Assembly (NCBI RefSeq): GCF_000092105.1
Contig: NC_014148.1
Coordinates: 1,260,001 to 1,292,000, forward strand
DNA from: Planctopirus limnophila DSM 3776
Lineage (GTDB): Bacteria > Planctomycetota > Planctomycetia > Planctomycetales > Planctomycetaceae
Direction: 5' to 3'
DNA length: 32,000 bases
Shown: positions 1-32,000 of the stretch, in pieces
Layout of the letters: each line of letters starts with the position of its first letter
Position numbering within the stretch: position 1 is the stretch's first letter
The notes under the pieces: generated by a model
Databases searched by the model: none
Told to the model about the DNA's origin: nothing
What the model saw: the letters and a program-made list of their open reading frames with translations, nothing else
Made by a program: the position numbers and the translations under genes

Positions 1-24
1 CTCCATTCCGCTCGTGCTCGTTGG

Positions 25-426
25 ATGACCGGTGCATTCCTCCTGTTGGCCTTGGCCCTGACCGAGGGGATCTATTACCGCGCTACGACAGCTGCGGATA
101 AGGAAGACCAGTCATTGAGTGTCTTCATGCGGAAGAAACTCGATGCGTCATCGAAGATTCTGGAGGGGATTACCACTGAAGATTCTCAGCTTGTGGTGCA
201 GGGGGCGGATGCGTTGCTCGCGATGAGTAAAACCGAGATCTGGAATGTCCTCCTCGACCAGGACTATCGGGACTTCAATACGGAATTCCGTGGGTCAGTC
301 CGCAAATTGCGGGATGCCGCCGAAAAGGGAAATTTCGACAATGCCACCTTGCAATGGATGGATGCGGTGAAGTCATGCGTCGAGTGTCACAAATACGTAC
401 GGAGCCAGCGCCCTGTTGTGAAATAG
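25..426 (+). CDS. Class II cytochrome c-like protein (cytochrome c'/c-556 type four-helix-bundle haem protein), exported
   Basis: A hydrophobic N-terminus is followed by about 100 aa of helical-looking sequence. A single CxxCH haem-binding motif (CVECH) sits about 15 aa from the C-terminus, the hallmark position for class II cytochromes c. The frame is open back to base 1, so the true start may lie upstream of the window. Confidence 0.6.
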   Translation: MTGAFLLLALALTEGIYYRATTAADKEDQSLSVFMRKKLDASSKILEGITTEDSQLVVQGADALLAMSKTEIWNVLLDQDYRDFNTEFRGSVRKLRDAAEKGNFDNATLQWMDAVKSCVECHKYVRSQRPVVK

Positions 427-497
427 AGTTGGTCAGAAGTAATGTCGGCGAGTCTGGAACTGCGGTGAGTCCCGAGGTCATCCCTCGCTTTGCGCCC

Positions 498-523
498 CCG
501 GTTGAAATTCCGATTTCGACCGG
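498..523 (+). terminator. Hairpin downstream of the cytochrome c-like gene
   Basis: CCGGTTGAAAT-TCCG-ATTTCGACCGG forms an 11-bp stem with one G-U pair as RNA. It lies about 70 nt after the stop at 426, and no U-run follows. Confidence 0.25.
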
Positions 524-1041
524 CGTGGCGAAGCCATTGCAGGGCTCTACCCCCTCGTAACATTCGACCCATTTGCTGGGCCGCGCAACTCAACTGGAGA
601 GTCGCTCAGTCGGCATCAAACGACCACCACCGCTCCGCAGTCGCCACTCAGTCACAGCATCGTCGGCAAGCTTCAGCTGCTGATTTCTAGCGTCGGACTG
701 GTCGTCATTTCCTCACTTCTCCTCCCCCCGTCGCCATTTCTCTTCCTACTCAGGCCCCACTCTCCAATTCTCTCCCGGAGGGCGGCACCATTCTCAGCCG
801 GGCTCGGTCATCGATCTCCCCAAAAATTCGGCTCCACATCCTCCCCAAGCCACTTCATTTGGAGTGGGCGACACGTCAGCCATTCGCTTGAGCTGACATT
901 TAGTATTATGTTGCAGAATTACACTTGATTTCACTGACCATGGCGCGCATGTATACAGTGTACTGAAAATACTAACAACAGATATTAGACGAATAAAATA
1001 CTGCACATATTTGCATTTTTCCTGTGTAAACATCGGTAGAC

Positions 1042-1791
1042 ATGTCTGTTTGGGGAAGCAAGATGACATTGACGCAACGAGGGATGGCCCGCTGCTACGC
1101 CGGCCTGATTTTTGCAATCTTGCCTGGACTCGGAAGTGTGGCGCAGGCTGAGATTCCCAGTCTCATTCAGCGACAACCGGCCAGCATCCAGCAGGCGTGG
1201 ATTGAGGTCGAAAAAGTCGTCAACGAGAACGAAAAACTGCCACAACCACTACCAGAACCTTATTTGGCTCGGGGGGATTTGTGGAGTCGAGTTGGCAGTC
1301 ACGAAGATGCGCTCTCCGATTATCTCAAGGCCACAGAGCTCTTCTTCCAGGGCTCGCCCACACCCAGCGAACGGGCTCGGTACCTCTCACAGTTGCAGCG
1401 GGCCCTGGATGCGGTTGTCCAGCAACCCAAACCTCGTTACCCCAATGAGGCTGCGTCTGAATACTCACAAGGACTTTTGGCAAGTCGAAGTGGTGAACAC
1501 ACCATGGCGGAGTCCCACTTTGCTGAAGCTTGTCGCCTGATGCCAGAAGTGCCTCTCTATCGGGTGTATCGTGCTCTCGCCTTGCGCGAACTCGGCCGGA
1601 ATGAAGAGGCCCATCGACAAGTGGCGGCTGCCCTGAGCCTGATCCGCGAGAGCCCACTGGGTGCATCAGCAGAGATGCAGTTGCTCCATCGCGGATTGGA
1701 ACACATTCAAGGTCCGTCACGTCTGTGGCTCTCCCGCGAACTTGAATTGATCAGTAAATCGCCAGCCACGAAGCCGGGCGCAGCTCACTAA
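1042..1791 (+). CDS. Exported TPR-repeat protein
   Basis: Signal-peptide-like N-terminus (AGLIFAILPGLGSVAQA|E). TPR-like helical pairs are present (ARGDLWSRVGSHEDALSDYLKA, AESHFAEACRLMPE, YRALALRELGRNEEAHRQV). In-frame ATGs at 1063 and 1084 are alternative starts. First gene of a co-directional cluster. Confidence 0.7.
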   Translation: MSVWGSKMTLTQRGMARCYAGLIFAILPGLGSVAQAEIPSLIQRQPASIQQAWIEVEKVVNENEKLPQPLPEPYLARGDLWSRVGSHEDALSDYLKATELFFQGSPTPSERARYLSQLQRALDAVVQQPKPRYPNEAASEYSQGLLASRSGEHTMAESHFAEACRLMPEVPLYRVYRALALRELGRNEEAHRQVAAALSLIRESPLGASAEMQLLHRGLEHIQGPSRLWLSRELELISKSPATKPGAAH

Positions 1792-1867
1792 TCCAATCCC
1801 GACATGCGTTGACCGAACGGCCGAGGATGGGCCGTCGAGCCAGATCGACAGGGATGCTTCACCCGCC

Positions 1868-4696
1868 ATGCTAGAGGCTACTCTCGTGAAATTACTTCTC
1901 GGTCGAATTCATCGATACGGACAACCTGTATTTTGGGTGCATTGCCTCGCGCAGGTTGCCGTCTATGCACAGGTTTCTGTCAACGCCACAGCGGCCGAAC
2001 CTCCGGTTTCCTCTCTGTTGAAGGAATCTTCACAGCGTTTGGCGACCGCTCGTGCAGAAGTCGAAAGCTCGCCGGATATCGCACCGCGTGTCCGAAAAAT
2101 GACCTGGCAACTGCTCGTCGGCGAATTGGCTGGCGATGACAGCGTCGGATTGTCCAGTGGTTCGTTTGACGAACTCACTCAAGGACTCAAAGACCTCGAC
2201 CAGTTAATGGCAGAGTTGAAAGCTCAGCCGGAACTCGAACGCGACTTGACGAAGCATTTGCAGCTCACCATGCGATTCGATGCCATGCAGGCGCGCCACG
2301 CAGAATTAGAGAAACAGCGTGAGGTCAGCCGGGCAGATGAGCTGCAGCGTCTGAGCCAGCTTCGGGAGATCAATCGTTCCTACCGCAACCTCGTGCAAAA
2401 CCTGATGCGGCTGCAGACATCACAAATCCTGGGTCAGTCACGGGATGTTGCCAGCCTCGGCGACGATTCGACAAAGCTGATGGCCGACATCGAGAAAGTT
2501 GTGGGGCAGCGACGAGACTTCTACCTCTTTCAGGACGAACCGGCACTGGGAGCCGCCGGGGATAGCGAGTTGAAGCTGGTACGCGAGTTGGATCAACCGC
2601 TGACTGGCGACGTCCGCCGACACCAACTCGCCCTGCAAGCCTACACACTGGCCCAACTGGCCCAGCCCACAACGACCAATTCTCGCGAGAAGCTGGAGTT
2701 GGCGAAGAGCCTGGCCGAAGCTTCACTCGCAGATTCGAATGCGCCCAACGTCCTCGGGCACTGGGCACTGGCCATGGCCAGTCGCGAGCTTGGTCGTCTG
2801 GAAACGATCGTCGCACCTTGGGATCGGGTCGCTCATGAACGGGCCGCAGTTCGATTTGGCCGTGCCAGGCAAAGTCTGATCACCGCCAGGGCACAGATTC
2901 CAGAGGATTCCCAGGAAGCGACATGGATCCAGGAAGTCGATCGACAATTGACAGAACTGACATCACCCGACGCCGCGTTGCAGCAGGCGATGGCTCGGCT
3001 GGTGGCTGGTCAGCCAAACGAAGCGGTGGCGCTGGTCGAAAGATGTGCCACGCTGCATCGCACGCCGCAGGTGGCGGCATTACTCACCGATTGCAAAAGA
3101 TTCGCAGGAGCCGCGCCGTCAGAGATGGATCAACTGACGGATCAGTTATGGGCCAGTCAACTCTGGACGGATGAAGACGATGCCGCCCGGTTGGTTCGCG
3201 GCCGACAGGGTGTCCTTGGCCTCTGGCGTCAACTCTCTGACGAAGGGCAGTCTCAGCGAAATGAGGATTGGCTTCGTACTTTCTCGATACGACTCGACGC
3301 AGCCCTTGCAGACCTGGCATTTGCCGCGAAGTCCGAAAGCTCACAGACGCGACGCATTGCGGAGTGCCATCGTTCGCTGGCGGCTGCCATGCAGTTGTTG
3401 CACAAGCCAGCTTCCAATCCCGAGTTCGCTCGGATGCAGTTAGAGAGTGTCCCCTTGGCTATTGCCGAGTTGGAACAAGACCTCGATCGTGCCCCGCTGC
3501 TCGAACAGTGGATTCGACGCGAGGCGGTGATTGCTGGACGCCTGGCTCAGGGGTACCTGGCGCTCCGGTTGTTGCCCGAATATCAATCGACTGCACCCCG
3601 TGCGTTTTCCAGTGCGGCTGATGCGCTGGCACTGGCTCCTACCGGAATGATGATGCCGCGAGTGCTGGGCACTCCAGTGTTGCAATCACTGTCGGGGCGG
3701 GCCGATGGTGCTGATGCCCGTTTAGCTCAGGAAGAGCAACTGGTAAGGCGTTCTTTGCAACGCCTGCTGCCCGCTGTGGCGGCGATGCAGCTCACACCCT
3801 CCGCAGCGATGGCGACCAATCTGAGCCAGGTCGCTCGCGATCTGGAGGCCCCCGCCGGCAGTATCGACTCTCGCTCCGAACTCGATCCACGCGAGAAGGG
3901 CAACGCCCGCATGACCGCCGCCAGTGAAGTTCGTACCGCCACAGTCATGGCGTTCCTCGCGGCCAACGAACCTGCCGCCGCACTTCGCGAATCGCTGATT
4001 CCCTGGCGCGCCGACTTGAAATTAGAGGATTTGCCTTCGCTCGATGTGAAGTCAATCCGCGAGAGCCTCCTGGACGAGAGCGATCCCGTCCGTAAATCAA
4101 TCGCGGGACTGGCCATCGAAGAGTACGCCGCCTCGATGGTGACGCCGTCCGACAATCGGCTATCGCGTGAGTGGTTGGCGCTCGCAAAGGAACTGCAGCA
4201 GAGCGCCATGCAGCAGTTCGCCGACTCGTCGATCCTGCCGAAGACACATCCGACTGAGGTCGAACTGAACCGCCGGGCCGTTCAGCGATTGACTGATCCT
4301 GAGTTCTATCTCACCCAGTCGCGTAAGCTGGTTTCCGAACTGAGGTTGAACGACGCCCGCGAGTTGCTCGAAGCCGGGAGCCGTCGTCATCCCGATTCGA
4401 TTCCGCTGCGCGAGGCACTCGTTCAAACCCTGATCGATGAGGCCGATCTGCGCCCCGATCAGTCGGCTGAACTCATGGCCCGGGCCATCGAACAACTCAA
4501 AGTTCTGACGGCCAATCCCTCACAGGGCTCTCTGGGCTCTGAATTGAAACTCGCCGAATTGTTTGAACGGGTTCAGAACGAGGCTGGAGCCCAATTGTTG
4601 TACCGGCAGGTGGTGAAACGGGCGACCGATCCCCGTCAGCAGTTGCTTGCCCGCTCTCGTCTGGCCGTGTTGCAAGTCCGAGCCGTGGCTCCTTGA
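1868..4696 (+). CDS. Large (942 aa) exported all-alpha / TPR-like scaffold protein, function unknown
   Basis: Long uninterrupted ORF with an ATG start and a hydrophobic N-terminal segment (VFWVHCLAQVAVYAQV). The composition is Leu/Ala/Glu/Arg/Gln-rich and helix-forming throughout, with TPR-like repeats near the C-terminus. No catalytic motif was seen. Overlapping ORFs in other frames are shorter and low-complexity. Confidence 0.75.
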   Translation: MLEATLVKLLLGRIHRYGQPVFWVHCLAQVAVYAQVSVNATAAEPPVSSLLKESSQRLATARAEVESSPDIAPRVRKMTWQLLVGELAGDDSVGLSSGSFDELTQGLKDLDQLMAELKAQPELERDLTKHLQLTMRFDAMQARHAELEKQREVSRADELQRLSQLREINRSYRNLVQNLMRLQTSQILGQSRDVASLGDDSTKLMADIEKVVGQRRDFYLFQDEPALGAAGDSELKLVRELDQPLTGDVRRHQLALQAYTLAQLAQPTTTNSREKLELAKSLAEASLADSNAPNVLGHWALAMASRELGRLETIVAPWDRVAHERAAVRFGRARQSLITARAQIPEDSQEATWIQEVDRQLTELTSPDAALQQAMARLVAGQPNEAVALVERCATLHRTPQVAALLTDCKRFAGAAPSEMDQLTDQLWASQLWTDEDDAARLVRGRQGVLGLWRQLSDEGQSQRNEDWLRTFSIRLDAALADLAFAAKSESSQTRRIAECHRSLAAAMQLLHKPASNPEFARMQLESVPLAIAELEQDLDRAPLLEQWIRREAVIAGRLAQGYLALRLLPEYQSTAPRAFSSAADALALAPTGMMMPRVLGTPVLQSLSGRADGADARLAQEEQLVRRSLQRLLPAVAAMQLTPSAAMATNLSQVARDLEAPAGSIDSRSELDPREKGNARMTAASEVRTATVMAFLAANEPAAALRESLIPWRADLKLEDLPSLDVKSIRESLLDESDPVRKSIAGLAIEEYAASMVTPSDNRLSREWLALAKELQQSAMQQFADSSILPKTHPTEVELNRRAVQRLTDPEFYLTQSRKLVSELRLNDARELLEAGSRRHPDSIPLREALVQTLIDEADLRPDQSAELMARAIEQLKVLTANPSQGSLGSELKLAELFERVQNEAGAQLLYRQVVKRATDPRQQLLARSRLAVLQVRAVAP

Positions 4697-4797
4697 TCCC
4701 TCCCGATACTTCGACAATTGAACCGTCGGAATGATCCCGTGATGGCTACCTCCCAGGCCGGTTTCCCTTCGCCACGTTTCTTTCCAGGAGATAAACA

Positions 4798-6885
4798 ATG
4801 CCAATCCGATTAAATCGCCGCGAAACCTGGCTCAACACCGCAAAAGTGCTCCTTGGGCTCTTCGTGCTGATCGCCACTGGTGACCTCACTGCCAGCGCGG
4901 CCGATAAGAAGTCACTGATCTACGTGAAGGACAAGAACGGCCACACGACATCACTCCTTCAAAAGGTCGTCGTGACGAGCGGCAAGGCGACACTTGCCAG
5001 TTCACCGAAGGAACCGGGCGAACCGATCGAGCCGTGGGCGATTTTCTTCCGTATCAAAAACGAAGACGGCTCCACCAAAGCGGTCAATGGCCGCGTGCGT
5101 GTGGGCGATTCCGAAGGCAATCCTCTCGGCTGGATTGGCGAACAGGACGTGCGTGAGTGGGATACCCGGTTCGTCCTCGAACCGATTGACCCTCAGAAGG
5201 AACGCGCCTTCGAGTTGAACGTGACGGGCGGCGGCACAGCCCGCCAGAATGCGACGCCGGAAGGCAAACGCCGCTACGCCTTGATCACGCAAACTCCCGC
5301 CGCTGAAAAGGGAGACGACACGGAGTATCCGGTGGTCGTTTATGCGGGCAACGTGCAGGGTGTCGGTCAGCAGGGAACCTTGAACAAACAGCGGAACGAT
5401 TTAGAAAACGTCAAACTGGAACTGATGTTCGTCATCGAATCGACCGACTTCATGGTCGAGAAATACGACAATCGCCCGCTGTTCGACTATCTCAAGGATG
5501 CGATTCGCGAAACGGTCGATGTCATCCGCGAGGACAGTGGCCTGAAGGGCGCGATCAAACTGGGCTTTACCGAGTACCAGGACAATGTGCCGAAGGCAAA
5601 TTTCACCAGTCGCCTTACGTGCGACCTGACGGACAACTACGACCAGTTTCTTTCACGCTTGGACGTTTTGGCCGCAACCGAACTCAAGGACGATTTTCCG
5701 GATGATGGGCTTGCGGGGCTCAATGAAGCCGTTCAGAAAGCCACTTGGTCCGGCAATAGCGTGAAGCATGTGATTCTCCTAGGGTCAGCTTCATTCCAGC
5801 TTAGCGAACGTGGCCGAAATCCTCCGCAATCCGGAGGACGAATGAATTTGCTCGAACCCAAAACTCGCGGTTACAACAGCACCGGACTCTCTGTACCCCA
5901 ACTGATTAGCCGCGCGCGTCCGCAAGGGGGATCCGACTCCCGAGCACGAATCACTAAAACTTTACATGCCATGTTGCTTGGGCGGGATGTGATCAGAGAT
6001 CTGAAACTTGATGATGATCTGTTGCAACTATGTGAGACGATTGCCAATTCCAGTGATGATGGACTTGAACCGATTTTCACGATGCTCACGAATAGATTGG
6101 GCAAGGAGGCGGGAGTCAAAACGCTCGTTCTCCTTCACACAATCCAAGTCATCAAGAATCAGCGACAGTTAGCAGAGTCACAATACGGCCAACTCGCCAA
6201 AAACAATGGCGAAGCGGATGGCATCTACATGGCCGTCGAGCCCAGTGGCGCGAAGGTGACTGAGGCGGCCCGCGCACTATCGGCCAAGTTGAAGGAATCA
6301 TTCGTGGCGCTGGAGAGCGTGCGCGAAGGGAAAGGCTTGCCAGCTGCCTCAACCAACGAAATCTCGCAGCCACTCTACACACTCGTCGGAGCGGCGGCCG
6401 AGAAATTCAAGGACTCACCCGTATTAACCGGAACAGCCACCGTGCGCGATAAGCGGGGACGTGAAGTCGCCTTCAAGAAGGTCATGGTCTCCGAGCAGGA
6501 GTTGCGCCACGTGAAGAGTACCCTCGACGCCCTCTTCACAAAATTCAAATCGAAGAGCAGCAAGGCCGATCGACAGGACGTCGGCAGTATTCTCAACGAT
6601 TTGAAAGAGGTCCTCGCCGAAGCCGGTGCCGGGCAGGAATTGACGGCCGAGGTTAAGCTCAAGGATTTGATCTCGGACCTGCCGCTCAAGACCGCAGCAC
6701 TCGACACCTCTCCGGCAGACTTGGCCCTCATGACGACCGAGGCCTTCAAACAATGGCTCGAACGGATCGAAGCAGCCGTCTTCCGTATTGACGATCTGCT
6801 CACCAGCAAACAGGACTGGCTGACACTTTCGGAAAAAGCGGTCAATGAAAAGTTTACGTTTCTGCGACTCAGCGAACTTCCCTGA
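4798..6885 (+). CDS. Secreted vWA-like domain protein with a degenerate MIDAS
   Basis: AGGAG lies 7 nt upstream of the ATG, and the signal peptide reads LFVLIATGDLTASA|AD. The central region follows the von Willebrand A strand/helix pattern (LELMFVIESTDFM ... IKLGFTEYQD ... DDGLAGLNEAVQKA ... KHVILLGSAS). The DxSxS metal site is replaced by ESTDF. The C-terminal region is helical. Confidence 0.8.
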   Translation: MPIRLNRRETWLNTAKVLLGLFVLIATGDLTASAADKKSLIYVKDKNGHTTSLLQKVVVTSGKATLASSPKEPGEPIEPWAIFFRIKNEDGSTKAVNGRVRVGDSEGNPLGWIGEQDVREWDTRFVLEPIDPQKERAFELNVTGGGTARQNATPEGKRRYALITQTPAAEKGDDTEYPVVVYAGNVQGVGQQGTLNKQRNDLENVKLELMFVIESTDFMVEKYDNRPLFDYLKDAIRETVDVIREDSGLKGAIKLGFTEYQDNVPKANFTSRLTCDLTDNYDQFLSRLDVLAATELKDDFPDDGLAGLNEAVQKATWSGNSVKHVILLGSASFQLSERGRNPPQSGGRMNLLEPKTRGYNSTGLSVPQLISRARPQGGSDSRARITKTLHAMLLGRDVIRDLKLDDDLLQLCETIANSSDDGLEPIFTMLTNRLGKEAGVKTLVLLHTIQVIKNQRQLAESQYGQLAKNNGEADGIYMAVEPSGAKVTEAARALSAKLKESFVALESVREGKGLPAASTNEISQPLYTLVGAAAEKFKDSPVLTGTATVRDKRGREVAFKKVMVSEQELRHVKSTLDALFTKFKSKSSKADRQDVGSILNDLKEVLAEAGAGQELTAEVKLKDLISDLPLKTAALDTSPADLALMTTEAFKQWLERIEAAVFRIDDLLTSKQDWLTLSEKAVNEKFTFLRLSELP

Positions 6886-6921
6886 CCACCATCTTGACGA
6901 AGCAATCAGACGGGCCAATCC

Positions 6922-7818
6922 ATGCACAATCACTCAACCAATGAACGACAGTTCGAGTCTCCGCCCGAGATCGTGCTCGAACTCGACGGCCTTGAACAGC
7001 GGCTGTACGATCCCGAACGGGGTGAGGAATTCACCGTACGGGTCTCTCAACCACTGCGCATTGCCAGCCGCAATCTGGTTGCGCTGCTCGGTCCCAGTGG
7101 CTGCGGCAAGACAACTCTGCTGACAATTCTTGGTCTGTTACGAGCTCCGTCCCATCCACAGACATTACGCCGTTTCGTCATGCGTACGCCCAACCCCAAC
7201 GGGTTCTGGGAGGAACACGACCTGCGTTCGCTCTGGCTGAGTGGAGCACAGCGGAGCATCGAACGCTTGCGGCGTCAACGGATCGGCTTCGCGTTACAAA
7301 GTGGCGAACTCCTCCCTGCGCTCACAGTCCGCGAAAATATCGCCACGCCTTTGATGCTCAACGGTGTCACGTCAGCCGTCTGCCGCACTCGGGTCGATGA
7401 ATTGCTCGAATCGTTCGCACTGAACGGGGCACCACGAGCCAATGGGAAAGGTCGGCGGATTGATCAATCGCGGATCAACAAGTTATCGGGCGGAGAGTAC
7501 CAGCGCGTCGCTCTCGCCCGGGCCATCGTCCACCGTCCCACACTGCTCTATGTCGATGAACCGACAAGTGCTCTGAACCGGGACCTGGCCTGGGGAGCCT
7601 TGCAGCAGGTGCGGTCGCTCCAGTGTAGCCCCAACTCACACGGGGCAGCCGTGATGATCACGCATGACGAACAACTCGCCGCCGCCTTTGCTGACATGAT
7701 CGTGCGGATGGCTCCCGTCCCCGGTCAATCAGCCGGCGAGGTGGTCGAGATCGTTGCGAATGTACCCTCCGCGGCCGCAGAAGTGCCGGAAACAACCCTC
7801 ACGGAGTCTGCAACATGA
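6922..7818 (+). CDS. ABC transporter ATP-binding protein (MacB/LolD/FtsE-like subfamily)
   Basis: Walker A GPSGCGKTT, Q-loop region IGFALQSGELLP, ABC signature LSGGEYQRVALARA, Walker B LLYVDEPTSAL and H-loop VMITHD are all present. The stop overlaps the next gene's start (ATGA). Confidence 0.93.
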   Translation: MHNHSTNERQFESPPEIVLELDGLEQRLYDPERGEEFTVRVSQPLRIASRNLVALLGPSGCGKTTLLTILGLLRAPSHPQTLRRFVMRTPNPNGFWEEHDLRSLWLSGAQRSIERLRRQRIGFALQSGELLPALTVRENIATPLMLNGVTSAVCRTRVDELLESFALNGAPRANGKGRRIDQSRINKLSGGEYQRVALARAIVHRPTLLYVDEPTSALNRDLAWGALQQVRSLQCSPNSHGAAVMITHDEQLAAAFADMIVRMAPVPGQSAGEVVEIVANVPSAAAEVPETTLTESAT

Positions 7819-9917
7819 TGCGGCGCTGGCAGTTTTACTTACGACTCGGCTGGCTTGATCTGGTTCGCTTGTGGCCGACAACTAGGCATCACGCCATCAT
7901 TGTCGCCGGAATCTGCCTGCCGATTCTCATGTTGCTGGGAATCAAACGCGGGCATGTAGCCGAATTGCGTCGCGATCTCGTGACCAGTCCGATCGGACGG
8001 CAGGTCACCTTCTGGTCGGCTCGCAAGGGCGAGCTGATGGATCGTACTGCCGTTGCCCGTCTCAGTAGTGAGCTGCCATCAGTCGAAGTCATCATTCCCG
8101 AAATTCAGCGTGTCGTCAGATTATCTCGGACTGAGTCGATCTCTTCCGCTTCATCGCCAAACGAGGAAATGGGCATTTCCGCCACACTCTATGCCACCCG
8201 CCCGGGCGATCCGATGCTGGCTCAACTCGGGATAGCAGCACCTGCGGCAGGTGAGCGCTCGATTGTGCTGGGAGAAGGACTGGCCCGGCGGCTGCAAGTC
8301 GGCGCAGGTCAACAGGTCGATCTCCATCTGACGCGCGGTCGCGATCATCAGGAAGAACAAGTCTCACTGACCTGTACCATCCTGGCTGTGATGCCCACCG
8401 AGCAACAGGATGCCGCCATCGGCTACCTCGACCTCGACCTGCTCGACGCCTGCGAGCAGTTCGTGCGCGGTCAACGGGTGGAGTCCTTGAACTGGCCCAG
8501 CGCCCGCACTCCGGCACGCGACGGCTATTCGAGCTACCTCATCTTCTGCGAACGCGAGAACGACCTGACAGAAGACGATCGCAAGTTTCTCGCCGATCGA
8601 GGCTTCTTATTGACAGATCGAACGGCTGAACCACCCACTCCGCTCGACAGGTTGCTCGCACCCGGCTCGCGAGAAGAGCTGCGGATCTATGAAGCTGCGA
8701 CGACTCAAACCAGCCAGCGCCCAGAACCGCGTCTATTCTTTGCACCATCTGAACTCAGTGAACAGACGACTGCCGACGATGTCATCCTCCCTTGGAACCC
8801 ACCCGCCAGTGCCGAACACGAAGGTCGCCCATGGATATTAGCCGGTCTCTCTCTGCCACGAAGAACATGGCTGCGTGAGTACTTCGTTCAGGCCGATTTG
8901 CCCTTCGATTACGATGCCGAACCGTTTCAGGCGCGGACACTCGCACCGCTGGAACCGATCTCGCTGGTCTGCCTGCTCGACGCGAAGCAACGTCTCGCCA
9001 TTCCCTGCGTTGGTAGAAATAGCTCTTCTTCGGAAACACTCACATCACCCGCTGAGTCTCCCTCGGACGCATCACCTCCCGGCGATTCCTCAACCGAACC
9101 AATCGCTCCCGCCAGTGACCTGAATCCTGCCAGTGCCCTCGCTCCCGCCAGTGCTCTCGCTCCCGCCAGTGCTCTCGCTCCCGCCAGTGCCCTCACTCCC
9201 GACAATATCACGACAAACAATCGCCAGGCCTCTCCCGGTTTACCCGACATTGCCATCGTACCAGCGAACCTTACCGCGTGGCTCGCGGCTTATCGCGCCA
9301 GCATGGCCGTCTACGACCCGACGATTCAACTCTTTGTACCGTTGCCACAGTCACCTGTGTACGACCGCGCCCGGCTTTACGCCCGCACCATCGACGATGT
9401 CCCCGCCGTGGTCTCGGCGCTCTCGAACCAGCAGTTTGCCGTCATGTCCGAGACAGGCCGCATTGCCGAGATTCATCGCCAGGACCGTTCCCTGCAACTG
9501 CTGGTGTGGGTGGTCGGCATTGGAGTCTTCCTGTTCGGCATCGTGACTGTCGTCAGCGTGTTGATGGATTCGACCGACCGCAAGCGAGGCACAATCGGCA
9601 TTCTGCGTGTGATGGGTGTCTCACCTTGCGGCATCTTTGTGTCGATCCTGCTCCGATCAGCCATGATCGGTCTCTTCGCTGCCGCCTTAAGTCTGGCCTG
9701 TGGCGTGGGATTGGCCATAGCTCTTGAATGGCAACCCGCTTCGACAGCCCACTGGTTGAGCTGGAAACCGGTCGTCCATATTGAGTTGCATCCCTGGGAC
9801 ATGGCCATTGTCGCAGCCGGTGCATTGCTCTGTTGTGGCCTTGGTTCGCTTCCTCCCGCGTGGCGAGCCAGCCGTCTCGATCCATTCGATGCCATCGTCG
9901 AAGGTCGCTTTCGTTGA
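7815..9917 (+). CDS. ABC transporter permease, FtsX/MacB-type, with a very large periplasmic domain
   Basis: There is 4-bp start/stop overlap with the ATPase gene. One N-terminal TM helix (AIIVAGICLPILMLLGI) is followed by an extracytoplasmic region of about 470 aa. The C-terminus is a three-TM FtsX-type bundle (LLVWVVGIGVFLFGIVTVVSVL..RKRGTIGILRVMGVS..LLRSAMIGLFAAAL..). Confidence 0.88.
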   Translation: MMRRWQFYLRLGWLDLVRLWPTTRHHAIIVAGICLPILMLLGIKRGHVAELRRDLVTSPIGRQVTFWSARKGELMDRTAVARLSSELPSVEVIIPEIQRVVRLSRTESISSASSPNEEMGISATLYATRPGDPMLAQLGIAAPAAGERSIVLGEGLARRLQVGAGQQVDLHLTRGRDHQEEQVSLTCTILAVMPTEQQDAAIGYLDLDLLDACEQFVRGQRVESLNWPSARTPARDGYSSYLIFCERENDLTEDDRKFLADRGFLLTDRTAEPPTPLDRLLAPGSREELRIYEAATTQTSQRPEPRLFFAPSELSEQTTADDVILPWNPPASAEHEGRPWILAGLSLPRRTWLREYFVQADLPFDYDAEPFQARTLAPLEPISLVCLLDAKQRLAIPCVGRNSSSSETLTSPAESPSDASPPGDSSTEPIAPASDLNPASALAPASALAPASALAPASALTPDNITTNNRQASPGLPDIAIVPANLTAWLAAYRASMAVYDPTIQLFVPLPQSPVYDRARLYARTIDDVPAVVSALSNQQFAVMSETGRIAEIHRQDRSLQLLVWVVGIGVFLFGIVTVVSVLMDSTDRKRGTIGILRVMGVSPCGIFVSILLRSAMIGLFAAALSLACGVGLAIALEWQPASTAHWLSWKPVVHIELHPWDMAIVAAGALLCCGLGSLPPAWRASRLDPFDAIVEGRFR
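9129..9200 (+). repeat. In-frame 18-bp tandem repeat x4 (GCCAGTGCYCTCRCTCCC) encoding (PASALA)n
   Basis: Four consecutive units lie at 9129, 9147, 9165 and 9183, with a partial unit just upstream. They fall inside the periplasmic domain of the FtsX-type permease. Confidence 0.9.
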
Positions 9918-9977
9918 CCATGCCCTGCCATCTGAACCCGACCTGTTTTTAACGTCTTTGTCACCATAGGCTCATTC

Positions 9978-11525
9978 ATGCACTCCAAAAATCGACGACT
10001 GCAAACAGGACCATTGTTACTCCTGTTCTTGGCCCTGGCAGGATGGGGAATGCCTCGAACCGTCGCTCATGCCGCACCACCGGGCGAACTGTTCGAGTTG
10101 CCATTAATAGGGACCGCACCTGCTCAGACGTTGCGATTTCGCTTTTGCCCCGCCGGAACAATTCGGCCAGGCCAACCGACACGCGACGCTTCAGGCAGCT
10201 CCGCCAACGCGCTGCCCCCCATTTCCCTCCGTGAATTTTATCTGGGTGAGACAGAGGTCACGCTGGCTCAGTTCCGCGCAGTCCTGGGTGCACCGGGAAT
10301 GGCAGTCCTCAAGAAGGAAGCAGCGAAGTTTCAGGCCATGAACCCCCAGCTGTTCGATCTCATCCAACAGGGTGAATCGGAACCAGCCTTCTATGTCGGG
10401 CTGGAGGGTGCCGTTCAGTTCTGCCTTCGCGTACAAGCCGGCATCGACGAAGAGCGGATGAAACAGGCCGCACCGTCAATCGAAGCTCGACGGATCAGGT
10501 TGCCGTCGCATGTCGAATGGCAGTATGCCGCCCGGGCCATTGCCGACGCGGGTCAACAGTCGCGGTTACCTCACTTCAATCGCAATATCCCTTTCGCCCA
10601 GTTGTCTGCCGGTACGCAGGAAAAGTGCCGCGAAGTCTGGTCAAAACTGGGACGGACCGATCCCTTTGTTGGCTCGCAGGAACAGCTGCTTGGTCTCACA
10701 GCAGCAGTCGGACAGGAAGAGCAGGCCAAGGTCAAAGACATTCTGGCCGAGTGGTTCACGAAACTGCTGGGTGTCCCTGCTCGTAACGCCAGTGGATTGG
10801 GCGCCATCAGGCCTGTGGCCCAGGCTCAGGCCAATGCCTGGAACATTCACGATAGCCACGACAATCTGACCGAATGGGTGATCTGGGCAACAACTTCGGA
10901 TCGACGCGATGAACTTTGGCAATCGCTCGCCTCCAAAGTCGCGACCGGAGCTTCGCTGGATGGCCAGGGCGATCTCTTCCTCGCGGGTGGTTTCTTCGCT
11001 GAGCCCTATCACGGAGAGAACATTCTCTCCCATTTCACCCTGTGGGGCGGCCCGAAACTGACCGAGGGGGCACCACAGCCATTCGAATATGAATCCGGTT
11101 TGGTCGGAGAGTTTTCTCCAGGCTTTCGCGTGTTGATGGAGCGGAAAATTGCCTCAGACTGGCTGTTTGCCCTGCGACGAGGACTCTACGCTCAAGGCCA
11201 ATGGCAACCGTCGGCCCGAACTTACCTCGACGAGAGTCAGCGATTGTTGGATGAACTCGCCGACGCCAATCATCCCGGCATCGCAACCATCGAGTTTTAT
11301 CGCACTCTTCAAACGCTCGATTCAGGCGGGAAATCACGTGCCGCAAAGATGTTCGATCGTCTCGCCCAGGCGAAACCCGAAGCTCCAGCACGAGCAAAAC
11401 CCAACTACGCTGCGCTACTGGACGACACCCCCTCACCCGCTGCAACCGTCGAAGCCACTCCCGTCAACGACGACGCCCTCTTCTGGCAGACACTGTCGAT
11501 GGCTCAATCAGCCCGTCCCAATTAA
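9978..11525 (+). CDS. Exported FGE-sulfatase (SUMF1)-fold protein, divergent and probably non-catalytic
   Basis: Signal peptide LLLLFLALAGWGMPRTVAHA|A. FGE-family landmarks are present (FYLGETEVTLAQFRAVLG; RLPSHVEWQYAARA; NAWNIHDSHDNLTEWV; FSPGFRVLMER). There is a roughly 100-aa insertion and no CxxxxC catalytic pair. The C-terminal extension is low-complexity and helical. Confidence 0.8.
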   Translation: MHSKNRRLQTGPLLLLFLALAGWGMPRTVAHAAPPGELFELPLIGTAPAQTLRFRFCPAGTIRPGQPTRDASGSSANALPPISLREFYLGETEVTLAQFRAVLGAPGMAVLKKEAAKFQAMNPQLFDLIQQGESEPAFYVGLEGAVQFCLRVQAGIDEERMKQAAPSIEARRIRLPSHVEWQYAARAIADAGQQSRLPHFNRNIPFAQLSAGTQEKCREVWSKLGRTDPFVGSQEQLLGLTAAVGQEEQAKVKDILAEWFTKLLGVPARNASGLGAIRPVAQAQANAWNIHDSHDNLTEWVIWATTSDRRDELWQSLASKVATGASLDGQGDLFLAGGFFAEPYHGENILSHFTLWGGPKLTEGAPQPFEYESGLVGEFSPGFRVLMERKIASDWLFALRRGLYAQGQWQPSARTYLDESQRLLDELADANHPGIATIEFYRTLQTLDSGGKSRAAKMFDRLAQAKPEAPARAKPNYAALLDDTPSPAATVEATPVNDDALFWQTLSMAQSARPN

Positions 11526-11604
11526 CGGAATGTTTTATCGTCCCGTCAGCCCGTTGCACCACCCGCCGTATCACCCCGGTTACCAAAGAAATCAAAGAAG
11601 ACAG

Positions 11605-11636
11605 GGTGGCCCAGACGTCGCCTTGCACGTCTGGGT
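11605..11636 (+). repeat. 32-nt hairpin repeat GGTGGCCCAGACGT(C/G)GCCTTGCACGTCTGGGT, copy 1
   Basis: Perfect 9-bp stem CCCAGACGT/ACGTCTGGG (11610-11618 and 11627-11635). It lies about 85 nt after the stop of the 9978-11525 gene. It is 31/32 identical to the copy at 12976-13007. Confidence 0.85.
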
Positions 11637-11941
11637 ATACACACAGGAGCATTACGTGATTAGTCAGGCAGCATGCAACCGGTTATGAGTACTATATGTT
11701 ATTAAATTGGCAATTGTAATGACATTTTGGCATGCAGACTGAGTTCACGAGAATCTAACTTCGATTTTATATCGATTTGAGTTGAATGCGTGTGGAGTTC
11801 CGAAGTTAACGCGATTAGACAGAAAACGTCGGCAGATCGTGATAGCAACCTGGCGAGTATCTTGGATTTCTTGTGTGGTCCTAAATGATGCACTGGATTT
11901 TGATAGCTAGTATCGGAACGATGCTCAATGAGATATTGATC

Positions 11942-11969
11942 TTGTTCAGGCTCTCTTGTCTTTTATAAT
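11942..11969 (+). promoter_or_regulatory. Sigma70-like promoter candidate for the FGE paralogue (TTGTTC-N16-TATAAT)
   Basis: TTGTTC at 11942-11947 and TATAAT at 11964-11969 sit in an AT-rich leader about 35 nt upstream of the preferred ATG (12004). I do not know the promoter consensus for this phylum well. Confidence 0.25.
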
Positions 11970-12003
11970 AGTATTGATTTACAGCTTCACGATGAGGTGT
12001 GGT

Positions 12004-12900
12004 ATGAGCGAACGACAGTTTTATCTCTGGAATAGTGTGATTCTTGCCAATCTGATCTTTAGTGTGGTGTTAGTCGCTCCAGTGGACGCACAGACGTTGA
12101 CCACACCTTCCTCCCTTGAGTCCCCGTTCACAGCTGATGGAGCCAAAGCCGGTCAGGAGGCATGGGCCAAGCATCTGGGGAAGTCTGTTGTTGAGAAAAA
12201 TACAATCGGCATGGATCTGGTGTTGATTCCCCCAGGTAAATTTCGCTTGGGAAGTCCCCCCGGTGAAAATGGTCGTGATACCGACGAAAAACAGGTCGAC
12301 GTAACGCTCACCCAGCCCTTCCGGCTGGGCCGCACGGAAGTGACCCTGGGACAGTGGAGGCAGGTGATGGGAACCATTCCCTGGAACCGAGAAAACTTCA
12401 TCAAAAAAGGGCCAGACTATCCTGCGACATTTGTCAGCTGGGAGGATGCCCGGGCGTTTTGTGAGAAGTTGAGTCAGATAGAAGGCAAGACATATCTGTT
12501 ACCGACGGAAGCCCAGTGGGAGTGGAGTTGCCGGGGAGGCACGACAACCCGGTTCTCGATCCCCAATGAGAAGTATCTCACGGAATACGCATGGTTTAAT
12601 GATAATGCCGCCGACGAAAAGTATGCCCACCGCGTGGGCCTAAAGCGGCCCAATCCGTTTGGCCTGTCCGACATTCATGGGAACGCATGGGAATGGTGTC
12701 AGGATTGGTACGGAGAAAGATATTCCATAATTAGTTCGATCGACCCGTGTGGCCCATCGTCTGGGAGTGATCGTGTGATTCGCGGTGGGAGTTGGGACAG
12801 TATCACGAGGGGCATTCGCTCGGCTGAACGCGGCGGGGGCTCGCCAGACGCCGGGAGCTACCTCGTCGGTTTCCGTGTATCGAGGATTGAATTACCCTGA
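12004..12900 (+). CDS. Formylglycine-generating enzyme family (SUMF1/FGE-fold) protein, exported, lacking the catalytic Cys pair
   Basis: Canonical family motifs are present: MDLVLIPPGKFRLGSP, TEVTLGQWRQVMG, PATFVSWEDARAFCEKLS, LLPTEAQWEWSCRGG, NPFGLSDIHGNAWEWCQDWY, RVIRGGSW and GFRVSR. The track ORF starts at a TTG (11956). The ATG at 12004 is preferred because it follows GAGGTG and gives a clean signal peptide (LANLIFSVVLVAPVDA|Q). The ATG at 11992 is also possible. Confidence 0.9.
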   Translation: MSERQFYLWNSVILANLIFSVVLVAPVDAQTLTTPSSLESPFTADGAKAGQEAWAKHLGKSVVEKNTIGMDLVLIPPGKFRLGSPPGENGRDTDEKQVDVTLTQPFRLGRTEVTLGQWRQVMGTIPWNRENFIKKGPDYPATFVSWEDARAFCEKLSQIEGKTYLLPTEAQWEWSCRGGTTTRFSIPNEKYLTEYAWFNDNAADEKYAHRVGLKRPNPFGLSDIHGNAWEWCQDWYGERYSIISSIDPCGPSSGSDRVIRGGSWDSITRGIRSAERGGGSPDAGSYLVGFRVSRIELP

Positions 12901-12975
12901 GCCGCTTAAACCTTTTAACTTTTGAACTTTTTCTGGATTGCTGTTTTTGACTTGATAAATCCTGCCTTCGCGTGG

Positions 12976-13197
12976 GGTGGCCCAGACGTGGCCTTGCACG
13001 TCTGGGTGACGACAGTCACAAGAAACACTCTCCAAGCAGTTCAGCCACCTCACCAACTCCTCGATCACTTCAATCCCTACCCCTGATTTCCACCGGCCAG
13101 TATCATTGGTCGATGTGTCTCGATCGAGATTGATGGCCACCCAACACGCTTTTAAAGGCACAGCTGTGCCTGCCAATTCTGCCAACCCCTCGTATCC
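12976..13197 (+). repeat. Composite intergenic element, copy D (hairpin type 2 plus conserved body)
   Basis: It starts with the CCCAGACGT...ACGTCTGGG hairpin. It then shares these blocks with copies at 13767 and 15311: CAGCCACCTCACCAACTCCTCGATCACTTCAATCC, GGTCGATGTGTCTCGATCGAGATTGATGGC (with the perfect 12-bp palindrome TCTCGATCGAGA at 13118-13129) and CAATTCTGCCAAC. Confidence 0.8.
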
Positions 13198-13203
13198 AAA
13201 AAA

Positions 13204-13725
13204 CTACTTGGCGGGTGAATCCAATTGACGAATTCGTTCCAGGATGCGCAGCGGTTGCTCGCGACCGAATTCTTTTGGTGCATTGAATGCGGCAAACTTG
13301 CAAAACCGGACAAAAGCGGCCCGTTGAGCTGTGTTGTAAAGTTTCGCAAAGGAAATGTCGTCTCCTCTTGATCCGCGAATCAATCCCGAGAGGTCGAAGA
13401 GAAAAGCGTCATACATCAATCCATCTCGAATTCCCTCTTGAAGAACTGCGCGAAGGATCGCCGGCGAATAGAACTTTTTGGCAGCCGGGTTCATGAAGAA
13501 GACCGCATCTGTCCGGGCGAAGAGATGATCGACGGGCACACGGCGCCAGTCAGTCCGTTCAGCGGTCTTTGCCAAAGAGAGTTCGTGACAATCAAAACCG
13601 TAGCTCGCATGGAAGGCCGCTTCATACAATGTTGTTCCATCATGCAACTCGACCCCCGCGAACGCACCCTCGATGAAGCGGATCAGCCATTCCCGCAACG
13701 TCATCGACCGCGTCTCCATATCCAT
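13204..13725 (-). CDS. Hypothetical cytoplasmic protein (small immunity-like protein, family not identified)
   Basis: Only long ORF in this interval, with no signal peptide. The motif block VPVDHLFARTDAVFFMNPAAKKFYSPAILRAVL resembles small orphan immunity-type proteins, but this is an impression only. The track start at 13755 is GTG and lies 11 nt from the repeat hairpin. In-frame ATGs at 13725, 13719 and 13704 are more plausible, so the start is uncertain. Confidence 0.6.
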   Translation of the reverse strand: MDMETRSMTLREWLIRFIEGAFAGVELHDGTTLYEAAFHASYGFDCHELSLAKTAERTDWRRVPVDHLFARTDAVFFMNPAAKKFYSPAILRAVLQEGIRDGLMYDAFLFDLSGLIRGSRGDDISFAKLYNTAQRAAFVRFCKFAAFNAPKEFGREQPLRILERIRQLDSPAK

Positions 13726-13766
13726 CTTTCTGCGTTCAGCGCCAAAGTAAAACACTCACGCCCCGG

Positions 13767-13960
13767 GTGCCACTGCTGGCTTGCCAGCAGTGCTCCTCTG
13801 ATCCTCCAGCCAACTCAATTACATCTCCTATCTGACAATCTCCCACTCACTAGCTGCCACCAGCCATCTCAACTGGTCGATGTGTCTCGGTCAAGATTGA
13901 TGGCTTCTCTTCACGGTTCCTGAAACTACTGCGGGACCAGCCAGTTGCTTCACCCGCCGC
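13767..13960 (+). repeat. Composite intergenic element, copy A (hairpin type 1 plus conserved body)
   Basis: GTGCCACTGCTGGCTTGCCAGCAGTGCTCCT carries a perfect 10-bp stem, CACTGCTGGC (13771-13780) / GCCAGCAGTG (13783-13792). It is followed by ..GATCCTCCAGCCAACTCA.., CAGCCATCTCAACTGGTCGATGTGTCTCGGTCAAGATTGATGGC and ..CCAGCCAGTTGCTTCACC. Confidence 0.8.
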
Positions 13961-14010
13961 CAAGGTGACAACCCGATAATCAGTTCAGCACATTTATTCA
14001 TCATATCGAA

Positions 14011-14883
14011 TCAGGGGTCGGTGCGATCAAAATATGCCGTACTAAATCGAAAGCGAGGCGATCCCGTCGCAATCTCAAATCCCTCAATATATGTTGCGTC
14101 ACATGTCGCACCATAACTGGCGACAACACCGTCCGAAACACTGATCCCGGCAAGGTGAATACCAGAAATGCCAGATGCCCCGGCCAGTGAACTACACCAA
14201 ACTTCCTGCCGCCATACCAATTTCTTTGAATCAATATCAAAGCAAAAGATGCTGTAGGGAAATGCCCACGTACCGGCAACTGCCACAAAACATTTCGGCC
14301 CCTCTTTTGCAACAGCGAGAGTAAAAATTCCTGCTGCAGGGTTTACTTCACTCAAGTCCAAGGGCACAGTCATACCTTTCATTTGAACGAAAAGTTGATG
14401 CCCGACTTTTTCAACCGTGGTGTCAAGTGGATGGAAAAATCGACCGGTTCTCTGCCACCCGATTCTGGCAAGTTTCGCCGCACCTGCTTCTGTCTCAAGA
14501 TTTAACCTGTCCGAGAAGGAGCGGCCCCACCAATCTGGGAGAACGCAATGAAGTCGACCTTGTACGAAGCCTGAAAATGTAGATCCGCCGACGACTGACC
14601 CAATGAGATCCCTTGAGTTGCCATGACGTCGGCAGAGCTTCTCCCATCGAGCAAACAACTGTGCAGAAATGTCATCAGACGCTTCAAGATCATTTAATTC
14701 ATCCACACTGGACGATAACAGTACCTTGCTGGCTGCGTCAGGAAACGTGTCCCAATCGTTTTCTCCGATCGCCTTTGGGAATTGTGGCAACTCCTTGTCA
14801 CTGCAGACGGCTTTATTGCTAATACACGTCGCCGCAACAGAGATAAGGAGTATATACAGGATTGTATTACACGCTGATCTCAT
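14011..14883 (-). CDS. Hypothetical secreted protein (no recognisable domain)
   Basis: The ATG is preceded by AAGGAAGAG. The N-terminal signal peptide reads ILYILLISVAATCISNKAVC. The beta-rich-looking C-terminal half has Gly/aromatic repeats. No motif was recognised. Confidence 0.7.
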   Translation of the reverse strand: MRSACNTILYILLISVAATCISNKAVCSDKELPQFPKAIGENDWDTFPDAASKVLLSSSVDELNDLEASDDISAQLFARWEKLCRRHGNSRDLIGSVVGGSTFSGFVQGRLHCVLPDWWGRSFSDRLNLETEAGAAKLARIGWQRTGRFFHPLDTTVEKVGHQLFVQMKGMTVPLDLSEVNPAAGIFTLAVAKEGPKCFVAVAGTWAFPYSIFCFDIDSKKLVWRQEVWCSSLAGASGISGIHLAGISVSDGVVASYGATCDATYIEGFEIATGSPRFRFSTAYFDRTDP

Positions 14884-14934
14884 TAACTCTTCCTTTCATG
14901 ATCGATCCCGCTTGCGAATGGAAACCCGCCCAGT

Positions 14935-15003
14935 GTGCCACTGCTGGCTTGCCAGCAGTGCTCCTCGGATCCTCTAACCAACTCATCCACCTCACCGATC
15001 AGG
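14935..15003 (+). repeat. Composite intergenic element, copy C (truncated: hairpin type 1 plus first conserved block only)
   Basis: GTGTGCCACTGCTGGCTTGCCAGCAGTGCTCCTCGGATCCTC is identical over about 42 nt to copy B. It continues ..CCACCTCACCGATCA, and similarity is then lost. Confidence 0.75.
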
Positions 15004-15027
15004 CGACAGGTGTATCACATTCGCCGG

Positions 15028-15258
15028 CTAATGTGACACAGTTGGCGTGAAAATAGCCGCAATCGCACCTAAAATTAATGCAACAAGCGACACAACAACA
15101 CATACCTTCAGAACTCTTCTCCAAAACATAGCTTTACAACCCTTTAAAGCACATTTTCGCAGCATGCTTCTACAAAGCGGGAAAGTTATAGTGTAAGTAG
15201 AGTCTCTGACCTGTTGAGAATCAATTCTAATCATGAGTTGCTGTGGTGATTCGGCCAT
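15028..15258 (-). CDS. Possible small tail-anchored membrane protein (76 aa)
   Basis: ATG ORF in an AT-rich spacer between two repeat copies. A C-terminal hydrophobic helix is present (VVVSLVALILGAIAAIF). No Shine-Dalgarno sequence was seen, so this may be spurious. Confidence 0.3.
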   Translation of the reverse strand: MAESPQQLMIRIDSQQVRDSTYTITFPLCRSMLRKCALKGCKAMFWRRVLKVCVVVSLVALILGAIAAIFTPTVSH

Positions 15259-15310
15259 TTTGTGGCTGGATTATCCTGCTCTAACACGACGACATGGCGA
15301 TGCACTCTGT

Positions 15311-15510
15311 GTGCCACTGCTGGCTTGCCAGCAGTGCTCCTCGGATCCTCCAGCCAGCTCAACCACTTCACCAACCCCACGATCACTACAATACCCGCAC
15401 CGTGGGTGCCATCAGCCATCTCCATTGTCGATGTGTCTCAATCGAGATTGGTGGCTGCCCATCACGGTTTCTAAAACCACTACTGGGCCAGTCAATTCTG
15501 CCACCACTAC
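15311..15510 (+). repeat. Composite intergenic element, copy B (hairpin type 1 plus conserved body)
   Basis: Hairpin CACTGCTGGC (15315-15324) / GCCAGCAGTG (15327-15336). It is followed by CAGCCAGCTCAACCACTTCACCAACCCCACGATCACTACAATACC, GTCGATGTGTCTCAATCGAGATTGGTGGC and CAATTCTGCCACC. Confidence 0.8.
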
Positions 15511-15529
15511 AAACGTCGTTTGCAGGCCC

Positions 15530-16564
15530 CTATTTCACTTCCATCTTGGGGAACGGCACTTGATCCACCAGTCGATCGGCGCGACTGGTAACATCCGTCG
15601 GCTCGCCCACGACAAAAATCAATGTCTGGCGAAGCGTGGCATGATCTGGCCAATCGGTCTCAATACCTGGCAGGAGGATATTGAGTTGATGCTGGGCCAG
15701 GTCGAGTTTGTTGAACACCATCTGCGTCTGATGCGGTGATTGATCAGTTTCTTTTTCGCCGAAAACGACAGCCACTGCTAACTTGTCACCAAACGCCATG
15801 GCCCATCCGCCCAGATCCTGCGGCTTCCAGAACTTATAGCCATCTTCGGTGAACGTTCCCCTGGCAGATCGCTGATAGGGCAGGGCGGTACGCCGCAGGG
15901 GAATCCAGTTCTCGAAGTAAGACGTCAACGAGCCTCGCCACAGTTGGTCAGCAACGAGAACTGTCCTTTCTGATGCCGACGCGTCCCACTGCTTCCCATC
16001 CCACGTTCTCACAACCACGTCGCGCAGTTCCCAGGGTCTGCGTAGCACGGTGCGTTCCAGTTTGAGGCTGCCATCCTCAAGAACCTCGTAGCGGCAAGTG
16101 GTCTCAAAATCGGGACGCCCATGGCGGTCAAGTTCCGCATAGAACCAGTGCGTGATCTGCGACTTGAAAACCAGCGTGCCCATGTGGCCGGTTTTCGGCG
16201 ACTCCAACGCATCGCACGTGAACTTTCCATGGAAACAGCCTTCCATCGTCACGTTCGCTCTGACGTCCTTGTCACCGGAATCATGAGGCGAACCCAGATA
16301 GCGTGAATTCCAATACGTCCACTGAATCACACGATCTGTCGTCTCCCCCTGGAACGAATCGCCCACCAGATTAGTCTCAGGTGCGAGATCAACATCGTAA
16401 AGACCACAAATGGCCCCTCCTTTGTTGAAGACATATTGAAAGCGTCGATTGGCCGCCGTCCTGATACTCAGCGTGCGAGTGTTCGCATCGTAGGAGGAAA
16501 CAGCTTCCTGCGCGATCAAGGGCGTAGCCACACCAAAACCCGCCACCACAACCACGACGACCAT
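15530..16564 (-). CDS. Hypothetical secreted protein (about 344 aa, no recognisable domain)
   Basis: Long ORF. The internal ATG at 16564 gives a typical signal peptide (MVVVVVVAGFGVATPLIAQEA), whereas the 31-aa Cys-rich extension from the track start (16657) looks non-genic. The mature part is aromatic- and Arg-rich and beta-like. Confidence 0.75.
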   Translation of the reverse strand: MVVVVVVAGFGVATPLIAQEAVSSYDANTRTLSIRTAANRRFQYVFNKGGAICGLYDVDLAPETNLVGDSFQGETTDRVIQWTYWNSRYLGSPHDSGDKDVRANVTMEGCFHGKFTCDALESPKTGHMGTLVFKSQITHWFYAELDRHGRPDFETTCRYEVLEDGSLKLERTVLRRPWELRDVVVRTWDGKQWDASASERTVLVADQLWRGSLTSYFENWIPLRRTALPYQRSARGTFTEDGYKFWKPQDLGGWAMAFGDKLAVAVVFGEKETDQSPHQTQMVFNKLDLAQHQLNILLPGIETDWPDHATLRQTLIFVVGEPTDVTSRADRLVDQVPFPKMEVK

Positions 16565-16681
16565 CCGGAAGATATTTAACAAGATTGAAACCTCCCGATC
16601 CTCGCAAACACACTTAACCGTACTGTCACATTCGACGAGACAGAAAAAACATTTCACTTGTTACTCCCGTTCGATAAACTC

Positions 16682-17488
16682 TCATGTCAAATCGGAGACT
16701 CTTGCGTCACGAAGTGTTGTATATGTGAATGGCTTAAAGTCAATCTTGTACTCCGATTCACTCCTGAATCCACGAAACAACTTCACGTCAGGATTCTGCC
16801 CATGTAGAATCAGGCATAACATGTCAATATCTTGGACTGTCATTTGCGCTCCGAAGTAGACAGCCGTTAATGCGGATGAGTTATATGTATATGCAGTTCC
16901 TACTTCCTTGTGGATTACTCGCCACTCTCTTTCGTACGCCCAATCAGCGGATTTTCTGCAAAACAGATCAAGTACTTGCTGGTAATCCTCGTCTACCATT
17001 AGGCGAGACACACTTACCTCCGGAATGTCTGTGCCATAGGTGACCCGGTGAATTTTAATAAAGGGCTCAAAGTCAGTACTAAATTCTAAACAAAACCCAC
17101 GATGCTGCCCTCCGTAGTGTGACCACATCAGTAGGTTGTTGTTAATCTCGGAAAAGCAGCTAATTCCATGCGAGGTGTTGAATTCGTTACATTTTTTTTC
17201 AACGAGAAATCTAGTGGATGCCACCAATTGTTCTTTCAGGGTTGGAATCGGTGACAATTCCAATTGCTGCTTGATTTCTTTTGGCGTATCTGGACTTGAA
17301 ATAAGCTTCGCTAACACCGCGCAAACCTCAATGTCTGTTGGTGCCTTAAATCGCGGCGTCAGGGCACAATCATACGGATCATTGAAACTAGATGGAGGTC
17401 CAAAATATAGAGATTGTTGTTTTAGATTCTGAATTGCTCGGAGTGTAAATGGTTCATACTTGTAAAGAGTCGTTGGTCGTTCACTCAT
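16682..17488 (-). CDS. DUF2971 family protein
   Basis: Family landmarks are present: LYKYEPF..AIQNLKQQSLYFGPPSSFNDPYD, LLMWSHYGGQHRGFCLEF and WAYEREWRV. The track start at 17509 is TTG; the ATG at 17488 is preceded by AAGGG. The gene is markedly AT-rich compared with neighbouring genes. Confidence 0.85.
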   Translation of the reverse strand: MSERPTTLYKYEPFTLRAIQNLKQQSLYFGPPSSFNDPYDCALTPRFKAPTDIEVCAVLAKLISSPDTPKEIKQQLELSPIPTLKEQLVASTRFLVEKKCNEFNTSHGISCFSEINNNLLMWSHYGGQHRGFCLEFSTDFEPFIKIHRVTYGTDIPEVSVSRLMVDEDYQQVLDLFCRKSADWAYEREWRVIHKEVGTAYTYNSSALTAVYFGAQMTVQDIDMLCLILHGQNPDVKLFRGFRSESEYKIDFKPFTYTTLRDARVSDLT

Positions 17489-17762
17489 TACGCTGCCCTT
17501 AGATAGCAATTCAGTTGGTAGACAAAAAGTAAACTGAGTGTGAACGTCGGCCTATCAATTTGAGGCTATCAGTAAATTCAAGATAGCCAAGCCAAGATCG
17601 ACTCTTGAACACTGCAATAAATAGCCAGTCAACCTATATGATCAACACCATCCTTCAACTGTCGACTTCTATTGAACCTTCCGATGGACCCTCGACAGAC
17701 TCATGAGGTTCTTCGCTGCCTTCGCGTCTTCGCGAGATCCAGATCATCGCCACGCACAGACC

Positions 17763-18860
17763 CTACGGCGCGACGACCAGCCGCCGGATTTCCATTTGCG
17801 GCACCGTAAGCTTCAAGATCATCTGCAAGGTCGAGCCGACATCGGCCGTCTCATCCGTATCGAACTCGACGGGTTCGGTCATTGAGGCCATGCCGACGAC
17901 GTTGCCATATCGATCGAGGATCGGCCCGCCGCTTGATCCAATGGCGTAGTCCGCACTGATCGACATCCATTTTTCAGGCCGCTCATTTTTGCGACTGCCA
18001 ATCTGCTGATAACGCGTCACATAACCTTGTGTGAACATGAAATGGGCGGATCCCGGATGCGTCAGCGCTCCCACCCAGGCACCGACGGCAGCCGATTTCC
18101 CCAAGGGAATGGGCGTCAGATCTTTCGCCGTAATCCGGGCAATCGCCACATCCGCCCGGCGATCGGCAGCGAGAATTTCCGTCACCGGATAGACATCACC
18201 CTGCAGGGTCATCACAGCAAAGCATTCCAGCTCGGTCGTATCGAACACATGATAGTTGGTGACAATCACACCATCGGCAGCCAGCACCCAGGCGGTGGCA
18301 TTGCTGACATAATGAAACCGCGGTGGTTGCGTGCGAGTCTGCTGTAAGCTGCCAATCAGCAGGGTAGAAGTAGCGACCATCCGGTAGACTTCTTCGGGCG
18401 AAAGGACGGCCGTTCGAGGCGGTGGCAATTCGAGTGTGACCTGCCGCCGCTCAAGCTGCTTTTTCATATCGCGAGAAGAGAGACACTGGCCCCCTTTCGC
18501 CAGCAAAATCGCCTTGCGCTCGAAGTTCCGGGAAAACTCTTCATCATTAATAAACACCGGCTCATCATTGGCAACCACTGGCCGATTGCCAGCCTCAGCC
18601 GCAGCCTCTGCTGTCTGTGCAACAAGCTTCTGGCCCTGCAAAACTTCCTGCTCACAGAGAACTGAGGTTCTCGGATTTTTGGCAACTTGCCGTTCAGAAG
18701 GAGAGCGCGTCTCAGCCTCGGTGTTCCATGCCGGTGTCGGGAGAGGCGCCGGGGAGTATTTCAGCAGGTGGGAAAATCCCCAGCTTCCAGCCGCAACGAA
18801 TACGATCGCAGCAGCGAGACAAGCAACTCGACTCCAGTGCCTTTCCAGCCAGTGCGTCAT
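17763..18860 (-). CDS. Membrane-anchored trypsin-like (S1 family, DegP/HtrA-like core without PDZ) serine protease
   Basis: N-terminal TM helix (VACLAAAIVFVAAGSWGF). The catalytic triad context is intact: VTNYHVF (His), RADVAIARI (Asp), GSSGGPILDRYGNVVGM (Ser). The ATG directly abuts the upstream gene's TAA. Confidence 0.9.
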   Translation of the reverse strand: MTHWLERHWSRVACLAAAIVFVAAGSWGFSHLLKYSPAPLPTPAWNTEAETRSPSERQVAKNPRTSVLCEQEVLQGQKLVAQTAEAAAEAGNRPVVANDEPVFINDEEFSRNFERKAILLAKGGQCLSSRDMKKQLERRQVTLELPPPRTAVLSPEEVYRMVATSTLLIGSLQQTRTQPPRFHYVSNATAWVLAADGVIVTNYHVFDTTELECFAVMTLQGDVYPVTEILAADRRADVAIARITAKDLTPIPLGKSAAVGAWVGALTHPGSAHFMFTQGYVTRYQQIGSRKNERPEKWMSISADYAIGSSGGPILDRYGNVVGMASMTEPVEFDTDETADVGSTLQMILKLTVPQMEIRRLVVAP

Positions 18861-19850
18861 TTATCGCTCCAGGCGTGAACGACGATCCCGCCACTCAATG
18901 GTCGATTTTCCCACGTACTTATCCAGAAAGGCCAGAATATGGTCTTCCGTCTTCAGCTTGCGACCCAAAAGTCCAGTACCTCGCAGCCCACCCTCATAGG
19001 TTTCCAGATAAATGTGATCCCTTTTGTCGGGATTCAGCTTTTCAGCCAGCTTTTTGGCAGCACCTTTATCAGCCGTATCTTTGGAACCGACGCCAATCAA
19101 GACCGGCAAGCCCAGAATTCGCACGGCTGTTTCTGACTGTGCCGTATTCATCCCCTGAATGGAGCCTTCTGGAGAGAGCAGCACCAGGGCCCGCACATCC
19201 TGCCCGCGAGGCGTTCTCGCTGCGACAGTGGGGGCATCATCCCAGGGAATCTTCGACCAGTCGAGTTCCGTATAAGCTGTGGCAATGGCTGTCGAAAAAT
19301 CGGCACCAAGAATAGCCAGCTTGCTCATATTCAGCTTTTCGGCCATGTGCTCGTCGTACAGAAACTTTTTCACTGCTTCGAGATCGCCGGGAATCATGGC
19401 CTGATAATCGCGAGGCTTGAGTTGAGGTGCATTGTTCTTGGTGGCTCCAGGGGCCACCGCTGGCCCAGGAACCAGGGGAGTCTCACCATGCCCGCGCAAG
19501 TCAACCGTCACGACGGCATAACCGGCATCATTCAGAAATGGTGCCAGCGAGCTGTTGAAATTCTGCCGTGAACCTTTCTTGCCGTGCAGCAAGATCACAA
19601 CGGGTGTGTCTTTGCCTTTTTTCCCTGCAAAGTAAGAAATTTTCAGTGGGATTCCGTCTTTGGTCACCAGCGTCTTGTCTTCAAACCGGCTCACCGCAGC
19701 GGCTGGCTTGGTCGCCTGGGCATACAACGATTCTGGAGCCCATACACTCACACACGTGGCCAGAACCGCCAGTGCCAGCGATTGCCCCCAAGCTCGGCAA
19801 CGACCACACAACGATGTTTGCGACAGTCTATCAATCATCAGACGGAGCAT
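18861..19850 (-). CDS. Exported alpha/beta-hydrolase-fold protein (dienelactone-hydrolase-like), possibly lacking the Ser nucleophile
   Basis: GAAGGAAC lies upstream of the ATG, and a signal peptide is present (ALAVLATCVSVWAPESLYA). The fold pattern is TPVVILLHGKKGSRQNF, GYAVVTVDLRGHGE and LPVLIGVGSKDT. The nucleophile-elbow region reads ILGADFS rather than GxSxG. Confidence 0.85.
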   Translation of the reverse strand: MLRLMIDRLSQTSLCGRCRAWGQSLALAVLATCVSVWAPESLYAQATKPAAAVSRFEDKTLVTKDGIPLKISYFAGKKGKDTPVVILLHGKKGSRQNFNSSLAPFLNDAGYAVVTVDLRGHGETPLVPGPAVAPGATKNNAPQLKPRDYQAMIPGDLEAVKKFLYDEHMAEKLNMSKLAILGADFSTAIATAYTELDWSKIPWDDAPTVAARTPRGQDVRALVLLSPEGSIQGMNTAQSETAVRILGLPVLIGVGSKDTADKGAAKKLAEKLNPDKRDHIYLETYEGGLRGTGLLGRKLKTEDHILAFLDKYVGKSTIEWRDRRSRLER

Positions 19851-20179
19851 TGCTGTTCCTTCTAGAACGCCTTCCGGGCCAATCAGGTGCAGGTCAACAG
19901 GCGAGAGCCATCCGCTTGCTCAGATGTTCTCAATTGTGATCTCAAGTGTGGTCTCAATCGAGGTTTCCGCTGCCCGGAAAATCGCGTTCAATAACTGTGG
20001 TTCATCCAGATGTAACGATCTCTTGAAGTCTAAACCTGAACATGGCCAAGTTCAATTCGTGAATTCTCACTCACAGGCCAATTCTTCAAATCCATCCTCG
20101 TACGATCCATACAGCTTTCCCGACAGTCAGAAAGCGATGAACGTGCCGGATGTCAGCCGACTGCCAAACTTCGAGTCCG

Positions 20180-21277
20180 TTATTCCTCGTACAGGCGTGT
20201 GAAGATCTCACCCCGGGAATTGATCCAGCCGCGATACAGGCCCTCGCAATTGCGCGAAGTTGTCCATTGACCCTGACTGTTGAGCACAATGGCCGCACCT
20301 TCTCCGCCAGCCGCCTTCAACTGGCGATTGATCACTTCCTGAGCCGCCTGCTGAACATTGAGGCCGCGATACTTGATCTGCGAAACGATCTCTTTCGAGA
20401 CGCCATAGCGAATAAAAAATTCTCCATGCCCGGTGCAGGAGACAGCTGCAGCGCCATCCTCCGCGTATGTCCCCGCACCAATAATGGGCGAATCTCCCAC
20501 TCGGCCGAACATCTTGTTCGTCATACCGCCGGTCGATGTTCCGGCTGCTAACTGACCCTGGCTGTTGCGAGCCACCGCTCCGACTGTTCCAAAATAAGTG
20601 CTCGATTTGGGCTCCAGATCAGCTCGGCCGCCGTTTTTCTTTTCTTCAGCCCACACCCGGCTGATATCTTTCCACCGGCTCTCTGTCCAGAAGTAGGCGG
20701 GATCGACAATCTCCAGACCCTGCTGTGTCGAAAAAACTTCCGCACCCCGGCCGATCATCATCACGTGCTTTGATTTTTCCATCACAGCCCGTGCAGCAGA
20801 AATCGGATTCCGCACAATGGTCACACTGGCAACGGCACCGGCCCGCTTGGTCGTCCCCTCCATAATCGAAGCATCAAGTTCATTACGGCCTTCATGAGTA
20901 AAGACCGCCCCTCGACCGGCATTAAAGTTCGGATCATCCTCCAGCACTCGAATCGCGGCTTCCAGGCCATCCAGAGGCAACGCGTTGGGCTCTTTGAGTC
21001 GCTTGGCTCCTGCTTCAAGAGCAGCCTTCAGCCCGGCTCGAATCTTCTTCTCCAACTCGGGAGTCATGTCCTTTTTGTCAACGCCCGTGCCGCCATGCAC
21101 ACCCAGCACCACATCTTCGATAATCAGATCACTGCCGACGTTATCCAATTGGATCTCCTGTCCCCGGACCACCCTCAACCCGAATTCGCTGCACCCCGCC
21201 AGCACACCCAGCACCAGGCACCATTTGAGCCAGACACGTCGAATACAGTTCCCACCACCAGCATGTGATCCCCGCAT
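20180..21277 (-). CDS. Isoaspartyl peptidase / L-asparaginase (plant-type, Ntn-hydrolase), probable lipoprotein
   Basis: Family motifs: VHGGTG, FNAGRGAVFTHEGRNELDASIM, autoprocessing site FGTVGAVA (Thr nucleophile) and STGGMTNKMFGRVGDSPIIGAGTYA. The ATG at 21277 gives a lipobox-type signal (LVLGVLAGC). The longer track ORF (to 21460) runs into an intergenic repeat and is rejected. Confidence 0.92.
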   Translation of the reverse strand: MRGSHAGGGNCIRRVWLKWCLVLGVLAGCSEFGLRVVRGQEIQLDNVGSDLIIEDVVLGVHGGTGVDKKDMTPELEKKIRAGLKAALEAGAKRLKEPNALPLDGLEAAIRVLEDDPNFNAGRGAVFTHEGRNELDASIMEGTTKRAGAVASVTIVRNPISAARAVMEKSKHVMMIGRGAEVFSTQQGLEIVDPAYFWTESRWKDISRVWAEEKKNGGRADLEPKSSTYFGTVGAVARNSQGQLAAGTSTGGMTNKMFGRVGDSPIIGAGTYAEDGAAAVSCTGHGEFFIRYGVSKEIVSQIKYRGLNVQQAAQEVINRQLKAAGGEGAAIVLNSQGQWTTSRNCEGLYRGWINSRGEIFTRLYEE

Positions 21278-21422
21278 CGTCAATGACTCCATTTGAAGGC
21301 TGAACCTGGATTCGCTGCACCACTCCGCCCCGGCGGCAGCAGCCAGGGCATCTTTCTCACGATTTGAACTATCGCAAAAATCGCCAGGAAATTCATCAAC
21401 CCTCTGTGAATTGAGCCCATGG

Positions 21423-21464
21423 GCCCCTACCAACGAGCCGGAAGCGTCAGCGACGGGCATTCAG
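21423..21464 (+). repeat. 43-nt direct repeat, left copy (core ACGAGCCGGAAGCGTCAGCGACGGGCATTCAG)
   Basis: The 32-nt core (21433-21464) is 31/32 identical to 23137-23168, with weaker similarity extending about 10 nt upstream (GCCCC..A..A). Confidence 0.8.
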
Positions 21465-21486
21465 TAGGGTCCGCTGTGCGGACCAT
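21465..21486 (+). repeat. REP-like palindromic unit TAGGGTCCGCTGTGCGGACCAT
   Basis: 7-bp stem GGTCCGC/GCGGACC with loop TGT. It immediately follows the 43-nt repeat. An identical 22-mer occurs at 29320-29341. Confidence 0.85.
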
Positions 21487-21647
21487 AACCCGCTGTTCGT
21501 CACAGATTGCCCGTCCCGATCGACCTTCGTGCCGGAAACAGACGAGGTTCGTTACCCGAAGAACACCTCTGCAAATGCCCTCCTGCAGCGTTACCACCAC
21601 GATAGAGCACAGTATTTCAACCGAAGCCACCCTGCGAAACAATACGA

Positions 21648-21989
21648 CTAATGATCGAAACGATCATCTTTCTTCAAGGTGCTAAGAAACTCTTCCCAGC
21701 AATTGACTACTCCATCAAACAATTCATCGGGGAAGTCCGTAGTACTGCGATTCTCCTTGAATCCCTCGAACGCTGATGAACAATTTCGGAAGAATACTCC
21801 AAAAGTATCTTTATCAAGTTCGTCGAGAACGATGAATTCAAAACCCTGTCGCAATGGCGAATATGCTTCCTCAAGAATCTCTTGTTCGGAAGAGTTAAGT
21901 CGTTGCCATGTGAATTCGACGATTATCCAAAATGCGACTGATCCAGATGTCCAAATGTCTTTTTCAGTAATATGAATTGTGCCTGACAT
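21648..21989 (-). CDS. Hypothetical small acidic cytoplasmic protein (113 aa, immunity-like)
   Basis: The ATG is preceded by GGAGTG. There is no signal peptide, and the protein is acidic and aromatic-rich. The coding region is AT-rich. No domain was recognised. Confidence 0.6.
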   Translation of the reverse strand: MSGTIHITEKDIWTSGSVAFWIIVEFTWQRLNSSEQEILEEAYSPLRQGFEFIVLDELDKDTFGVFFRNCSSAFEGFKENRSTTDFPDELFDGVVNCWEEFLSTLKKDDRFDH

Positions 21990-22047
21990 TTTTCACTCCA
22001 CGACTAACGCTCTTGATTAGAGAGCATTAGGCAACCCTGCCGGGACC

Positions 22048-22077
22048 CCACTGCTGGCTTGCCCAGCAGTGCTCCTC
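22048..22077 (+). repeat. Hairpin type 1 module, solitary and slightly degenerate copy
   Basis: CCACTGCTGGCTTGCCCAGCAGTGCTCCT has a one-base bulge relative to the other copies. It lies in the spacer between the 22200-23048 and 21648-21989 genes. Confidence 0.7.
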
Positions 22078-22199
22078 CCAATAACAAAGAGGGCCGACCC
22101 ACATTCAATTCCACCAAATCATGGCAAATGGCCTCTTACCGTACTAGCGAAATCTGAAGCTCCCTCGCCATTCGATCACAAATTACCGCCAACTCATTC

Positions 22200-23048
22200 C
22201 TACGATTCCGCCAGCCCCTCTTCAACAGCCTTCTTAGCCTCATGCTCTCTCAGCAGCTTGAGCAACTGCTGGCGTTCCTCAGGAGTCAGGAAAAACTCCC
22301 CACGACCGTAGCCACCTCGTCGCGGCTCACGATCCACTGGCGGCTGGCTTTGACCCACAGGCCCGGGCCTGGGTCGTTCATCCTCAGGAACTGCCGATAC
22401 CAACCCACCCTTGGAAGTATGACCCTGCAAACCTCGCCCCGGCGAACCGGGCTGCTCTTTAGAAGTGGTCGGAGAGGTAAATACCGGCAAAAATAACCCC
22501 GGGATCATGGTCGGCTCATGATCCAGCGGACAACCCCGCAGAAATTCAGGAACCTCAATGCGCGATCCATCTTTGGCTTCCGCTATCCCTTCCGATTCAG
22601 GTTTCGACAGTCCCGCCTGATGAGGATGCAGCCATTCGCGATAGACCCTGATGATCTGTTCTTTAGGCCCGAAGCGACGTTCCAGAGTTTGCCATTTCAA
22701 CCGCGCCAGGCGGTCAAATTCACTCCTCGTCGGATAATGATTGATCTCCCCGCAGACGCGATTCATCTCGCGGAGCAACTCCTCATCGGTGTAAATCTTC
22801 GGCATCGGAGCACGCCGCTTCAGACCGGCATAACGCCGCAGATGGCTCCACGATTGCCAGTGCGCAAAGACCTTGGTCGTCGAAATCCCCGTCTCGCGCG
22901 TAAACCGCTGCAGAGAAATCTCCGGCCCCAGACGCTCCACCAGTTTTCGCAGACTTCTCAATATCTCGGCAGCTTTGGGCTTCACAGCAATCTCAGGCCT
23001 CGAAATAGTCCCTTCGAGGGTGCCGTTGGCAATTTTCCACAAAGCCAC
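22200..23048 (-). CDS. Protein with two homing-endonuclease-associated (HTH-like) repeats and a Pro/Gly-rich tail; no nuclease domain seen
   Basis: Two tandem modules resemble the repeat found alongside HNH homing endonucleases: LRKLVERLGPEISLQRFTRETGISTTKVFAHWQSWSHLRRYAGL and YTDEELLREMNRVCGEINHYPTRSEFDRLARLKWQTLERRFG. The start is GTG (23048), with TTG at 23042 as an alternative. Confidence 0.7.
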   Translation of the reverse strand: MALWKIANGTLEGTISRPEIAVKPKAAEILRSLRKLVERLGPEISLQRFTRETGISTTKVFAHWQSWSHLRRYAGLKRRAPMPKIYTDEELLREMNRVCGEINHYPTRSEFDRLARLKWQTLERRFGPKEQIIRVYREWLHPHQAGLSKPESEGIAEAKDGSRIEVPEFLRGCPLDHEPTMIPGLFLPVFTSPTTSKEQPGSPGRGLQGHTSKGGLVSAVPEDERPRPGPVGQSQPPVDREPRRGGYGRGEFFLTPEERQQLLKLLREHEAKKAVEEGLAES

Positions 23049-23126
23049 TCACACGAGATACCCTCTCATAGAACCAGCCCATGTTGCGCGCAACCCACCT
23101 TCCCATTCCTCAAGGGAACATCACTC

Positions 23127-23168
23127 GCCCCCAAAAACGAGCCGGAAGCGTCAGCGACGGACATTCAG
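23127..23168 (+). repeat. 43-nt direct repeat, right copy (core ACGAGCCGGAAGCGTCAGCGACGGACATTCAG)
   Basis: See the left copy. Both are intergenic and in the same orientation. Confidence 0.8.
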
Positions 23169-23183
23169 CATTGATCTATATAG

Positions 23184-23201
23184 GGCAGGCCCCCGCCTGC
23201 C
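23184..23201 (-). terminator. GC-rich hairpin just after the ICMT-like gene stop (possible terminator)
   Basis: On the - strand the sequence reads GGCAGGC-GGGG-GCCTGCC. It starts 15 nt after the TAA and is followed by CTATATAGATC, which is U-containing but not a clean U-run. Confidence 0.35.
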
Positions 23202-23215
23202 TTCCACACTCGCAT

Positions 23216-23896
23216 TTACCAGAACGTGAAAAACTCAGGCAATGCATGGGTCTCATGAAGGTCAGCAACAATATGTACGATCGCCGCCAGCGCGACAAAC
23301 CAGAACGTGTCGACAATATTCTTTCTCATCACCCGGGGGACCATAGTGTACGACTGTGGTTCTTCATAGGTAGAGAGCTTGGGCCAGAATGCGGGAACGC
23401 GCCGGCAATACTCCTGATATTCTTCGTTATGAGCAGCCGAGAGTCGCACCTCTTCGCAACTGATGATCCATGGGTAATACAGCGAGAAAAAGAGGAGCAT
23501 CACCAGTGGGAGCAGGATTGTCTCTGAACACAGACCAATCCCGATCATACCAATCGCGCTGAAGAAATAGAGGGGATTCCTGCAGATCGAGTAGGGGCCG
23601 GATTGAACAAGAACTCTGGTTTTATATCCCGAAATAAACAGATTACTCCAGGTACGACCGAGCATACCAATAGCGGCCATACAGATCCCGATGAAGAAGA
23701 AAAGCTCTCGCATGACACCATGCAGCGGCCAGGCACTTCCTGTCGCTAATAAGGTCGTCATGGCGAAAAGACCGAAAACGATCGTCAAAGGGCGACGTCG
23801 GCGCTCGAACTCGCCGACTGTCAGGTATTCACTGGCCACATGGCCAATATCGGGAAGGGCTTGGAAGGGAATGTTTGTCGTTTCCAGTGTTCTCAT
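23216..23896 (-). CDS. Isoprenylcysteine carboxyl methyltransferase (ICMT)/phospholipid methyltransferase family membrane protein
   Basis: Polytopic membrane protein with the family signature LVQSGPYSICRNPLYFFSAIGMIGIGL and C-terminal EEVRL...EYQEYCRRVPAF. AAAGGAT lies upstream of the ATG. Confidence 0.88.
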   Translation of the reverse strand: MRTLETTNIPFQALPDIGHVASEYLTVGEFERRRRPLTIVFGLFAMTTLLATGSAWPLHGVMRELFFFIGICMAAIGMLGRTWSNLFISGYKTRVLVQSGPYSICRNPLYFFSAIGMIGIGLCSETILLPLVMLLFFSLYYPWIISCEEVRLSAAHNEEYQEYCRRVPAFWPKLSTYEEPQSYTMVPRVMRKNIVDTFWFVALAAIVHIVADLHETHALPEFFTFW

Positions 23897-23938
23897 CGGG
23901 CAGATCCTTTGCCAAAAGGGTGGTGAATTCGTTGTCTC

Positions 23939-23957
23939 TACTAAGTTTCTAGTATTT
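23939..23957. promoter_or_regulatory. Dyad-symmetric operator candidate TACTA-N6-TAGTATTT
   Basis: TACTAAGTTTCTAGTATTT compares with TACTAAAGTTGTAGTATTT at 26637-26655 (16/19 identical). It lies 43-61 nt upstream of the ICMT-like gene's ATG, in the spacer after the BlaR1-like gene. Confidence 0.55.
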
Positions 23958-24003
23958 CTCTGAACGAAGATGTGTTTTTTATGGGCCAGGGTTATTAATA
24001 GAG

Positions 24004-25143
24004 TTATTGCGACGAAGCATGAGGCTGGCTGAACTCCAGCGACAGTTCATGCAGGCGAGTCGTCCGGTCATAAGGTTCATAATCCCGGGCGGGGATATCG
24101 ATCGTTCGCAGAACAGCGGCTGACCATCCAGGCCACGGAGACCACTGCATTCGCGATGAAGCCAGTGCATCGACGGGCAACCAGAAAGACCAGGTGACAA
24201 TGGCCATAGCCGTCAGCAGATGGAATGGCCACCACCTGGCACGTTGATCTGGCTGCGACCACTCTGCTGCTGACTCAAAGCGGTCCAGTATTCTTCGCCC
24301 CCGCAACGCCATCATGTTACTACCGCTGCCGAAGTATAGAGCCGATCCTTCAGGCTCTTTATGAAATCCCCGTTCCGCCACAGCGAGTAATGTTTTGAGA
24401 TATCCCACAACTTCATACCGCGCGGAAATGGCCGCATCATCGCAGGCATATTCCCTGGCTAGCATCGATTGCCGTGAAGCCCACCAGATCGCCGGATGAA
24501 ACCAGAATAATGTCATTACCAGACGCTCAATAAATAACTGCAGTGGATGACCACTGCGTAAATGGGAGAGTTCGTGGCGGGTGATGAAAGTGGTTTCGTC
24601 TTGAGGCAGGCTCAGTAAATATTCTGGCAGCACGAGAACTGGTGCATGCCATTGATAACAGAACGGGCTGTTGAAACGCTGGCTGATCAACAGTTGAATC
24701 GAAGCATTCGGTTGCAGGATTCGACTGGTCAAATTGTTAGCTGGGTCGTGAAAAACCAGTTTCACTTCACTCTCTGTCGCCGGCCGGCACGACTTGAGAA
24801 ACCTCGCCACCATCATCCACTCCGAGGCGAGCATGATGAACGACAAGAGTATTCCTGTCCCCCAGATGACGAGAGCCAGCTGACCAAGCGATTGTTCAAC
24901 AGAGACCAGTTGCTGCAAGGCCGCTGGACTCATGACTTGCCATGGATTCGTCAGCACTCGCAAATGAGGCAGTAGCAAACCACAGCCAGTCATCAATAGA
25001 AGCAGGAGATTGCAATAATTCCAGAGCTTGTATTGTGCCTGTGGCCATCGGGAAACGCGACAAAGCCATTCCGTAATACCGACAACTACTGTGGCCTGAA
25101 TGGAAAGCGAGACTAGAAATTCCAGAAATTGAGCTGAGTTCAT
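24004..25143 (-). CDS. BlaR1-like M56 family zinc metallopeptidase (signal transducer) without an extracellular penicillin-binding sensor domain
   Basis: N-terminal TM helices are followed by the HExxH motif in the M56 context (FITRHELSHLRSGHPLQLF). It is 379 aa with one further TM and a short tail, so there is no room for a PBP-type sensor. There is ATGA overlap with the upstream BlaI gene. Confidence 0.9.
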   Translation of the reverse strand: MNSAQFLEFLVSLSIQATVVVGITEWLCRVSRWPQAQYKLWNYCNLLLLLMTGCGLLLPHLRVLTNPWQVMSPAALQQLVSVEQSLGQLALVIWGTGILLSFIMLASEWMMVARFLKSCRPATESEVKLVFHDPANNLTSRILQPNASIQLLISQRFNSPFCYQWHAPVLVLPEYLLSLPQDETTFITRHELSHLRSGHPLQLFIERLVMTLFWFHPAIWWASRQSMLAREYACDDAAISARYEVVGYLKTLLAVAERGFHKEPEGSALYFGSGSNMMALRGRRILDRFESAAEWSQPDQRARWWPFHLLTAMAIVTWSFWLPVDALASSRMQWSPWPGWSAAVLRTIDIPARDYEPYDRTTRLHELSLEFSQPHASSQ

Positions 25144-25511
25144 GATCTCTTTTCCAGCATGGAGATAGCCTTTTTGATCTCAGCCAGATCTTCTGTAGAA
25201 ACTTTCTCACTCTGTATTAAATTGAGCACCAATGATTTGACAGACAATTTGGAAAGCTGCTGTTGGAGTTGCCCCAGCATCGTCTGGCAGACTTCTTCTC
25301 TGGAGACGACTGGCTCATAAACGAAGGCCCGGCCCACCTTGACCTTCCTTAAAGCCCCACGCTTTAACTCCAGTGTCTTCAGGACAGTCATCACTGTCGT
25401 ATAGGCCAGCGGGCGATGCAGTGAATCACAGACATCCTGGACGCTGGCCTGCCCGCGATCCCAGACGACATCCATAATCTCCATCTCGCCGCGCGTCAGA
25501 TAAACCGTCAT
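25140..25511 (-). CDS. BlaI/MecI/CopY family transcriptional repressor
   Basis: 123 aa with a winged-helix N-terminus typical of the family (LTRGEMEIMDVVWDRGQASVQDVCDSL...YTTVMTVLKTLELKRGALRKVKVGRAFVYEP). GGAGA lies upstream of the ATG. It is translationally coupled to the M56 gene. Confidence 0.93.
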   Translation of the reverse strand: MTVYLTRGEMEIMDVVWDRGQASVQDVCDSLHRPLAYTTVMTVLKTLELKRGALRKVKVGRAFVYEPVVSREEVCQTMLGQLQQQLSKLSVKSLVLNLIQSEKVSTEDLAEIKKAISMLEKRS

Positions 25512-25621
25512 AAAATCTCCGCTCTACGCCTGTTGATTCCTATCCATATTGCCGGAAGCCAACAGCTGATTGCTTCTAAATACGTGATACGAATTCCAAT
25601 TAGAAAATGCGATCTGTGTGC

Positions 25622-25647
25622 CATGCTTGCAGCTTTGGGCAAGCATG
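25622..25647 (-). terminator. Hairpin after the DUF1559 gene stop (possible terminator or processing site)
   Basis: 9-bp inverted repeat CATGCTTGC-N8-GCAAGCATG about 55 nt downstream of the stop at 25701. A TTTTCT tract follows only about 14 nt later on the - strand. Confidence 0.3.
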
Positions 25648-25700
25648 TTCTTGCGATCTTCAACTCGCTATTTCAAGTTGCGATGCGTATGAGGTGCCAC

Positions 25701-26621
25701 TTACTCGAAACGACGCGCCATTTGTTGATAGACCGTCTGATCAATAGAATTCGAGAGGCCACGCACATGGCCGTCTCCGAATAGAAAATGACTCAGACCT
25801 GCATGCCGGCTGCTGAACTCACATTCATCACAGGTCTGGCAGTTGGGCTGTTGCAGCGCGCTTCCTAAAATCCGGCATTCGGCATCTTCATCCCGGCGAT
25901 CAAAACCAATCCATGTCGTATCAAACATAGAAACCGATCGCTCACCCACGATCATCACCTGGCTCAGGCCGCGGGTTAACTCGGATAAACGCACTGGGCG
26001 CCCGTTAATAAAGGTACCGTCCCCAGGTGGAGTCGGACGAATTTCATCAGCTTCTGAAGTCCCATAAACACCAAGATAACTCGCATGCGGCAACGTAAGG
26101 AAAGGTGTTGTCAGCCCAGGTTCATAAAGCTCAAAGACCGGTGGTGCGACATCGGAAGGGCAGGTCAAAAGTGGCAGCACAATCGACCGGGCCTGCTCGT
26201 TAGAAACATCGCTCAATCCCACCTGTCGCTGAATCACTGCTGATGTGGCCTGCTGTTCGACAAACGGCAACAAAGCAGCCGCCCAGCCATAAGCCGTTTT
26301 TCCTTGAGAGTCTGTCAGCCAGGCGGAAGGAAGACACGAATGTGTCTCGTGATACTGATGCAGCCCCAGCCCGATCTGACGCAAATGACTTGTGCATTCC
26401 ATACGCCGTGCAGTTTCCCGCGCTGCCATCACGGCTGGTAACAGCAGTGCAGTCAACACAGAGAGGATTCCGCTGGTCACCAGCAACTCAAGAATCGTCA
26501 GCCCAGAGCGTCCTGACAGCCCAGTGCGTCCTGACGCGGGAATGCAGCAGTGGCTGGGGCGTAACGTCCTGATGAGGAATCCTTTCCTGATAAGGTCATG
26601 AGCAAAATGGCCAAAAACCAA
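25701..26621 (-). CDS. DUF1559 protein with a prepilin-type N-terminal cleavage/methylation leader (type II pseudopilin-like)
   Basis: Leader GLTILELLVTSGILSVLTALLLPAV, followed by the DUF1559 core (RETARRMECTSHLRQIGLGLHQYHETH) and the C-terminal H..G..FLFGDGHVRGLSNSID block. The only start codon in the ORF is TTG at 26621, so the start is uncertain. Confidence 0.88.
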   Translation of the reverse strand: MVFGHFAHDLIRKGFLIRTLRPSHCCIPASGRTGLSGRSGLTILELLVTSGILSVLTALLLPAVMAARETARRMECTSHLRQIGLGLHQYHETHSCLPSAWLTDSQGKTAYGWAAALLPFVEQQATSAVIQRQVGLSDVSNEQARSIVLPLLTCPSDVAPPVFELYEPGLTTPFLTLPHASYLGVYGTSEADEIRPTPPGDGTFINGRPVRLSELTRGLSQVMIVGERSVSMFDTTWIGFDRRDEDAECRILGSALQQPNCQTCDECEFSSRHAGLSHFLFGDGHVRGLSNSIDQTVYQQMARRFE

Positions 26622-26633
26622 TTTGCGGGCGGA

Positions 26634-26655
26634 AAATACTAAAGTTGTAGTATTT
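26634..26655. promoter_or_regulatory. Dyad-symmetric operator candidate AAATACTA-N6-TAGTATTT
   Basis: Perfect 8-bp inverted repeat 13 nt upstream of the DUF1559 ORF start. It is near-identical to the dyad at 23939-23957. Confidence 0.55.
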
Positions 26656-26790
26656 CCGTCAAGCCGTTTTTGCCGAAGTCACGGCCTGACCAGTAGAAAA
26701 CTCTGTTCAGGCCTTTATGAGAGTGCATGACTCTGACGCTTGCGGCTTTTCCCAGCCTTGAGTTTTCAGCGGATTCTCAGAGAAGAATGG

Positions 26791-29097
26791 CTATTTTCCG
26801 TCGTTGTGTCTCAAGAGATTGAGCAGTGTCTTGGTATCGACGGAAGCGGGAATCATTCGCAGCGAACCATCACCATTCAGAGCAAGAATCCCTTTCTCGC
26901 TGATCTGCCCCAGTGATTTCAGGGGTTCCTCGGGATCAATTGGTAATCCGCCGGGTTTCGTCCAGATTTCGGCTTTATCCGCGCCAGCCTGAACCACAAT
27001 CACCGTGTTGGATAGACCATCGGTAAAGTCTCGAAGATGGGGTGCCTTCGCTGCATCAAAGGGCATCCCCGCTCCTTCCGGCAGGTGGAATGAGGTCTTG
27101 TTGGCGTCCTTCACACCGGGTGTCTTATAAACTGAGGGCATTTTCTCAGCCAGTTTGAGATTGTGCGGGCTATCCCAGGGCTCATCGAGACGGAACTGAT
27201 TATAAAGTTCAGCTTCACCGAGGTAGCCTAGAATATGCACGCGCCAGCTCAAGGCTTTGGAATCATCTGGATTAGTGGTTCGAGACGAAGAGGGAAAGCG
27301 ATTGAAAATATCGTGTGAATTGTGAAATGCTAAACCAATTTGTTTGAGACGATTTCGTTGCTTGGTCGCGTCTGCAGCTGCAATGGCCTGCCGAATGGCT
27401 GTATCGAAATAGTCGGGCAGTCTTTCGATCCCTTGAGGAGCGACCAGCGAAGTCGTGATTTTATTGCCGACCTGTTCCACCTTCAGTCCTGTGGCCAGAC
27501 TGGTCATCAACTTTCGATCGTCCGCATTCGGAATATCGTTCGCTAATGCCGGGAGAAGTGTCTGGACCAGCTGCATCTGATTTTTCAATTCGGCAGCTTT
27601 CGTAGCAGCCACTTTAGCGCTCGCACAGGTTCCGGTCGATACGAGGATCTTGTCTCCGGGGTTAAGATTCGTAAGTCGCAAGCTCTGCGTGAGCACCTGA
27701 TAATCGAGTAACTCCTGCAGTTGTGGCATCTGTCCTACCAGTTGCTTGAGCAGCGGTTTCTGAGCCTGCAGGCTGACCACCATGGAGAAATCGGCACCCG
27801 GATCCAATTGCGCCACCAGAGGGGATGGCTTGATGGTGGTGATAGTGTTCCCCTTCAGCCTCGCCTCCAGATCCGCAATCGACCCTAGTACAAATGTGGT
27901 GGGAGCATAGGGCGTGGTAGGCCATAAGCCGACTCCACGGGTACAGTAGATAGTATGCCTTCCAACAGTCAGCTTTTCGTCGAAAAACGCCTCGATTCGG
28001 GACATCTCAAACGGTTCTTTAAGATTGATGACGACCGTTGGACTTATGACGACCGTTGGAAGTAACCGAAAATTTGGCCGAGATTTGCCTAAAACCTCCA
28101 TATCAACAGGTTCGCCTCCCGAAGGCGTGATGAAAGCGGCTAGATCCTTCCCGGATACCTTTGCAGAAAGTTTCTTAACGCTGGCATCTGCCAATACTAT
28201 ATAGAGACCAGCTTCGGGAATTGGGCCGAGCGATCCTTTCGGATTTTTGGGATCGAACGGCAACCCACCCGGCTTTGTCCATTCGACCGCTGTCGATGGA
28301 TCAGCTTGAACGGCCATGATCGTATTGGCGGTTCCATCGCTGATATCACCCATGGCTGTGCCACGCTTTGCATCGTCTGGGAAGATAGTTCCAGGGCCGG
28401 TGATCACATGGATCGAAGTCTTACCAGTCACTTTGACACCAGGCGACTTGTAGAAATGCGGCATCTTGGCGATCAGTTTTTTATTATGTTCGCTATCCCA
28501 GGGTTCGTTCAGCCGGAATTGCTGATAGAGCGTGTTTTCATCCAGATAAGGAAGGAGGTGCACCCGCCAGCTTAAACCTGTCTGGCGACCTTCTCCATCG
28601 CCATTGGCGCGGGGAAATCGGCCGTTTTGCTCATGGTAGTTATGTGCTGCAAGGCTAATATTCAAAAGATTATTATGTGGATCCGGTGCATGTTGAGTTG
28701 CTGCTCCGCTGAGGGGAGTTTCCAATCCGAAATCGTTCGCGATCGCATTGATGAAGTTCTGATCGAGGGCGACGACAATCCGATCAATCTTGCTGAAATC
28801 TTCGATCGTGAATGGAAGTGGACCGAAATCAGCCTCATCGAAGGCTCCGAGTTCTTTCGCAAGTTGTACTGGTTTCCAGTGATAGAGCTGACTGACTTTG
28901 ATTGACGCAATGGCGACTGATTTTTCCGGAAGATACTTCGCTTCCGGGAGAGGCTCAGCCGCTACAGCTGAGCCGGTGATCAGCGATAGCATGGCAAGTA
29001 AAGAGAGTCGCCAACCCCAGAAGCATGACCTCTGGATTGTACGACGAGACGAGCCAAATTGATTCAATCGAGCGATCACGAAAGATAATGAAGGCAT
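26791..29097 (-). CDS. Secreted protein with two DUF1559-like modules and no prepilin leader
   Basis: GAGGTGA lies upstream of GTG-ATG (ATG at 29097), and a Sec-type signal is present (LSLLAMLSLITGSAVAA|E). Two internally duplicated modules each contain the LxxIxLAxHN.H..x.RFP, LSWRVH(L/I)L.YL....LY.QFRL.EPWDS.HN, DG..NT(I/V) and TKPGGLP.DP blocks. Confidence 0.85.
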   Translation of the reverse strand: MPSLSFVIARLNQFGSSRRTIQRSCFWGWRLSLLAMLSLITGSAVAAEPLPEAKYLPEKSVAIASIKVSQLYHWKPVQLAKELGAFDEADFGPLPFTIEDFSKIDRIVVALDQNFINAIANDFGLETPLSGAATQHAPDPHNNLLNISLAAHNYHEQNGRFPRANGDGEGRQTGLSWRVHLLPYLDENTLYQQFRLNEPWDSEHNKKLIAKMPHFYKSPGVKVTGKTSIHVITGPGTIFPDDAKRGTAMGDISDGTANTIMAVQADPSTAVEWTKPGGLPFDPKNPKGSLGPIPEAGLYIVLADASVKKLSAKVSGKDLAAFITPSGGEPVDMEVLGKSRPNFRLLPTVVISPTVVINLKEPFEMSRIEAFFDEKLTVGRHTIYCTRGVGLWPTTPYAPTTFVLGSIADLEARLKGNTITTIKPSPLVAQLDPGADFSMVVSLQAQKPLLKQLVGQMPQLQELLDYQVLTQSLRLTNLNPGDKILVSTGTCASAKVAATKAAELKNQMQLVQTLLPALANDIPNADDRKLMTSLATGLKVEQVGNKITTSLVAPQGIERLPDYFDTAIRQAIAAADATKQRNRLKQIGLAFHNSHDIFNRFPSSSRTTNPDDSKALSWRVHILGYLGEAELYNQFRLDEPWDSPHNLKLAEKMPSVYKTPGVKDANKTSFHLPEGAGMPFDAAKAPHLRDFTDGLSNTVIVVQAGADKAEIWTKPGGLPIDPEEPLKSLGQISEKGILALNGDGSLRMIPASVDTKTLLNLLRHNDGK
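28028..28060 (-). repeat. In-frame 18-bp-period duplication (ATGACGACCGTTGGA ctt ATGACGACCGTTGGA on the + strand) encoding PTVVIS-PTVVIN
   Basis: The exact 15-mer occurs twice at 18-nt spacing inside the double-DUF1559 gene. Confidence 0.85.
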
Positions 29098-29319
29098 CAC
29101 TCACCTCGAAAGCTGTACTAGCTCTGCAAAGAAATGAAACGGATATCAGCCCGATCAGTCCCCGTCTGTAGAGATGGTGCCAACACAATGGCTGCAGCCG
29201 GAAGGCACAGGAACAGCCACGAATCGTTCCGCGCCGACATCAGAAGGTCAAGTCGCTGCAGATCAATTTTTCAAGAACTAAGGGACGGCGTCTTTCACTC
29301 GGGAATGGTTTGAGCATCG

Positions 29320-29341
29320 TAGGGTCCGCTGTGCGGACCAT
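29320..29341 (+). repeat. REP-like palindromic unit TAGGGTCCGCTGTGCGGACCAT
   Basis: Identical to 21465-21486. It is the first of four units clustered in the 29101-29579 spacer. Confidence 0.85.
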
Positions 29342-29424
29342 CTTCCGCGCACCACCGCCGGCGACATCTTCAGTAGCAAGGTACATACCAACGCACCTAT
29401 TCAGGCTGCCACTGTGAAGCACCT

Positions 29425-29446
29425 TAGGGTCCGCTGTGCGGATCAT
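29425..29446 (+). repeat. REP-like palindromic unit (TAGGGTCCGCTGTGCGGATCAT)
   Basis: 21/22 identical to the unit at 29320. Confidence 0.8.
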
Positions 29447-29497
29447 GAAAGCCGCTTCCATAGGGCCGCCTCATGCGTCTGGTAGCCATGCCCGGAA

Positions 29498-29517
29498 TTG
29501 TCCGTTGTGCGGACCGG
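29498..29517 (+). repeat. REP-like unit, degenerate (TTGTCCGTTGTGCGGACCGG)
   Basis: It retains GTCCG.TGTGCGGAC with a weakened stem. Confidence 0.55.
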
Positions 29518-29531
29518 CTTTACAGCGGAGT

Positions 29532-29554
29532 ATGATCCACACAGCGAACCCTAC
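29532..29554 (-). repeat. REP-like unit in inverted orientation (ATGATCCACACAGCGAACCCTAC)
   Basis: It matches the reverse complement of TAGGGTCCGCTGTGCGGATCAT with two substitutions. The loop reads ACA instead of TGT, and the flanks are ATG...CTA instead of TAG...CAT. Confidence 0.65.
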
Positions 29555-29579
29555 GGCACTCAACTGCGATCCATCCTCG

Positions 29580-31904
29580 CTAGTTGAGGAACGAGCTGTC
29601 GGCTCGTCGTGGCGCTTTTGCTCCTCGGCCGATGTGCCCGATATGTGGTGCCGGTGCCGGGAGGCGATGAATCTGCGGCTCGATCTCATCGTGTGCCAAG
29701 TCGCCAGGCGTCGCAGAGCTTTCTGCTGACTCTTCTGACGCTGCAGAAGTGTTCGTTGCCTTGCGTTTTTCTGGCAGACAACAGAGAAGTGCCGGGAGAA
29801 AGACCAGTTCCCCCAGAATCGAAGCAATCATCTGGGCCGACATGAGACAGCCAAACCGAGCCGTCGGAGCAAAGCTGCTGAGGCAGAGTGCCAGCATCCC
29901 TGTGCTCGAAATCAAAGTCGAATCGAGCATTGGTTCGCCCGAATGCTGCAGTGCAATACGTACTGCTTCAGATGGAGTGGCACCCAGTTTGACAGCCTGA
30001 TTGTACTGCACCATAAAGTGGAACGTGCAATCGACCGAAATACCCAGGGCAATACTCCCCGTCATCATCATGCCAATATCGACCGGCATCCCGAAAAAGC
30101 CCACCGAGCCGAAGACCAGCCAAATGGGGACAATATTCGGCACCATCGCAATCAAGGTACCCACGAACGATCTCAGCGAGATCAGGAAGACCAGGCTGAT
30201 GGTCAGAACTGCCGCAGTAAAGCTCTCCCAGAAACCACTGAAAATCTCCTTCTGGGCACTATCTAATAGAGGAGTCATCCCCGTGAAATGCACAGGAAAG
30301 CCGGCAGTTTTTTGTTGAATACTATGCAGCACACGATCGGCACCACCGCCGACAATCGCGTTGTCTTCCACTCGTATCGAAACTCGCCACAACTGCTGAT
30401 CGGCAGCGATCAGACCATCTTCACCCTGATAGCTGCGTGCAGTGGAAAACATCCGGGCAGTCGCGAGAGCCCCATCCGGAAGTTCATTGGGGAAGAATGT
30501 CGCCAGACTCAACACATGCCGCACGCCCGGCTGTTGCCGCAGGACGGCTTCCAACTCTCTGACAATCTGCAGTTGATCGACAAAGGTGAGATTCTTCCCG
30601 GTGAAATCGACCACCCCTTCAATCGAATCGACATTAGTCAGCTTCTTTTCAACCCGTCCGAGATCGACCAGCACCTGGCTGTCTCGGGGCAGAAAGTCCA
30701 CCGGATCCACATCGGGCCGCAGACGAACAATCCCGACCATGGCGACACACAGCATCACAGTAGCCACAGCCAGAATGCCATGACGATGTCGATTGACGAA
30801 GTGTCCCCACCAGTCGAAATCAACGTGATGGATGCGGAAGGACTTCACAGCACAATCTGGCCAGACCATCAAGAGAGCCGGTGTCAGGCCCAGGCCGACA
30901 ACCATCGCGACCACAGCACCAGTCGCTGCGGCATAGCCGAATTGCGCCACAGGCAGAATACTGCTGACATTCAGCGAAACCAGGCCCAGCAATGTTGTCA
31001 GAGTCGAGAGAAAACAAGGGTTAAACGAGGCCTTAAAGGCATGGTCGAGTGGCTTAGCCTCACCCGAGGCAACCGCATCGCTATAGTAGCTCACGAAGTG
31101 CACTGCGATCGAGAGCGTAAAGATCATCACGAGGACGGAGAGTGAACCGAGAATAAAGTTCATCTCGCCGCCACACCAGGCGATGATCGACTGAGTCAGG
31201 AAAATCCCCCATAAGGTCACACCGAGAATTCCCAGAGACAAATTCCAATGCCTCAGCGAGAAGTAAAGTAACCCCAGGCAGATCGCTAACGTAATCGCAA
31301 AGAACTTACGGCCAGATTTCGCATTACCGAGTGTATCCAGCTCGGTCACAATGACAGGGGCCCCCGTGAGTGCCACATGCGCCGAATTGAGCTGACAATA
31401 CTTAAGAACTTCGCGAACCTGAGCCACTGTGCCCGCGCGGTCTTTTGTCCCGGCTTCCGAAAGGACCGCCGAGAGCCCGACCATATCTTTATCAGGGTTG
31501 GTCAATAAGCCTTCGAGCCGGGCATGAGCTTCTTCGGGAGAGACGCCTAAGGCCTCCATGCGATAAGCCAGTCGTCCCGGCGTCCAGCAGGAGCGAATGC
31601 CTGGCAAACGCTCTAATCGACCCGCAAGTGCTTCAATCGCGTCGTTCGAAAGTTCTTTGGCGCTGGCACCGATCAGAATGACTTCTTCAGCACCAAAGTC
31701 GAGCTTGAACTGTTCGTAGATCTGGCGGACACCGGTATCCCGGGGCATCCAGGTTTCGATATCGTTATTCGACTTGATCGACTCGGCCTGATACCAGAAC
31801 AGGGGCAATGTGAGCGCAACGAACCACAACATGTGTTTGTAGTAGCGAGCATACAGGGTCGAAATCATGGGCCAGCCATTCCCTGCGAAAAGCAGTTGTG
31901 GCAT
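29580..31904 (-). CDS. RND-superfamily / MMPL-type exporter (12-TM, two periplasmic loops)
   Basis: About 775 aa with a duplicated TM1-large loop-TM2-6 architecture. Typical MMPL/SSD-like segments are present (FFAITLAICLGLLYFSLRHW.., GSIALGISVDCTFHFMVQY). Start candidates are GTG 31907, ATG 31904 and ATG 31868. Confidence 0.9.
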   Translation of the reverse strand: MPQLLFAGNGWPMISTLYARYYKHMLWFVALTLPLFWYQAESIKSNNDIETWMPRDTGVRQIYEQFKLDFGAEEVILIGASAKELSNDAIEALAGRLERLPGIRSCWTPGRLAYRMEALGVSPEEAHARLEGLLTNPDKDMVGLSAVLSEAGTKDRAGTVAQVREVLKYCQLNSAHVALTGAPVIVTELDTLGNAKSGRKFFAITLAICLGLLYFSLRHWNLSLGILGVTLWGIFLTQSIIAWCGGEMNFILGSLSVLVMIFTLSIAVHFVSYYSDAVASGEAKPLDHAFKASFNPCFLSTLTTLLGLVSLNVSSILPVAQFGYAAATGAVVAMVVGLGLTPALLMVWPDCAVKSFRIHHVDFDWWGHFVNRHRHGILAVATVMLCVAMVGIVRLRPDVDPVDFLPRDSQVLVDLGRVEKKLTNVDSIEGVVDFTGKNLTFVDQLQIVRELEAVLRQQPGVRHVLSLATFFPNELPDGALATARMFSTARSYQGEDGLIAADQQLWRVSIRVEDNAIVGGGADRVLHSIQQKTAGFPVHFTGMTPLLDSAQKEIFSGFWESFTAAVLTISLVFLISLRSFVGTLIAMVPNIVPIWLVFGSVGFFGMPVDIGMMMTGSIALGISVDCTFHFMVQYNQAVKLGATPSEAVRIALQHSGEPMLDSTLISSTGMLALCLSSFAPTARFGCLMSAQMIASILGELVFLPALLCCLPEKRKATNTSAASEESAESSATPGDLAHDEIEPQIHRLPAPAPHIGHIGRGAKAPRRADSSFLN

Positions 31905-32000
31905 CACACAGGGTTGCTGCCACCGCTCGTCTCGTGAACATCACATGATTGAAAGTCGTCGCAAGGCATCAGGTGGGTGTGACTGATTGAAACATGATGC

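Follow-up and report, generated by a model that had tools for sequence, protein, structure and literature searches.

A conserved six-gene cassette combining a type VII ABC pair with exported vWA, TPR and FGE-fold proteins in Planctopirus limnophila

Type VII ABC systems are described as performing mechanotransmission with the periplasmic partners EnvC, LolA, MacA and TesA (PMC12646458; PMC5985334; PMC7668044). For FtsEX and YbbAP, ATP hydrolysis in the cytoplasm is described as driving a conformational change of the periplasmic partner, not transport (PMC7668044, PMC12646458). An ABC pair of this kind was found in P. limnophila within a cassette of six adjacent genes, located at positions 1042-11525 of the window (the whole 32-kb stretch of DNA that was analysed). 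The features of the locus are as follows.

972 to 999, + strand: sigma-70-like promoter match (CTAACA-16-TAAAAT), weak, upstream of g1
1042 to 1791, + strand: g1, exported TPR protein of 249 aa (Pfam TPR_2/TPR_12; signal-like N-terminus)
1868 to 4696, + strand: g2, helical protein (TPR-like or coiled-coil) of 942 aa, no family assignment
4798 to 6885, + strand: g3, exported vWA protein of 695 aa (AF2 model, Foldseek, Pfam VWA_4 in relatives)
5968 to 6180, + strand: hypervariable, recombining segment of g3, aa 391-461 (DNA and protein comparisons)
6181 to 6885, + strand: C-terminal domain of g3, aa 462-695 (pN, model, Foldseek)
6922 to 7818, + strand: g4, cytoplasmic ABC ATPase of 298 aa (Pfam ABC_tran, 5e-22; intact motifs)
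7815 to 9917, + strand: g5, type VII ABC permease of 700 aa (Pfam FtsX, hydrophobic segments)
9103 to 9222, + strand: 18-nt tandem repeat within g5, encoding a (P-A-S-A-L-A)n spacer
9978 to 11525, + strand: g6, exported non-catalytic FGE/C-type-lectin-fold protein of 515 aa, PorK/GldK-like (Pfam FGE-sulfatase)
11604 to 11636, + strand: palindromic hairpin repeat of 33 nt (repeat search, fold energy)

Comparison with described systems

All six ORFs are intact in the window and are separated by spacers of 76, 101, 36 and 60 nt, with a 4-nt overlap between g4 and g5 in ATGA. The packed + strand layout reported in the earlier note (36-101-nt spacers, one ATGA) was reproduced exactly for every ORF. 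Signal peptides were assessed by eye, and canonical-looking ones were seen in g1, whose signal-like N-terminal sequence ends ...LIFAILPGLGSVAQA/EIP, and in g3 and g6. The signal looks weaker in g2, and g5 has transmembrane (TM) segments.

The ATPase g4 retains the Walker A (GPSGCGKT), signature (LSGGE), Walker B (LLYVDE) and H-loop (ITHD) motifs. Among solved structures, YbbA is its best match and LolD (3.5e-23) is also close, and the lantibiotic-resistance ABC ATPase PsdA is among its NBD relatives; it scored under the cut-off for every NCBIfam equivalog, with DevA as the top match. In g5, an FtsX domain was detected at residues 566-690 (Pfam, 50.7 bits against a cut-off of 25.5), and hydrophobic segments at residues 25-43, 562-580, 607-635 and 663-681 correspond to one TM, a periplasmic domain and three TMs. 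The g5 profile matched LolF/LolE/LolC (1e-11 to 1e-9), YtrF (1e-8) and MacB (1e-4) in the PDB, where family profile positions 67-167 were aligned with the periplasmic domain of LolC. MacB_PCD was found below threshold at residues 73-200 (24.2-26.2 bits against a cut-off of 27), and about 300 aa of extra sequence in the periplasmic domain gave no match in the profile search. The FtsX domain, the 1+3 TM arrangement and the LolF/E/C and LolD relatives support the FtsEX/LolCDE/MacB architecture proposed earlier, and on its sequence features the g4/g5 pair belongs to the type VII ABC superfamily (FtsX/LolC/MacB fold). The periplasmic domain had been estimated at about 470 aa; the TM1-TM2 stretch of g5 in fact measures about 515 aa, including a low-complexity Pro/Ala/Ser spacer of about 70-100 aa that varies in length among orthologues.

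The cassette resembles FtsEX-EnvC/PcsB/RipC and YbbAP-TesA in that a type VII ABC pair is combined with periplasmic protein partners, and it would share their working principle. The partners in those systems are peptidoglycan-hydrolase activators or a thioesterase, whereas those in the cassette are vWA, TPR/helical and lectin-fold proteins; moreover, FtsEX is a division gene and the cassette an accessory element. The FtsE equivalog was missed by g4 (TIGR02673, 106.8 against 264.85), and no LytM, NlpC/P60, CHAP or amidase domain was found in the cassette by Pfam. Identity with FtsEX was rejected on this score and on the absence of a peptidoglycan-hydrolase or activator partner.

With LolCDE/LolDF, the g4/g5 pair shares the 4-TM FtsX-type fold, the periplasmic domain between TM1 and TM2 and the separate ATPase. 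It differs in the size of that domain (about 230 aa in LolC against about 515 aa in g5), and the cassette encodes no lipoprotein and adds four unrelated, strictly co-conserved exported partners. The Lol equivalogs were missed (TIGR02212, 53.5 against 362.45; TIGR02211, 98.4 against 307.75), no lipobox cysteine was seen in the five exported cassette proteins, g1, g2, g3 and g6 among them, and neither LolA nor LolB was found in any locus. The scores and the lack of a lipoprotein client and of LolA/LolB led to the rejection of LolCDE identity. The likeness to MacAB-TolC/DevBCA consists of the weak similarity of g5 to the periplasmic core domain of MacB (24-26 bits) and of DevA as the top match for g4, which scored 112.1 against a cut-off of 295.8. 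No membrane-fusion or outer-membrane-factor gene was found in the window cassette or the annotated loci, and this identity was dismissed for want of an HlyD-type membrane-fusion protein or an outer-membrane factor.

Among the remaining partners, an orthologue of g1 lies directly 5' of g2 in 14 loci. The g2 protein gave nothing above threshold in Pfam or NCBIfam; its orthologue in locus L015 has a C-terminal TPR, and the gene is fast-evolving (24-37% identity between loci; dN/dS 0.13-0.14). In catalytic FGE, two cysteines that bind copper lie between the RGGS and GFR motifs. Residues 57-212 of g6, which fall in its N-terminal half only, matched FGE-sulfatase (Pfam, 49.3 bits against a cut-off of 23.3), and the EW, GG and GFR motifs of the fold are recognisable in the family alignment; a cysteine between GG and GFR was present in 0/11 orthologues. 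Because the catalytic cysteine pair is missing, g6 was ruled out as a formylglycine-generating enzyme, as the earlier note had anticipated in calling it a non-catalytic FGE-fold protein. The g6 profile matched PorK at 1e-18, TvpA at 6e-16 and FGE at 3e-10 in the PDB. It thus appears to be a binding or structural protein, nearer to the structural protein PorK/GldK and to TvpA, a variable protein of a diversity-generating retroelement (DGR), than to FGE. A helical extension is present at its C-terminus.

Like PorK/GldK, g6 has an FGE fold that is non-catalytic and interrupted by a long insertion; unlike them, it has no lipobox. The GldK equivalog was missed (TIGR03525, 34 against 350), and no cassette protein matched PorL/M/N or GldL/M/N. 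Identity with the T9SS protein PorK/GldK was rejected, since the score, the lipoprotein signal and the PorL/M/N neighbours are all lacking. No T9SS is known in planctomycetes.

Two further systems share the vWA component. The MoxR-vWA ternary conflict systems combine an NTPase, a vWA protein and an FGE-fold binding domain, as the cassette does (PMC7159879), and both are linked to TIR in related proteins and distributed patchily, planctomycetes included. Those systems are cytoplasmic and have a MoxR AAA+ ATPase, a VMAP/iSTAND component and effectors fused to the vWA protein, whereas everything but the ATPase is extracytoplasmic in the cassette, and its NTPase is the ABC/FtsX pair. With no MoxR and with an exported g3 that has no effector domain, MoxR-vWA-VMAP/iSTAND identity was rejected. 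The Bat operon is likewise an envelope-associated set of vWA, TPR and ATPase proteins, and the vWA domain of BatB matches g3 in Foldseek. In contrast to it, the cassette has no MoxR, DUF58 or TM-anchored BatA-type vWA protein and has the ABC/FtsX pair and the FGE-fold protein. A search for AAA_3/MoxR or DUF58 found none in the cassette or its annotated flanks, and Bat/aerotolerance identity was rejected because both are absent.

Overall, Pfam, NCBIfam, PADLOC, PDB and literature searches did not place the set in Lol, FtsEX, MacAB/Dev, Bat, T9SS or defence systems. The earlier statement that it matches no described system agrees with the profile searches, in which no Bat, Lol, gliding/T9SS or PADLOC system was recovered. 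In PADLOC-DB 2.0, g4 showed only generic ABC ATPase similarity (mad3, mad8, AriA), and the other five proteins showed nothing. The six-gene set is a new variant on the type VII ABC theme.

The vWA protein g3 and its hypervariable segment

The g3 protein consists of a signal peptide (aa 1-34), a beta-rich N-domain (aa ~36-200), a vWA domain (aa ~200-395), hypervariable helices and a conserved C-domain ending in an invariant ...LP; a 19-residue hydrophobic segment lies at its N-terminus. Window g3 itself had no Pfam match, and 48 of 67 relatives matched VWA_4. In Foldseek, the AF2 model (pLDDT 84) matched the vWA domains of PilB, PitA, SpaC, integrin beta and BatB with a probability of 1.00. The model, the Foldseek matches and the relatives together bear out the vWA-like fold suggested earlier for this 695-aa protein. 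The vWA domains of pilus adhesins are among the top Foldseek matches.

The MIDAS region of the wider g3 family reads V-I-D-T-T-x-S-M and G-D-A-S, and that of the window clade is degenerate (E214-S-T216-D-F218 and L-G-S-A-S). A complete MIDAS (DxSxS ... T ... D) was absent from the alignments of the window clade, in which two ligands are lost, so classical metal-dependent ligand capture is doubtful.

Residues 391-461 form well-folded helices in the model. The corresponding DNA (5968-6180) could not be aligned with that of loci L004, L097 and L098, although the flanks are 78-97% identical. Local pN reached 0.5 and pS 0.84 in this segment, compared with a background pS of 0.2-0.3, and column entropy was about 2.9 bits. 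Proteins P0001 and P0002 share 28% identity across aa 391-461 and 99% elsewhere, and the region of aa 261-461 has been exchanged between lineages. Since pS is raised along with pN, the pattern indicates imported divergent alleles and no demonstrable recent positive selection. Neither 5968-6180 nor g6 is repeated elsewhere in the 32-kb window as a DGR template would be, and no reverse transcriptase was present among the window ORFs scanned; a DGR target was rejected for this window on both counts.

No other part of the cassette is as conserved as the C-domain (aa 462-695), which has pN = 0.00 against L097 and L098. This domain was modelled with a pLDDT of 81, and no PDB match better than E = 0.3 was obtained by Foldseek and no match by Pfam. 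In the distant homologues P0067, P0208 and P0068, the g3 N-domain, with or without vWA, and the C-domain lie outside a TM helix, which joins this exported module to a Ser/Thr kinase or TIR domain in the cytoplasm. Read from their domain order, the TIR and kinase fusions are receptor architectures.

Conservation, proposed role and alternatives

The complete set, in unchanged gene order, was recovered from 14 further loci with unrelated flanks and 21-65% identity, derived from Planctomycetaceae/Gimesia, Gemmataceae, Pirellulales and unassigned metagenomes; the short contigs L012, L016, L018 and L023 contain the g3-g4-g5 core as well. The co-occurrence check suggested in the earlier note thus turned out positive, and as the operon-like unit is conserved as a whole, its interpretation is not refuted on this point. 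The dN/dS values of 0.08-0.18 for each of the six genes revealed purifying selection. The cassette has a rare and patchy distribution, with 10 loci recovered from 185,579 species genomes in a pattern-limited scan, and occupies different genomic sites. Two copies were found in one MAG (L010, L011), and locus L002 is a decaying copy, with g2 and g4 split, within an island carrying a TrwC relaxase, a zeta toxin and IS66. In L004, a relative that is 95-99% identical, g1 and most of g2 are replaced.

We propose that the six genes constitute one accessory, ATP-powered envelope module, for which extracytoplasmic conflict or self/non-self recognition is the most likely role (probability about 0.45). 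A g4 dimer on a g5 dimer would presumably act as a type VII ABC mechanotransducer that hydrolyses ATP in the cytoplasm, and no substrate would be pumped through the inner membrane. The motion would be passed via the oversized periplasmic domain of g5 to a putative complex of g1, g2, g3 and g6, in which g1 and g2 may serve as TPR/helical scaffolds and g6 as a lectin-fold, PorK-like member. As the candidate recognition subunit, g3 would derive its specificity from the hypervariable helical patch beside the vWA domain, and its invariant C-domain and ...LP tail would probably dock on the permease. ATP-driven motion may then load, reset or release the bound partner, and phage or toxin entry and cell-cell recognition are possible settings. 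No nuclease, protease, pore-former or NADase was recognisable in the cassette as an effector, which counts against a conflict role. The housekeeping flanks of some loci, the PADLOC null result, the raised pS and the lost MIDAS ligands were counted on the same side.

It is unlikely, though conceivable, that the cassette more specifically provides immunity or recognition outside the cytoplasm, as the periplasmic equivalent of the NTPase-vWA-lectin-fold conflict systems that operate in the cytoplasm. As the periplasm is devoid of ATP, a type VII ABC motor would supply the energy. If this were true, a secreted vWA protein with a recombining patch would recognise phage, toxin or a non-kin cell, and the same sensor module would signal directly in sister lineages via a fused TIR or Ser/Thr kinase.

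The earlier note favoured a machine in which the ABC motor builds, remodels or exports a surface structure; this could be stalk fibrils, a holdfast or an adhesin layer, scaffolded by the TPR/helical proteins and with the PorK-like and vWA proteins as its structural subunits. Systems for envelope assembly commonly include TPR scaffolds, the partners are all exported and non-enzymatic-looking, the nearest relative of g6 is PorK/GldK, which forms rings as a structural component of a secretion/motility machine, and some loci have ordinary flanks. The formation of fibril-bundle stalks and rosettes by P. limnophila (PMC3035269) was also counted in favour. However, a rare, patchy, duplicated, decaying and variably placed cassette is unexpected of a core structural machine, cargo or polymer-synthesis genes are not co-conserved, the T9SS partners PorL/M/N are absent, and the hypervariable mosaic segment and the TIR/kinase receptor fusions are left unexplained. 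This specific role was left without support and is considered rather unlikely. An accessory recognition, signalling or conflict module fits better because of the rarity and patchiness, the duplication, the decay, the varied sites, the recombining g3 segment and the TIR/kinase fusions, and conflict or self/non-self recognition is more likely than core or housekeeping envelope assembly.

Alternatively, g4/g5 might work in a Lol-like manner and extract from the inner membrane either a co-encoded exported protein or a client with a lipid anchor. The client, e.g., g3 with an uncleaved signal anchor, would be handed to the TPR/helical proteins and delivered to the outer membrane or cell surface, amounting to adhesin display. 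This agrees with the solved structures nearest to g5 (LolF/E/C) and to g4 (LolD and YbbA), with the 19-residue hydrophobic segment of g3, which could serve as an anchor, and with the membrane anchoring of the g3 module in its fused homologues; the complex of YbbA is also described as extracting hydrophobic compounds (PMC12646458). The score far under the equivalog cut-off (53.5 against 362 bits), the five exported proteins without a lipobox cysteine, the absence of a LolA/LolB-like gene and a g5 periplasmic domain about twice the size of that of LolC, with its extra region of about 300 aa matching no fold, make such an extractor quite unlikely. Export or detoxification of the MacB/BceAB type, in which the ABC pair clears the periplasm or membrane of a peptide, antibiotic or toxin with the other four proteins as accessory binders, is improbable. 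MacB and BceAB-type resistance pumps do belong to the type VII ABC systems (PMC5985334), and PsdA is related to the g4 NBD; however, genes for a membrane-fusion protein, an outer-membrane factor or a BceRS-type two-component system are not co-conserved, g5 has 4 TMs against 10 in BceB, and four large, strictly co-conserved exported proteins are atypical of such pumps. The decaying copies elsewhere (split g2 and g4 in L002; loss of g1 and most of g2 in L004) could suggest fortuitous adjacency or a remnant that is no functional unit. This has a negligible probability and is effectively refuted by synteny and purifying selection, as order and strand are kept in the 14 other loci even where identity falls to about 25%, and the six window ORFs are intact with dN/dS of 0.08-0.18.

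Genomic neighbourhood and boundaries

Some copies of the cassette adjoin mobile or defence-related genes: a type I-C CRISPR array and an integrase (L017), IS21 (L015), a C5 DNA methylase (L007) and a GAP1-N2/GYF system (L100), of a type described by Kaur et al. 2020 (PMC7159879). In the window, PADLOC identified a PDC-S31 candidate defence gene 5 kb from the cassette. Loci L094-L096 and L011 have ordinary housekeeping flanks, and the association with defence islands is anecdotal.

About 600 nt of AT-rich non-coding DNA lies 5' of g1. Four promoter-like sites were counted against 3.4 expected, and the match at 972-999 is statistically indistinguishable from chance. Within the 430-nt gap downstream of g6, the hairpin repeat at 11604-11636 begins 79 nt past the g6 stop and belongs to repeat family D7. 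It has a 12-bp stem, a fold energy of -21.2 kcal/mol (z-score -2.2) and no U-tract, and probably marks the 3' end of the six-gene unit. A second copy of this 33-nt palindromic repeat is located at 12975-13007.

Layout and conservation of the cassette

The six plus-strand open reading frames that the earlier note had described were found in the window with exactly the same boundaries, as listed below.

1042-1791, +, g1, TPR protein, 249 aa
1868-4696, +, g2, helical protein, 942 aa
4798-6885, +, g3, vWA protein, 695 aa
6922-7818, +, g4, ABC ATPase, 298 aa
7815-9917, +, g5, FtsX-type permease, 700 aa
9978-11525, +, g6, FGE/PorK-like protein, 515 aa

The intergenic spacers are 76, 101, 36, and 60 nt, and g4 and g5 share a 4-nt overlap (ATGA). 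About 600 nt of AT-rich non-coding DNA lies 5' of g1, and the 430-nt gap 3' of g6 contains a 33-nt palindromic repeat (11604-11636) that forms a 12-bp hairpin. Promoter and terminator scans at the cassette gave nothing informative.

Loci for comparison were fetched by exact-protein look-ups and by pattern scans of genome and metagenome collections. As a result, 68 homologues of g3 were found, and all named ones came from Planctomycetota. The proposal that the six genes belong together was upheld, since all six recur, with order and strand preserved, in another 14 loci (L001 from Gimesia maris, L002, L006/L094, L007, L008/L095, L010, L011, L013 from Pirellulales, L096, L097, L098, L099, L100, and L014/L015), of which L010 and L011 are two copies in one Gemmataceae MAG. 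The short contigs L005, L012, L016, L018, and L023 carry as much of the cassette as fits, with g3-g4-g5 always present. The co-conservation is strict, and identity to the window is given below for each gene.

Identity of cassette genes to the window in planctomycete loci (L001-L013) and in the most distant cassettes (L014-L018, L023)
Gene; planctomycete loci; most distant cassettes
g1; 30-43%; 33%
g2; 24-37%; 25%
g3; 38-72%; about 24-28%
g4; 51-67%; 37-45%
g5; 40-60%; 25-38% over long alignments
g6; 26-47%; 21-29%

The flanks of the cassette are different in every genome, which places the boundaries of the unit at g1 and g6. Among 185,579 species genomes the cassette was present in at least 10 loci, this count being a lower bound because the scan was limited by its patterns. 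The small number of loci, the two copies in one MAG, the split genes of L002, and the partial replacement in L004 mark the cassette as accessory in its behaviour.

Products of the cassette and variation of the vWA protein

The g4 protein matched Pfam ABC_tran with intact ATPase motifs, and g5 matched FtsX above the threshold and MacB_PCD just under it. In g5, about 515 residues separate one N-terminal hydrophobic segment from three C-terminal ones, and among them is a Pro/Ala/Ser spacer of variable length, for which an 18-nt tandem repeat codes. A Pfam search with the fragment inserted between these segments returned nothing usable, and word-based homologue searches with g5, as with g2, returned few distant relatives, with uninformative names.

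Searches of the g3 sequence against Pfam, NCBIfam, and PDB gave no match, and Pfam searches with its separate N- and C-domain fragments gave nothing usable. The AlphaFold2 model, built with 50 homologues (mean pLDDT 84), comprises a signal peptide that looks canonical by eye, a beta-rich N-domain (about aa 36-200) giving an SH3b-like impression, a vWA domain (about aa 200-395), a helical region, and a mixed alpha/beta C-domain. The vWA-like nature proposed for g3 in the earlier note was confirmed by Foldseek, as the full-length model retrieved only vWA domains from the PDB, all with a probability of 1.0; the matches include the pilus adhesins PilB, PitA, and SpaC, integrin beta I-like domains, and BatB. 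An exhaustive profile search collected 1447 representatives at E <= 1e-3 and 150 at E <= 1e-30, and Pfam VWA_4 was matched by 48 of the 67 representatives sampled from the wider family. In this wider family (about 600-650 aa), the canonical motifs of the metal site (MIDAS) are V-I-D-T-T-x-S-M and G-D-A-S; the corresponding positions in the clade of the window read E-S-T-D-F and G-S-A-S, indicating that two metal ligands have been lost. The C-domain, modelled on its own with a pLDDT of 81, had no PDB match better than E = 0.3 by Foldseek and none in Pfam. It is the most conserved part of the cassette (pN = 0.00 against two relatives) and terminates in an invariant ...LP.

A hypervariable segment lies between the vWA domain and the C-domain. 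The DNA from window position 5838/5970 to 6180/6196 could not be aligned in three close relatives, whereas its flanks were 78-97% identical. In a comparison of the g3 homologues P0001 and P0002, identity was 99% in the N- and C-parts, 77% over residues 261-390, and 28% over residues 391-461. Residues 261-390 are also phylogenetically incongruent (P0004 and P0008 share 91% identity there vs 76% in the N-part), an incongruence that indicates exchange by recombination among lineages. Over residues 260-465, pN was elevated and so was pS, and the rise of pS along with pN points to allele import instead of a simple, recent dN excess. The model predicts helices for the segment with confidence (pLDDT 87-96), and it is thus no disordered linker. 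A diversity-generating retroelement (DGR) was rejected as the origin of the variability, with no template repeat found within the window.

The g3 module also occurs in receptor-type proteins. In P0067, a Ser/Thr kinase is followed by a TM helix and the full module; in P0208, a kinase and a TM helix precede the N-domain and C-domain without the vWA domain; and in P0068, a TIR domain and a TM helix precede the full module. The gene of this TIR fusion (contig L003) stands alone next to a transposase, with ABC genes absent nearby. These fusions mean that a transmembrane signalling protein can use the g3 module as its extracytoplasmic input. The module has been shuffled further in P0210 (JGI metagenome), where the g3 N-domain and vWA region occupy residues 2087-2388 of a giant protein of TPR repeats (2670 aa).

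In g6, Pfam detected a partial, N-terminal FGE-sulfatase match. An alignment of 11 orthologues revealed the complete set of FGE-fold motifs, with a long stretch inserted among them and a helical extension behind, and no cysteine at the position of the FGE catalytic pair, in agreement with the earlier view that the protein is non-catalytic. The best profile match was PorK/GldK (1e-18), followed by the DGR variable protein TvpA (6e-16) and FGEs (3e-10), and a Pfam search with the C-terminal fragment gave nothing usable. Accordingly, g6 is a binding or structural lectin-fold protein and not an FGE-type enzyme. The g1 protein matched Pfam TPR, and g2 is a fast-evolving TPR-like/coiled-coil helical protein for which Pfam, NCBIfam, and PDB sequence searches gave no match and Pfam searches with its thirds nothing usable. 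By eye, g1 and g6 have canonical-looking signal peptides and g2 a less typical one.

A second full-length FGE-sulfatase-family protein (g7; Pfam E 1e-42) is encoded downstream at 11956-12900 (+). It carries RGGSWDSITRGIRSAER and hence likewise lacks the catalytic Cys pair, and its gene is flanked on both sides by copies of the 33-nt hairpin repeat (the copy in the gap after g6 and another at 12975-13007). It was rejected as a seventh member because synteny extends to the closest relative (L097) alone and the other loci lack the gene. Two consecutive FGE-fold genes instead of one were found at 14844-18135 of L015, the first encoding a protein with an extended disordered N-terminus in addition to a complete FGE-sulfatase match.

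Known systems and the proposed role of the cassette

The cassette belongs to the type VII ABC superfamily (ATPase and permease of the FtsX/LolC/MacB fold) and would work like such a system. The earlier statement that it fits no described system holds for Lol, FtsEX, MacAB/Dev, Bat, T9SS, MoxR-vWA ternary systems, PADLOC defence, and, as judged within the window, DGR targets, in none of which it could be placed. The Bat operon was rejected because MoxR and DUF58 are absent, and PADLOC anti-phage defence because the matches were generic ABC ones. In a literature search, no paper turned up in which vWA or FGE-fold proteins are partners of a type VII ABC system. The cassette is thus a well-defined, conserved, uncharacterised machine; its motor is known, its partner set and probable use are new, and its hypervariable vWA subunit and TIR- or kinase-fused relatives are unexpected.

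Mechanotransduction is the working principle of FtsEX-EnvC, LolCDE-LolA, MacAB-TolC, and YbbAP-TesA, as described in PMC12646458, PMC5985334, and PMC7668044. In the best-supported mechanism for the cassette, the ABC pair would likewise be a mechanotransducer, and the proteins encoded with it would form the periplasmic complex on which it acts. The architecture, the strict co-conservation, and the lack of efflux partners are observed, and we infer both the formation of this complex and the direction of the coupling. A role in conflict or self/non-self recognition, rather than in housekeeping assembly, is favoured by three features: the receptor-like fusions, the hypervariable patch with its recombination, and the accessory pattern of occurrence. 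We tentatively give this combined reading a probability of about 0.45. Its main weaknesses are the lack of a recognisable effector, the degenerate MIDAS in the clade of the window, and the anecdotal nature of the neighbourhood evidence.

A machine for assembling or remodelling a surface structure, as favoured in the earlier note, appears unlikely in the light of the same three features; T9SS/gliding was rejected as a candidate, the likeness to PorK being confined to g6. For an extractor of the Lol type that releases a co-encoded protein, the profile searches are relevant: the g5 family came nearest to LolF/LolE/LolC (1e-11 to 1e-9), next to YtrF and then to MacB, and the nearest relatives of g4 were YbbA and LolD. 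The NCBIfam equivalogs LolC/E, LolD, FtsE, DevA, and MacB were all far under their cut-offs for g4 and g5, on which ground Lol, FtsEX, Dev, and MacB were rejected, and the pair is a distinct type VII ABC subfamily. Such an extractor is a quite improbable alternative. A detoxifier of the MacB/BceAB type has a slim chance of being correct, and membrane-fusion and outer-membrane-factor genes were found in none of the cassette loci. That the genes form no functional unit is scarcely credible, as the dN/dS of each of the six (0.08-0.18; Nei-Gojobori, against two close relatives) indicates that they are functional.

Type VII ABC systems are known to serve division (FtsEX-EnvC), lipoprotein sorting (LolCDE), efflux (MacAB-TolC), and lipid extraction (YbbAP-TesA), and a fifth strictly co-conserved partner set (vWA, TPR/helical, PorK-like) would broaden the uses of these motors. 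If the hypervariable vWA patch and the receptor fusions reflect recognition of invaders or kin, the proposed mechanotransducer would be a rare case of ATP-dependent recognition outside the cytoplasmic membrane in a diderm bacterium. Planctopirus limnophila DSM 3776 is a genetically tractable, rosette-forming model planctomycete, which makes the predictions for the cassette directly testable.

Genomic neighbourhood

The neighbourhood is mixed from locus to locus, and the defence-island context is anecdotal and not statistically established. In L002 (1-9970 and 12193-13109), the island around the cassette copy is mobile, encoding a TrwC relaxase, a zeta toxin, and ParA and carrying IS66; the g2 and g4 of this cassette are each split into two ORFs, so this copy is probably decaying. 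In L017 (98-7553 and 17323-20585), a complete type I-C cas operon is accompanied by an array of about 14 CRISPR repeats ending 61 nt before the first gene of the cassette, and on the other side of the cassette are genes for a tyrosine integrase and a D12 adenine methylase. Here g1 is absent and the g2-like gene is shorter (790 aa) and weakly similar. Directly 3' of the L100 cassette, on the opposite strand, 13495-21935 encodes a MotA/ExbB-like protein, two GYF_2 proteins, and a GAP1-N2 GTPase-type protein; the GAP1-N2/GYF combination has been described as a planctomycete conflict system (PMC7159879). Other conflict or mobile neighbours are IS21 (L015), a C5 DNA methylase (L007), and an integrase (L099), and ordinary flanks were seen in L094, L095, L096, and L011. 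A phage origin was rejected, as no relatives of g3 or g5 were found in IMG/VR viral contigs.

In L004 (Planctomyces sp. MAG D1_MAG_00040; 3534-4558), an unrelated 242-aa ORF replaces g1 and the first 625 codons of g2, and the remaining cassette genes are 95-99% identical; this is either a genuine deletion or replacement or an artefact of MAG assembly. An ECF sigma factor and a Ser/Thr kinase are divergent from g1 in L094 (3615-5689) and L099 (1-2124, with WD40), two cassettes that are only distantly related, and kinase-WD40 or WD40 genes adjoin the cassette in L095 (17360-22139) and L010 (685-3528). These neighbours echo the kinase fusions of the g3 module and may reflect a regulatory link, but such genes abound in planctomycetes.

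In the window, a DUF2971 protein at 16682-17509 (-), 5 kb downstream of the cassette, matched PDC-S31 (E 3.6e-57), a candidate defence family of PADLOC. The surrounding stretch (about 13100-18000) has a lower GC content (0.47-0.53), and three families of repeated palindromic intergenic elements are present in it at 13.1-15.5 kb, another copy being at 22030. As a whole, the stretch resembles a small genomic island, 5 kb away from the cassette. At 17763-19850 (-), a Trypsin_2 protease (365 aa), which also matches PADLOC RT-Protease_XI models, adjoins an alpha/beta-hydrolase (329 aa). The cytochrome c'-like ORF upstream of the cassette (25-426, +; 99% conserved in L004), the two DUF1559 (SBP_bac_10) proteins typical of planctomycetes (25701-29100, -), and the MMPL-family transporter beyond them (29580-31907) look like ordinary context.

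Follow-up and report, generated by a model that had tools for sequence, protein, structure and literature searches.

A composite repeat bounded by REP-type hairpins follows the genes of a strain-variable array in Planctopirus limnophila

Four minus-strand genes of Planctopirus limnophila DSM 3776 are each followed by a copy of a repeat that we read, with a probability of about 0.6, as a non-coding composite of the REPIN/BIME type, in which inverted REPs with their feet pointing outward surround a Planctopirus-specific core. The composite marks the modular loss of accessory genes and probably mediates it, and perhaps does the same for their gain. The hairpins themselves are already known; a REP doublet grown into a conserved module of ~200 bp after every accessory gene is a variation on them. 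All positions refer to the window, that is, the whole stretch of 32,000 nucleotides that was analysed.

Repeat finding and alignment agree on three full copies and a truncated fourth, which share one orientation and each lie directly downstream of one minus-strand ORF (Table 1), as the first-pass annotation had described. This one-gene-one-element organisation is confirmed, and other strains show it with different genes, the terminal copy always lying at a convergent gene junction. The genes between the copies are mutually unrelated. Several of them lack Pfam hits, and several have a GC3 of 0.35-0.46 versus about 0.62-0.63 in two backbone genes. The 76-aa ORF has one homologue among 1.84 billion representatives, with 75% identity and at the same array position in another strain, and a protein search returned full-length homologues of Plim_1006 from P. 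limnophila and P. hydrillae only, partial copies being present in the metagenome-assembled genome (MAG) JAIXUU (locus L143) and in strain L146.

Table 1. Positions of the array genes, the composite copies and their parts, and the related hairpins in the window
Feature	Position	Strand	Remarks
Gene range of the window	Plim_1003 to Plim_1012		Planctopirus limnophila DSM 3776
Conserved "350-aa" backbone gene	15530..16564	-	Found ahead of the array in five genomes, in L129 as two separate ORFs
Composite copy B	15309..15505	-	After the conserved 350-aa gene
Parts of copy B, gene-strand order	15477-15505; 15337-15476; 15309-15336		Degenerate proximal REP; core; distal intact REP with foot
76-aa tail-anchored ORF	15028..15258	-	GC3 0.35
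Truncated copy C	14933..15006	-	After the 76-aa gene; last ~45 nt of the core and distal REP (14933-14960)
290-aa ORFan Plim_1006	14011..14883	-	Signal-peptide-like N-terminus; GC3 0.45
Composite copy A	13765..13955	-	After Plim_1006; proximal degenerate REP (13926-13955), core, distal REP (13765-13792)
DUF6714 gene Plim_1005	13204..13725	-	
Composite copy D	12975..13186	-	After the DUF6714 gene; proximal remnant (13157-13186), core, D-type REP (12975-13007)
Central block with palindrome TCTCGATCGAGA	13109..13137; 13876-13904; 15427-15455	+	This form is P. limnophila-specific
Segment between direct D-type REPs	11637..13007	+	1371 bp: spacer, FGE-sulfatase gene (11956-12900), 75 nt, one REP
Solo D-type REP	11604..11636	+	79 nt past the stop of the plus-strand gene Plim_1003; direct-repeat partner of 12975-13007
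Solo canonical REP, 23-mer form	22049..22071	+	Between an HNH_repeat gene and a variable 113-aa ORFan (21654-21992)

Full copies have sharp limits and measure about 190-212 bp (~195 bp); at one end stands a degenerate REP hairpin, at the other an intact REP hairpin inverted relative to the first, and the ~140 nt between them form the core. Across seven copies, a conservation profile gives an identity of 0.73-0.91 inside the unit and of 0.14-0.43 just beyond both hairpin feet, and in every one of them the homology extends precisely to the REP feet and no further. In P. limnophila the hairpin nearer the gene is decayed, and it became apparent once copies from other species had been aligned; in that alignment the CAATTCTGCCA block turned out to be the decayed remnant of this second, inverted hairpin. 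In a consensus fold the two ends of the composite pair with one another as inverted REPs. A terminal hairpin had been proposed as common to all copies, which holds for A, B and C, where the canonical hairpin CACTGCTGGCTTGCCAGCAGTG occurs at 15315 (B), 14939 (C) and 13771 (A), and fails for copy D, which ends in GGGTGGCCCAGACGTGGCCTTGCACGTCTGGGT and has its twin in the solo D-type REP. Likewise, the supposedly shared block TCACCAAC..CGATCACT..CAAT is present in copies B and D and absent from the remaining ones. Since the spacer between the REPs measures ~140 nt (about 22 nt in doublets) and the whole unit folds no better than its shuffles (z = -0.8 to -1.9), the composite is not a typical REPIN hairpin. 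Covariation gives no support to the consensus fold; its term is positive. An origin of the core from decayed REP copies is not supported, as local alignments score no better than shuffles.

Within the core lies the central block GTCGATGTGTCTCNNTCNAGATTGNTGGC, which occurs three times on the plus strand with an expected number of 0 in shuffled sequences. In the three P. limnophila copies this block is more alike than the remainder of the unit. It had been counted among old, selectively maintained modules, a view that is not borne out: the orthologous copies differ in it, the TCTCGATCGAGA palindrome is not conserved in them, and the block is specific to P. limnophila. Its excess likeness would need gene conversion or a lineage-specific constraint.

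The first-pass annotation had recognised no described element in these repeats. Both hairpin types are, however, tabulated among the REPs that flank RAYT (TnpA_REP, subclass 2.2) genes in Planctomycetaceae (Quentin 2018, PMC6006769, Table S1), and comparison with this table shows that the array hairpins are ordinary REPs of the Planctomycetaceae RAYT (HUH Y1 transposase) system. The match is exact for the canonical hairpin in its 23-mer form, GGTGCCACTGCTGGCTTG(C/T)CCAGCAGTG, listed as flanking the RAYT ADY58460.1 (code PbraA01, subclass 2.2), and close for the D-type hairpin, whose counterpart GTGGCCCAGACGTGGCTTTGCACGTCTGGG is listed as flanking the P. limnophila RAYT ADG66729.1 (subclass 2.2). 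The same table holds no P. limnophila RAYT entry with the canonical hairpin, and a crude HUH/Y motif scan found no RAYT candidate in the window or in the related and metagenome loci examined. With a 9-bp stem, a 5-nt loop and the foot G(G/T)GTGC, the canonical REP fits a stem-loop whose 5′ foot is conserved and unpaired; its P. limnophila form is a 22-mer, one base shorter, with a 10-bp stem and a 2-nt loop, and the D-type REP has a 10-bp stem and the foot GGTGG. REPs are found in both orientations relative to genes. Outside the array, the REP occupies three sites in the sampled Planctopirus DNA, each between called genes. The solo canonical REP of the window and the variable 113-aa ORFan next to it are a second variable slot.

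Beyond Planctopirus, more than 120 metagenome contigs among the matches listed carry the canonical hairpin (loci L008-L127 were examined), mostly as REPIN-like inverted doublets about 22 nt apart. Adjacent forward-then-reverse pairs among these matches have spacers of 6-51 nt in 43 of 49 cases, with a mode of 22-23, and no close pair has the opposite arrangement; the REPs of the composite have the same polarity as the doublets, inverted and with feet outward. The foot reads GGGTGC in 124 of the 161 hairpin variants among the matches listed, the loop is CTTG(C/T), and the stems carry compensatory variants such as CACGGTTGG/CCAACCGTG. Pfam analysis of 134 ORFs near metagenome hairpins yields ordinary chromosomal genes, and a gene-context statistic for these hairpins is unreliable because ORF calls over-predict in GC-rich DNA (86% "coding"). 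Only 9 IMG/VR contigs contain the hairpin, and collections of plasmids and phages gave no match to the composite or to the consensus doublet. A genome collection lacking P. limnophila returned a single chance match to the central block, in a Paceibacterota MAG, and hairpin doublets compared with Rfam gave only sub-threshold matches to miRNA-precursor hairpins.

The core of ~140 nt, by comparison, was found only in the genus Planctopirus and only at this single locus with its variable gene content, as judged from a profile search of roughly 0.9 Mb that included well over 100 kb of Planctopirus DNA; its copies come from P. ephydatiae, P. hydrillae, two MAGs and Logan strains in addition to P. 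limnophila. At least seven different genes precede a composite across these genomes. Three independent differences between genomes have their breakpoints in REPs, and in two of them a gene-sized segment and one REP are missing, a single REP remains and the outer flanks are intact. Where P. hydrillae has the 290-aa gene between two REPs, L128 has just one REP, and MAG JAIXUU has one D-type REP and no gene at the place where P. limnophila has the FGE gene between two such REPs. Between P. limnophila and L146, homology ends in the proximal REP of copy B, and the upstream gene differs. Because gene-sized differences break at the hairpins, "cassette-like", the term used in the first-pass annotation, is a fair description. 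Both clean differences are most simply read as deletions, since the distribution of the genes points to loss; the 290-aa gene is found in three lineages. These two comparisons caught no insertion event, and no cassette gene was encountered at a second locus in the DNA compared. In L145 the FGE gene is present without flanking D-type REPs. The array of MAG JAIXUU lacks copy A at the respective junction, where 57 unrelated nucleotides stand instead.

As to how this arrangement arose, the composite may have begun as a REP doublet ending a co-directional run of genes and may later have been copied inside a single strain-variable array, so that every accessory gene would have come to be flanked by it. 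Since every core copy seen lies at this locus, the composite is at most a putative mobile unit. The copies probably act as crossover points because they are direct repeats able to form hairpins, and the crossover might proceed via RecA or slippage or, alternatively, through the action of a RAYT on a pair of direct REPs. Genes might be gained by this reaction in reverse, or by homologous recombination through the flanking copies once DNA has passed from one strain to another. If it behaves like known REPs, the distal REP would form a stable stem-loop at the 3′ end of the mRNA and could thereby protect this end or attenuate transcription.

The same observations could be accommodated by a dedicated cassette system of integron-like logic, in which modules of one gene plus its site are cut out as circles by a RAYT/HUH enzyme or another recombinase and integrated at a resident site. 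The strain-variable succession of one gene per element in a single orientation, the variety of genes preceding a composite, their ORFan-like character with low GC3 in several cases, and the pairing of a REP with a variable ORFan in the second slot all speak for such a system, as does the fact that the differences between genomes leave exactly one site, an outcome that would presumably also follow if an HUH enzyme cut two direct sites at the same point. It nevertheless appears improbable, given that Pfam scans of the larger array-flanking ORFs of the window and of the neighbours in relatives detected no integrase or recombinase, that loss of an ancestral gene (290-aa, FGE) is the best reading of either clean difference, that no cassette gene was observed at another locus, and that the same REPs apparently occur elsewhere as ordinary dispersed repeats. 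The attC/integron model raised in the first-pass annotation fares no better: a motif-pair test of the four spacers (R″ RYYYAAC and R′ GTTRRRY, 57-141 bp) found no such pair in any of them, and no integrase was found in the window. We likewise consider it unlikely that REP-core-REP is a portable recombination site making single-gene cassettes that are lost and gained here, possibly through RAYT/HUH action on direct REPs; if true, this would amount to an integron-like gene-shuffling array built on REP/RAYT instead of IntI/attC. A functional RNA or DNA module at gene ends, be it a 3′-UTR stabiliser, terminator, insulator, sRNA or a regulator site on the TCTCGATCGAGA palindrome, would account for the position immediately 3′ of each ORF and of the terminal copy at a convergent junction, for the perfect terminal hairpins and for the striking similarity of the central block in three P. 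limnophila copies, and REPs in E. coli are known to stabilise 3′ ends. This explanation, too, is doubtful. No Rfam family matches the window at the gathering threshold or at E <= 1, covariation does not support the consensus fold, and the hairpins lack a T-run; a scan for sigma-70 promoters and intrinsic terminators gave counts no better than shuffles and no site at the hairpins. Moreover, conservation of the palindrome does not extend to orthologous copies, MAG JAIXUU can do without copy A, and REPs lie in both orientations relative to genes.

Relics of a plain local segmental duplication with later gene replacement, in which the hairpins play no special role, would fit the confinement of the core to this locus in the DNA searched and the larger block (REP, 100 nt, D-type REP) that is duplicated within the MAG JAIXUU array; the exact stop of homology at the REP feet in 7/7 copies, the unrelated genes between copies and the three independent breakpoints in REPs make this quite implausible. 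There is hardly any chance that the element is a small protein gene, whether in the plus-strand VDVSRSRLMA frame or as the gene-strand ME(M/I/L)A... ORF. Plus-strand frames are open in copy B, a similar peptide is encoded in B, A and D, and a 39-aa ORF was called over the P. ephydatiae copy, but an in-frame stop after VD interrupts the VDVS(R/Q)SRL(M/V)A frame in each of the four copies from other genomes, three of seven copies carry a frameshift or a stop in the gene-strand ORF, and a protein search with the element-derived peptide gave no match. Coding readings are refuted by these stops and frameshifts, in line with the non-coding function favoured in the first-pass annotation.

The composite can be compared with systems already described. 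REPs and REPINs are mobilised by RAYTs (TnpA_REP) (Bertels & Rainey 2011, PMC3116915; Quentin et al. 2018, PMC6006769; Di Nocera et al. 2013, PMC3733652). The array shares with them the conserved 5′ foot, co-varying stems, extragenic location, inverted doublets with feet outward and a unit sharply bounded by REPs. A match to a known MITE with terminal inverted repeats had been named as an outcome that would contradict the first-pass reading, and part of it is found, in that inverted REPs bound the element as in the REPIN architecture. In contrast to REPINs, which have a spacer of ~20 nt, the array unit has a conserved core of ~140 nt as its spacer and is not one hairpin as a whole; moreover, in the DNA searched, composite copies alternate with genes at one locus, whereas REPINs are scattered or in tandem. 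The BIMEs of E. coli are mosaics of inverted REPs with conserved linker motifs, as exemplified by RIB/RIP elements. Both have inverted REPs with a conserved non-REP linker at 3′ ends and between co-directional genes, but the sequences are unrelated, the linker of the array is much longer and, in the DNA searched, restricted to one genus and one locus, and no IHF or gyrase site was identified in it. Integrons and CALINs resemble the array in having one gene per site, a single orientation, atypical ORFan cargo, hairpin-capable sites and strain-variable content. They differ from it with respect to IntI and the R″/R′ core sites, both lacking in the array, which has a REP-core-REP architecture and in which the observed events read as deletions. 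Neisserial RS units are bounded by dRS3 and Acinetobacter plasmids carry pdif modules, the enzymes being IS110-like Piv and XerC/D. In these systems as well, short repeats able to form inverted pairs flank variable modules, intergenic or of a single gene, and serve as sites of recombination; the repeats belong to other families, the enzymes are different ones, and no link to Piv or XerC/D is evident in the array.

The role of REPs and RAYTs for their hosts is still debated. At this locus, REP-type hairpins are the exact boundaries of single-gene presence or absence between closely related strains. If the hairpins mediate both the gain and the loss of genes, REP/RAYT systems would take their place beside integrons and pdif modules as cassette organisers, an idea that is testable in the genetically tractable Planctopirus; if they do not mediate gain, the locus is still a clear case of REP-mediated genome plasticity in a phylum from which repeats of this kind have barely been described.

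Copy D has lost the canonical distal REP and ~100 nt through a deletion of roughly 150 nt, as judged against L143. Copies B and C share a perfect direct repeat of 42 nt (15309-15350 and 14933-14974), between the two occurrences of which the 76-aa gene lies, and the truncated form of copy C is also found in strain L146.

The element that follows the minus-strand genes is a real, non-coding REP-based composite of the REPIN/BIME kind. Its hairpins are already known; what is new is the conserved core and the one-per-gene arrangement in a strain-variable array. Chance does not account for the repeats, since the window contains three occurrences of the 29-nt central block (zero expected) and three of the 22-nt hairpin. 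Repeat finding and alignment again yielded three full copies (A, B, and D) and one truncated copy (C), in a single orientation and each directly 3′ of a minus-strand ORF, as in the first-pass annotation. The terminal hairpin it ascribed to all copies is found in A, B, and C (canonical REP), whereas D ends in a different hairpin (D-type REP).

Coordinates of the composites and associated features (window positions unless a locus is named; limits of composites from the conservation profile)
Feature	Location	Strand	Remark
Composite B	15309-15505		
Composite C	14933-15006		truncated
Composite A	13765-13955		
Composite D	12975-13186		
Terminal hairpin of copy D	12975-13007		
Twin of the copy D hairpin	11604-11636		
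Plim_1003	9978-11525	+	exact protein match
Plim_1006, 290-aa gene	14011-14883	-	exact protein match
Plim_1012	20180-21460	-	exact protein match
Second variable slot	21654-22199; L007 9037-9631; L128 9228-9829; L129 6091-6764; L004 9670-10000		

Homologous copies were taken from P. ephydatiae (L004), P. hydrillae (L007), a metagenome-assembled genome (L128), the MAG JAIXUU (L129 and L143, a single assembly), and two Logan assemblies (L145, L146). Alignment across these genomes revealed that CAATTCTGCCA, previously listed as a separate block, represents a second hairpin in decayed form. At this position, P. hydrillae and L128 have an intact GGTGGCACTGC(T/C)GGCTTGCCCAGCAGTGG in the orientation opposite to that of the distal hairpin; the unit therefore consists of a hairpin, a core of ~140 nt, and an inverted hairpin. 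Both feet (GGTGC or GGTGG) face outward, which gives the composite a REPIN-like polarity. Column conservation in seven copies is 0.73-0.91 within the unit and 0.14-0.43 just beyond both feet, so the unit is discrete. Its two ends pair in the RNAalifold consensus, which contains no covariation in the core, and folding of the whole unit is no better than that of shuffled sequences (z -0.8 to -1.9). Right after the distal REP, L007 (17600-17670) and L128 (15225-15295) carry (A/G)GTGGCAC three times, ~17-18 nt apart, and then a degenerate TGACACCC (GTGGCACCAGCCATTGAGTGGCACTCGGCATTAAGTGGCACCCGACCTTGAATGACACCC); these repeats look like REP feet without stems. The non-coding reading favored earlier holds, as stops or frameshifts interrupt both candidate frames: on the + strand, the VDVS(R/Q)SRL(M/V)A frame terminates right after VD in 4/4 copies from other genomes, and on the gene strand, three of seven copies carry a stop or frameshift in an ORF that begins ME(M/I/L)A.

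The genome code PbraA01 is taken here to denote Planctomyces (now Rubinisphaera) brasiliensis. Under this code, Additional file 2 of Quentin et al. 2018 (PMC6006769) assigns GGTGCCACTGCTGGCTTG(C/T)CCAGCAGTG to the TnpA_REP transposase (RAYT) ADY58460.1, of subclass 2.2, as its flanking REP; the same file gives GTGGCCCAGACGTGGCTTTGCACGTCTGGG, which is the D-type hairpin, as the REP flanking the P. limnophila RAYT ADG66729.1. Since both hairpin types are tabulated beside RAYTs, both terminal hairpins are described REPs, and the element can no longer be regarded as unlike anything described. For P. limnophila, that supplementary table includes no RAYT matched to the canonical REP. The Rfam check proposed with the first-pass annotation returned no matching family, and plasmid and phage collections contained nothing similar. 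A pattern scan of metagenomes with the hairpin led to loci L008-L127. Among the matches listed, the commonest form is the 23-mer CACTGCTGGCTTGCCCAGCAGTG, mostly with the foot GGGTGC, and compensated stem variants occur (e.g., CACGGTTGG/CCAACCGTG). Neighboring sites in these matches are nearly all forward-then-reverse; of 49 pairs in this arrangement, 43 have a 6-51 nt spacer (mode 22-23), and no close pair has the opposite arrangement. Such doublets have the architecture by which Bertels and Rainey (PMC3116915) defined REPINs. In L018, L055, L061, L074, L083, L124, and L126, and in L014, L016, L075, and L097, the canonical REP is central in larger conserved inverted repeats, exemplified by TATAGCAGTTCTCGAAAGT…REP…AACTTTCGAGAA… and …ATGCGCAATCAAGAGAGTGAGATCGG…REP…CACTTGTTTGAACGCGCAT, which may be further composite elements built on it. 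Two other repeat types adjoin each other after the asparaginase gene (21436-21485): GGAAGCGTCAGCGACGG, resembling hairpins tabulated for the class 3 TnpA_Y1 ADG69454.1 (PMC6006769), and a GTAG-tagged REP, GTAGGGTCCGCTGTGCGGACC. Clusters of these motif types fill a spacer of ~1 kb in L007 (1200-2000) and L128 (3820-4600).

Within the DNA sampled, the composite is confined to this locus: a 137-nt core profile, run against ~0.9 Mb including well over 100 kb of Planctopirus, matched only copies found here. Hairpin and core are both absent after the 350-aa gene of more distant relatives (73-78% protein identity for this gene). Within P. limnophila, paralogous copies share 57-74% identity and are as diverged as copies between species; they are therefore not recent duplicates, in agreement with the earlier view. 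The accompanying claim of old, selectively maintained blocks fares less well. The central block form …GAGACACATCGAC is specific to P. limnophila, and other genomes have GAT(C/T)AATC(G/A)AC instead, even in A′, the positional orthologue in P. hydrillae. Such a distribution argues against deep conservation of the palindrome; possible causes are gene conversion between the copies and a constraint peculiar to the lineage.

Gene content 3′ of the conserved Trypsin_2 and 350-aa genes is different in every genome examined, and, with all genomes taken together, the array orders place a composite copy directly 3′ of seven or more genes unrelated to each other.

Array organization in gene-strand order (/, boundary; //, convergent junction)
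Genome	Order
P. limnophila (window)	350aa / B / 76aa / C / 290aa / A / DUF6714 / D // FGE gene, Plim_1003
P. hydrillae (L007)	350aa / solo REP / 290aa / composite //
L128	350aa / composite //
P. ephydatiae (L004)	350aa / MIP / composite / tRNA-Arg
MAG JAIXUU (L129, L143)	350aa / REP / 151aa / composite, 100 nt, D-type REP, partial core … 290aa / no composite / DUF6714 / composite, 100 nt, D-type REP // Plim_1003
Strain L146	163aa / composite / 71aa / truncated copy / 290aa

Several array genes have a low GC3 (76aa, 0.35; 290aa, 0.45; 151aa, 0.46; DUF2971, 0.43) compared with the adjoining 350-aa (0.63) and trypsin (0.62) genes, and most lack a Pfam match. A search of 5.8 billion protein clusters yielded only two full-length relatives for the 290-aa protein, and the 76-aa ORF has a single homologue among 1.84 billion representatives, at the same array position.

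The breakpoints of between-genome differences lie at REPs. L128 has a single REP where P. hydrillae has a REP, 88 nt, the 290-aa gene, 57 nt, and a REP. Likewise, MAG JAIXUU has a single D-type REP in place of the P. limnophila arrangement of REP, 320 nt, FGE-sulfatase gene, 75 nt, and REP (11604-13007). In both cases, the single REP is bordered on its left by the sequence that precedes the first REP of the pair and on its right by the sequence that follows the second. These differences are most simply deletions between direct REPs, because three lineages carry the 290-aa gene and the FGE gene occurs in L145 between homologous flanks without D-type REPs; no gene-gain event was seen among the genomes compared. 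Homology between P. limnophila and L146 begins in the proximal REP of copy B, the upstream gene being different, and 42-nt perfect direct repeats (distal core plus REP) lie on both sides of the 76-aa gene. A second, small variable slot, between the HNH_repeat and asparaginase genes, shows comparable behavior: a REP (22049-22071) is present whenever the variable ORFan is, and P. ephydatiae lacks both. There, the canonical REP is followed by an ORFan differing by genome (113 aa, 91 aa, or 133 aa on the other strand); L128 has a REP, ~150 nt, and an inverted REP, with a core unrelated to that of the array composite.

The composite would have originated from a REP doublet, its copies spreading inside the array along with gene modules, and direct copies would then allow modular gene loss and possibly gain. 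Loss could proceed through RecA or slippage; alternatively, a RAYT could cut two direct REPs at the same position in each, with exactly one REP remaining. The distal REP may provide a 3′ stem-loop on transcripts, by analogy with the role of REPs in E. coli; the hairpins lack a following T-run, and a scan detected no intrinsic-terminator-like site at them. The element acts somewhat like the cassette punctuation first proposed, yet it is not an integron of the attC type: no integrase was found in the window or neighboring loci, and the RYYYAAC…GTTRRRY pair occurs in none of the four spacers.

All perfect REP hairpins of the window, six in number (11604-22071), have one and the same orientation when read on the + strand, whatever the direction of the neighboring gene; this could reflect replication-strand bias, six being too few to judge. 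Planctopirus short-read assemblies (L002 and L003, Logan contigs for Plim_1006; L005; L146) break exactly within REP hairpins, so that REP-flanked genes are stranded on isolated 1-kb contigs (the Plim_1006 contig corresponds to 13764-14962). A DUF2971 gene (16682-17509; GC 0.43, window mean 0.54) has neither REP nor composite on either flank; its site holds a 458-aa HEAT-repeat gene in P. ephydatiae, P. hydrillae, and L129, and neither gene in L128. No tRNA was found in the window. The terminal composite of P. ephydatiae abuts an opposite-strand tRNA-Arg(CCG) gene (L004 17707-17782), at which synteny with P. limnophila stops. In MAG JAIXUU (L129 12519-13625), the 350-aa gene, conserved elsewhere, is split into two called ORFs (232 and 89 aa), owing to either a frameshift or an assembly error. 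In L128 (4850-4990), about eight 18-nt tandem units (GGCTGTCAGGACGCWCTG) either precede a DUF1559 (SBP_bac_10) gene or form part of its beginning.
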